Shown: positions 1-64,000 of the stretch, piece by piece | How the letters are laid out: each line of letters begins with the position of its first letter | Position numbering within the stretch: position 1 is the stretch's first letter | The notes under the pieces: model-generated | The model's input: the letters and a program-made list of their open reading frames with translations, nothing else | Told to the model about the DNA's origin: nothing | The model's database searches: none | NCBI GenBank assembly: GCA_002633005.1 | Contig: NMRA01000780.1 | Coordinates: 1-64,000, forward strand | DNA length: 64,000 nucleotides | Reading direction: 5' to 3' | DNA from: Phoronis australis | Lineage: Eukaryota > Animalia > Phoronida | Program-made: the position numbers and the translations under genes

Positions 1-3000
1 TCACCGCAACTGTGTGTGGTTTTGCATTTCACATCATAAAGAGTTCCATAGCAACTCGAGTACGATTCTCAGATTTTAGTACGTTTGGAGTATACTCCAA
101 ATGCGAGATTAGATACGCTTTTTCGAGTACGACTCCAGTGAGCACGATTTTGAGTATGAAATCTCGAGTATGAGTATGAGTCTGAGTACGGAGATTGGAG
201 ACCGGGCCCAGGTCGTTTCTGCCGCCACAACACTGAGCAGGCCTGGAAATAATGAATACAGTGTACATGTATGTAAACAAACGTCACATCCGGGATGCTC
301 TGTCTAAATGTACATGTGGATGTACTGAGGTGCAGCTCCGTGTCGCCCAAATTCCCCCTCAATTCGCAATGCCGAGAGCAGAACGTGGAGCGACGGTTCA
401 GTTAAATTGTTATACAAGTGTAAGCGTCCATGGGACGTCTGGAAGAGTACGACGCATCTTTGAGAGAACAGGAGTATAAACGTTTTTAAAACTTTTCAAC
501 ACAATACGTCATTACCTGTTGTTTCTCAAGGACCACTTAGAACCATGCGTGCAATCTGATACTATCTACCATGTTACATGTACGTAAGGAGACTACACAG
601 CCTCTAACCTTGCGAATCCTATCGTTCACTGGTAGCTTTTCTAGCATTGTATTACAGACGACCCAGTGGTACCAATTCCTTTATACTTTCACATTCGCTG
701 GACGCGGGTCATACTATCGACTAGAATAACGTAAGACTGTTGTTTTAGGATCCAACTTGGTTCGAAATAGGGGTTAGAGGATCCAGGTAACTCGCCATGG
801 TTCTGTTGCACGGTTCCAAATCCCTAGGATAAACACCTTGGCAGCTCGGTGGTGCTTGAGACCCGATAAGTAAGGTACCAGTAAAATGAGCCGCCGCACT
901 AATAATGTTCATTCGGCATAATTCCAAAGATTTTCAAACTTAGTTGAATACATTATGAATTTTTAGTTTATTTTTCATTTTTCTGGTACAACACCACCTA
1001 AAGTGGTCGCTGTTTGGCTTATGCATTATAAGTACTCACTCAACTACCGCAAACGAGGTCTCGGCGGAAACACTTTATATATAAACATGATAGCAAAATA
1101 AGGCAAGCCAGGTTGAGGGTTACAATACATGATGTACATCTATGTTTCAGCGATATCGTTCGACTGTCGAAATTCATCCTGTGTTGTTTTAAATTTGGGA
1201 ATGTAAAGGAAAACGTACCTTTAGAAGAAAGAAGTCAAGGTCTGGGAAGCGTTTCAAGACATGAGACCAAAAACCTGTCTCATTTAGGACTGAGATTCTG
1301 GCTAGTTTAGAACAGAAACAAAATTTCGGAAACGACCATTTCTAAAACAAAAAGCCTGGTTTTGGTCTTAGACCGAGACTAAGCCAGTATTCACTCGTTT
1401 TTTGTTTCTAACTTAGAAGACCGAAACCGGGTTAACATGTGACTTATTTGTCTTAATGTCATTGTGTCAAATCAGATTCAGCTATGAGTGTCTAACTCTC
1501 TACCGAGCAGACGTAAGATCATATTTTGGTCTAAATGGAAAATTTTCGACTGTCAACACAGTGAACTGTTAAGGAAGAAATTTCGTTGCTGTGTCATTAT
1601 GTTTTGCAAACCGTAAATCTGCTTTGATTCAGAATCCGGCAACGCACCGAAGAGACAACTGCATTGCTACTTACCTGGAAGTGTGAAGCCATATTTTCCA
1701 GCCATACCGGCACCTTCATAAGTAAACAAGCCTAAAATTTTACTTATGACTCGCAATGTGTGGCACAACAATGGTCACGAAAATTCTCGACCATTCACGC
1801 ATCCCGTCGTTTTAGTTTTGTAAATCAGCAAAAGGTAGCGAAAATGTACATCTAGTTAATGTTGTCAGCTGTGGCAAAAACTGGCTCTTGACTAAGGTGA
1901 AAACCAAAGATCAAAATGACTTAGGTTTTGCGTGACTCATGAAACGATTTTTTTCAATTTAAGTCTTCAGTTTCAACCGAGCCCGAACCTTGGTTTTGAC
2001 TTAGAAAAATATTTGGTTTGATAAATTTACTTTTGCTGCAACAGGTTCCATGTAACCGTCACTTACTATATGATACCGATCTGGATTACTTAAACATTGA
2101 AAAATTCCATAAACTTGTCCCTCGTTTTTAACGGACAAAACTCTAAATCAACATTACTTTTTGGCGAAAGACAAACTCATAGAGCCGCTTTAATAGAAAT
2201 TGACCTCACCGAGAAGGCAAAGCGTTGGATACAACTTGCATCTGCTCTTCATCTTGTCTAGCTTGAAATTATCTTTTAAGTCTTCAACTTCAATGCTTAC
2301 AACGACAATGTGAAATAACAATTCTATGTTTCTATTTATACTTAAATGTATACCATTGCTACACACGGGGCATGGTACAGGGTGTTTCAAAGCCCACAAC
2401 TGATTTGAAAACAAATATTGCGCAACTTACTCCTGTAGTATGTAATAGTGAAACCTAAATTTCATTTAGGCTGTTTCTACAGTTATGAAATTTGTTTCAA
2501 CTTCTTACAATCTCAAATATAAAATAATATGACAGGACTAACTAAATGTAACGGTTCGTTTCGTTGTATGTTTGAGACGATATTCCAGAAGTTGGCTCCA
2601 CCCAGCGGGTTATTTCTGTGCTGAACTTTTTCTCACGCTATAACTAAAGGCGTGATCTTGCAAAGTCCCGACTCCACTTCCTTTTGTTGTAACGAAAAAA
2701 TTGTGACCATTTCCATAACAGTAAGTTGCCTTCATTAGATTTTTTATAGAAAGTGGTGTCTTATATATATTTTTTCCACGAGTGTCTGCTTGTGCCCAGT
2801 GCCCACTAAAGGTTGGCGGATTCAGAGAAACAGCAGTGGTTACTTACAACCATTCTTTTGACACGCTCTGCATTTTTTTTCAAATTTTCTGTGATCACGC
2901 CTAAATTACAGCATCTAGGAAAGCAATGTAGTTTTAATTAAAACTAGGTTTCATTAAGTGCCCGCAATTTAAAGTCGATAATTGCACGTTCAGTAAATAA

Positions 3001-5459
3001 CGGACCACCCACAGATGATTTTTACTGTTGACACTCATTACAAACTTGTGCATGTCATAATCATCGGTTAGCCTTTTCATATTAGTCCATTTAGAACTGC
3101 ACGTCCATCCTTACATGTACAAGCAGTAAGAGCGAATCTTCTCAAGTGAAAACATTTTTCTCACGGGTAATTTCGTAATTGCCAATACGCTCCCTTTCAC
3201 ATCGGCAAACCACATTTTCAGCTTTTGGCAGTACATATAAATCGTGATACAACATGCGCGATACTACGTATCAAAATGTTCTGTATAGTGCAGGTAGACA
3301 GTGCTGACTGAAAATCTCTTCCCATCGAACGCGGCTGTACCGCGTTTGGATACAGGTTCAAATGTGCGGACATCGTTGGGCCTGATTAATCCGAAATGAA
3401 GTCGCGTCCGTACTATGACTCGACTTCTGTTAAAGTTCGTTCCAAAAACATGTCTATCTCTGGAAATATGGGGGGTGGGGGTTCAGTTCGCGTATGACGA
3501 AATGATTACGTGTACAATGCCACACTATAGAAACCACGGGTCACGCGGATCTCGGTCGGGATTATAGATGTACATGTAAGATATCTGATGCAATGTTACT
3601 AAATAGTGACGTTTGTTAGATACAGCTACGTATCACCGACGTTGTCGCTTACTTTACCCAACTTTTCCTGATCCCTGGTCATGATTGCGATTTCAGAGGT
3701 GAACTTTTGAAAAACTTGGATCTGCGAGAACGGCATGTGACTGTGATGTGTTTGGGAGGCACAGAATGGAAAATTTAATGAAATGAATAAAACTGTCTTT
3801 CTCGGCACAAATGTTAGTAGTTTGTCTTCCTGGTAGAATATTTAACGTATTTTGCATAAACGGCACACCGTCACAGCTTGTGTATAAATTTCGACTTGGG
3901 CAATGTCCTCCGCCTTGTAAAAGTTTAACCCGGATCAGTGACGAGTGGAAAATGAAATTAATTGTGAGGCGTGCCTATAGATTAAAAAAAGTTTACATCT
4001 GTACCACGGACTATCCGGCGCAATATACATTGAAGGCACGCAACTCATCAATTTCATTTGCAATTTTGATGTTTCTGTTCTAAAAAAATCGAAACGACGC
4101 CATGGATTTTTCAACAGCAACAAAAGCGATATTGACCAAATGAACCTCAAGTATACACTAGCTCAGTGGCACAATGTTTGTAAATAGCAAGTTAACGGGC
4201 ATGTAGTGACAGAGCCCTATACCGTGGTCTAGATTGGGTGAGCCACTAAAGGAGTAGTGTCGAGAGTGAACTTTCATAATTACAGACCCGTTGCCAGGGG
4301 GTTTGGGGAGGGGCGATTGACACCCCGCGGAAAGGTCCAGTCCTAGCCTGTTAAGCGAACTGCCTTGCTTTTGTCTACCGCTAGGATCACTTTATCATTC
4401 ATCAGCTACAAATTACGCACGCACGTACGCAATGGTGTTCTATTTAGACCCCTATTCAATACAATATGGGCCTTTTGTTGTTTGTGCTGGGATCTCGTGG
4501 TGACGCAACATGGCACGAAGAGGTAGCTTTACCTATAATTTGACGGGCTTACCTTCGCGTGATAGAACTCGCGTTTTCTTAAGTTTGTAAGGCTTTTCTA
4601 GGAATTTCTGGTTAGCCCAGTACACCTGTAATAACAAAATTTTCTTTGAAGTTACGCTTTAAGGAAATTGGGGAAATTGTGTTTGTTATCCCAATACACT
4701 CCTGATTGTATTACATCAAACAAGTGAACATTTTTTTACAACATAATAAACATATTCAGGTGAAGATGCAAGGTTTGATGCTAAGATTAATCCTCAAAAA
4801 CACCTCTAACACTACTTTTAGCAAAGCCAACGACCTTGTCTGGTGTAACTGTGGTAATCATTCATGTTTGCAGTTATCCCAGCATTTGATTTGATGCTTA
4901 TAATAATGCTGCTGGTTGTGGTAGTAATTGACGCGCCCTTGATAAAGGTTCAATTAATTCAATCTGTGACGTTGTTGTTTGAAGTTTTAATTGATGTCGA
5001 TGTTTTTATTGGCCATACGCAGTATTTATGCCGTTAAAACGGTCATTTTTGCATGGCCAAATTTGCTTCTGTTTTTGATATAACTTTAATAAAAAACGGT
5101 GTTTATTGTAAGCAATTAAAAATCTTCACAGTTTCGTTGGTATGTGGGATATGTAGCAAATTAAGGCCGGCATTAATCAAAATACCGTAAACGTTCGGAT
5201 TAACGCCCTGGGAGAGCTAAAAAATTGGGTGATGGGCGGTTACCCAGACATGGGCGCTTAAATGTGAAATTTTAGGAAATCGTGGGTGGGCGGTTAACCG
5301 AAAATGGGCGCTTATCACGACAGACAACCGGCCTGTGCGGATAATATTTCCTCGTGATCTGAGTTCCCACACGACACACGTACTCGAAACGCGTAGCACT
5401 TTTCAAAGAGCTTTATCATCACGCCGCCAAATGACGTAAAAATATCATGACAGAGGATG

Positions 5460-5615
5460 CAGCGGCGTATCCAAGATTTTGAGTTAGGGGAGCCAGGACA
5501 GAGTATTGGCTAGGATTTTGCCCGTCAGACGTTCCCACTCCCGAACTGCCAAATGGAATCTGGGAGAATTTTAGGGGGGCATGGCCCCGTTGGACCCCCT
5601 CTAAATCCTCCACTG
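5460..5615. mobile_element. Short MITE-like element (CAGTGGCGGAT...ATCCGCCACTG family)
   Basis: Imperfect terminal inverted repeats; related ends near 10330-10486, 34973-35910, 46530 and 63379. Confidence 0.5.
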
Positions 5616-7984
5616 GTAATAGCTCCGTGCCGTCCTGCGGTCTTGTTACTTTGTTAGAGTTGTAGTGCGCAGACGACTAGTGACCACGCAGCGTTCCACC
5701 TGGGTTGCTACTATTCTCACGCGGTGACACCTTCAGAAGTGCGCGCCTGCAAGCTCCACTTGTTGCAGAGTTCGCGGCCGACATCCAATTTACGGTAACA
5801 CTCGTGCTAGGTGTCAAGTTCCGAGTAAGAGAGCAGTTTTAAAATTAGTTGTGTAAAAGTTTGGAAAAATAATTCAGGTGTTTATTTTGTGTTTGGGATG
5901 TTTATGTTCCAGATTCCGTGACTCAATGACATTTTCAACTTATGGTTCTGCGGCTAGCTGTTTTAAGTCGACTGCATGGCATTGCTCAATTCCCGTTGCG
6001 TGAAATACGGTACGCACAGAAGACAAGAATCAGAGGTAAGCGGACATGAGTCAATCGTCAATAGAAAGTTACCGAGTCGGTGTTGTTGCCCCCGGGATTC
6101 TGTGCTCGGCATATATAACGAACTGCAGGTCGCATTGGCGATCTGAAATTTGGAAATGCGAGCCTGGTCATCTTGTATCTAGGCGCAACATGCGACCTAG
6201 AATTTGGAACTTACATGTCGCGTGAGCATATAATTCAGAAACTATCTGTGACGCGTTTCATTGGCTAAAGTTTTGGCTACTTTTGCAATTTTTCAGATAC
6301 GCCGAAGAAAATTTCGAAATACAACATAAATATGTGATAAAACGTCACAAAACAGCGATGTTTGTATTCATTCTTCAACGATAAACTTGCAAAACTTTGT
6401 GGTGGAAAAACACATTTATTTTACATGCAAGATGTCCAGATTATCTTTTTATAATAGCATCTTCAATACTGCATTGCGCAATGGTCGGTCCTGCTATTTG
6501 CGCCCAATGTACCGGCTGACAATCGTGACTTGGAAATGCCGTCAGGTAAATATAACAGCCTCTTTCAATATGCGTCTCGTCTTTTATGGCAAAAGACAGT
6601 GGCGGGATTCAACACTCTCGTACGTAAGAGACACCTGTCACTCACTGCGTTGGTGTCAACGCAGCAAGCACTCCAGAGTGAGGGAATTTGCGCGCGTGCA
6701 GCAATACAAGGTCGCACATCGAAAGAGAACAGCGACAGTCCTAAATAAAATAGTATACGGTCGTGACTGTACTTTTAAGCTGTTATAAAAGACCCAGTGC
6801 TTTACGATATTGCTCGGTTCCAATGTTCTGATACTTTCAGGATCGATCTTCCCTAGGACCGATGTACCATACTTGTAGCTAGCTGCGTGAACCTCCTCCC
6901 CACTATCGCCAATTTTCGGTCAGTCTGCGTCGTAGATATTTAAGACTCGACTGGTAAGGATTTTGTTCAGGCTGAAACTGGCCATTGTAGAAACAAAATT
7001 ATGCGTTGGCTAAAAAGGTAGGTGGAAACAATAATTCACACAGTCACGCCTGACAGGGGTTGTCGCAAGAAATCGTATTAGAAAGAACCGCCAGCGACAT
7101 AGGTGAAATCTGTTAACGCCAATTTGACTGAGATACAATAAAGAAAAACAAAATTTGACAAGTATTTTTTTATTACTTTCAAGATGATACACAAACATCC
7201 TATTGCTAACCATTGAATTCAGAAATCAAGAGGCAGCAACTCGTTAACCCAGTGAGGCACGCTGTCCTTTCGGTCGCAACACATCCTCTAGAACCCGGCA
7301 ATTACATTCATCAAAATTGGGAGAAATTGACATCTTTCCGTGAGTTATGGGAATTCTTCAAAATACGAGATCTTCTCACCTAAAGCGAACTGAGAGGGTT
7401 GGAAAAACCACTGCCACATTCAGTTCTTTGGCCTGATTTTTTCGAATATATGTTTTATCTGGTGCACTACAGACGGAAACTCAGCGCGGCAAACAACATC
7501 GCTGAAAGCGGAGGTATTTAAACCGGAGGATTCTTAAACTTTGAGAACATGGGATGAAAATAACGTGACAAAAACGTTCAAATATTATATTTTGAAGAAA
7601 GTCCATGACGCAGGATAATAATTCGTTACTTGTATTATAACTCACATTGCTAAACCGCCGTCTCAGAGGCCGTCGTTGCACTCATTGTAATCATCGATCT
7701 CATCTAAAAGTCGGGGAATCGCTCGTTTCCTTAGCACGGTAAATTGTCAGTCTTTAAAAGTCGGGGACGGTCGCTCGAAGGCGTCCGAAGAGCGGGGCCT
7801 TTCTATATTAATATAGATGGCTCCACTTTTGAGTCCCAAAATTCAATTTCTTGCCCATGTCATTCTAAAAAAATAAGTCATTTTGAATAACAAGCTGTTA
7901 TAACTGGCATACAATTCTGTTTTCAAAATTTGCCTACTTGTAACATAGTAGATGCTAGAAACAAACAATTTGAATACTCGAAAC

Positions 7985-8568
7985 ATGTTTGGGCTGAGTC
8001 TGTTGTAGCAAAACCCAAGTTAAGAACATACATTTTATTTAAGCACGAGTTTTTAACTGAACCCTATGTGAAGCTTAATTAATCTCGTTCCGAGAGATCA
8101 CTTTTGGCTCAGTTTAGAGCAGGAAATCTCCCATTGCACTTGGAAACAGGTCGTTATGTAAACACTCCTATAAGTGAATGATTTTGCTTGTGTTGTGACT
8201 CTGGCTCTGTGGAGGATGAGCTACATTTTGTGTTTGATTGTTCTCTTTATAACTCACGGAGGTCTATTCTATTTAGTAATTTTTCACTTCAAGTCCCGAA
8301 CTTCGCAGATTTGAGAAGATTAAATACGTTAAAACTGCTGTTTCAGTATTTCCCTAGGCAATTTGCCAAATATGTCAAGTCTGCTTTGAACGTCATGAAA
8401 CCGACGCATTTATGGTAGGCCTACTTCTGAGTTGTGTGGTTAAAGTGACTAATAAGCCCAACTGGGATGGGTACTTATTTTTCTTGCGAATGTTATTAAT
8501 ACCTATAACTGTTTGAATTAATTGTATTTGTCAGTATAATAAAAGAATACAATACAATACAATACAAT
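7985..8568 (+). mobile_element. 5'-truncated non-LTR retrotransposon (LINE) 3' end, degenerate
   Basis: KPKLRTYILFK...LLAQFRAGNLPLHLETGRY...C..C....EDELHFVFDCSLY: LINE ORF2 C-terminal cysteine motif with in-frame stops, followed by AATAAA and an (AATAC)n tail. Confidence 0.85.
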
Positions 8569-9527
8569 GCATGCGTGTACACGTGTGTGTTTCCATTCTT
8601 TTAAATTCAGTATAAAAATCAAGCAAATTTCCACTATTACGATCTAATCTAGAAATGCGCTCGATTAAACTTGTCGCGCATGCCTTAAGTTGTGTTGGTA
8701 CACAATACTGTAGTTACTGTAAGTTGGTTAGAGCTTACAGTCAAACAAGGGAATCAACAGGTGAAAGTTTAGTTCAATTTCTCTTAAAGTCAACCGTTTT
8801 TCTTCATTCTAAGTTTTTGGTGGAAATATTTCATCCAAAACATAAAGCTACTACCTGCATTTAGTTTCGACCCGGCTGTCTGCGTGGTTTCGTACGTTGA
8901 GGTTGGGGCGCAGCGACCCTCAACTTCAGTTTCAGTCGCACTGTGAAATGACGCGATCTTGGCATGGTTTGATGAATGTATCTTAGTTGGTAATTCATCA
9001 ATGTTCCTATTTCACATTCTTTTAAGATGCCAGTACGTACTAATTTTTCCGTATTCGTTTGATATGAGGGCAATTTCGCAAGTGCAAGAAATCCTAACAA
9101 AAGGTTTTAGTTAGTCCCCTTGCGTTGTTTCCGGCATAGATACACAACTCAATGCATCTAATAGTCGAAATATCGTTTATTTTTTGCTTGTAAAAGTATA
9201 AAAATTACACATGAGTCCGAAATTTTATAGATGTTCGGAATAAAGAACCTTCGGATTAGTGAATCTGCGAAGTGGTGAGCCTTCGTAATAGTTAACCTCA
9301 GGAGTAATAAACCTTTCATAATAGTAGGGTTTTCCCATTTCCAGAGATTTAAACAATTTCAGAAATACGCAAAACCAAAACCGGATAAAAAAAATCGTCA
9401 AGTCATTTTGCGACTAAATATTTCCGTCCGAGTATGTAATGACGTGTAATGACGTATTTAAGCACGCCTGATTTGAAAGTTGGGCAGGAGGTAACGCGAG
9501 AACGTTCTCTTTCTGCGGGACCACATT

Positions 9528-9871
9528 CACGGGTGAGAAACAACATGACCGCTGGTCCTCTTAAATCGGACCGCCTCACCCAAAACAGGACCTCCAGGGA
9601 TCAAATGGGACCGTCGCACCAGAAAATGGGACTGGCGCACCTAAAAACGTGACCGCCCCACCAGAAAACAGGACCGCCGGGGACTCAACATGACCACCGG
9701 GGATTGAAACCGCATATTGTCCGGCGGTCATGTTCAGTCCCCGGCGGTCCTGTTTTGTGGTTGGGCGGTCATGTTTTTAGGTGCGTCAGTCCCATTTGTT
9801 CCCCTTAGGTCCTGTTTTGGGTAAGTCAGTCCGATTTAGAGGACCGGCTGTCATGATGTTTCTCACCCGTG
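9528..9871. mobile_element. Fold-back MITE with CAC...GTG termini and 5-bp TSD
   Basis: Ends CACGGGTGAGAAACA / TGTTTCTCACCCGTG; the arms are inverted over most of the 344 bp; ACATT duplicated at 9523-9527 and 9872-9876. Confidence 0.9.
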
Positions 9872-10201
9872 ACATTGCATCCGAATTTTGAGCCGTTCTT
9901 TGCGAGCAACCGTCACGGTATCCTCATTTATGGTACAGTGTAATACGAATTCCGTCTCATCTCAGGAACATGAAACTGAGAATCATTTTTGTGTATACCA
10001 ATGTTCCTTCCCCTAATTAAGTTGAGTCCATTGCCTTACCGAAAACTTTACATTGTCGAAGTTTGTAAAATATCGAAGGCCAATCGTTCTAGAAATTCGA
10101 TCCACCCCCCTACGTAATGCTGGCTACGGGCCTGTTGTGCGTGAAGTTCCTGTATCAGACACCAGAGGTAAGTCACATTAATATTTGCAGACATGTTTCT
10201 G

Positions 10202-12903
10202 CAGGCCCGTAGGAAGGCAAGAATTATTGGGGGAACAAACCATTTCGACTGATTTCGCCAAACNCCCACGTGCTCTCGCTGCCACTACATTTGTACCGAA
10301 TCTCCCAAGTCCGACCCAGGTGGGAGGCGTAGTAGCGGATTTAGGGATGGCCAAGGGGCCATGGTCCACCTAAGATTCTCCCTGATTGCATTTGGCAGAT
10401 CGGGGGTTCGAATTTCTGACGGGTAAAACCCTGGCTAATACTCTGCCCTGCCATCCTTCCAACTCAAAATCCTGGATCCGCCCCAGTTACAATCCCGTGG
10501 ATGAAGCCATCAAGAGTTGAGTGATCAACACGGATAGTAAGAATGGGCCTAGGACCAGAGTGTATTGACCCGTAGCGAAGAGTTGCTTCTAGTAGCTATA
10601 GCTAAGATCTAGCAATGTGAAAGTACGAAATTCCCGATGAACTAAAAACTTAAGCTAGTTGCTGGTCAGCTCAGCTGTGATTCACTTGAGACAGGCAGCT
10701 CGTAACGTCCGTCTGCGCTCGTTCAAAGGTCAAGATTCGTTTTATTATGTTCCAATTTCGGGAAAACTTTATTCGATTACGATCATCATTTGATGGAGCT
10801 TTTTTTGAAAAGGTAAGGTCCCGAAGTCCCTGGTATATTGCCTCTGGAGCTGTTTCAAAATGCCTAATTGAAACACGCCAGGTAGTCCAGTTTCTGGTCG
10901 CTGGGGAAAAGGATAGTGTGTCCCAAAAATGTACACTTTTCCTGAACACCTTGAGTTCAGATTCAGTTCCCGTGGATCACTGAGACCTTCACGGGCCTAC
11001 TGCATGTTTACATTCTATTTTTAACGCGGGCAATTCATTCATGACGTGCACGCGAATCAGGACAAACAATCAATTCAGTTTTGAAGAACAAAAATTCATT
11101 GCTCAATACTACTGGAATCTAAAAACACCAAGAAAGTGCAAAGACAACCTTTCCAAGCAATGAGTTTAATTTATTTATTTAATGATTTTTAAAACGTTTT
11201 TTCTTTCTACGGTTTGTGCAGTGTCCGAATTTTATCAATGTCATTGAGAGTTATTTTAGATATGAAGAAATTGTTTATACATGTAAGTGTACTTTGTTAT
11301 TTGGGGATCGGAATATAGAGATTTTCCAACTTCAGGATACAATCAAATTCACTGAAACATCATTAATTCGTTCTAGATTAGCTTCTAATTGTCAAAAATC
11401 ATCTATAAACCTGTCGATTTTCGTAGATACATAAACAAGTAAACCAGAAACCAACGAATTTTTTTATCAAAACGGAATGCTATAAGGGGGGGGGGGGGAT
11501 ACGGGGAATTCGCATTAAGGTGTATTTTTGTTCATTTCAGAGGTACCTATAACGGTTTACGAAGTAAACTTGAACTCCACTGACAAAAATACGCTGAAAT
11601 CTTTGTGTATGAATGTGAGAGTTCTTTGAGTACCTCTTTCGACATGTACAAGGTCATCACAAATAGTAGCCTAGAAAGCAATGTTTTCCACACGTGGGAA
11701 TTCCTTGCTAACAACTAACTCATAGTCAAAAGAGATATTATTTTTGTGATACTACGGGAAACAGTTATTTTATAACTAACCATTGGAAATACATGTAGTG
11801 CTTTTGTGTAGTTCACAAATAGTGGTCTTCACGTTCTTCAAAATTCCACCTTTTCGATGGCGGCAATCCTACTCTATTTTTTCACATTTTTGCTTGTTTG
11901 GGTCGAATGGCTGTGATGTGCACGAATGTTTTGTGTTGTTTTTGGTGAATTTGGAATCTCACGTTCCATCGTGAATACTTGGCAGTGTGGGATTTACATG
12001 TATAGAGGGACAAAGGGACATTTTTCCCGAACTACTCTACCGAGAGAGGGTACCGTCTGAAATGGGACATCTTAAGATGAAAGCCTAAACATCATTATGC
12101 TTGAAGAAAAGTGACGGTGCATTCCACCGTCGTGTGGTCCCAAAACGATGCAGGGAGAAACCCACTTCAACATGAAAGCCGGTTGCAAGATTTCACAAAA
12201 ACAGTAAAATAGAGGTAATCGATTCCAACATTGGGCCCTCTCTCCTTGAGCGGCCCCTTAAGAATTAGTCAATATAAACACAAAAAGGTTGGCCACTTCA
12301 ATGTCATCAATGGTTTCCTTCAAGGGCGGGGCCCCTAGAAATGAATATATCTATATTTCCAATTATCAGGAAATACGCAGCAATTGATGTTTTCTGTAAG
12401 GTCATCAATTCTTAAGTGCTATACAGTTTCGAGAGAAAAACAAAACGAAAGATGTCTCCGTTAATCCTTGCCAGAGAAAGGCATCTGGAAAAATACAATT
12501 TTGTATCCGCAAAATTGACTTATTGAATTTAAAAATCCAGTAAATTAGTACGCTCCGCAAAAGCTTCGCTTTATAAATTTTCCCGATTTTTCGAAATACA
12601 TGTACATGTATGATTGATTTCGTGCACGTTTTCAAGTGCGTTTAGACGACATGTACTGCAAAAGCGGAGACCCTGACGACAATGTCCTGGCCAACGTCCT
12701 CAAAAGGTAAACCATGCACTGATTCAGAGTTGTTAAATGTTCACTTGAATTTTCTCTCTTATCCATATTTCGCAATCTTTCTTTTCCCGATTTTCCCCGG
12801 CCCCACGCCTATATCGGTTGTCACGGTTTAACCCAGACGCCTGAAAATTTTTTTGGGGACCCGTGCCCCACCTCTCCCCCACCCTCCGCTTCCTACGTCC
12901 CTG
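10202..12903 (+). mobile_element. ~2.7-kb composite non-autonomous DNA element, copy 1
   Basis: Imperfect TIRs CAGGCCCGTAGGAAG / CTTCCTACGTCCCTG; reverse-complement similarity along its length to 39933-42889 and 43600-46120. Confidence 0.75.
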
Positions 12904-13859
12904 AAATGTTACTGATGCTCACAGTTCACGTCGAACTTCAGTGCATCTTCGTCCGCACCGAAAACATTTGCTGAACTGAAAGGCTTGTTGAACAGGCTAC
13001 TTTGTTAGTCAGTAAAGGTTGATTTAACTAGGATAATTTCATGGTGTCTGAGCAAAAATAAGAAAAACATCCACTTCTTTCAATATGAGAAATGGGCATG
13101 TTGATCACAACCGGCGATTTGCGTTTAGATTTTGACTCAAACTACGCCAATTAGGATTGTAAAAGCATGCTTTTGATGCCCTGCTGATATAAGTACAGCG
13201 ACTGGTCACCTCCTTGATTGACCACTAAAGAAACTGATTATATTTATTGATCACCAGCTAGCTGAGTCCAGCATAGACAAATGCTCATTTTTTCTTTGCT
13301 TGTGAGGTATGCAAGGAGCAGCTTTTCCAGACAATCGAACAATACTCCAATACTTCTAAGAAATTTTCTGAAATTCCGCAAGTGTACAACAAAATTAATT
13401 TTTTTCTATATGGAAGTCAAGAACTCAACCCAAATGAAAATAAGGTTTTATTCGAAATAGTATCAAAATTTCTTTATAATACTAAATCTCTTTGTGTGAG
13501 TGGATAGAATTGTGTAAATGTGTATGAAAATGATTTATTTACTTTCGTACTCATGTGTCATTGTAATCTTAACAACATTATTTTTAATTTATGTATTTGT
13601 GTAAAATAATTGTATATAGATTTCTTTTTGTTGTATTTGTGTAAAATAATTGTATATAGATTTCTGTGTACTTTTTAACCCAGATATAATGCCTTTTGGC
13701 GCTTTCTGGGTTATGTATACTCATTGTATCGAGGATTTCATAATAAACATTATAAAAAAGTCCAGCATAGACCCGGTATGTATATTGCGTAACAACACTC
13801 TGCAGCATTGGCTTACATGAGTGGTGTAACAATGTTCAACTGAGCCTTACAGTCCTTAC

Positions 13860-13936
13860 ATGTATGTGTACATGTGTATCTGCGTTTGTGTGCGTGTGCG
13901 TGCGCGTGCGTGCATGTGCGCGTGGACGTGTGTGTA
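13860..13936. repeat. Degenerate (GT/GC)n microsatellite
   Basis: Alternating purine-pyrimidine run. Confidence 0.8.
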
Positions 13937-14229
13937 GGCGCATCAAATGCGAACCAGTGATATGGTTTATAGGTCTTATAATCAGAGAATACGAAATTTT
14001 AAATAAAACAACATTGCAGAAAAAAGACATAAAGGGTATTAAGATATTCGACCGGGTCAAAGGTATCGGTACTGTACATGTTGGAGCCAAATTTGTTCGA
14101 AACGCTATCAAAATTACAGGCAGGTTCTCGACCAATGAATGAGAGACACTGACACTAGCAAAACTTTTCACCGCATCGAGTTGAGGATATTTCGTCCTCA
14201 TCAGCCCAGATCTGACTTTAAGGCATCTA

Positions 14230-14450
14230 TCACAATGCTAACATGGATTGAGTTCCGTAGAGTCACGAATACCCCGCAAGATTCCATCGTGACCACATGC
14301 TTTCCTTGAAGTACTTGATGATAATTCGAGAAGTCCTCTGCTTTTGATGTCTACGCAGCGCAATCCTGTTCTCAGCCCACAGTGTGATTCCGTACCAGAC
14401 CGGTACTACTAGTACAGTGTAGGTGTTATTGAGCCAATCCCAATCAACAA
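14230..14450 (-). mobile_element. Possible decayed LINE RT C-terminal fragment
   Basis: YTVLVVPVWYGITLW...LRRHQKQRTSRII resembles the 'Y..L..P.LEY...VW....LERIQKRA.RII' motif. Confidence 0.35.
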
Positions 14451-14997
14451 ACGGACATTTTAAAACATGCATGTACAGATATAATAATATAAATGCAATC
14501 CAATATCTGGCAGCGGGAGGGCATATGGAAATGCCTTCCTGTCGGCATGCATTAAACTTCTAAGCACAACCAAAGAGCTATACCAGGCGTGCGTTCAGTT
14601 GACGCTAGGACCTACGCTAGGATCTAGCTAAAATCTAGTCAAAGTCACGTGTTCTCATTTGAAATACGGAAATATCTCACGTAATTTCTCGAAGTCTTGC
14701 TTTTTAGCGAGGTCCTAGCGTTACTGAAAGGGAGGTATGTATAACTCATTGGCACAACAAAGCAATGGTGTGTGCCCGGGGTATAATCCCTGTACTCAAA
14801 CTCGACTCTAACATTGACAAAATGCATTGAACGATTCGAGAGAACATGTAATTCTGTAATAGAGTCATGCAGTATTTTAGGTTAATTTCGAGTATGAGTC
14901 TCAGTAATCCAAACATACCCTGTTCACTGTTGTCCAATTGAATTAATTCGTTAGATGTGAGAGCTGCCCCAGCCACAAAAAAAACTATAACATTCCC

Positions 14998-15100
14998 TGC
15001 ATTGTATATACATGTACATTGTATTTACATGTACATTGTATATACATGTACACTGTATATTCATGTACATTGTACATGTATATACATGTACATGTACGTA
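14998..15100. repeat. TACATGTA/TACA low-complexity tract
   Basis: Repeated tacatgta/tgtaca units just downstream of the gene A stop codon. Confidence 0.75.
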
Positions 15101-15233
15101 GAGGTAAAATTCACCAAATTTTACAATGAGGTGTCTAGATATGTTTTCCAACTAGCTCAGACGTTTCAATAAATCATGCCAGCGAATATACCTTTGCTGA
15201 AAAACATTTGACGTACTCGACTAATCTATAGAG

Positions 15234-15454
15234 TCATGTGTCAGTGGCCGGTTGTGCCTCCTCGTACTTCAGGCCACCACCGTTGCAAATTTTCGGCTTT
15301 TTACTTCCTCGCCTGATGGCAGTGAACTGTAAGCGCAGGTTCTTTCTACAGTTTGGAAACATTGCGAGGAATTGACGAATCCCTGCGTCCACTATCTCAA
15401 ACAATGAGAGGCACGACGCGCCGACAAATAAGCCCATAGAACCACCGATGTCAC
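15234..15454 (-). CDS. Gene A exon 10: TM2, GAS filter, C-terminus, stop
   Basis: GDIGGSMGLFVGASCLSLFEIVDAGIRQFLAMFPNC...QPATDT*. Confidence 0.96.
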
Positions 15455-18400
15455 CTTGAAAAACAACAAAAACGAGTGAGTATTTAAAACAATTACCAGA
15501 TATGACCACACCTAAATTCGCCTTACTTGGCTGGCTAAATAATATATCCCTTGCTGCCTGCTGTGATAGACTTCTTTTTCAGTCACCAATTTGGGTCACA
15601 ATCAATACGAACATGTGAAATTGCAATTTTAAAACTGGTCAATCTCAATACATATTTTGAATCGTTGGTGGTCTCAACGTGCTTGTTGGAAATACAAATT
15701 TTCAGAACCCTGTTACGGTAAGGGATATTATGAGAACAATTTCATGAGAGTAGTTCATTTTTTGTTGTTTTTAGCCAGCTAACAGGGCGAAAAGGTATTT
15801 TAGTTCTTTTGCTGTTCTTAAAGAAACATTAGAAGCTCCTTTACTGATTACAATACCTAAATATTGAATGCAGAATTAACAAGCATTAATTGTAGATTAT
15901 TATTTTCAGTTACAGAGATCAGCGAGGGAGACAGACTGACGTGCTGGACAACATTACACAATTTGAATTTAGCTGCAACTTTTGCGAGAATGATCAAATT
16001 TAAAGGGACGCAAAATGATGTCAGTGAACGGAATCGTCCCAAATAGCCACTTTAATACAAAACGTGACAAGTCAAACATGAATAAGTTGAATATCACAAA
16101 GGTAGTGCCTACATGAAGTGGATAGTGAGCTCATCATGTTACAGTGCCAGTTAGTTAAAGACCATCAGGTTCCAAACTAAACAATTGGTAAGTGCACTAG
16201 ACGACAATCTACTGGATACCTGTGTTTCGCGTCCCAGCTGAGGTTACTGACCTTTCTGCGTTTATTCGATTCAGTACCAGCCAACATCTATACTTACTAT
16301 GCTCGTAGCTAAGAACGTTTAAATAGTGAGACTACATAGCAATCGCTCGGCAGCAAGCTGGTTTTCGATGATTTGATAAGCAAAGAAAGTATCGATCGAG
16401 CAACTATATCTCAAGTCAGGGTTCGGAGTCTTATCCGTGTAGCTTGAAATCGAGATGGAGGGTATTTTGGACATTTTTCATGCCTCTTCTATGAGAACTC
16501 GCGATGACTGTCAAATATTTTGTACCTCTGTACTTTTGCTTACGTAGATGACTGTCTAGTCTTGGTTTGATTACCCCGGTATCATAGCTGTAAGTTCGCG
16601 TATGAATCTCTAATTTTGACTGTAGTTCGAGTTTGGTCAAGTGCTGGGACTAGACACACATCTGCGTAAAGCGTAACTAAGGAGAGCAAGGAATAACAGT
16701 TAGCTATCTTCGATTTCTCGTTAAAATAGAACGGAAAATGTGAAATAATTCATTCGATTTCGAGTGCAAATGCTTAAGGCCCGGGGACAGGTTTGACGCT
16801 GATGGCCCTAGCCAGATGACATTTAAGTGGTGGTAAGACAGTTCCGCATAAGGTCAAAAGTTTTGTTCACCCTGAATGCTATCTTTTCGACGTGCGTGTT
16901 TGAGACCAGATTTTTGGAGATGCCAATGTCAATATGCATATAATTTCCGCTAATTCAAAATTGATTTTAATATCACTCTACACGAATGTTCTATTTTTCT
17001 TTCATTGTTGATGTATGAAGTAAAACTTTACCGAAAAGCGAAACCATGTCGTAGGCATTCTGCTGCTTGATGTGTTCATAGCTCAAATCTTGCAGGTAGA
17101 CGTCAACTTGAATTATATTGTTCCTAAAATAGAACGTGGAATTACGTAATACATAATCCACAAAACATTCATTGAATTGGTCTTTAAGTACAAGGTGCGC
17201 ATGCGTTTAATATTGAGAATTTAAAAAACAATGCTTGTCTGATTATCAGATTCAGCTATGGAATAATTTTATATTGTTTCTAAACCATGTTTAAAAGAGT
17301 AGCTTACTTTACAAACGATTCTCCCAGTTCATTTCCTTTCTCAAACGTTTCCATTTCTTCTCGCAGTTCTTTGAATAATTCAGCAAACCGCACGTGTTTG
17401 TCCCCGATCTGTTCGCTAATTTTCGCGCGTTTGCGAATGCGCTGCATTTCCTCCCTGACACTTGCACGCCACACGTCCATATGTTTGTTTAGGTCACGAA
17501 CACTAAAGTCTAGATACCCCAACCACGTGGGCGTTTTATTTATCGTACGATCCACGTGTGACTTGTTCACGCACTCAAAACTCATCAATGTGCTAGTCTC
17601 TTTGCACTCAGAGAAGTTCGCCTCCGAGCTAGCAATATCCGCCTCAGAAGTTAAGTACACGTAAGATAGTGCTCCGTTAGCTTGCCGGTGTAAGGTTTCG
17701 ACGGTGGTGTCCATGTGCCGTTTAAGACTCTCCAAGTTCCATGATATTTGAGAAGAACTCTCTTTCAATTCTTCTATTTTCGTTTCCAATTTCTGCGCAG
17801 CTGATGACAGCTGATCGGTGCGTGTTGCTAAATCCATACGGGAAATATTACCAATGTCATTTAAGTAATTTTGAAACTGCAAAGAAAATTCATCCCACTT
17901 CATCAGGCTTTGTTTTTTTAAAATGTTGCTAGGTTGCCTGAGAGATTTCCTTGTCTCTCGAATCTGGACATACAAATTCTTCGTTAATTGGTCAAGATGC
18001 TGCTTTTCTACTCTCAAGAGATATTTTTTTCGAGTCAGGATATTGTCAAGCATTGCGACTTGAACATCAAATGTTTGTACAATAGAGTCAAACTTCATTC
18101 GTGCACTTCTAATGTCAAGTGCCTCATACCTGCGTGGGTCTAGCGTTCTTATGGTTTTATAGTAAAGGGTGAGTAACGCGTGTAGTTGTGATGAAACTTG
18201 TGTCACCTTTTTGCTTTCGTTCGGTTCCATGAGAATGTTCGGGTACCTCCCATGTCCATTACTTTCTGCGGGAAGCGACAGGAGAGGACAAACGAAGGCC
18301 AGTGTCGTGATTGACTCATTCAGAGTTTTCAGCAATTTCAAGTGTTCCACAACAGCGACATTTTGTCGGCCTATTTCGGATTCTAGCAAAGCTGCACTCC

Positions 18401-21400
18401 ATTCGTTCGTAGATGTCGTCCCACGATTGTACGCCAAGCCATAAGTAATCATATTGTCGTACTGAAGTGAACTTCTGACTTTGGTTGCAAGCAAATTCAA
18501 GCATGACTTAACATTAATCAAATTGTCCTCTGTTTCTTCAATAACTTTTGAGTGATATTTTAAAAAGGGAGTCAACGATGTATTGAGTTGAGCCACATCA
18601 TTTTCCAGAGATCGGAGGTTTTGCTTTATGTTATCATAAGATGTGTTGAGTTCCTTGATTCCCTTTTCAACTCGTCTCGAGAACATTCTGTCTTTCCTTA
18701 CTTGCTCTACGTCAACTCGCTGTGCTATTTCCCGCGCTTTCCTGTAGTTCAAAGCAATTTCTGGCGTAAAATGAAATTCACTGTGTGACGTCATTTGGGC
18801 GAGACTAACTTGAGGCTCAACAACAATACGTGAGCATGGTAGAGGACACAAGTCTGTATCGTTCCTGGGTTTTTGCACCCCATCATGAACTACAAAAAAA
18901 TGACAAGGACATGCTTCATGGTAGTGGTACGCTTGCCATCAATAGTGGCATCACAACTCCTATAAGAATACAATGTATCTGACGATATGTCGATAATAGG
19001 GCCGTTCCGGATTACACAGCGACTCTCGAATGTCGGTGTGTTCACCCACAATGCCGTAAACATCCACCAGGCACATTTGCTGTCTCGTTTTGGTGCCACT
19101 GGAGTTTCACATATTATTTGTTGTTGTCTGATTCTTAACAAATTTTTCTCGATTGCGTTACTTTATTCGTCCTTCCAAAACAAACGAAGTGATTCCTGCT
19201 GTGCAGTGGGCTACACTTCGGCGTGGGAAAGTTTGATAAACTGGATAAATACCCGCGGATGCGTGACCTGAAATTCTTCGCGTTCCCGACATCAATGAGA
19301 GATACGAAAATGTGCCTGATTTCCAAAACAAAGTCACGCGCTTTCTTATCTTAGGCAGAAAGGAGAGTTCTATCGCGGTGTAATACGGGACGGCCCTAGT
19401 AGTCTGTGCCCGTTTGAAGACTGTAATAAAGTGTTCTCACTTGAGTAAAGACTTCGGAGAACAATACCGAAAATTATGGGAATTAATGTGCTATACCGCC
19501 ATGTCAAAGAAATTGAACCACTAGCCATTTCAGAACAAAAATTATTGGTTACTAAACTGAATACGGATTTTAACAAGAGGTGAAATGTTGTAACAAATCA
19601 ACTCACTGTCGCGTGCCGCTTTTGCCCATAGCTTCAGTAGGGTAGGCAGTGGACAGATAGGTACTTAAAAGAGAAGGTACAACTGAAATTAATGTCATGA
19701 CAGTCAATGAACACAATTGCCATCATTGGCATCATCGTCACCGTCGTCATCACTGTTGGCGACACCGTCGTCGCCCTGGGAGTCAGATGTCCAAAGTAAA
19801 ACGTATCTAATTACATGAAACCAAGGTAATCGTTTCCACTTGAATATTTTGTATCAACAAACCCATAGTAGCAACAGGAGCATGTGCGAATCAATGATTC
19901 TCGAAGTGTTTAAAAAAAGCGTTCTTAAAATGAATTATTGCATTTTTTTAGGCTTTAAGAACAAAAAAACTAAGCAAGCACTTATTTTGGCGAAATAATT
20001 AAAGAATTTTAAATTTCAAAACAAAATTGATGATCTTTTGGTTTCTCGCCACGTGATATCATGAGTGGAAGACGTTGATCAGTTGACAGCATAAAAGAAA
20101 TGGCGGATAGTACTGATTTTGTAAGTTACGAAGAACCATAGCACGAGCTTTGACGAGTATTATGAAGACGGATGTGAAGAAGGGGGTGAAGACGACACTC
20201 AGGGGAAATAGGTAATGAGTTAGACCTCACCACATCAGCAAACTTGTGTGTCTGTGGCTGTGCAAGTTCGGCGAATGAAGCCGCGTCGGAGTATAGATTA
20301 CTTAGTCCGCGGACCGTCCTGATTTCAGAGTGGTAAATAAAGTCTTTTATTGAATGATAATTCAATTTTCAACCACTTCATTGTAGAGTGATACATGTAT
20401 GTGTCTCGAACTGTAAATCTAACCTAAGTTTTTACCCTTGCTGTCAAATCCAGTCGCGAATAACTGACACTGATTTCATTTCATTTCATTTCATATTGTC
20501 TGTCTGATTGCTATTACATCATCCTCCACGCATGCATATTTCAATAACACTCAGTCAAAATTAGCGTTCAAGACCACTACGACTTGCTGGCGGCGCACAT
20601 GTAGATCAGACAATGGCGGAGACCGGATCTACTAATTTCTTATGTTTGCATATGTTTTCTGATTAAAAGTACACACATTGAAGAGGACATACATGTATTA
20701 AACATTGTCGGTAATCGAATTCAACGATTTATGAACATGATGTGAAGGATTTAAGAGAAATAGGAACCAGATGTGAATCCTAAAATTTGGCCACGTCTCT
20801 GTAATAGGTACTCCTCTCATTCTAGGGTATTTACCCACAAAACATCACGCACCTCAAGTACCCATTCTGCTACAGCACATTCAAATGTATTAATCCTTAT
20901 AAGATTCTACTTATTATGCCATGCAACACAGTTTATTGTAACATTGCATTTTGAGTTGCACTGCTCTCACCCAAAAATGCAAAATTGCAGATAGGGTAAA
21001 TATAAATATAAGTGGAGGACGCGCAGCGTATGTCTCTTCTTAATCAACAGAGGAGTGTGACATTTTGAAAAGTAGGTCACCCAATGTCGTGAAAGATGAG
21101 GGTTAAATCTAGGATAGAGTTCAATAGCTGTCTCGCCTCTAGAAAATCTAGCCAAAATCACGAGTTCTCATTTGAAATGCACGTCAATATCTCACGTAAT
21201 CTCAGTTGCGAAGTCTTGGTTTTACATGTAACTAGGCCCTAGCATAGGACTACGGACAAAATGTCGTCTTATTTAAAGTTGAGTGCATTTTCGAGCATGT
21301 ATATTACCAGATCACTACCAGATCATTTGACCGTTTAAGCTTGGCAATAATGAAACACTCACAGCACACGATCGTGTCTAAATTTTAAGGGTAAACAAGC

Positions 21401-24400
21401 ATTCCACTCACAAAAGTAGTGTGAAATTAAGTTAACCGCAGTCGAAACCTGGCTATCACTGCAAATGAGATTGAGCTACTTCATGTTTGAAATTGAAACC
21501 TATGTAAGCTTACAAGGTTAAAAAATCTATTCGCCTTTTTGAGGTTTAGCAAGAGTTGTTGAATTACGGTATCACCGTCCATATTTCTTACCTTCGTTTT
21601 TTCCGTCGCCCATGTACGCATAGCGGCATCCGTGCGTATCCTTTCTCATTTCTTCCAATTTGCGGTTGATTTTGCAGGCAGGGATAGAATAATAGTGGTA
21701 GTACTTCAGTTTTTGGTTTCTCTTGCACTTTCCGTGAGGGGGCTCAATGTTAGTCATCTGTGGTAATAAATTGATATATTTTCCGTAACAGTGGATTGGA
21801 CTGCGCCATAAGTTTAGATAAGTTGCAACACACCGGTGTAAGTGAGTGTCCCTCTGAATATCGTGTCCGCCCTTCATGTATTTGAATGAAATATCTCGGC
21901 TTTCAATGAATCGTTACGTAGCGTTGGAATATGTAGTACTACACGTTTGTGATTCCCAACTGTCTGCTCCAATGCCGTATATAATGCGCGTATTTAGGTC
22001 CGTGTGCCAATTGCCGTCGCTGTTCCAGCATCAGCAACCATTTTAGTGAGAAAAGCGGGTTAAAAGTGATGGCTCGGATGTAGGGCGTTTCCTATTTATT
22101 GTTCAAGATTAAACTTCCTCAACTATTTTTGATGAGAAATATGAACAATCTTGCGACTGATATAGGCTTTTAAGATACGCTTAGAAGTAATGAGTGTACA
22201 TTGCAACCCAGTTTTAACCGCTTCAGTTGTTTTTTCAGTCGAACATTGTTGGCTTTATCACTGATTTTCCTTGAATAAAAGTATACTAAACCCAGTTTTG
22301 ATGAGTTCAACCACATCCTGGTAATATCACGTACATCATTGTCGTCAATCTTAAAATATAGAAGCAGGATGCACCTTAAACCTCAATACTCCCTACAATG
22401 TCACAGATAGTACATGTATATAATGTAGTTCTGGCGAGGTGGTCTTTCCCCACAGTTGCCAGGTAATTCACTAAAAGCGTATGAAAAGCTATGTACATGT
22501 AAATAAAAAATGCTGGTTAGAGAAAAAAATTCCATCATCGGGTGACACTTCATTCCTTTACATAAATGGTTGACGATTTCACAAAAAAGGAAAAAAATAG
22601 TCAAATGATACCTTCGTTTGGTCCCCTTACGTGGGTGGAAAACGATATAAATAAGAGCCGGAAAGGGGTGTCCTCCAAAAGATTAGCAAGTTCAAAATCA
22701 GAATGGGATTTTTCACCTCTGTTACATGTTTCGCTGGGTCTCTTTTCTCGACTGCACTCTGCCCCACATCTACATGTATGCCGATCATTGGCTCCATCTG
22801 ACGTTTNGAAATTGAACCACTAGCCATTTCAGAACAAAAATTATTGGTTACTAAACTGAATACGGATTTTAACAAGAGGTGAAATGTTGTAACAAATCAA
22901 CTCACTGTCGCGTGCCGCTTTTGCCCATAGCTTCAGTAGGGTAGGCAGTGGACAGATAGGTACTTAAAAGAGAAGGTACAACTGAAATTAATGTCATGAC
23001 AGTCAATGAACACAATTGCCATCATTGGCATCATCGTCACCGTCGTCATCACTGTTGGCGACACCGTCGTCGCCCTGGGAGTCAGATGTCCAAAGTAAAA
23101 CGTATCTAATTACATGAAACCAAGGTAATCGTTTCCACTTGAATATTTTGTATCAACAAACCCATAGTAGCAACAGGAGCATGTGCGAATCAATGATTCT
23201 CGAAGTGTTTAAAAAAAGCGTTCTTAAAATGAATTATTGCATTTTTTTAGGCTTTAAGAACAAAAAAACTAAGCAAGCACTTATTTTGGCGAAATAATTA
23301 AAGAATTTTAAATTTCAAAACAAAATTGATGATCTTTTGGTTTCTCGCCACGTGATATCATGAGTGGAAGACGTTGATCAGTTGACAGCATAAAAGAAAT
23401 GGCGGATAGTACTGATTTTGTAAGTTACGAAGAACCATAGCACGAGCTTTGACGAGTATTATGAAGACGGATGTGAAGAAGGGGGTGAAGACGACACTCA
23501 GGGGAAATAGGTAATGAGTTAGACCTCACCACATCAGCAAACTTGTGTGTCTGTGGCTGTGCAAGTTCGGCGAATGAAGCCGCGTCGGAGTATAGATTAC
23601 TTAGTCCGCGGACCGTCCTGATTTCAGAGTGGTAAATAAAGTCTTTTATTGAATGATAATTCAATTTTCAACCACTTCATTGTAGAGTGATACATGTATG
23701 TGTCTCGAACTGTAAATCTAACCTAAGTTTTTACCCTTGCTGTCAAATCCAGTCGCGAATAACGGACACTGATTTCATTTCATTTCATTTCATATTGTCT
23801 GTCTGATTGCTATTACATCATCCTCCACGCATGCATATTTCAATAACACTCAGTCAAAATTAGCGTTCAAGACCACTACGACTTGCTGGTGGCGCACATG
23901 TAGATCAGACAATGGCGGAGACCGGATCTACTAATTTTTTATTTGTTTTCTGATTAAAAGTACACACATTGAAGAGGACATACATGTATTAAACATTGTC
24001 GGTAATCGAGTTCAACGATTTATGAACATGATTTGAAGGATTTAAGAGTAATAGGAACCAGTTGTGAATCCTAAAATTTGGCCACGTCTCTGGAATAGGT
24101 ACTCCTCTCATTCTAGGGTATTTACCCACAAAACAGCACGCACCTCAAGTACCCATTCTGCTACAGCACATTCAAATGTATTAATCCTTGTAAGATTCTA
24201 ATTATTATGCCATGCAACACAGTTTATTGTAACATTGCATTTTGAGTTGCAATGCTCTCACCCAAAAATGCAAAATTGCAGATAGGGTAAATATAAATAT
24301 AAGTGGAGGACGCGCAGCGTATGTCTCTTCTTAATCAACAGAGGAGTGTGACATTTTGAAAAGTAGGTCACGTCGTGAAAGATGAGGGTTAAATCTAGGA

Positions 24401-27400
24401 TAGAGTTCAATAGCTGTCTCGCTTCTAGAAAATCTAGCCAAAATCACGAGTTCTCATTTGAAATGCACGTCATTATCTCACGTAATCTTGCGAAGTCTTG
24501 GTTTTACATGTAGCTAGGCCCTAGCGTAGGACTACGGGCAAAACGGTCGTCTTATTTAAAGTTGAGAGTTATTGCATTTTCGAGCATGTGTATTACCAGA
24601 TCACTAACAGATCATTTGACCGTTTAAGCTTGACAATAATGAAACACTCACAGCACACGATCGTGTCTAAATTTTAAGTGTAAACAAGCATTCCAGTCAC
24701 AAAAGTAGTGTGAAATTAAGTTAACCGCGGTCGAAACCTGGCTATCAATGCAAATGAGATTGAGCTACTTCATTTTGAAATTGAAACCTATGTAAGCTTA
24801 CAAGGTTAGAAAATCTATTCGCCTTTTTGAGGTTTAGCAAGAGTTGTTGAATTACGGTATCACCGTCCATATTTCTTACCTTCGTTTTTTCCGTCACCCA
24901 TGTACGCATAGCGGCATCCGTGCGTATTCTTTCTCATTTCTTCCAATTTGCGGTTGATTTTGCAGGCAGGGATAGAGTAATAGTGGTAGTACTTCAGTTT
25001 TTGGTTTCTCTTGCACTTTCCGTGAGGGGGCTCAATGTTAGTCATCTGTGGTAATAAATTGATATATATTCCGTAACAGTGGATTGGACTGCGTCATAAG
25101 TTTAGATAAGTTGCAACACACCGGTGTAAGTGAGTGTCCCTCTGAATACCGTGTCCGCCCTTCATGTATTTGAATGAAATATCTCGGCTTTCAATGAATC
25201 GTTACGTAGCGTTGGAATGTGTACACGTTTGCGATTCTTAACTGTCTGCTCCAATGCCGTATATAATGCGCGTATTTAGGCCCGTGTGCCAATTAACGTC
25301 GCTGTTCCAGCATGCGCAACCATTTTAGTGAGAAAACCAGGTTAAAAGTGATGGCTCGGATGTAGGGCGTTTCCTATTTATTGTTCAAGATTAAACTTTC
25401 TCAACTGTTTTTGACGAGAAATATGAACAATATTGCGACTGATATAGGCTTTTAAGATACGCTTAGAAGTAATGAGTGTACATTGCAACCCAGTTTTAAC
25501 CGCTTCAGTTGTTTTTTCAGTCGAACATTGTTGGCATTATCACTGATTTTCCTTGAATAAAAGTATACTAAACCCAGTTTTGATGAGTTCAACCACATCC
25601 TGGTAATATCACGTGCATCATTGTCGTCAATCTTAAAATATAGAAGCAGGATGCACGTTAAACCTCAATACTCTCTGCAATGGCACAGATAGTATATAAT
25701 GTAGTTCTTGCGAGGTGGTCTTTCCCCACAGTTACCAGGTAATTCACTAAAAGCGTTGGTCACGCTTGCTCGCTTAGCAGACTTCCTCCAAACGCTTCAG
25801 GAAGGTCGAGGGTTACACAGCATTATTTTGTTCCAGAGAGTTGGATGGAAAAGTCCTTTTTAACTTCTCTGAACAGGCAAAACCCGGTTTGGTATCCTTT
25901 TAATGAAGAGGTTGTTAATCAAATTTCGAGTGACCCGCCAATTATGCCCTGTGTAGGTCTGGTTCACGTGTAAGTTTTGATCATTCTTTACAAGTATCAA
26001 CGATAGAAAAAAATTCGGAACAGTTCGTTACTGGAATGGTATTATATCTGTTATCACTACTAGTTACATAAAACGTCACAAGTGGGCCTTACACATAATG
26101 ATCTTAAATACTCTGTAATCAAGGAAAAAGGCCAAGTCAGTTGCGTCAAAAATCTTTCGCACTGGAAAGATTGCATGTATGCGCTTTTGGGCAAGGGTAA
26201 CGAGAGTTCTTGCATCCACGGCATTACTTGTGCTTATAAAATTCGCGCATTCTCTTACTTCGATCCGCTCTTGTTACCCTCATGCAAAAATAGGCGGGTA
26301 TTTTCGGATGAAAAAGAACATTATCGCGTCATACCGAGCATCGAAACAATGCCGTGATGAGAATAGTTCTGCTTTGCTTTCTCATAAATTGTCCCTTTGC
26401 CGAACTACAAAATATACATCTATCAAAACTGTGAACGCAACTTGTTTGGAAGCAGTCTTGAGTAATGGCTACTAAAAGAAGTTCTATCATAACTTTGCAA
26501 ATGTTTTTAATAATTGTTCATGTACCTTTAGTGCAGTTAATAGTGATGCTCACTACTTGATCGCATGCCCAGTCTATAATACTGAGCGCGAACAGCTCTC
26601 TTGCAACATGCAATCCAGCGATTAACTGGTTACATTTTCTACGTCTTAGTAACAGGCATGAAAAACTTAGTTTTCTAGTATATGATTGTCATAGTTTGAA
26701 TTAAGACTGTAATGCTCTATTACCTAAAAAACTGTGATTTTATCTTTAAATATCACAATAAAGAACTGCATTACACTGGGATTTTTGTTTTGTTTTATGT
26801 TTTTGTTTGTTATTGTCTCGTTAATGTGTACTCCTTTACTACCGTATGAAATTGTTCGTTGTTTTTTGTTTTCTTTACTTTTGGTGTTTTTGCTCAATAT
26901 TATGTTTCAAGTAATAAGTAAGTCATTGTTTTATAGTTAAAAGACTGGATATAACGGTTCGCTCTCTGGGATAAGTATTTGTATTTAATGTATTGTCATT
27001 TATTTGACTGGCGAAAAAATGTACTTTGTTTGCAATAAAAACATTCCACCATAAACCGTGTAATTCAGAGAAACCAACGAATGCAAACTCCAACACGTGT
27101 GTGGCACAACCTCAACCGCGCATGTGCAAAGTTGGCATTCCAGTCCTCGAGATCTATGTTCACAGCGCTTCAGCTGCTACAAACTTAAATCTTCAAATAG
27201 CGGTCAATGGTATTGAGTTTCATTTTCAATACGACTTCACATTTCTAGTTTGAACTGCATGTCTTATTGCTGCGCTTCTTCACGTGGCTGGCTTTCTCGC
27301 TCACTTTGAAACTGTATGCACTTCTTGAATAGTAGAAAATGCGGGACTGATATGGAGATCGACAAAAGTCCCTTAATATGAAAAGCTTTGTACATGTAAA

Positions 27401-30400
27401 TAAAAAAATGCAGGTTAGTGAAAAATAATTCCATCATCGGGTGACACTTCATTCCTTTACATAAATGGTTGACGATTTCACAAAAAAGGAAAAAAATAGT
27501 CAAATGATACCTTCCTTTGGTCCCCTTACGTGAGTGGAAAACGATATAAATAAGAGCAGGAAAAGGGTGTCCTCCAAAAGATTAGCAAGTTCAAAATCAG
27601 AATGGGATTTTGCACTTCTATTACATGTTTCGCTGGGTCTCTTTTCTCGACTGCACTCTGCACCACATCTACATGTATGCCGATTATTGGCTCCATCTGG
27701 CGTTTGCATTTTGTTCGGGGTACGTGCCCCATCGTTCCTATGGACCGGCAATGCCATAAAGACCAACACAGCACCCGTAGATGTATAAACGCAGCACATA
27801 ACTGCTGCCGACTGAATAGGTTTGTATAGAGAGAAAAACTCACCTGAACTAATTTGATGGCTGTAAATGCGTGCCTTCCAGGTGATACAGCAATACCAAA
27901 GTCTCGAACCATTGGGACTTCTTTTTGATCGTGGACGAGAAGCTTTATTCCTGCTGTACTCTGTGGTCCTGGCATATATTCATACTGTTCACAGTTCAGA
28001 GTGAGGCGAAGACCGTTGTTGGCCCCTACATGTAGGTAAACCCTTGTAACAAGCAAGTTGCGAGTGCACATGCAAGCGATTAGTGAATTTCAAAACAAAT
28101 TTATATACACCGATGCATCTGGTGTCGATAACAAGCAATATCAAAATGGTCGCCTAGATTTGACTGTATTTTTTGGATTTCTGGGCATTTGATCTCTGTA
28201 GGAAACATCTTCAGCCAAGTTCTGGGTGACTGATTTTGATTATATGTTTAGAATGTGCTTTTCAGTTCAATCTTAATTCGTGGATTCTTGTGATACCTGT
28301 GTTTCTAGTCATGCACAATGAAAACCCACCTGCTGACGTTATCATTTTGGTTCCGTTGCCCTTGTCTTTATGATTGAAAGAGAAGCAAACGCCATGGTCA
28401 GTCATTATGTATTCAAAGTCCTCAACACTGCAATTTTCCCCTTGCCACTTACATCTGAAGCATAAAAGTCCAACATGCACAGTTGAAAGCAACTAGATTT
28501 TGAAATCTACAAATGTACACGAACCTGTGCTACAAATTAAGCATAAATCGTCACGAGAACCGTGACTTTATGTCACGTCTGTGACGTTGTAACTAAAGAG
28601 GACGACGTAGGCTGTAACATGTCACACACGGAGTTGCTGGGAGCTCGCCCTCCAACTTCTTGCTAAAACCAAAACGGCTCCGGTACGGGCTAATGCAAGG
28701 GTATGTCCTGCTACAATTGAGGTCAGCTCCTCGCAACATCGTCGATCCACCACCTCCTATTTTACTGCCATTTCCACAAGCGACCGTTTTACTGACATGC
28801 TCACGAGAACCCACAAGGCAGAATGACTTACTCCTGGAAATGACCACAAATACTGACGCAATAGGAAACGAGAACCGGAAGGTAAGCGTTGACTTTAGAG
28901 TAAGAGAATAGACGAAAGCTGTAAGCTCACCCAGCTATCAAGTCTGTTTTCTTATGAGCTGCCCATGTCCATAGTTGTTCCGATGTCAAGTTGTGGATTC
29001 TGTACTTTTTAGCGTTGGAAAACACTAGCGACTTATTCCACAAGTCGACAATCATCTGATACCAACCCAGTTCTTGTGCTTTGGAGAGTCTACAGAAAGT
29101 AAAATGTTAATCCTTAAGTTAATAAAAATTCCCGTTTATGAGGAATGTACATGTAATGGTCGTGTTTGTTTCTACAGTGTGTGTAATGCTTGTGCACAAA
29201 TATGGCATCGACAAACTTCTGTTGCTTGTTCGATTTGCATGCGCATATGCAGTAGATTTGTTTTGTCGACTGAGGACGTTACTCCGTATCGTAATTATGG
29301 AAGGCGCTATGATCAAAGACCTCTAGCCCTGGTATGACAACTCGATCTCGCGACCTCTAAAGATTACCCGCGTACGTGTGAGAGTTGTTTGCATCTGTTT
29401 GCTTCAGTGTTTTCTACTGTGTACTTGTCATGGAATTTACTTTGATTAAAACTTTTTGCAACTCCGCCATTTCTCAAACGAATTGCATAAGAGCCATATC
29501 ATTAGAAAACCATTTGCCAGTTATTGATGATTATACAAGAACCAAAAGAAAAATAATTTACTTCATGAGTACCTATCATTTCACATACATGGTTTTAAAA
29601 ATTAATTCTAAAACCCAAGACAGACACCAAAATGCGAAAAATAATAGCGTGTAATAATAACATCAAACAGAAAATGAACCAGAGAGATTATATATGACTA
29701 GTTAAGCCACTAGGGATATAATGTCAAAGATTCAAAAGATTTCTACCCTATAAAGACAAAGATTTTACAAAATGGATCACCAGCACTTGCAGTGGATAAA
29801 AACAGGCATTCATCCAAAATTATACACCTTCATATATTATGATTAATTGGACCTTTGCTGCCATTTATTCAGTGAAAATTCAAAAATGCAGGGACATCTA
29901 CGAAAAATTCGATAAACTATTCTAAGTAACTATCCGAAATTTGCAGATAAAAGTTTTCTAATGAACAAAAAATATGTAAATATCTATCATGTAGCTTTGA
30001 AATGTACCGTGGATAGCTCATCTTATTGGTTGCAGTGTAAGACTTTCCATATACGTCAAGAAACTAAACTCTTTTTTGAAGAAAGTAACAGTTATTGATC
30101 CTGATACATACATGTACGTGTATAGTCTGATTTGCAAAACAAGATACATTGAAACACATCTTTACCATTGTAATGTTACTTAACAAAGCTAACTCAGGAA
30201 AATAGCGACATTCATAAAAAGAGACAATGTTATTTTGAACACCTGTTGCATAGTTGTCAAGGTCAACAATCAAGAACAACAAAATGGAATAACTGGTTTG
30301 AAAAATGGGAATTCAGGATAAAAGGCGATTCATCTGGGTCTAAGCCAAAACCTAAGGATGAATTGTTCGCTGAAACATACTAAGAAGTACCGACAGCCTT

Positions 30401-32547
30401 TCTTATCGAACGAGCAATGTAACTCCCAAACTTGCTCGATAGCGTGTGTTGTTGTTGTTTTGCAGTTGAATGGAAAATTTGCGGGGCGGCTAAATACAAT
30501 GAAACGTCCCGTTTTTTTTCTTTTTAGTCGATGGGGAAAGAAATTACAATAGTATATGATGATACATGTTTGTGTGTCAAAAAGCGGGACATTTAGATGG
30601 TGTGGTGGGACGGCAGTAACAATTCAAACAAGTGGAACATTACTCCAAGAACGGGGCGATTGGCGAAGACACTGAACGCTGCCAGTAGCACGACGTGCTG
30701 TATTGGGTTCTCTTACAGAGTCAACATTATTCACTGGTATAGGTGAATATTAAATATACAGTACATTGTAACAGTAGGCCTAATACTAAGAAATCGAATT
30801 AATCAAAAACGACATCTGGGCAACATGTAATATTGCACAAATGAAATAATTATTCAAACAAAGCATACAAACACTAGACACGGGGTCGCAAGCTCTAATA
30901 ATGGGTCCCGTGTGGGAGTTGGCATACCAGAGCTAGAGTTCTATGCGATCAATTCCATAATTTCCTGTCACCAAGTGATAAGAACTGAGGAAGGATGCCT
31001 CATAAATCGTTTCATTTTAGGAAACACGGTGAAAGATGAGTACAGAATTGTCCTAGCAATGCTACGTGTATAAAATAAACCTTTAAATTTGAAAACGATA
31101 ACATTACGCCTTCGTGCAAATGTATTTTCAGTCAACTCTAGGATAATTAATCTTACTTGAAAGTGTTCTGGTTGCAGATGGTTACAGCCGGAAACATGAT
31201 GGAGTCATTGTAGTTCATTTTTATGTCCACGCTCATTGGCCAGGCGTAATAATTTTGAAGACAGCCGCAGACCTGATAGAAGAAAATTGCCATTCCAACG
31301 GTAACAGCCAAAGCCCAAAGACATCTACAACAGATGGCGACACACATATCTGTACACTGTAGTCATCCGGGTATTGACACTTCAACTTTACTGGACTGTC
31401 TTGAGTCTTTTAAAGTGACATAGAACGTGGAAAACAGATTAAATTGCATTACTTAAAGCTGCCTTCCGCCACCGAAACAGAAGTCAAACTGTTCACGAAG
31501 TATTTCTACGGTTTGTTCGTACAATTTCTAAATTCCCGTTGATCTCAACAAATTTTTGCTTTAGTTTCAAATTTCAAAAAAAACAATCTGCAAACTGCTT
31601 GTCACTACTTCGTCGATTTTTCTCCCACAAGACAAAGTACATTTCCGATATTCAAACTGAATAACTCTCGCGTTGGCTTCCCCAAGAAATAGATTCACCA
31701 CGATCTGCTTAAAACGGGTTTCGCGTTCCATGCCTATTTACATGTAGCTGTCACTAATGGTGATACTGGTGATGGGCGATGTGTACTTTTTACCATTGGT
31801 TACCAATAGTAACAAATACCACTAACCCCACTTGAAAAAGCATCAAATTGCTATTTACATTACTCATCGAAGCCATCTGATACCGATCAGAATCAACAAT
31901 TAAAGTAATGAGGTTTTTGATGGGGCACGTTTTAACTCGACAACTGCTTCCAATATCCTGAGGGTCTAAGGACCTATTGTACATTACAGTTATTTCTAAT
32001 CTATTTTATTTTCATTTTTGTGTGAAAATAGTAACATCCAATGTTCTAATTAAAAACTGTAATTTTTATAATCATCATCGTTGCCGCCCTCACTAATATA
32101 TCCGCCATGAAAATATTGTAGGGCTATGGACTCCGTATGGCCTGTTTGTAATTCTGGTGCCAGTTCAATTCAATCGTTATGGACGTGTGTTATTTTCGGA
32201 AAAGATTTGAAATAAGATACTGAGGTTCATTTCAAATTCGACGTCCGTTGATGTATCACTGAAACTAATATTGATAGAATATATTTAGTCAATGGAAGTG
32301 TACAGTAGATCGTCAAAATCTAGAGTAGAGTTAAAAACACGAAATCAAACGAATAGAAGAGGCGTCAAAACAAATATGTGCTGACGAGCATTACTGAGGA
32401 TTTTTTTAAAAGTGGTCCAAAGTTAATAGGGAAATAATAATGATAACTAATAAATACACAAACATGTACATGTATGAACAAATTAGATTACATATTAATA
32501 AACCAAAAACAACAATAAATTGTCAATATATAATAAAGGAAAAATTA

Positions 32548-32592
<45 letters not shown>

Positions 32593-32731
32593 GTATATAT
32601 CACTACAATTTGGCAGTAATCTTTCTCCTATACATATTTCATTGAACACACGACTTTGATCTGTTTTTACAAGTTTAATTTCTGTTCTTTCGAATCTAGT
32701 AAAAACAGATCAAAGTCATGTCTTCAATGAA

Positions 32732-32799
<68 letters not shown>

Positions 32800-34179
32800 A
32801 GATGAAACATTTAATGACTACAAAGAATCGAAAGATGTGTGCAACTACAGCACTCCATTGGTAAGTTGTGGCGTCACCCAACCATTCTGTACATTGATAA
32901 ATAAATGTAAGCTTTGTACTGTACTAATTCCTTGCTCGTGGTAACAGTCAATGTTTCTTTCGCGAAAAAGTCAGAGTAGAATATCTCCGCTTGATAACCA
33001 CCAATTTAGAAAAACGACACCCGCTAGTCACTTATTTCTGTTTTTCTTTTATGATCTCAATTCCATCGAGTAACACACTAAGACATGGAATGAAAGCCAA
33101 GTACTCATTAGTCCAAAGTAAGCCATTCCAATAGTTTATTTTCAACAATGGAAGCATCTAAACACGTGATATTTTTAATTTACTTTAACTAAAGCAAATT
33201 AAACCCGCGTTTCGTGCAAGAAAATTACTTTTGAGTTAAACGACAACCGCAAAAATCAGTCTCAACTTGATTTTTGTTCATACGTCCCCCACCGGAAACT
33301 AGGTCGCAAGCTCGTCGCATAGAGATTGGTAGATTGGCGTATTCATTGATCACTTTGTTTTTCTTAGGTATGATGAACATAATTGCAAGCGTTTATCGGT
33401 AACCGACTGATGTGTGCTACCTGTATTGTTATAACCAACGAAGACGCGACAAAGGAAACAGTTGTAGTGTCCCAGAGGTGATAACCATGCGAAGCGCTAC
33501 CGCAGGTCGTATGGATGTTGCACGTTAAAAACTAACTTGCGACTTCCATACGACGTACCGGTTCGTCACTGCTCTACAAATAAAATGACACGCTGGTCTA
33601 TGGCAATACCTGGAATCACCCCATTTTGACTAAGCACCAATTCGAGGTCGATTTCATAACAGTAAGTGGTATAAATCAAATCTTATTTTTGTGACAGAAG
33701 ACTGGTGGTGTTTATACGTGTAGCGTTTTAAATACACAATTACAACTGGATGCATTTGGGCATTGACGTCCTTGGCCAAAAAAACGATACATTTAGACTT
33801 CCCTAGTGAGAGTTATCTCAATGACAGAGAGAGAAGATATTCATTCGGTTAGTATCAGCTCATATTTTTACTTTTCGAGAAACTTCGTGCAAAATGTTAT
33901 TGTCATGACGTTGCAAATTACAACTCACCAAAATTAGATTATTTTCCGATTCACAGCAACAGAATCTAATAGCACCGAACATTTCGAAACATGTGAAAAC
34001 ATCAATCTAAAAATAATACGCCGTCAACCATAACCTCACCGTCTCACAAACCATGCCTTCTTCTCAAAGACGTAACGTATGCCATGGATTGTTGTTGCCT
34101 GACTGAAATCAAACCAAATCTTCGCCCAGCTTCGTACTGTAGAGACTGTCGCCTCTTCTTTCTCAATGTCTCCGTCCAT
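15234..34179 (-). CDS. Gene A (whole span): DEG/ENaC, ASIC-like channel subunit with giant extracellular insertion; 10 coding exons, ~963 aa
   Basis: Exons 34040-34179, 31157-31324, 28931-29089, 28330-28454, 27844-28025, 24880-25045 (or copy 21592-21757), 22906-22962 (or copy 19607-19663), 17308-18889, 17032-17123, 15234-15454. All have GT-AG boundaries and matching phases; they sum to 2892 nt. Motifs: TTIHG, FPAVTICNQN, CKWQG, TDHGVCFSFN, GLRLTLN, GDIGGSMGLFVGAS. Confidence 0.93.
17032..17123 (-). CDS. Gene A exon 9: beta11-beta12
   Basis: NNIIQVDVYLQDLSYEHIKQQNAYDMVSLF(G); resembles ASIC 'ENILVLDIFFE.LNYETIEQKKAYE'; 92 nt. Confidence 0.93.
17308..18889 (-). CDS. Gene A exon 8: end of thumb (CPLPC), beta10, then ~490-aa helical insertion
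   Basis: 1582-nt open exon (ORF 17304..18878); TTTTTTGTAG acceptor, GTAAGC donor, phase 1-2. Begins HDGVQKPRNDTDLCPLPCSRIVVEPQVSLAQM and ends GNELGESFVK. Confidence 0.94.
19607..19663 (-). CDS. Gene A exon 7, second (duplicated) copy
   Basis: Identical to 22906-22962. Confidence 0.8.
21592..21757 (-). CDS. Gene A exon 6, second (duplicated) copy
   Basis: Near-identical to 24880-25045 (RKDTHG vs RKNTHG plus silent changes); splice sites intact. Confidence 0.8.
22906..22962 (-). CDS. Gene A exon 7 (57-nt thumb exon), upstream copy
   Basis: (V)PICPLPTLLKLWAKAARD; pyrimidine-rich TAAG acceptor, GTGAGT donor, phase 1-1. Homologous 57-nt exon found in gene B. Confidence 0.85.
24880..25045 (-). 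CDS. Gene A exon 6 (thumb), upstream copy
   Basis: MTNIEPPHGKCKRNQKLKYYHYYSIPACKINRKLEEMRKNTHGCRYAYMGDGKNE; CAG acceptor, GTAAG donor; 166 nt. Confidence 0.9.
26530..27045 (+). mobile_element. Decayed LINE 3' end
   Basis: DAHYLIACPVYNTEREQL (H...CP.Y...R motif), followed by a T-rich 3' UTR and AATAAA. Confidence 0.55.
27844..28025 (-). CDS. Gene A exon 5: palm/beta-ball
   Basis: GANNGLRLTLNCEQYEYMPGPQSTAGIKLLVHDQKEVPMVRDFGIAVSPGRHAFTAIKLVQ; 182 nt, same size as the gene B exon. Confidence 0.96.
28330..28454 (-). CDS. Gene A exon 4
   Basis: CKWQGENCSVEDFEYIMTDHGVCFSFNHKDKGNGTKMITSA(G); matches the DEG/ENaC 'T..G.C..FN' motif; 125 nt. Confidence 0.95.
28931..29089 (-). CDS. Gene A exon 3: short finger domain
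   Basis: LSKAQELGWYQMIVDLWNKSLVFSNAKKYRIHNLTSEQLWTWAAHKKTDLIAG; phase 2-2, 159 nt. The end resembles the family 'GH..EDM' motif before CKW. Not in the ORF track. Confidence 0.88.
31157..31324 (-). CDS. Gene A exon 2: TM1 and post-TM1 motif
   Basis: CLWALAVTVGMAIFFYQVCGCLQNYYAWPMSVDIKMNYNDSIMFPAVTICNQNTFK; TGTAG acceptor, GTAAGA donor; 168 nt. Confidence 0.95.
32550..32600. repeat. (AT)n microsatellite
   Basis: Direct reading. Confidence 0.95.
32735..32795. repeat. (GT)n microsatellite
   Basis: About 30 perfect TG units. Confidence 0.98.
34040..34179 (-). CDS. Gene A exon 1: N-terminus with HG gating motif
   Basis: Translates MDGDIEKEEATVSTVRSWAKIWFDFSQATTIHGIRYVFEKKAWFVR(R), then donor GTGAGG, phase 2. 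Not in the ORF track. Confidence 0.9.
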
Positions 34180-35077
34180 AGTCGTTTTCAATTGGACATA
34201 AAAGCATCAACTCACTGAGACATTGCCAAAGAGTGAACATTTTATATACAAATGGCCATACATATAGTACATGTATACTTGTGGATAACTTGGTCATTCT
34301 TTATTGCCATGGGTGTCATATTTCCATTACCGTGAAATAATTAGATTTTCAAACCATGAAAAATGAAACTCTGTATCGCTGGGAATGATTAGATTTTATA
34401 TTGATATTCCATTGATAATGCCAAACGAGTTACGGACATTTGACATGGCAAAATTGTCAAGTATGCTTTTAAAAATTGGTCTCTGGACACCACATGTATA
34501 GTGCAATGTAATTCACTGCGCATCATTTTCCGGAATCTAAATAATGCATTTCGTTTACTTACATGTACAAGTACTCGCATTGCCTGGCAACAGTTCGAGG
34601 AAAACCCCAAAGCGGAAAATTGGAAAACGGCATAATGTACTTTGGAAACTGGGTGACGTGTTACCAAGGGGAAATGCATCTTAAGAATAAGTAGTGCTTG
34701 GAAGATGCCTACTTGAAAGTACATATTTGGAAAATGAAATAATGATTACAAGCGGACTTGTACTGTCACTGACTCACCTGGCTGGCTACAGCAGTCTTTG
34801 CTTGACTCACCTTCGTTGACGTTGCCTGCTTATGCTTCTTTGCAGAATTACACGCAATTGCCTGTAGTGATAGTCTCCTTGTGGGGATTTATATTTACTT
34901 TGCATGTTTTGTGCGTATTTTGACGTAATAACTTGTTGACAACGTTTGTTGAGATAATCCTACCACAATTCATTGGCGGATCTGGGATGTTGTAAAGGGG
35001 ATAATGGGATTGGGGCAAGCACAAATTCGGATCATGAAAGGAAAGTGATCTAGCAACCCTAAAATTGTGTGCAGTGG

Positions 35078-35844
35078 TGTCAGAATATAGTCTGACAGTA
35101 TTATTAGTTGTATTGTTTTGTTCTGTTATTCCGTTTGATTGGCATGAACCCTGAGTTAAGTACAATGATGATGTAATTTGTTTACTACAGAATAGTATGG
35201 AACTTTGTAGAAGACTGAGGTCAGAACAGTGATGATGTAATTTGTTTACTACATTATAGTGAGGAACTTTCTAGAAGACTGTAGCATGACAATGATTAAT
35301 GCAGTCTGGAATATTCTAGAGACTAGTACATGTTTGTAGAATGATTGGGTAGGTTCCAGAAAGTTCTGGTATGTGCTTGAATTGATGAAAAGTTCTAGAA
35401 CAATGCATTAGGCTATAAATACACAAGCACGGGTTTGTGTTAGTCAGTTGAGTCCAAGAAGATCAAGTCTGGAGATCAAGAGAAGATCAAGTCAGTTCAA
35501 GTAAGTCAATCAGGAGAACTACAGTTGAGTTGCAGTGAAGAGAATCAGCAGTTACAGCGATAGTCAATAGAGAGCCAGCTATAGAGACAGCAGGTTATTG
35601 AACCAACGAGTGTAACAGTTGCTGGAAGTATCTCAAAGTTCATCACAAGTCCAGGCTTCGCAGCACTGGCTGGAGCATAAACAGACATTACGTCGGACGT
35701 TTTGTTTGAGTAGGCTTGTGAACGTACGGTCGGGATTAATAAAGGATTAACTCGAACCAGTCTTCAGTCAATCTTCGCACCGAAAGCTATTAGCACCGGT
35801 CTGTAACAACCTGCGCCCACCCACACACGGGGAAAAACGTGACA
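35078..35844 (+). mobile_element. Solo LTR (767 bp)
   Basis: TGTCA...TGACA termini; 5-bp TSD AGTGG (35073-35077, 35845-35849); TATAAAT at ~35414, AATAAA at ~35738; internal ~65-bp tandem repeat at 35165-35281. Confidence 0.9.
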
Positions 35845-38572
35845 AGTGGGTGCTTTTGTTGGTACACGAAGGGAGATGACTGACCCCCACCCCTTTAAAA
35901 TCCCCACACTATTCTCTACTTCAAATAATTTCAGAAGCAAAAATCTTCACTATTTCGTGTTTTGAGTAAGCATTGTACATGTAGGTCTCATTTACAAGAC
36001 TTTTTTGTTCTCAATCTATCGACAGTTCAAAATACACTGAATTTTAACTGAGTTGCTTCTGCTGATGGCCCTGTCACACTAAACCTGGTGATGAACCGGA
36101 GTGGGGATGGGTTGAAACGGACATTCTAACTGGGCAAAAATATCGCTTCCGTCCACAGGGCTCCTACTACGATTGGCAGCTTTTAGTCCCATTTTGTTTT
36201 TGTCCTTATTTTACTCTATTTTTGTAAAAAATTTCAAAAAGTGGGTTGGGTTTCTGCAGGAGTATCGTTACATATGACGGCAGTTGAGTGATTACCCACG
36301 GCGGCAATTTTAGGTGGTGATGTTCCATCAAAATTAAACTTTAAGTCATATTACATTCATTTGAGTAAATATTTGAGGTTATTTTGAATGATCATTGTTT
36401 AAAGTTATGTTTCGATTGAACTGACTTGAGTTAAAAGCCATTTTATGAAGTTTTTTAATAAAAATGAAGCGTAATGAGTGTCTTTAATTGAACGTTTTCC
36501 GTCGAGTTTTCTGTGGCGATTGCTGAAATCATGTGCGTCCTAAGATGACCATGGGAAGCAAGGTATCCCTTGTGTGCTAGGGTTGGGGGTTTTTGCCCCA
36601 AGATTTTTGTTTTCGAATGAGTTATGCTTAGTGTCACGAAATACAATCCAATCACGTTGTTTCAGAATTAAAACTAATAGTTTAAAAATCACGACATTTG
36701 TTGTTTACTGATGTCAGTACAGTGAATGGCCTTGAAATTCCTAAAGCTTACAGGTACATGTAGCAACGCATGACACGTATGTGGCCACTACATCCGATGA
36801 GCCTGACTCGCTCTTTAACTCTTGCAACACCAATTCCTCTCCATTGATATTCCTCCCCAAATAAGGACCTTCTCGGAGTTTGTCATGACATCATTAAAGG
36901 AGATTGTTCCAACTGTTTTTCATTAGTAGCAGCAGTGTACAAGCTCGGCATGCGGCCATACTCCCGTTTCCGACGCTATTGACCATTAAGCCAGTCTCAT
37001 ATTTGTATATTTATCGGTCCAGATGTAACGGTGTTGCTTTGCCTTATGTTACCTGGTTTCCTGGAGCACTTTCAACGTTATCTCATCCCGCTACTAAATA
37101 TCTCACAAATTCTCTTATATTAAGGTTATGTTGGACTTCATAGACAAGTCTGTGCATTCGACTAAAACTGTCTAAAACCATAGATTTTAATTCGGTAAAA
37201 GGGCTTAGATGTTTCAATGGTAGAAACTCTGTAGAATTTGTTTGACTTTTTACCAGTGTGCCATTAACTGGGTCACGTGACCATGACGCTACACTGAAAA
37301 GCCAGCAGGGATAAAGACATTTTTAATTACATTGTTTCCACGCATGTTACATTGTGGATAAGTGAATACACTTTCAGTCGATTCCCAAACGAATGTTGAA
37401 ATAACCTTAAGTGTCTCGATCACCTCAAGTTAAAACTTTTTCTCAATCGATTTTAATCACCACCTGTCCAGTGTGTTGCGTACACTTTGAAAACGGAACA
37501 TCGATAGGAGGCATTTTGCCCCAACAATGTACCAAAACAACCCTTTTCATGTTGTGATTAAGCCACTTCTAAGGTACATACATGTATGATCTTAACCAAC
37601 CTTTCATTTGAATTTGCGATTTTACAATTAGTGATGATTGTGTACAAATAGCATCTAAATCTGTATCTATGCAGGTTATCACTCGTCCAGTGGCGGAGTA
37701 TGATACGAAAAGGTTTTACCATTGTCCTGGACTTTCGTGAACAGAGGTGTCGTCTATCACGCACGAGAGTTCAAAGTTTATCGCCGTTTACCTCAGGGTG
37801 GTCAGACGGAAACGAGTACCGCAGTACGACAAAACGTAGTCAACAAACCGTTGCTTTCAATTGGCAAATAAAGCCAAGAATTGTCATATTCCACCACTTA
37901 CCGGTTTTATCATTCTTGTTGTGTTTTGTAACTATGCTGTGTCATCAGTTTACAAAATGCAGTCGACCGTGAAGATAGATTCCTGTGTATTGCATCTACA
38001 AATAAACAAATTTGTTTTCTGTTTGAAGACAGTAATGAAACAATTAATTGTGTCATTTATTGACCCCTTGTTGATATAATACATGCACTTGGAACAACAC
38101 CAAAATCGTCTGCCATAACATTTAACTAAGAACTCTACAAATTTACATATCCGCACCTATGTTATTTTTTATTTTTAATGTTGCAGGCGTAACTACACTC
38201 TCACCATGTATTGTTCTCCATACAAAAATCGAGCTTTGATTATGTTCTAACAGTTTTTTTTGCTTTACATTGTAACTTGAAACAAGTCCTGTTAAGTGCT
38301 GTAAATTCCTGCGAAAGAGGGAGCCATCTTTAATTCCAAGATGGCGGGTTAAACAGGAGATAGCTTTGGATACCGAACCTTACTTGATTTGTGGGTTTAT
38401 ATTGTACAAAGATAAAACCCGAGGTTCGTATGATGTATTAAAAGCTTCTGACGTGACAGTATAAACATCTAACATATAGCATGCAAGTGAACCCATTCGA
38501 CCAATCAGAATGTGCGCCAAATATAAAACTAACCAATGGGGAAGATTAGCTAGGGCTGGGATGATTTGTAAA

Positions 38573-38702
38573 TATATGTCAAGAGGTAGCAATTAATAAC
38601 TTTAAACTGAACACATACAGGAAATACCTAAGCTAAATATATGTCAAGAGGTAACAATTAATAACTTGAACTGAACATGTACAGGAAGTACCTAAACTAA
38701 AT
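38573..38702. repeat. Two-copy ~65-bp tandem repeat
   Basis: atatatgtcaagaggta.caattaataactt...aggaa.tacctaa.ctaa present twice. Confidence 0.8.
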
Positions 38703-39125
38703 AAACCAAGAAAACCTGTCACAAACACATTCCAATATGATTCCACATACAATAAGGCACCTGTATATCACTGTTCATGCTTTTATCGAAACGTATGCAG
38801 TTCGCCAAAATGTTAACTCTTAGCCGCTATACCATAGTAGTCAAAATCAAGCGTGCAACTTTTTACAACAGTGATGACATTATAATATCTTTCCATAACA
38901 TATGCTAAAAATATTCGACATGAAGTAACCGTGCTCAATTACTAAGAATGTGTTCGATATATACTATATCTGTACTAGTCTACCAGTAGTAAATCTGTAC
39001 AATGTACGTTTCACTGTGTCGTGAACAGACACCTCCTAAGACTCACATGCCATCATCTAGTGTACATGTTTACGATAACCTGATTTTTTAAAAACCTGGG
39101 CGCGCTAGCCCCCGCAGCAATCAAT

Positions 39126-39364
39126 CTAACATTCATTTTCAGTAATCGAAACATCGTTGGCAGGTTCCACTTTATTGGGGTGAACGTCACCATTTCTATC
39201 TTGAAACATTTTAGGTTTCCATCTGATGACTGAGAAGCGGAGTCGTAAGTTCCTGCTACAGTTTGGGAAAATCGCCAGGAAGTGATGGATAGCCGCGTCC
39301 ACAATTTCGAATAGTGTGAGGCACGATGCTCCGACAAATAATCCCATAGATCCTCCGATGTCAC
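39126..39364 (-). CDS. Gene B exon 10: TM2, GAS filter, stop
   Basis: GDIGGSMGLFVGASCLTLFEIVDAAIHHFLAIFPNC...TENEC*. Confidence 0.96.
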
Positions 39365-42300
39365 CTGTATAATACATTGAAATAAAACAAAAGTACAATT
39401 GAGTTTCACAAACTAACAGTTATCCGATTCTCTAAACAAAACATCTCGGAACGAAGCTAAAAGAATCCTAAACTGGGTAAAAAAAGCGTGGTTGTTTCTA
39501 GTCAGAGTCCGACGTCTCATCCACCAAAATGAATTATATTACATATCATTTTTCAAAACAACAAAATGTATGTAATCAACCTCTCCCGACAAGATTTCTT
39601 TGATGTTGATTTCCTAAAATCGTTTTGATATTGTGTTATACTGACACCGTGTCTAAGACTTCATAGTCTATTAACATCAACCTCTACCGTATGTACATAA
39701 TGGCATGACGTTTCTACAGGTATTTCTCTACCCATTTCCAAGTGTTATAACGTTCTTAGAGGGAAAAACACGAATACAGCATATGACACACTCATGGGTA
39801 ACAGTTCGGTTAAGGCTTATACTTCTGTTTGCGGCTAAATTTGGACATGGATCCGATCGGTTTTCAATCCATTACTCTCGCCATTAGGCCGTTATTTGAA
39901 ACTCTAAGCAAAATACAATGTATGCTTTACTTCAATGCCATAGGAAATGGGGGTGCCGGGGGTCGTTTCCCTCCAAAAAAATTGCAGGCATCAGGGTTAA
40001 GCCATGGCAACCGACATAGGCTTCGAGAAAGGTCGAAAAAAGAAAGACTATGAATACGGATATGAGAGAAAATTCAAGAGAACCTTTGACAACTCAGCAT
40101 CAGTGCATGATTTACCCTTTGAAGGCCCTGGCCAGGATATAAGTTAGGGCCTCCGTTTTTGCTGTATACATGTCGGTCGTCTAAACATACTTGAAAAAGG
40201 TGCACTTTATCATTCATACATATATTTCGATAAATCGAGAAAATTCGTAAAGCGAAGCTTTTGCGGAGCACATTAATTCACTGGATATATAAAATTCGAT
40301 AAGACAGTTTTGCAATTGCAAAAATTCAAAATTATATTTTCTAGAGGCCCTTCACTAGCAAAGGATAACAAAGACAACTGTCACTCTATTTTTCCTTTTG
40401 TTTTCTTTCTCTAAATTGTGTACAGTGTATCACTTGAGAAAGTTGATGGCTTGGAGATAAAAACCAATTGCTGCGCATTTCCTGACTTTTGAAGACATAG
40501 ATCTTTTCATATTTAAGAGCCCAACTCTTGAAGAGGGCTATTAATGACATTGAAATGGCCATCCTTTTCGTCTTTTGATCGGCAAACTCCTAAGGGGCCG
40601 CTCACGAAGAGAGGGCCCAATGTTGGAATCGATTATCTCTGTTTTCTTGTTTTTTGTGAAATCGTACAACCGACTTTCATGCTGAGGAAGTCACTTTTTC
40701 CAAGGTCACCCGACTATGGAATGAACTGTCACTTTTTACCAAGCTTAATGATGTGTAGCCTTTCATCAATTCCGCAAGACGGAACCCCCACTCGGTGGGG
40801 CGGTTCGGGTGTCCCTCCGTATATGTAAATCCGACACGAGGGGAAGTTGAGATTCCAAATTCATCAATAACACAGAACAACCGTACACAGTATATGAGTA
40901 TCAAAACATTCGACCCAAACAACCAAAAACGTGAAAAATACAATAGGATTGACCACCATCAAAAGGTGGAATTTTGAAGAACATGAAGATCACTATTTGT
41001 GAATTACACAAAAAGGCTACTTCCAATGGTTAGTTATAACTAATGTTATATTTTTCCAATAGTATCACTAGAATAATATTTCTTCTGGATGTCTTTACTA
41101 GGAACTGTTTGTGTTGAATTCACAAATATCGAACGAGAACACAGTGGGCCACGATTTGTGATGACTGTGTACATGCCGAACGGGGGTACTCAAAATACTC
41201 GCAATAGTAAACAAATATTTCAGCGTTGTTTTGAAATTCAAGTTAAAATCGTGAACCGTTATAAGTACCTCGGAAGTGATCAAAAATACACCTTAATATG
41301 AATGCCCAATTTCTCATGTTCCCCCGGTAACCCGTCAAAAATCTGCGATTATGCCTGCGGAAATTGCTTATAATATTCCATTTTGATAAACAAATTAGTT
41401 GGTTTTTGATTTACATGTTTATGTATCTACGAAAACAAGCAGCCGGGTTAATAAATGAGTTTTGGCAATTAGAAGCTAGTATCTTAAGAAATGATGATGT
41501 TTCAGTGAATTTAGTTTAAGCCTGAATATGGAAAAAACTCTATAATCAGATCCCCAAATAGTAAAGTGCACTTGGACGCTTCTTGCCTATCTAAAATAAC
41601 GCTCAAAGACATTGGACAATTCCCAAAAATTTACTCACAATTCAGATGACAATAATTGCATTGCTTTTTGACTTCGGTACAAGATTTGTCGTTCAAACTC
41701 ATAAACAGGGGATCAAAAAGGAATTAAGTGTCATTAAATCATGGTACACGCATTGCTCATGGATTTGATTGCTGGTTTCTGATTTATATGTACATGTTTA
41801 TGCATCCACGCAAATGAGTTGGTTGATGCATGGTTTTTAATACAGTTAGAAGCTTTCAGTATCTTGTAAGAAATGACAATGCTTCAACGAACTAAGTTGC
41901 AGGCAGACATTGGGAAAATTCGATCTGTCATCAGATCCCAAACATAAAAGTTCATTAATTCATTAATTTATCTATCTGCAATAAGTCTCAAAGATATTGA
42001 TAAATGTCGGACAGCTCCACAAAGTGTCCTAAATTTTTCTCACAATTCAAATGACAATAAATTGTTAATTGACTTAGGAAGTAGATTAGTGAGTTCACAA
42101 ACCGTAGATAGAAAAATAAGTTCGTTCAAGTACTTAAATAAATAAAATTAAACTTATTGCTCATCAACTTGGAAAGGCTTTCTTTGGACTTCGTTGATGT
42201 TGCTAGTTTCCAAAAGTTTTGCGCAATGAACTTTCTTCAAAACTGAATCATTTGCTTTCCTTTCCTGTGCATATTACTCACACGATGCACGTCATGGCTG

Positions 42301-45300
42301 ACGCACCCACCATAAAAATTAGGTGTAACCATGAAGTGGGCCTGCGCAGAATCTCAGTGATCCACGGGAGCTGAATTTGAACACCAGGCGTTGAATTTGT
42401 ACATTTTTGGGACACTCTGTATCATTTTCCCCAGTCACAAGCAACTGGACTACCGCTTGTGTTTCCTCAAGGGATTTTAAAACGGCCACAAAGGCACTCA
42501 TACCAGGGACCTCGATACCTCACATTTCAAAAAATTCCTCCAAAGAATGGCCATGATAAAATGAAGTTTTCCTGAAACTCGATCATAATAAAACGACCTT
42601 AGAGCCAGCGCAGAGGAATAGGTAGTTCATCGAATCCACTGTTGGATCCCAGCTACCCGTCAGTGCGCTGGCCCTAAAGCCATTCTTACTCGCCGTGAAA
42701 CTTCCATGGTTTACGGTTACTCAAATATTGATGGCTGCATCTCAGGTATTACCCCTCAACCCACCTGTGGCGGACTTGGGGGATCGGAACTAATATGGTG
42801 ACATCCAGAGAACAGGGGGGATAGGAAGGAGGTAGGTCGGCGAAGTCGAGTTGGTTTGTGCTCCCCCAATATTTTTGCCTACGGGTCTGTACTTATGTAC
42901 GTAATGCATAAGGAGTAGTAGCCAGTCGCCCTTGGCTCCCAGTGAGAGATATTGTTGTAGGCCTATTACTTCATGTGCATAGCTTTCTTGATATGTCTTT
43001 TAGTCGGAGTATCACAGCATGCGTGGTTAAAACAACACGGCATTTAATTCAGGCTGGACTAATAGCAAATTCAAGCAAGCTACAGTGTACAGTATGCAGG
43101 TGAATCTAAATGGCAAATGTCTGCAATATGATTGAGGAAGTTGACTAAGCCTTCGTAGGCAATAAGGAATTCGCGAATGCATAAAAGTACGCTCGAAGAA
43201 AATGGCGTACTGCCAAACAGACGACCAAAGGGTGTCAAGTTCAAACTACGCTGCCTACCAGAAAAATATAACGCACTATCCCCCACCTTGAATGTACGAG
43301 ATACTCGAACGCTGCTACACTAGTAGAAACAGCCGATCGAAACGCCGCGCTAATGTAAATAGTTGATTGGAGTAAACAGACCAAGTGACAGCAGACATAC
43401 ATTAAACGTGAAGGATTAGTCAACTCCGAAATTCGAAAATGGTCTAAAGGGAATACACGAGTGCACGGTTTGAGTACACCGTAGTAAATAACGAAAGACC
43501 AATAGGGTTATCCCGGATTATGTTTCTATTAGCAAATTCTTAAAGGTACATGTACGCTCACAGAGAGAGTTGACATAATGTTGGACTCGATTACGTCTAC
43601 ATGTATTTTCCTGTTTTTTTGTGAAATCGTGCAACCAACTTTCATATTGAAGAAGGTCACTTCCCGCACCGTCGTCTGACCACTCGACGGTGGAATGAAC
43701 TGTCACTCTTTTCCAAGCTTAATGATGTTAAGCTTTTCACAATTAAGGTGTCCCATTTCAGACGGGACCCTCTCTCGTTGGAGCAGTTCGGAGAAATGTC
43801 CTTTTGTCCCTCTATACATGTAAATCAGACACTGCCAAGTATTCACGAGGGAAGTTGTGATTCAAAGTTCATTAAAAAAGAAAAATCATTCGTGCACAGC
43901 ACAGCAGTATCACGACATTCGACCCAAACAACCAAAAATTAACGTGAAAAAATACAATAGGATTGACCGCCATCGAAAGGGAGTTAGGAATTTTAAAGAA
44001 AGTGAAGACTGCTGTTTGTTAACTACACAAAATGACTATTTCCGATGTTACTGTTTCCCATATCATCACAAGAGTAGTATCTCTTTTGAAGATGGTTACA
44101 ATGCGTTGTTTGTAAGGAATTCCCACATCTGGAAAACACTGCTGCCGAGGCTACCATTGGGGTGACCGTGTACATGTAGATGTCGAACGAGTGTACCCAA
44201 ATACTCGTAATAATAAACAAATTAAACAAATATTTCAGCGTTTTTTTTTGAGGTCAAGTTAAACTCGTGAACCCTGAAAGGTACCTCGGAAAGAGCAATG
44301 CCCAATCTCCCATTTCCCCAGGTTACCAATCAAAAATCTGCGCGCATGCCTGCGCAAATTGCTTATAATATTCCATTTTGATCAATAAACTCGTTGCCTT
44401 CTGTTTTACATGTACATGTTTATGTATCTACGAAAACCAAGAGGTTAATTGGTGATTTTTGGCAATTAGAAGCTAATCTTTTAAGAAATGATGACGATTC
44501 AGGGAATTTAGTTGAAGTCTGAGTATGGAAAAAAATATAATCCGATCACCATATAGTGAAGGGCACTTGGACGCTTTTTGCCTATCTAAAATAACTCTCA
44601 AATACATTGACGATATTAAGACACTTCCCAAAAAAATTACCAACAATTCAAATGACAAGAAATGCATTGCTTTTTGGCATCGGTACAAGATTTGTTGTTT
44701 AAGGTCACTAACAGGGGATCAAAAAGGAATTAAGTCATTAAATCTAGGTAAACGCATTGCTCATGGATTTGATTGTTACTTTCTGATTTACATATTTATG
44801 TATCTACGAACGTGGACTGCTTGAGAGATGATTTTTTGACAATTAGAAGCTAATCTTGCAAGAAATGACAATACTTCAATGAACTTAATTGCAGGCCGAC
44901 TTTGGGAAAATTCGATCTATCATCAGATCCCAAATAAAAAGTACGGTAAACAAGTTTTGTCTATCTGAAATAAGTCTCAATGAAATTGGTGAATTTCGGG
45001 CAGCTCAAAAATGTGTCCTAAATGTTCTCACAATTCAAATGACAATAATTTTTTATTGGCTTAGAAACTAGATTACTGGGTTTAAGTTTACAAACCGTAG
45101 ATCGAAAACGAAGTTTAAGTACTTAAATAAATAAAATCAAACTTATTGGTCATGAACTTGGAAATGTTGTCTTTGAACTTCCTTGAGGTTTTTGGTTTCC
45201 AGTAGTATTGCGCAATGAATTTTTTTTCTTCAAAGCTGAATCGTTGGCTTGCATTTCCCGTGCACACCGTGCACACACGGCATGCGCGCACCCAGGCTCG

Positions 45301-48300
45301 AATTTTTGAGGATGTGGACCTTTTATTAAATAAAAAAACGAATACGGGGTTCGTTAAGGGGTATGAATTGTGCACACGCCGAATCCTTCCTTTTTAGTGG
45401 ACTTTTGTTGCGTTTTTTTCGGACTTTTTTCTCTAAGTCGGACCTTTTTGCCCACTTTGACATCAAGCCCCCCGAGTCCCCCCAGGTGCGCGCATGCACG
45501 GAGCACGTCATGGCAGGCACACCCACGTTGAAAATAAGGTGTAGGACCTAACCTTGCAGTAGGCTTGCTTAGAATCTCAGTTACCCATGGCAACTGAATT
45601 TGAACTCCAGACGTTGAAGTGTGTACATTTTTGGACACACTCTGTATCATTTTCCTCAGCAACCAGAAATTGGGCTACCGGCTGTGTTCCATCAAGGGAT
45701 TCTGAAACGGCCACAAAGGCACTCATACATGTACAAGGCACATTGAGACCCGATCTTTCCAAAATTTACTTTTTAAGAATGGCCATAATAAAATGAAGTT
45801 TTCCCGAAACTGGATCATAATAAAAGGAGCCTTGACCTTCCATCCAGCTATAGTTACTGCAGGCAGCTCCCTGCTACCCGTCAGTGCGCTCGGAGCCTAG
45901 AACCATTCTCACTCTCCGTGAATCTTTGTTGGTTCACGGTTACTCAAATCCTGATGGTTGCATCCCCGGTATTACCCCCACCTATGGCTGACGTGAGTGG
46001 TGGGGTTCGGTACAAATATGGTGACATCCAGAGAACGGGGGGATTACGATAGCATGGGGGTAGGTTGGCAAAGTCAAATTGGTTTGTGGCCCCCAATAAT
46101 TTTTTCCTTCCTACGGGCCTGTATCAGGTGACATTTTGAAAAAGTGTACAGCTACAAATACCGAATCACTGACGCAATCCTCAAAAGAAAATACATAAAA
46201 GAACTAATGCTTTTTCGGTCTCAGACTGGAAATGTAGTGAAAAGTTTCTCGTCAACAGCAAACTTCATACATTTTGACAAGGCACTTGTCTGATTGTCAC
46301 TATAGACAGTTATAGGCCATTGTCCCAGCTCTCTTATCTTTCCCCTCCGTCGCTACTTTCAGGAGGCAACGGGAACTTTGCATTAAAACCATCTACAGAT
46401 GTTCAAAAGTCAATTTCAAAAAAGTTCTCAAGAATATACTTGCACGTTTACTAAACTGAGTAATAATTTTAATTTAAAAATAGCCTCAACTGGCCCCCTT
46501 GCCCAATCCCTTTAAATCCGCCACTGGATACAATTCTTGGCATGTTAGCAGTTTTGAGCTGAAACCATGAAGTTTTGAATTCACAATAGACTGGCAAGAT
46601 GTCTGGCCCTTGGTGAATTCATATCTCAGATTCTGCTAAAAATTCAGAGCTCCTGGTTTTTTCAGATATTACGAGGTCTAATGGAAAGCTACTGCAAAAA
46701 TGGATCAACATTGAGCGCAAATAGACATTCAATACTGAGAAGTGTTTAAGTTTTTGAGTTCTTCTATCACAAGCAGTGTTACAGACACTTTACGGATGTA
46801 ACAAAAATTGAAAAAGCTCTTAAAAAAGAAAAAGACCGAACTGGTGAAGAAAGCAATGTTGACCCTACTAGAAAATTAAAGAGATTGTCACTGTCAGTTC
46901 CATTTAACAGTGCTCAAAGAAACTATTATCTGTTGTCACCACAATGTATCATTTGCTACAAATCAAAGTGCATCACAGAGAACTTCACAAACAAAAGAAA
47001 ACTTGAAAACCTATCCCAGTTCCAAGCATTCACTTGTAAATAGGCCTACCTATTCTTAATGCCATTTGTGGTAAATGATCTTTAGTTTAGGCCAGGGAAA
47101 ACAAAATTACTTTGGTTGATAAATTTGCAGTATTATTCGTCCCAATTTCAAAGGTACTGGCAGTAGTTCTTTCCTACATGTGAGTGATCAGCACTGCTTT
47201 TTATGAAGTTCCAAGCCTCTTTTCAGACATTTTTTTTGTAAAATAATGGACAGTGCTTGGAATTTGAGAAATGTAAAATGGAAATATTGCTCGTATTCTG
47301 CAATTCTTTATCTTGAAAATTCAAATGATGCCCAGATTTCAGAGTCTCACATTTTGAGGATTTTTGAATTGAGAATTTTTAACTCTTTAAAGTTTTTACT
47401 CTCCCAATTATATCCTATCTATAACAGGAAGCGTTCAAAGAAATTTTAGCTCTACGGTAAATTTCACACAAAAACTATTGCCAACACGACTATTCCTCTA
47501 TTTCCAAAGACAGTATTAAGGATGATACAAATTCTTCTGTGTCTTAAATTGTTTGAAGATAACTGTACAGGGCAATCAATGCTATTAATGATGCTCATTT
47601 CTCTTAATGTTCACTTTTGCTGTGCACATTGACAAAATAAAATTTCGCTTATTGGCCATACTGTGTGCTAAAGTGAAGAGCATTTTGGTTACCTATTTCA
47701 GTAGAAAGGGTTACTGTAACAAGGCGGAAGTGTTTAGATGAAACAGTATTCAGGTTGACAAAAAGTTTTGAATCCAGGTAGGGTGCAGACTTGCAGACAT
47801 TTTTTTTAACTTTGTCATTAAAGTTGGGCTCAACATGATTTGTGTTTCCTGGTCAACTCACGGAAGGCATTGAACGTTTTGTACGCAAGCTGTACGGTGA
47901 CTCATCATCAACAGTTAACAAAGCACGCTACCACATATTCAGGTTGTAATCTGTGATGGAATCATCTCTGCCTCCTAATCATGATTGTTTCCTGTTACAT
48001 GCCAAAAGAGCAAAGTACCAGTGTGCCATTCACAAATGAGCCTCGCGACAGCATGTCAGAGCACTATCTCCAGTTGGTAATGGGTGGTTTTTGTCGCATG
48101 GTAGTCTAGAGTTCCACTGGATGACTCTGCCTTTAAACCCGGAAAATGTCATGAAAATGTAAATTATAAGTGTAAAAAGAGTAGCACAGAAATGTGCTCT
48201 TGTTTGAAGTCGGACATGCCATGTTATAAGTTGTGTGACTGTCGAGTTTGTGTAAACAGGTGTCTCAAGAAACAACTTTGTATGACAATAATGATGATAT

Positions 48301-51300
48301 GGATGACGATGGAGTGGATGAAGAAACATAATAAGTTGATGCTATGTTGTTAAATAACTTTAGATTTGTAGCCTAATGGAAAATATTGACCATATTTTAT
48401 CATGCTCGTGGCAGTCAGGACTTCATAGTGTATCGTTCCATGTGATAGTTGACAGTGAACTGCAATGTGGTTAATGACAATTAATTGTGACAGTTAATGA
48501 ACGTGATGACAGTAAATTCATTGCAGAAGCGTTGGAAATATATGTAGTTGATATGTAGGTTGTGATATCAAATCTGTATCAAGTTCCGAATATTTAACAG
48601 TATTGTTCTTTCGATAGGAGCTCAGAATATAGTAGTATGTTTTCTGGCCAACAAGAGGCGCTGCTAAAATTTATATTTTTCTCTTTTTTTGAAAAATTTT
48701 CCACCGAATGTCATAACATGTATAACTTTTTCTTGTCAAGTAACTTCAAATGAACAAACCCCAATCAAATTATCATTCAGTTTCTCTAATGTTGTTGAAT
48801 TTTGCCAAATTTTGCAAAAAGTCAACTTTTTGAGATTACATTTCTCGAAAAAGTGCAAACCAAACCTTGGGAACTTTTTTCATTTTTCAAGTATAGTACT
48901 TAATGACCTTAAAATACCAAAATTTTCTTGTCCCCAAAAAGTAGCCAGGGAAGGGATTTTCTAGGCTTCCTAGAGGCAATGGACTACGACCTATTTAACT
49001 CTTTACCTAACAATGAGACCATGTCGTAGGCTTCTTGTTGCTTAATTTCTTCGTAGCTCAAATCTTGTAAGTAGACGTCCACTTGAATTACGTTATTCCT
49101 GAAATTTAACATAGGCCTCTGTAGTGTTCAGTGGATACGTTTTGATACATCACGTCCAAACTGTACGTAATCTTGTTTATACCACAATATTAGCCTCGAA
49201 TGACAGATACAATCGTGTAATAACCCATTTTGGCGGGAAACCGATTCGAACCCGGGCCTCAACAGTTGCAAGTCGCCGACTTTTCCACTACACCACTCAG
49301 TGGCTGACGTCATCGAATGTGAAAATAGTATACTTAAATGAGCACGCGCAACAATCGCATGTTCAGCAAAGGGCATTGCACCGACAATTATACGCTATGA
49401 AAAATAAGACGTATAATTTCCATAAAAACGATATTTTAATTCAGTGAAATTTTTCTCTCGTGTTCTCTCACTTGTAAATCCCCGATCTCCAATTTGAATG
49501 CAAGTGTCGAGTGGTCGGATCCTTTGACTTGAGCATTATGGTCAGTTACTAGTGGTAACCTACTTTAGCAGACGATATATTCCCGGTCGAAGCTTAGCGT
49601 GATAAAATGTGTAGTAAGCTATAACGGTTGCTAAACCTTAATTTATAGATTCACTTTATTTCTATTTTGTTTTATTTTTCAATTGGTTTTGAGTAAAAGC
49701 ATTATTTTACAAAAATATCTCGGCTTTTCTTAAAAGGTCACGACCTCCGACCCCGGACCTCTGACATAGAAAGTAGTTACAAAGCCGAGGCGAGTCGAGA
49801 AAGGTTAGATCGATTCATGGCAATGTTTTTCGTTCAGTATGTGGTATAAATAGATTATTACATGTTCTCAGTCGTTATCCCCCGTTATCTAGAGCCCGAG
49901 TGGATTTTGGAAAATTATCACCCGAGGGGTGTTAGCCCCGAGGTTGATAATTCTACAAAATCCACAACTTCGACATGTAATAATCTATATGTACACGCCA
50001 AGTTTGGATTTCACTGCATTCACGTCAAATTGAATTTCTGGAATTTAAGGCAAGTTACGATTCACATTTTATAAATGATTTCCGAACTGTGCATAATTGC
50101 ATCTGTACAGCAAATTCTTTCCTCACTTCACTAACTGCAATGCCTTCATATAATTTGAAATTTGAAAACATTTGTCACAACACATCCAGTTGCGGTGAAA
50201 ATGCATGATTAACACTTACTTCGTGAATAAAAGACTCCTGCGTTGTCCTCCCACCTGCTGCAAAATATGAATAAAGGGAACGGAGAACTAGCGAAAGAAC
50301 TTACTGGATAAAAGAATCATCCAATGTGCCGTCTTTTTTAAACCCTTCCATCTCTTGTTGAAGTCCCTTCAATAATTCTGCAAACATTACATAATTGTTT
50401 CCTATTACCTCATCAAGCCTCGCGCTTTTGTGAACGCGTTTCAATTCGCTCTTGACGCTGCTACGCCACACTTTTCGGTTTTGGGTTCGGAAAAGATCTT
50501 GAATCCTAAAATCCAGATATTTCGTTAATGTTGGTGTTTTGCTTATCACATTTTTAAGCTGCGCTTCACTCACGCGGGCGGAACTCAGAAATGTGCTGGT
50601 TACATTATTTTCAGAAAATGCTGCCCCTTTCTTTGCCATCTCTTCTAACATGCTGTACCAGTGGACTAGAGGTCCGCTGGCCTGACGATGTAACGTTTCA
50701 AGAATGGTGTTTAGCTGCCGCATAAGGCCGTCGAAGCTCGCCAGTATGTGAAAAGAGCTTCCAGCTACTTCATCCATTTTCCAGTCTAACTTCTGTGCTG
50801 CTGAATACACTCGACTGGTGCTGTTCGCCAGGTGCATGTATGAAATATTTCCAGTAGTGTTTAAGTAGATCTGAAACTGCACTTGAAATTCTTGCCATGT
50901 TTCGAACTGTTGTGTCTTGATGATGTTTCCAGGTTGTCTAAGGGACTCCCTCGTTTCTATAACTTGACCGTTGAGTTTGTTCACTAAGTTGTCAATGATT
51001 CCTTTCTCGACCGTTAATTGCTTGTTCTTTTGATCTAAGGTTTGCTGTACCTTCGTGACTTGCAAGCCAATTGTCTGTGCAATTGAGTAAAAAATGAGCT
51101 GAGCTCTGTGGATGCTAAGTTCTTCAAAGCTACGCGGATCTAAATTTTTCAGGTTTACTACGTAACGACTGAATAACTCGTATAATTCTGACAACCCACT
51201 TTTCACCAACTTGTTTCGGTTCAGCTCTGAAAAAATGTCGGAGTACACATTGTGCATTTGGTTCTCAAATGGAAGTGATACGAGAGGACAAGAGAACGAC

Positions 51301-54300
51301 AGGTATGAAAACGACCCATTCAAAGATTTGAGTTCTTTCAAATGTTCTTGGACGTTATCAATCTGTCTGTTTATTTCAGATTCAAGCAAAATGGCACTCC
51401 ATTCTTTCGTTGATAAATCCAGTCGATTGTACGCCATGGCATAAGTAATAACGCTGTCGTAGTTTAGTGAATTTGTGATTTTATGCACAAACAGTTTCCA
51501 ACATGATTCGATGTTTGTAAATTTTCCCTCCATATCTTCAAGTATTTTCGATTGAGTTCTCAGATACAGAGTCAGTGTTTCATTCAGCCAACCGACTGTA
51601 TTTTCCAAAGAATTGAGATTTTCTTCAAGTTGTTTGCAACACGTGGGGAGTTTCAGGATTCCTTTTTCAACTCGTCTCAAGAAGTCTTTTTTTTTCTCAA
51701 CTTGCTTTTCATCCACAAGCATTGCGATTTCTCGTGCACGCATGTACTTTTTGATAATCTCGTCGGTAACCTGAAACTCGCTGCTTGACGTCAGCTGTGC
51801 CAGACTAACTTGAGGTTCAGCGATTGTGCGTCCGCACGGTAGAGGGCAGGAGTCTGAATCGTTGTTAGGTTTTTGGTTTTCCTGTTTAACTGAAACAAAG
51901 AAATATCTCTAGAGTTGCCTTTTGCGTACTGTTTAACAGCACCAATGATGAAACACAAGAAGTTGAATTTTTTAAAAAATGCTGCTAACGTCATGTCAAC
52001 GTTCCATCTAGTGTTCGTCAATTTTCATGTGATGTTATGGTGTACATTTTTCCGTATTATGATGTCACCTTGTGCAACAAAATTGCACTGGGCAAAAAGG
52101 AATGTACATTCTAAGCAAACCAACGGTTCCAATAGTAGCCAGGACAAACCGTCAAATGATTGCTCAAGATAAAATCTGGAACGTGTTCATTTCTGTAGGA
52201 AAATTCTTTAAAGTCCTTGAAATCACTATTTCATATCAAAAGACCAAAAATTCCTAGTATCAATCAATAGGCTGCAATCCGGTACTGTCTGACGACATAA
52301 TCTCGAAATACGAATATTTAGCGCTCGATGAATACTTCGTAGAATCGGGACAACCTACATGTATGACAGCAGTAGTCATCCTCCATTGTGCTTAACGAGA
52401 AAAATCGTCACATATTGCTGCTCGTTTTCCCGTGGTGGATAGCATAATAAACAATGATGAGGAGTTGTCTGTGTGGTGGTTGTAACAACTCCGTATTTGA
52501 GCATATGCTGTGGCTGTATTCATGTGCCTGTGAGACATCAGAAAAGCGCCAATATGGCACTGGTGTGAAACTTGCGTGTTGGCGGACATGATCACACGCT
52601 GGCGCTGGGTGCTTTCATACATGTACGTCACATTCATGTTCCTGGAGCTAAGAAACGTCAACTAAAGCCGTCCTTCTTCAGTTTTATCGTTTTGAGGATA
52701 TTGAATTCACGGTTGTAATATGCAGTGCTACGAAGGAAGGCTTAAGATAAAATCGTGTCCAACGATGATCGACGAACACAAAAAGCTGCAAGAACTGTTT
52801 CTCTGCAACCTGCAATATCGGAGCATGCTCACAGTGTTTGACCATGAGATTGACAGGGAGTTTGTGAATAACAGTATTGACAGTGACAATAGAGGTTTGT
52901 CCATAAAAATGAAGGAAGCTATCCGCAACAAGTGTGCTAATCCCACCATCAACAGGGAGGTTGGCACTGAATTGTATCGTACATTACATGCGCGCACCCA
53001 GCCTTTAATATGGGAGGGCTCGAATTTCTGACAAAGTTGACCTTTTGCTAACAATAAAGCGGAAGGACTAAAAAAAGGTATCACCTTCAGAACTGTGAAC
53101 TGTGCGTCTGCGCCTTTTTAGAAGACTTTTGTCTCATTTTCTAGGACGTTTTGTTTCTCTCTGAGGCTGACCTTTTTTACCCTCGTCGAGACCCCCGACC
53201 CCCCCACTGCGCATGTCCATCTGCGTAGGAAGTTCGTGTCATTGTGACGAAGTCTTCCTCCAATGGTGGACGAGCGTTAAATGAGTAAGAAATATTTTTC
53301 TTGTGTCTGAGAGTCTTTACTACAAGGTAAATGATAGTTTTAGGCACTTTACTTCTTAAAGTTCTGGTTTTGATGGTGTCCAATCCTAAAGTTAAACGTT
53401 TAAGAAAATGTGCTTCCTTGTGCAGATATTGAAATCAATGAATAATTGGTGAAGGTCTCATTTGAATCTATTTGAGAATTGATTTTCCGCAGTTAGACAA
53501 TTTTTCCCATTTTCCTTGGGTTAATTACTTATAACCTTAGCTCAACTATGTTTGAAAGGATATTGAAAGCAGTACATACATGTATCAGAAATTTCAACTA
53601 TTACTGTAAAGATAACACAGCCCTTACAAAGGACCAAGAACTTACTTTCTTTCGCCTTTTGTTTCCATAATTCAAGGAGGCTGGACAATGGACAAATTTT
53701 GACTGAAAAGCAAAAAGGAGTTTATGTGGCATTACAGCAGACATCACTGGTATAGCACTTAGCATGCTTGGGGACATTTCAGAGGAGGCAGTGGGGCCAA
53801 GTGTGACGGGCACCCGCTTTCTTTACTCCAAGTCGTGGGTTCGAGTTCCACTGGGCCACACTACTAGACCCTTGTGTCAGGTTTCTAGCTCCTCAGCTCG
53901 GTTTTGAATACACATTCAGAAGCATAACTACGTTCAGATAATTAGTGTAATGGGCCCACATTCGCAGCCTGTGTACGTCTGTTACAACGTGTACCTTACC
54001 GGTCTGCAATTATTCTTATCAGGGGACATTTCAAATTTACAAACATCTATGTAAAACCACAGTAAGTAACATCGTCGTCATGTATGGAATATCTAGAAAA
54101 CGAGACCGAAACTTCGTCATATATATGACAATTTGAATAGAATTAATATTTCATTTCTTTAAATAAACTGACCGACGAAAACAAGACCTAAACCATTATT
54201 TTATTTAGCTGACTGAAGAAAGCTAGATGTACATTTAAACTGGGTCACTCCCTATAAAATGATACAAAATTGGCTTCTGAATTTTAGTCACTGCTAATTT

Positions 54301-57300
54301 GATTGATTTCTAAAGCATGTGATATTAAGAGTTGTAACTGGTCGGTTGGGTTACCTTTGGGGTTTCCTAGATCTTCAGGAGATATCTCGTGTCCGTTGCG
54401 AGAACTCTGGTCATGTGGGAGCTCGAAACTGACCTTGTACTCTCGTTTCAGGACCAGAACAATGTGAACTCCTGGTGTCACCTAGTATTTTGACAGCAGG
54501 CTGTAGAGCCTCCTGCACACCTCTCTCAAACTAGAGAGGTGCACAGGATGTTATTTACACCACAGCCCTGCAGCCCTCGACTTAGTGGTGGTAAATGGTT
54601 TAGATGATAAAATATGCATCTGTTCTTCTGGGCTACATGTAATAACATTACCGGGAGATGACTCCATGATGCGGCCAACCTCACGCATTGAGTGATCTTT
54701 GTGGCACGAACTTGCTGGCCAAACAGTGTTGCCGGTGACCTCTGACCTCTGAGTTAATAGGTCAAATGATTCGAAAGAGGTGTAAACGACGAGATCTGAC
54801 TGAACATCGTTAAAGGAGAATGCCATTCGATTTAATTAGTATTTTTTTACCGTCTTAATCGGTCTATATCCACATCGCCTCTTATACGGTCGACCTCACC
54901 TTGCCGAGAGGTGTCGCGTTAACCTGTGAGGAAGGTGAGAAGCGACGTCAGTGGTTCGTCTGCAGAGTGAATTTCGCTATATTGCTGTGCATCGGTTCCC
55001 GCTTGTCCTAAAGCGGGAATATCGCTTTTTCGACTTCCTCGAGAGCCCGAAATGCTTAGGAATTGGCTCGCGGTAGTGAAAAATGAAAGGTATACTGTTA
55101 ATAGCAAGTATGAAGCCGTGAAACATCTCCGTGTCTGTGGCCGGCATTTCGTCGACAGTGATTTCTCTGACGAATTCCGGCTTACCAAAGAACTATCCAT
55201 AAGTTCCGTTGCCTATGCATGTTAACGGCGCCTTTGTAGTATTTCTTGATCATTGTATTCCGGTTCCAACTGATAGCCTGTGAAACCTAACGATCCGACT
55301 CGTGAATTCTTCGTCGCATGAGCTCTTGACTAAGCCGGGATTGGCGCCGGGCGAGTTGCCATGTAGACGTTTTATTATTCTGCGTTCTGTTTCAAAATGA
55401 ATTGTTCTCATCCTGAAAGGATCCTAACCAATGCTTATATGAAACTGAAACAAAGTCTGTCTCATTAAATACAATTTGTAATGCCTTGGGGTGCAAATAT
55501 TTTGCGAAGCCAGCAATGAATAAACCACTGCGTTACCGGCTTTTGATGCCGGCAACAAAGGTAACTGACCAGGCACCGAGGCCGTGTGGGCATGCAAATT
55601 CAGTGTTTGTAGACAGAAAGTTGTTGTGAAGCAATTACTCAATTATATGCTATTGACACATGTTAGGGGAATCTTTATTTAGAAATACAAATACATTACT
55701 CAAATCATTGTTACCGTACAACCTTTGCCCTGACGGTCTGTGGAAGGGGAACCCGGCCGACTTCGCGGCCCCCGACAAGTAAGAAGATTTCCAGTTTCGT
55801 GGCTCAGTTATTCACAAAAGTAATTACGTGCGCATTATTTCTTTGGTTCACTATTATAGTCTTTTCATGACTGGAGGTTTAGTTTCCAACTCAAGCTGGT
55901 TTATGTTCGTGCCAGTCCCGGCGGCCGCGACGGGCCTGATCGGGTTCCGAGCCACTGGCCGGGATAACAAGCGTTTTGTGTGTTTTGGACTCAAAAACTC
56001 ACAAGTATAAATAACACAGATCTAGGTTCTCCTGTCCGTATTTCAAAGAAGAATACTTCGAATTTATCTCTGAACAGATCCCAAACTCCTGCTACGGACC
56101 TTAGTAACTTTGGCCTCAGTGCCGAACTTTGTCACACGGTAGGCTACGGTGTGTCCGGCAATTTACCAGTAAATCCGTAACATCGAAATAAAACAACACG
56201 TTTTTATAAGAACTCAGTTTTACATCGAAGTTTGAAGATTTATTGGTGTTAAACGACCCGTGTTGTGAGCTGCTGAACAAACTGCGTGTGAAACCAATTA
56301 CGTCATCGGATAATTTCAACACCTCCGTCTGCCGTCAGGTGTCAGGTAACGCAACCGAACCTGCCCTTATCGAGTAGAACTCGATCTAAATTGATACGAA
56401 ACAGGTTGTTTTTTGGGTGGCATTCTCCTTTAATCCTTCCCTTAGAAGACTGTTATTGTAAGTCTTACGAACGCTTTCACACAGGTCTGAGTAAGCTTTA
56501 AAGCCTAACTTTAACAAAATTTTGTTATTTTTGATGTATTAGAGTAACTTGGTAGTCCTAGCAAAGCCTTAACAATAAGAAAACGCGAATTTGTTCACGC
56601 AAATGTAGGCCCGTCAAATGATAACTGAAGCCGCCTTTTCGGGCCACATTGCGTCACCGCGAGATTCCTGTACAAACAACAACTGGCTGATAACAGTATT
56701 GCGCGGTTGTGTTATTCGCAACTGTTTGAATTAAAATGTGATTCTCGTGGCAACGTTGACAAAAGCAAACCATTACGCCCAACAATTTGTTAAATTTTAC
56801 AATGTATGGCACTAGAGGGCTCAGTAAGAGCGATACTCTTAATTTACTGCCATGGGCGACGCACCACATGGGGCTGGGGGCTATAGCCCCACTTTTTTCA
56901 GTGCTACTCAGCACGTCTGGTCTATAGGCGATGCACCATATTGTGCTGAGAGGGCTTTAGCCGCCCCCCCCCCTCCACTTTTTTCAGTGCTGCGCCGCCC
57001 ATGGTTCAGAGCCATTGAACAATAACCTTAGAGGTCAGAGGTCACCAACATCACTGATTGGCCAGCAAGTTCGTGCTAACATCACTCTTGAGAGAGAGTT
57101 GGCCGCAACGTCAAGTGAACGCATGGTGATATTATTAGTCCGGAACTGGGACCCGTCCCAACAAAAATGACTTAGCTAAGACCAATCTTAAGTTTTAGTA
57201 AATTTTAAAATAAAAGTTAAATTTGTCTCAAAAACGATTCAAGAAAGAGATCTAAAGTATGACTTAGGTGTTTGACAGAAGTTTTGTCTTAATTTTGATT

Positions 57301-60300
57301 AACTTGCCGACTGTGGAGGTTTCAAAGTTTGGAAGATAAGACAAATCTTAAACTTAAGTCAAAAATGAACTTAAGTCAGTTTCTTTGAACTGGCCCCAGG
57401 TCCACAAATCATCATCTATCATTACCACCTGGTTTAAATGTAATAATTTGTGCTGGTGTATTACACGAGAATTGTCGTTTGTAGTAAATCAAGACAAAAA
57501 TCAAACCTGCTTCATACCAAACGTTCGTTTGTATTAGTACATGTATATACACAATGTATATACGTATGGCTTAGCGCAGCAAAATACTGCTCTAAGGACC
57601 ATGGTACGGCCTACACTCATTCGTTACTTCACATATTGTAAGACACTTGTCAAATTTTGCCTAATTTCTAAATTTCTAGCAGGTGTCATTATTATTGTTG
57701 TGCATGACTTTCAGGACTCCCGTGACAAAAGTGCTGTTATTGGACAGTGTTTGCAGAACTAGCAGGTCTTTCCTAGGAGCAGTCGACATTTAGGCCTACT
57801 GTGGTTACTTTGGCCTTATGCTAAGAACACACGCTCATGAAATTACACCTCGCAGCAGCGTGTTGAAGCTTTGGATGGGAATTTTGTAGCAAAGTTACCT
57901 ACCATCTTCTTTTCCATCTCCCATGTACGTGTAGCGACATCCATTCGCCTCCTTCCGCATCTCTTCCATTCGCCGGTTGATTTTACAGGCAGGGATGGAG
58001 TAATCATGGTAGTACTTTAGGTTTTGGTTTTTCTTGCATTTACCGTGAGGGGGCTCAATGTTAGTCATCTGTGGAGACGTAGAAATGAAATTCAGAACGA
58101 CACCTATTGGAGACATTCACAATTGCTAGTTTGAAATAGAAAAGTAGCTGAAGACACGTTACATTGCGCAAGCGTGTTTTTAGAAAAAGTTGCTTTATGT
58201 GGTTGATAGAAAATCCTACAGGAGTCTCAGGTTTATGACATGGGTAAAACTTCTTGCCCAAATTTCCAAGAGGTTTTGCCCATGTCATAAATCGGAGACA
58301 AGTGTAGGATTTTTCTCACATGAACCGTAAAAACGACTTTTTTCAGAAAAGCGCGATGTGTCTTAAACTTCCAACCACACGGCGCAACTTTTGTAAAAAC
58401 ACGCTTGGGCAATGTAAAGTAATTCAGTTACTTTTTGTTAATAGGTTTATTTAAGCTTAACAATTGTAAATTGCATTCAAATTTCGTAGCAAATATTCAA
58501 GTTAGATTCTAATAAATAGTCTTTGAAATTGCAATATTAAAACTTAAAAAAATATTGATAAATATCAGTCTGCAAGGCTTCCCCGCGCGTGAGCACTGAA
58601 TTGACCTTGAGACAGCACAGGTGGACAGCCTCGTCGCGTTTCTTGAGTTGGTATTCGTCTCCGTTTGAATGAACGTGGATATGGAATTCGTCGCCGAAGA
58701 TGGGCCCGTTTAAGAAGTTGTTTGCATGTCCTTCCGACAGGGAGTACGTACAGTTGCGTCAAACGATTTGTCAATCATAACCTTGTCACTTTCTTGGAAT
58801 TCCGGCATTGTTTGGTTGGCGCGCGTTTGGTTGTTTCAGTGTTTTGAAGATGATAAAATGTAAGGCGTACGGACTTCTACTTTGCACTACTTTGTGATTC
58901 GCCCATGTAATATCAAATTACTTACGTACTCGGTGTTATTAACCAGCCGTGTCGTAACACATTCCAGGTCATGTGAGAAAAAGTTTTAGACACGTCGAGT
59001 TCTTCGGCAAAAAGAATGTTTTTCCGGTTCATGTGAGAAAACAAACCCGGCAAGCAATGAAGTTTTCAAAAGGTTTTGCCCATGTCATAAACCTGAGATG
59101 AGTGTAGGATTCTCCATATATGTTATTAGGGGCGGAAATTTGAAACTGTATTGAGATGAAAGAATGTGTATTTGTTCTGGGTTTCAAAAATAGTGAATCT
59201 GATGATTTTTCCAGAAATTTTTCCTATAATTAATATTGAATATTAATCAAAGTGAATGACTCTCACGTTAGCTTCCCCAAGAACTAGATTCGCCACGATT
59301 TGTTTAAAAGTTGTTTTTATGAGTTTTCGAGTTAATCCCTCTTGTAAGTGTTATTTCGCAATTTTGAACCTGGCCACCCCCAAACAGTGATCGGTGATAA
59401 CTTCTGGTGGTTGTATGCTTCTAACAGGACTTGCCATGAAATTTTCATTTAAAAGTTTTTGGCCAGCTGACTTATGTGAACTGATACAATAGCCAGGGTT
59501 TCGACCACTATCTCGAATAATCACATCGAATATACAAGTTAGTTCACGGGCGTTTCTCTGGAGACGGGAACAAGACCTGAAAAACCAGTATTTTTCGCAA
59601 TAGCTCTAGAAGGTATCCCAAACTCTTACCCTTCGAATGACAATAGCTTCGGGAAAAGGTTACAGCTTGAAGTCATAAAGATGTGGACAAAACGGAATTG
59701 AGTCTAGAAAAAAAAAACTTAACGCATTTGCTCACTAACTTGGGAAGAGGCTTTGTCATCTTTGAACTTTCTTGACGTGTTTGAGTTTCCTGTAGTATTG
59801 CGCGATATCATTTCGTTTTCCAAAATTGCTCGCCGTTCTGTTAGAGAGCACGCGCGGCTCACGCAGCCACGGTAGTTCCACTAATACAGTAAGTGTTACC
59901 AATCAGTAGAGGGCAGACACAGGTTGAGAGTCTGGTCAACACCACCTGTCGGCGTTGTGCTAGTGTAGACCTAAACTTTTGGGACACCCTTTAGTAATGA
60001 TAAAACACCCGGATGTTCAATTTCAGTTCTTTCGTTGATATTTGCCCTCTGTCTCAGGTCGCTAGCGCATCAAGAAATGGCTGACCATTGTTAATCTCTA
60101 GTAATAGAGTGTCTTACCTTAGGCTCAATGCGGTTCCAGTGATTAGAAAATCTCTAGATCTTCCAGTCCGTGGTTGTTTCTTTAAAACGTCTAAACCACA
60201 TATTGTTGCTATACTTTCAAAGGGAGGGGTTAGGCTACTGGTTGAGCAGAGAGATGTTTGCTCAAACCAATCTATGCATAGGTTAGCTAAGACTAGCACA

Positions 60301-60936
60301 TTTCTGAACCCTGCACGCAAAACTGCTGTTGGAACTGAACGTAGGTAGCAAGAGCGATGAAACAACTGAAGATGGCAGAAGTTGGTGTAAAATTACCAAA
60401 CGTTTCAGAAACAATAACAACCCCCAAAGCAGTTACGTGTGTAGGAGCAAATGTGACTCGAGTTGTCTGACCAGCCACTCAGATTGATGAAAGCATCAGA
60501 GTTTGTCAAGATCGGATTTCATTATTAATCATACAGTCACGCGAGGTTCAACTGTCTTCGAATTCTTAACATTTCTAGTGGTGGAGACCCTTGAACTTTT
60601 TTACTTAACATCTGGAAACTGTATTGAATGACACAAGCTAAGATTGAAGATAGCCACATGAAGATGGCTTCGATGAAAACGTGTCACCACCCACGCCTCC
60701 TGACGGCGGTCTGATGGAAGCCAGCGATGTAAGAACTGAAGTAGTTTGACTCACTTGGATTATCTTGATAGCGGTAAACGCGTGCTTTCCAGGTGATACC
60801 GAAATACCGAAGTCCTCAACCATTGGAATTTCATGTTGGTCGTGGACGAGAAGTTTTATTCCGGCAGTGGTTTGTGGCCCGGGCATATACTCGTACTGCT
60901 CACAGTTCAAGGTGAGGCGAAGACCGTCCTTGGCCC
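39126..60936 (-). CDS. Gene B (partial span): paralogous DEG/ENaC channel; exons 1-4 presumably beyond the window end
   Basis: Exons 60755-60936, 57903-58068, 53646-53702, 50305-51889, 49007-49098, 39126-39364. Internal exon sizes 182/166/57/1585/92 and their phases match gene A. Confidence 0.93.
39933..42889 (-). mobile_element. Composite DNA element, copy 2 (inverted, full length)
   Basis: Reverse complement of 10202-12903 with an internal ~370-bp duplication; TACTT on both flanks (candidate 5-bp TSD). Confidence 0.75.
43600..46120 (-). mobile_element. Composite DNA element, copy 3 (inverted, truncated at one end)
   Basis: Collinear with ~40640-42889; ends CTTCCTACGGGCCTG. Confidence 0.75.
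45281..45496. mobile_element. MITE with CATGCGCGCACC TIRs and 5-bp TSD, nested in composite copy 3
   Basis: CATGCGCGCACC...GGTGCGCGCATG flanked by CACGG on both sides; absent from copies 1 and 2; relatives at ~52987-53220 and 63509-63760. Confidence 0.88.
46313..48986 (+). mobile_element. Internally deleted AcademX-like DNA transposon relic
   Basis: Termini TAGGCCATTGTCCC / GAGGCAATGGACTA (TAG..CTA). Broken frame at ~47860-48260 reads IERFVRKLYG..VNKARY..LPPNHDCFLLHAKRAKYQ..GNGW..HWMT..CSC...PC..LCDC..C.N (XPG-like C-terminus plus Cys-rich finger). Confidence 0.65.
49007..49098 (-). CDS. Gene B exon 9
   Basis: NNVIQVDVYLQDLSYEEIKQQEAYDMVSLL(G); 92 nt. Confidence 0.93.
49235..49304 (-). mobile_element. 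tRNA-derived SINE head / tRNA pseudogene
   Basis: Box A TGGTGTAGTGG and box B GGTTCGAATC; the cloverleaf stems pair poorly. Confidence 0.6.
49850..49988. mobile_element. Short palindromic element (Crypton-like MITE)
   Basis: ATAGATTATTACATG...CATGTAATAATCTAT ends with an inner inverted repeat around a CCCGAGG core. Confidence 0.65.
50305..51889 (-). CDS. Gene B exon 8: CPLPC, beta10 and ~490-aa helical insertion
   Basis: 1585-nt open exon; KQENQKPNNDSDSCPLPCGRTIAEPQVSLAQLTS...DGTLDDSFIQ; collinear with gene A exon 8. Confidence 0.94.
52700..52986 (+). mobile_element. Decayed Penelope-like GIY-YIG endonuclease fragment
   Basis: YEGR...EHKK...DHEIDR...IKMKEAIR....PTINREVG resembles the 'YIGET...EH...H.IDW...KEAI.I....P.LNRD.G' pattern. 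Confidence 0.55.
53646..53702 (-). CDS. Gene B exon 7 (57 nt)
   Basis: (V)KICPLSSLLELWKQKAKE; TTTTCAG acceptor, GTAAG donor; homologous to gene A exon 7. Confidence 0.88.
53785..53860 (+). mobile_element. Possible tRNA-derived SINE head
   Basis: Box-B-like GTGGGTTCGAGTTCC with an upstream box-A-like GGCAGTGGGGCCAAGTG. Confidence 0.4.
54971..55225 (+). pseudogene. THAP zinc-finger domain reading frame (no ATG; TE-derived)
   Basis: YCCASVPAC..AGISLFRLPREPEMLRNWLAVVK...LRVCGRHFVDSDF: C2CH, F.LP, W and CxxHF signature of THAP. Confidence 0.75.
56851..57003. mobile_element. Small MITE with CATGGGCG TIRs
   Basis: CATGGGCG.CGCA...TGCGCCGCCCATG; internal repeat CCACTTTTTTCAGTGCT. Confidence 0.6.
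57147..57399. mobile_element. MITE with CTGGG..CC / GGCCCCAG ends
   Basis: Imperfect terminal inverted repeats with CTTAAG-rich internal repeats. Confidence 0.55.
57903..58068 (-). CDS. Gene B exon 6 (thumb)
   Basis: MTNIEPPHGKCKKNQNLKYYHDYSIPACKINRRMEEMRKEANGCRYTYMGDGKED; phase-1 donor GTAGGT gives 166 nt, as in gene A. Confidence 0.92.
58140..59115. repeat. Nested inverted-repeat element
   Basis: 58211-58250 is inverted to both 58272-58312 and 59071-59112; 58144-58195 is inverted to 58383-58430; 58313-58372 is inverted to 58980-59040. Confidence 0.7.
60755..60936 (-). CDS. Gene B exon 5
   Basis: GAKDGLRLTLNCEQYEYMPGPQTTAGIKLLVHDQHEIPMVEDFGISVSPGKHAFTAIKIIQ. Confidence 0.95.
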
Positions 60937-63508
60937 CTAGATAGGTATAAAACTCACAGTGTACATGTATACGATATAAACCGGGTTTCCAGATATTTTG
61001 GGGCACAAACAGTTAATTTATGTCCATTAATATCACAGTGATCCATGGGTATCACAATGCCAGGAAATGACCATCTGGATTGGACCGCTCTCGTACATGT
61101 AGGTGTTATCAGGGGGGGGATGAGAATGGCACTGAAAAATTGAACTAGATCAAATTCGAGCAAATGAAACTAGGAAAAGATGACACTCTCGAAACTCATA
61201 TTTACGGCTGATCTGAAATTTGTGTTAACGTCAGTTACTTTTTGTCCAACGTTTTGGAGCAAGTGATTTTGTGTAGCTAGATAAAAGCACGCTTTGTTGT
61301 GGCATTTTTAAAACGCCCGTATTTGCCATAACGAAATCATATGAGTAGCACGTGCCATACAAACCCGTGCAGTATAAAAACACAACACAGAACCACTGAG
61401 TCTTTGCGTGCGGCCAGCCCGTTTCATTAGGTTTTAGAACCGGTCCGCACGTTCTGAGAACGAGGTCATTAGAAACTCGAACCATTTAACGACTCGTTCT
61501 ACTTCTTAGACTTCGAAAGGAACCGCTGTAATCAAGATGACGTCATCGGGAGCACTGCTCTAAGGTGGTTTTGTGTGAAACAAACCAGTAACTGCAACCT
61601 GCGCGATATTTCACGGAAATAACGAACATTGTGAAATCGTGAATAATTCTAGTGACGTTTGGTATCGGAAATCGAATTCAGAGGGCAGTAAAACATTTTA
61701 TCCGTGAAAGTCTTTAAAAAACATTAAAGATCCTAGCTTTCGAGTCTTAATAGGAGCGGCTGTTTGCCATATAAGAAGACACATGACAAGAGGTGTTTTT
61801 AGACCAACCTGTTCAAAACTAGAAAGACGAGGTTCTTGAAGGCAGAAACGATGAACAATATGTACGAAAAGTCACAAACCATATCAGTGATAATCTCACG
61901 GTATGTTTGCCGATGTGCAATCTGAACTCAAAAACCGGGAGATCCAAAGAAATCCCAAGGATTTTGATTTTCACCCGCGGCGATCTTAACTCTCTCTTAG
62001 TTTCGTCGTCTCTGTTCCTTCTTGCTTGCACTTTGTAATTTTTAACAGGTTGGTATTAGAAAGGTTTTGCGCCATTCGTCTTCACGCCCGATGAATCCAG
62101 TCCCCATTATGCTCGAAAGCTGGAGGCTAATGTTTGAAGTCATGCCAGCAAGGAGACCAAATTTTTTTGAAACTGCTCATAGTAGTAATGTTACTTGTAA
62201 TAAGGCTCACCTAGAACTGAAAATTTGTTCACACTTTACCAGTGTTTCCATGAAAAGTAGACTCAACATTGGTTTCTAAAGTTGGAGATGATAAAAAAGT
62301 AAGTGATGATCCGTGCGAACCATGTTGGTACAATAACTGCGTTCTGAAGGGAGGGTATGTAGCACTCCTTCTTCCGGAGATGCTGTGAAAAATATTCTCA
62401 TATTATATTCAGCATGGTCTATATGTCATTGGTACTCGTCATGAATTAAAAAGAACGTGAAGTTGCTCTCAACCCTTTACCGAATTCCCGGATTTCAGAC
62501 ATATTTCAGTAAAGGATGACATACTTTCGGAGGTTCGTTCCGATATTCAACAAGTGTTTTTCAACGTATTTTTAATTACTAGCCTGGACAGTTGACTGTT
62601 TTGACAACCGGTTGTATAAAAACTATGGTTTCAGCGAAATGATAATGGTACGTGTAGATGTCAACACTCAACCATCGGATGAGTAGTGAAACTACAGCGT
62701 AATAGCACAAATAATACCAAGTTGTCAGGTGAACAAACACGTGTATTGAACATCTGAAAACATAAATATTCGAATACGTGTGTGACAATGTTGAAAATGG
62801 AGTTTTTGTACAAGATTTGTAAATTTGTAAAATTCAAGGACCGACGGTTCCTGATGGTTTGTTTAGTTTCGTAATTAAGTAATCAAATGGATTGGTTCCC
62901 CCTGGTCAGTGCCGTGAGAATGAATTAGTTTATGAAAACCGCACGTTTAGTGCATAGTCGTGTTACTTTGGTGCATGTATGAATAAGCGTATAAAAATTG
63001 TTAAGTCTATGCTGTTGGCTTGCACTCTCATTTTATAATACCATGCAGTTGTGATGTTCGCCTGCTATTGCGGTCTTTGTCAGATGTTTTATTTTGTGTG
63101 CGAGAATTTCTAAGGCTGTGTCGTGTAACCTGAAATGTATGGATGTTTTTTGGAAGAACACACTCCATTTTGAACATGTGGGGGCTGAGTGGGGTTCATA
63201 TCTTCGCGGCTGTTTTGAGCCTCTCAAGGAGTTCTGCCCACATGAATTACGAATGTAAAAGCTAGTTCGCAATACTAAGCACAATGTATGCGATGATAAA
63301 GCGTGATTTTACTTTTTAAAATCATCTCACACTGGATTAGGGAAACCTGTGTAATTATGCTCCAGGTTTCAAGTGTGCAGTGGCGGATCTAGGAATTTGA
63401 TTTAAGAATCTGTTGCAAGTAAACCCACTGTGCGGAAAATGTTTTAATGTGAAGCGTGCCTGTCAGTACCAAAACACCACATTTCTATCGTTGTCTTTTT
63501 AAGTATAA

Positions 63509-63760
63509 CATGCGCGCACTCAGCCTAAAATGTAGGGGGGCTCGAATTTCTAGGTATGGGGAATTTTACTGAACAAATTCCACCAGGACTAAAAAAAGAA
63601 TGGGACCTACGAATTGTGCGTCTGCGCCGATTTCCTGTGTCCTTTGTAGACTTTTGTGACGTTAACTCGGACTTTTTTCACTGAGGTGGACCTTTTTACC
63701 CAATTTGCCATATTGGGGGCTCGTTGGAGCCCCCCGAGCCCAAACCTGGTTGCGCTCATG
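63509..63760. mobile_element. MITE, CATGCGCGCAC family
   Basis: Same ends and internal GGCTCGAATTT / GACCTTTTT motifs as 45281-45496. Confidence 0.7.
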
Positions 63761-64000
63761 TATTGCCTTTTAACCCAGCCATCAAATCTTACCTAGCTTG
63801 TGTCATTCAAAAATGATGCCCGACCTATCTGGTCATGTGGTTTTGTTCTTTTCAGAGAGACTGCCGGGCTTAACTTCTGACGTGAAAACGTTTTGAACAA
63901 CAGCGAGACCAACAATAGAATGGACCTTCAGGGACCTGTTTTAAACGTTAGTTGAGGCCAAGTTTCTCTGTGACCAGATAGAATTTTTAAACAAACTAAA

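Follow-up and report, generated by a model that had tools for sequence, protein, structure and literature searches.

A question raised by the DEG/ENaC superfamily is how tethers or ligands outside the cell are coupled to the channels of invertebrates. Solved DEG/ENaCs have the knuckle close to the three-fold axis, in contact with neighbouring subunits, and in ASIC1 it measures about 22 aa. Proton-gated ASICs are marked by a wrist histidine, H73, and a palm lysine, K211 (PMC10507113). MEC-4/UNC-8 degenerins and FaNaC have enlarged extracellular domains, but in the degenerin sequences of PMC9822975 supplement 4 the additional sequence is Cys-rich and belongs to the finger region, ahead of the palm, and the beta10-beta11 link is short. 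Among the closest known systems is C. elegans DEL-10 (NP_495302.3, 1069 aa), which has an insert of about 370 aa, as counted by eye in the same supplement, at the site where the channel that we describe here carries 495 aa.

This channel is encoded on the minus strand of the window, by which we mean the whole 64,000-nucleotide stretch of Phoronis australis DNA that was analysed. The gene (gene 1) comprises 10 exons with canonical splice sites, and their open reading frame gives a 963-aa DEG/ENaC subunit (Table 1). Beta10 starts at residue 357 and beta11 at residue 861, and it is highly probable that the 495 aa between them are a true insert taking the place of the knuckle. The initial annotation had proposed a 963-aa protein with about 490 residues at this position, and the ten-exon in-frame chain bears out both. 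Exon 8 is preceded by a pyrimidine-rich AG acceptor and followed by a GTAAG donor. It is entered in phase 1 and left in phase 2, and it opens with CPLPC, which holds the final cysteines of the thumb, and with beta10 (EPQVSLAQM); exon 9 then opens at beta11 (NNIIQVDVY). Pfam ASC was detected on the exons flanking exon 8, and exon 8 itself matched no family above the cut-off. Weak Pfam matches to Bacillus HBL, apolipoprotein and laminin II fell below the cut-off and were read as coiled-coil noise. Exon 3 was the top match of a homolog finger-segment profile across the whole minus strand; a 933-aa model with a shortened finger was discarded as wrong, the finger exon beginning at 29089. Second copies of two exons are present, one of exon 6 at 24880-25045, with 3 nt differing, and one of exon 7 near 22906-22962.

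Table 1. Features of the two channel genes in the window
Feature	Coordinates	Strand	Content and support
Gene 1 exon 1	34040..34179	-	Start codon, cytoplasmic N-terminus, HG motif; aligns to scallop XP_069129598.1
Gene 1 exon 2	31157..31324	-	TM1, wrist, beta1-beta2; Pfam ASC E 2e-12; best PDB match ASIC5/BASIC
Gene 1 exon 3	28931..29089	-	Finger; chains in frame
Gene 1 exon 4	28330..28454	-	Palm / beta-ball; match to ASIC1 173-205, E 2e-5
Gene 1 exon 5	27844..28025	-	Beta6-beta9; Pfam ASC E 7e-11; 62% identity to scallop XP_069129598.1
Gene 1 exon 6	21592..21757	-	Thumb, first part; RNA junction 21592>19663
Gene 1 exon 7	19607..19663	-	Mid-thumb; RNA junctions on either side; counterpart in paralog
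Gene 1 exon 8	17308..18889	-	1582 nt; thumb end, beta10 (about 18818-18792), entire insert (about 18791-17308)
Gene 1 exon 9	17032..17123	-	Beta11-beta12; Pfam ASC E 9e-4 for this 30-aa piece, which misses the cut-off
Gene 1 exon 10	15231..15454	-	TM2 (Gly at deg site, GAS belt), short C-terminus, stop
Gene 2 (part within window)	39150..60936	-	Exons 60936-60755, 58068-57903, 53702-53646, 51889-50305, 49098-49007, last from about 39364
Gene 2 large exon	50305..51889	-	496-aa insert; 48% aa identity to gene 1; splice phases identical

By its sequence features, the gene 1 product belongs to the DEG/ENaC superfamily (Pfam PF00858, ASC). The HG motif before TM1 and the GDIGG motif and GAS belt in TM2 are all present, leaving the pore motifs intact, and the 933-aa draft showed just two hydrophobic peaks, around residues 51 and 868, as expected of two TM segments. 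The core fold and the HG, GDIGG and GAS motifs are shared with ASIC1/ASIC2 and BASIC (ASIC5), which are clade A DEG/ENaCs. ASIC1, ASIC2 and BASIC were also the best PDB matches of exons 2, 4 and 6 and of a scallop protein, XP_069129598.1; for exon 5, the match to ENaC beta was slightly better. The label 'ASIC-like' given in the initial annotation holds at clade level but not for the proton-sensing residues: H73 is not conserved, the wrist reads W-P-M as in BASIC, and the position of K211 is occupied by Ala/Ser. In bona fide ASICs, moreover, the knuckle is short, with two helices, and the thumb has ten cysteines, where gene 1 has the 495-aa insert and six thumb cysteines.

The window also contains a tandem paralog (gene 2), whose 5' exons were not found within it. 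The beta11-beta12 exon (exon 9) is 87% identical between the two genes, and four of the ten thumb cysteines have been lost in both.

RNA support for the model is uneven. Junction 21592>19663 was covered by 3 reads and junction 19607>18889 by 4 reads with 4 different starts, both in the same single run of the 3-4 raw-read runs. Depth over exon 8 was patchy, at about 0-2, and junction 17308>17123 was not among the RNA junctions listed for 4 runs, whose depth was such that three reads across it were not to be expected. Of the two junctions that the initial annotation had singled out for RNA confirmation, the upstream one was thus recovered and the downstream one was not listed. Together with the near silence of gene 2 in 3 runs, this leaves room for a model artefact or for transcripts that end in or after exon 8 and never reach TM2, yielding a one-pass or secreted helical protein. 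We consider this very unlikely, since a phase-2 GT donor five bases past a conserved Phe codon, followed by the beta11 exon, is kept in both paralogs and in 9/9 animal loci examined, and the insert continues into TM2 within a single record in both scallop XP_069129598.1 and DEL-10. Furthermore, the phase of the sole internal GTRAG donor of exon 8 does not fit, and a transcript that skips the exon goes out of frame. We place the putative 3' junction of exon 8 by conserved intron position.

The hydrophobic periodicity of the insert is 3.5-3.6, as in amphipathic helices, a value reached by none of 200 shuffles, which upholds the helical character first proposed for it. As the insert has no hydrophobic segment (maximum 19-aa Kyte-Doolittle score 1.23), it stays extracellular between TM1 and TM2. 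Its topology would require an out-and-back helical bundle, although the AlphaFold model is of low confidence (pLDDT 51), as is the single-sequence model of the scallop protein (pLDDT 33). Against the paralog, the insert has a dN/dS of 0.25, indicative of purifying selection, compared with 0.09-0.10 in two core exons. The two cysteines said to be shared with the paralog are indeed common to both, at insert positions 97 and 168. No furin-type R-x-K/R-R site was found in either paralog sequence scanned.

One possible role for such a structure is that of a mechanical tether to extracellular matrix or mucus, which would pull on the palm and make the channel force-gated. N-glycans of the alpha-ENaC palm and knuckle contribute to shear sensing (PMC6955349), and, as read from the alignment, three of the insert's sequons occupy the same position in the paralog. 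Two mollusc-type inserts are also rich in sequons, with counts that 0 and 16 of 500 shuffles reach. All of the N-glycosylation sequons named in the initial annotation are present in gene 1, among 8 in total, but they are no more frequent than chance and do not serve as evidence: 46/500 shuffles reach 8, and chance level also describes the paralog and scallop inserts (175 and 64 of 500). Moreover, fast divergence and paralog expansion would suit ligand diversity better than a single matrix anchor. On balance, we regard the tether as unlikely.

Searches with the insert itself returned almost nothing. A word-indexed search among longer proteins gave no match, and HMMER against 1.84 billion representatives gave a single 126-aa fragment (E 8e-4), which retrieved none when used as query. 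Foldseek with the AlphaFold model of the insert found nothing in the PDB at E<=0.001 beyond generic helical bundles above that value, an alignment profile matched no PDB sequence, and the ESM Atlas gave no usable feature match for either insert, the best structural match of the scallop insert having a TM of 0.31. The suggested novelty of the insert thus stands as far as Pfam families above the cut-off and solved structures are concerned, and we found no description of it in the literature searched.

The family of long-insert channels could be reached only with a core exon as query, and it confirmed the suspicion that predicted homologs already exist: a scallop RefSeq protein, DEL-10 and further animal loci carry long beta10-beta11 inserts, and the architecture is not unique to P. 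australis. Argopecten irradians 'degenerin-like protein del-10' (XP_069129598.1, 911 aa; predicted and uncharacterised) carries 478 aa between these strands; its core is about 35% identical to that of gene 1 up to beta10, but it keeps all ten thumb cysteines. DEL-10 shares, by eye, an A-x-E motif near the start of the insert and a G-x-x-F-V-x-x-N ending; its insert is shorter and contains an acidic stretch, and the protein has a long C-terminal tail, unlike gene 1. Several Platynereis and Octopus channels probably have a long insert at this site as well; the supplement of PMC10507113 gave 16 motif matches, and 7 of these are sequences from Platynereis with lengths of 956-1017 aa. Across these relatives, insert lengths range from about 370 to 580 aa.

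Similarity within the inserts is concentrated at their ends. A profile of the N-terminal motif from 8 homologs scored gene 1 above all of 1000 shuffles and gene 2 above all but 5, and the last 45 aa, anchored by the intron, scored against 10 homolog ends at a level reached by 0/5000 shuffles and by none of about 400 other sequence segments, for both paralogs. Judged from these alignments, the helices at either end of the insert are homologous to those of the scallop protein and metagenome loci. Global alignment of the scallop and gene 1 inserts gave a z of about 4 (0/300 block shuffles) at about 15% identity, with no significant local alignment between them. In the middle of the insert, profile scores fell within the decoy range and pairwise z ranged from 0.1 to 3.7; an internal 'G..TK..LA' motif, shared by eye, failed against shuffles (153 and 52 of 1000). 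Overall, we judge the gene 1 channel to be a genuine variant, not described before, within a known family of channels.

We propose, with a probability of roughly 0.4, that the insert is a helical tower that binds an extracellular partner and thereby gates the pore. The 495 residues are predicted to fold above the trimer; the conserved end helices may form a stem coupling to palm beta10-beta11, and the fast-evolving middle may be a lineage-specific binding head, whose partner would more likely be a ligand, either chemical or protein, than a tether to the matrix. The many Platynereis paralogs would fit a diversifying receptor family. When DEL-10 was screened across pH, it gave no current that differed from those of controls (PMC10424705), and its activating stimulus is termed unknown (PMC9822975), which together would fit a missing activator. 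According to PMC10424705, missing subunits or trafficking would account equally well for the silence in oocytes, and in one of its figure legends DEL-10 appears with the currents blocked by amiloride at pH 7.4.

The lack of significant current from DEL-10 alone in that screen would also fit a tower that has no part in gating and serves partner-subunit choice, trafficking/localisation or shielding, while the channel is gated as usual through sites in the palm, thumb and pore. The contacts of the knuckle with neighbouring subunits in solved DEG/ENaCs point the same way. However, about 500 residues under selection in distant lineages would far exceed the assembly needs of other DEG/ENaCs, and we find such a purely non-gating role improbable.

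More broadly, and only tentatively, the tower may represent an ancient family of extracellular domains that has no name yet, has a fold of its own and would make the nematode, annelid and mollusc DEG/ENaCs that carry it knuckle-gated receptors for ligands or tethers. If so, gating from the knuckle position would be a route not described for the superfamily and would explain the lack of a known DEL-10 stimulus. An addition of ~500 residues at the knuckle, common to distant animals, is in any case a concrete candidate for the coupler between these channels and their extracellular partners. A C. elegans del-10 mutant strain exists (PMC10374624), as does a DEL-10 oocyte expression clone (PMC10424705). 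A published trimmed alignment leaves the insert out. Gene 1 adds one more long-insert member, with the further oddity that both paralogs lack four thumb cysteines.

Only two long ORFs are present in the window, both on the minus strand, of about 540 codons and 48% identical to each other. Nine further exons flank the first of them, and all ten exons of this gene (gene 1) have AG/GT ends and compatible phases, giving a 963-aa open frame; exon 3 was placed with a finger-segment profile from nine homologs, as the top score across the entire minus strand. Pfam ASC matches exons 2 and 5 above cut-off and the short exons 9 and 10 below it, and no Pfam family matches the large exon above cut-off. In the protein, 495 aa separate beta10, which begins at residue 357, from beta11, which begins at residue 861; the corresponding stretch of ASIC1, counted in an alignment, is ~22 aa. 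The initial annotation's proposal of a 963-aa channel with a long beta10-beta11 insertion is thus borne out. The HG, GDIGG and GAS motifs are intact and, judged by sequence, the core is that of a clade A channel subunit. It is missing the positions of H73 and K211, residues named for ASIC in passages of PMC10507113.

Coordinates of features in the window and in one relative's locus
Feature	Position	Strand	Remark
Gene 1 long ORF	17304-18938	-	
Gene 1 large exon (exon 8)	17308-18889	-	495-aa insert
Gene 1 exon 3 start	29089	-	
Gene 1 thumb exons	21592-21757, 19607-19663	-	four of ten cysteines gone
Gene 2 long ORF	50301-51908	-	
Gene 2 large exon	50305-51889	-	496-aa insert
Gene 2 thumb exons	57903-58068, 53646-53702	-	four of ten cysteines gone
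3-kb duplicate	19509-22480, 22808-25756		97% identity, around single N at 22807
Second duplicated pair	22480-22806, 27377-27705		near the same N
Repeat copies	10712-12856, 39973-46123	direct and inverted	at least three, 1.1-1.8 kb, 68-75% identity
Short ORF	52705-53031	+	no Pfam match
Intronic repeats	21143-21204, 19040-19400, 49200-50000, 54450-57470	both (reads)	many RNA reads, 90-95% identity
ORFs amid channel exons of one relative's locus, L036	L036:2151-3062, L036:7664-8647		resemble von Willebrand A domain and leucine-rich repeat protein

Two junctions had been proposed to splice the large exon into the channel. In RNA reads, 19607>18889 was recovered (four reads with four starts, run X1), whereas 17308>17123 fell below the three-read threshold for listed junctions. 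The neighboring junction 21592>19663 had three reads in X1, and runs X2-X4 showed neither it nor 19607>18889. RNA depth across the gene 1 large exon is patchy, about 0-2, and the tandem paralog, gene 2, is nearly silent in three runs. Indirect support for 17308>17123 comes from the gene 2 large exon, which has the same donor and phase, and from 57 loci from metagenome contigs, fetched via the scallop protein described below. Nine were chosen for a long ORF ending in the insert's terminal motif, and in all nine a phase-2 GT donor lies five bases past the codon of a conserved Phe, with an exon for beta11 following downstream. Further support comes from phase, since the only internal GTRAG in the large exon is in phase 0 and omitting the exon would join phase 1 to phase 2, and from the six of ten thumb cysteines that gene 1 retains. 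Under the ASIC1 disulfide pairing that we assume, two of the three remaining thumb disulfides tie exon 6 to the large exon, and the four cysteines lost, in both paralogs, presumably make up two whole pairs. The scallop relative, unlike both paralogs, keeps all ten, and the thumb may have loosened in the paralogs' lineage. The duplication at 19509-27705 doubles gene 1 exons 6 and 7 and likely arose when two haplotypes were placed one after the other in the assembly; their clashing phases prevent the two copies from sharing one transcript.

Used as query, the insert matched solely an unnamed 126-aa fragment. Exon 5 retrieved one protein, the scallop (Argopecten irradians) RefSeq model 'degenerin-like protein del-10' (XP_069129598.1, 911 aa), whose 478-aa insert lies at the same site as gene 1's 495 aa; predicted homologs, suspected earlier, are therefore in databases. 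C. elegans DEL-10 has ~370 aa there, as counted in supplement 4 of PMC9822975, and the motifs at both insert ends resemble those of gene 1 by eye. Gene 1 and the scallop protein have a six-residue core motif in common, and supplement 12 of PMC10507113, which shows the first 400 residues only, contains it 16 times, always in lophotrochozoans; nine of these sequences are 923-1054 aa long, the others being fragments or 608-700 aa. Because five of the nine show beta11 and TM2 in the trimmed alignment (PMC10507113 supplement 4, 9 of 13 places), they would, by subtraction, carry inserts of roughly 450-500 aa. Four loci hold a complete insert in a single ORF (477, 477, 579 and 577 aa), and in other loci an intron directly follows beta10. 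Gene 1 is a real gene, and its striking architecture is common to database proteins and DEL-10. For Platynereis Pdum_Contig8214 (635 aa, with the same core motif and TM2, in the PMC10507113 supplement), subtraction would leave an insert of only about 130-150 aa, far shorter than the others, which makes it a possible natural control without the tower-like insert. The extra ORFs of L036 could reflect either nested genes or the fusion of a vWA domain.

Homology with relatives is solid, at the sequence level, at the insert's ends: its N-terminal profile was equaled in 0/1000 shuffles (gene 1) and 5/1000 (gene 2), and its C-terminal 45 aa in 0/5000. No comparable signal emerged for the middle. When each window insert was aligned globally with five full inserts (ten pairings), z was 3.6-3.7 against the scallop insert and -1.0 to 2.2 in the remaining eight. 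HMM and HH profiles did not leave the decoy range. Inserts of the loci L007 and L012 are equally unalignable to mollusc-type inserts, and fast insert divergence is therefore general. An internal motif picked by eye in the middle failed a shuffle test.

The helical character originally claimed for the insert agrees with a hydrophobic period of 3.5-3.6, reached in 0/200 shuffles; periods 2, 3, 4 and 7 are at chance level, and no membrane-like segment was found. Single-sequence AlphaFold gave six long helices with low confidence (mean pLDDT 51, pTM 0.37). Neither Foldseek nor profiles matched the insert to the PDB, and the scallop insert, in an ESM Atlas model of the protein (mean pLDDT 0.67), had a best structural neighbor of TM <= 0.31. 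Between genes 1 and 2, dN/dS is 0.25 over 525 codons of the large exon, and two core exons give 0.09 and 0.10; the figures are approximate, with synonymous sites close to saturation. The insert carries eight sequons, which is no enrichment (46/500 shuffles). A putative tower tethered to matrix has a precedent in the knuckle glycans of alpha-ENaC (passages of PMC6955349), and we consider this role unlikely.

In ASIC1, beta10 and beta11 are adjoining palm strands, and the insert must therefore exit and re-enter at the palm's upper end. In the trimer, its three copies would lie near the three-fold axis. A role in assembly or shielding is, like the tether, unlikely. With its putative conserved stem and variable head, in a growing gene family, the insert may instead be a binding module that would shift the palm and thereby the gate. 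This binding-module reading best fits the stem/head pattern in the expanding family, and we give it a probability of roughly 40%.

Titles and abstracts in full-text literature searches, with subscription papers outside their coverage, held no such insert, nor did passages of PMC9822975, PMC10424705, PMC10148893, PMC10507113, PMC9234716, 10.1101/261990, PMC13685373, PMC10374624 and PMC6955349 mention it. The architecture has no family model and no structure and, among the sources searched, no description. PMC9822975 groups DEL-10 with ASIC, BASIC and TadNaCs and describes its stimulus as unknown. In PMC10424705 it is listed as giving no significant current in a pH screen, yet a figure legend there places it among amiloride-blocked currents.

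The 1.1-1.8 kb copies, two of them within the last intron of gene 2, are probably old transposon remnants. The short plus-strand ORF seems to resemble the terminal endonuclease part of Penelope-like elements. The RNA reads on the intronic repeats derive from copies elsewhere, not from gene 1.
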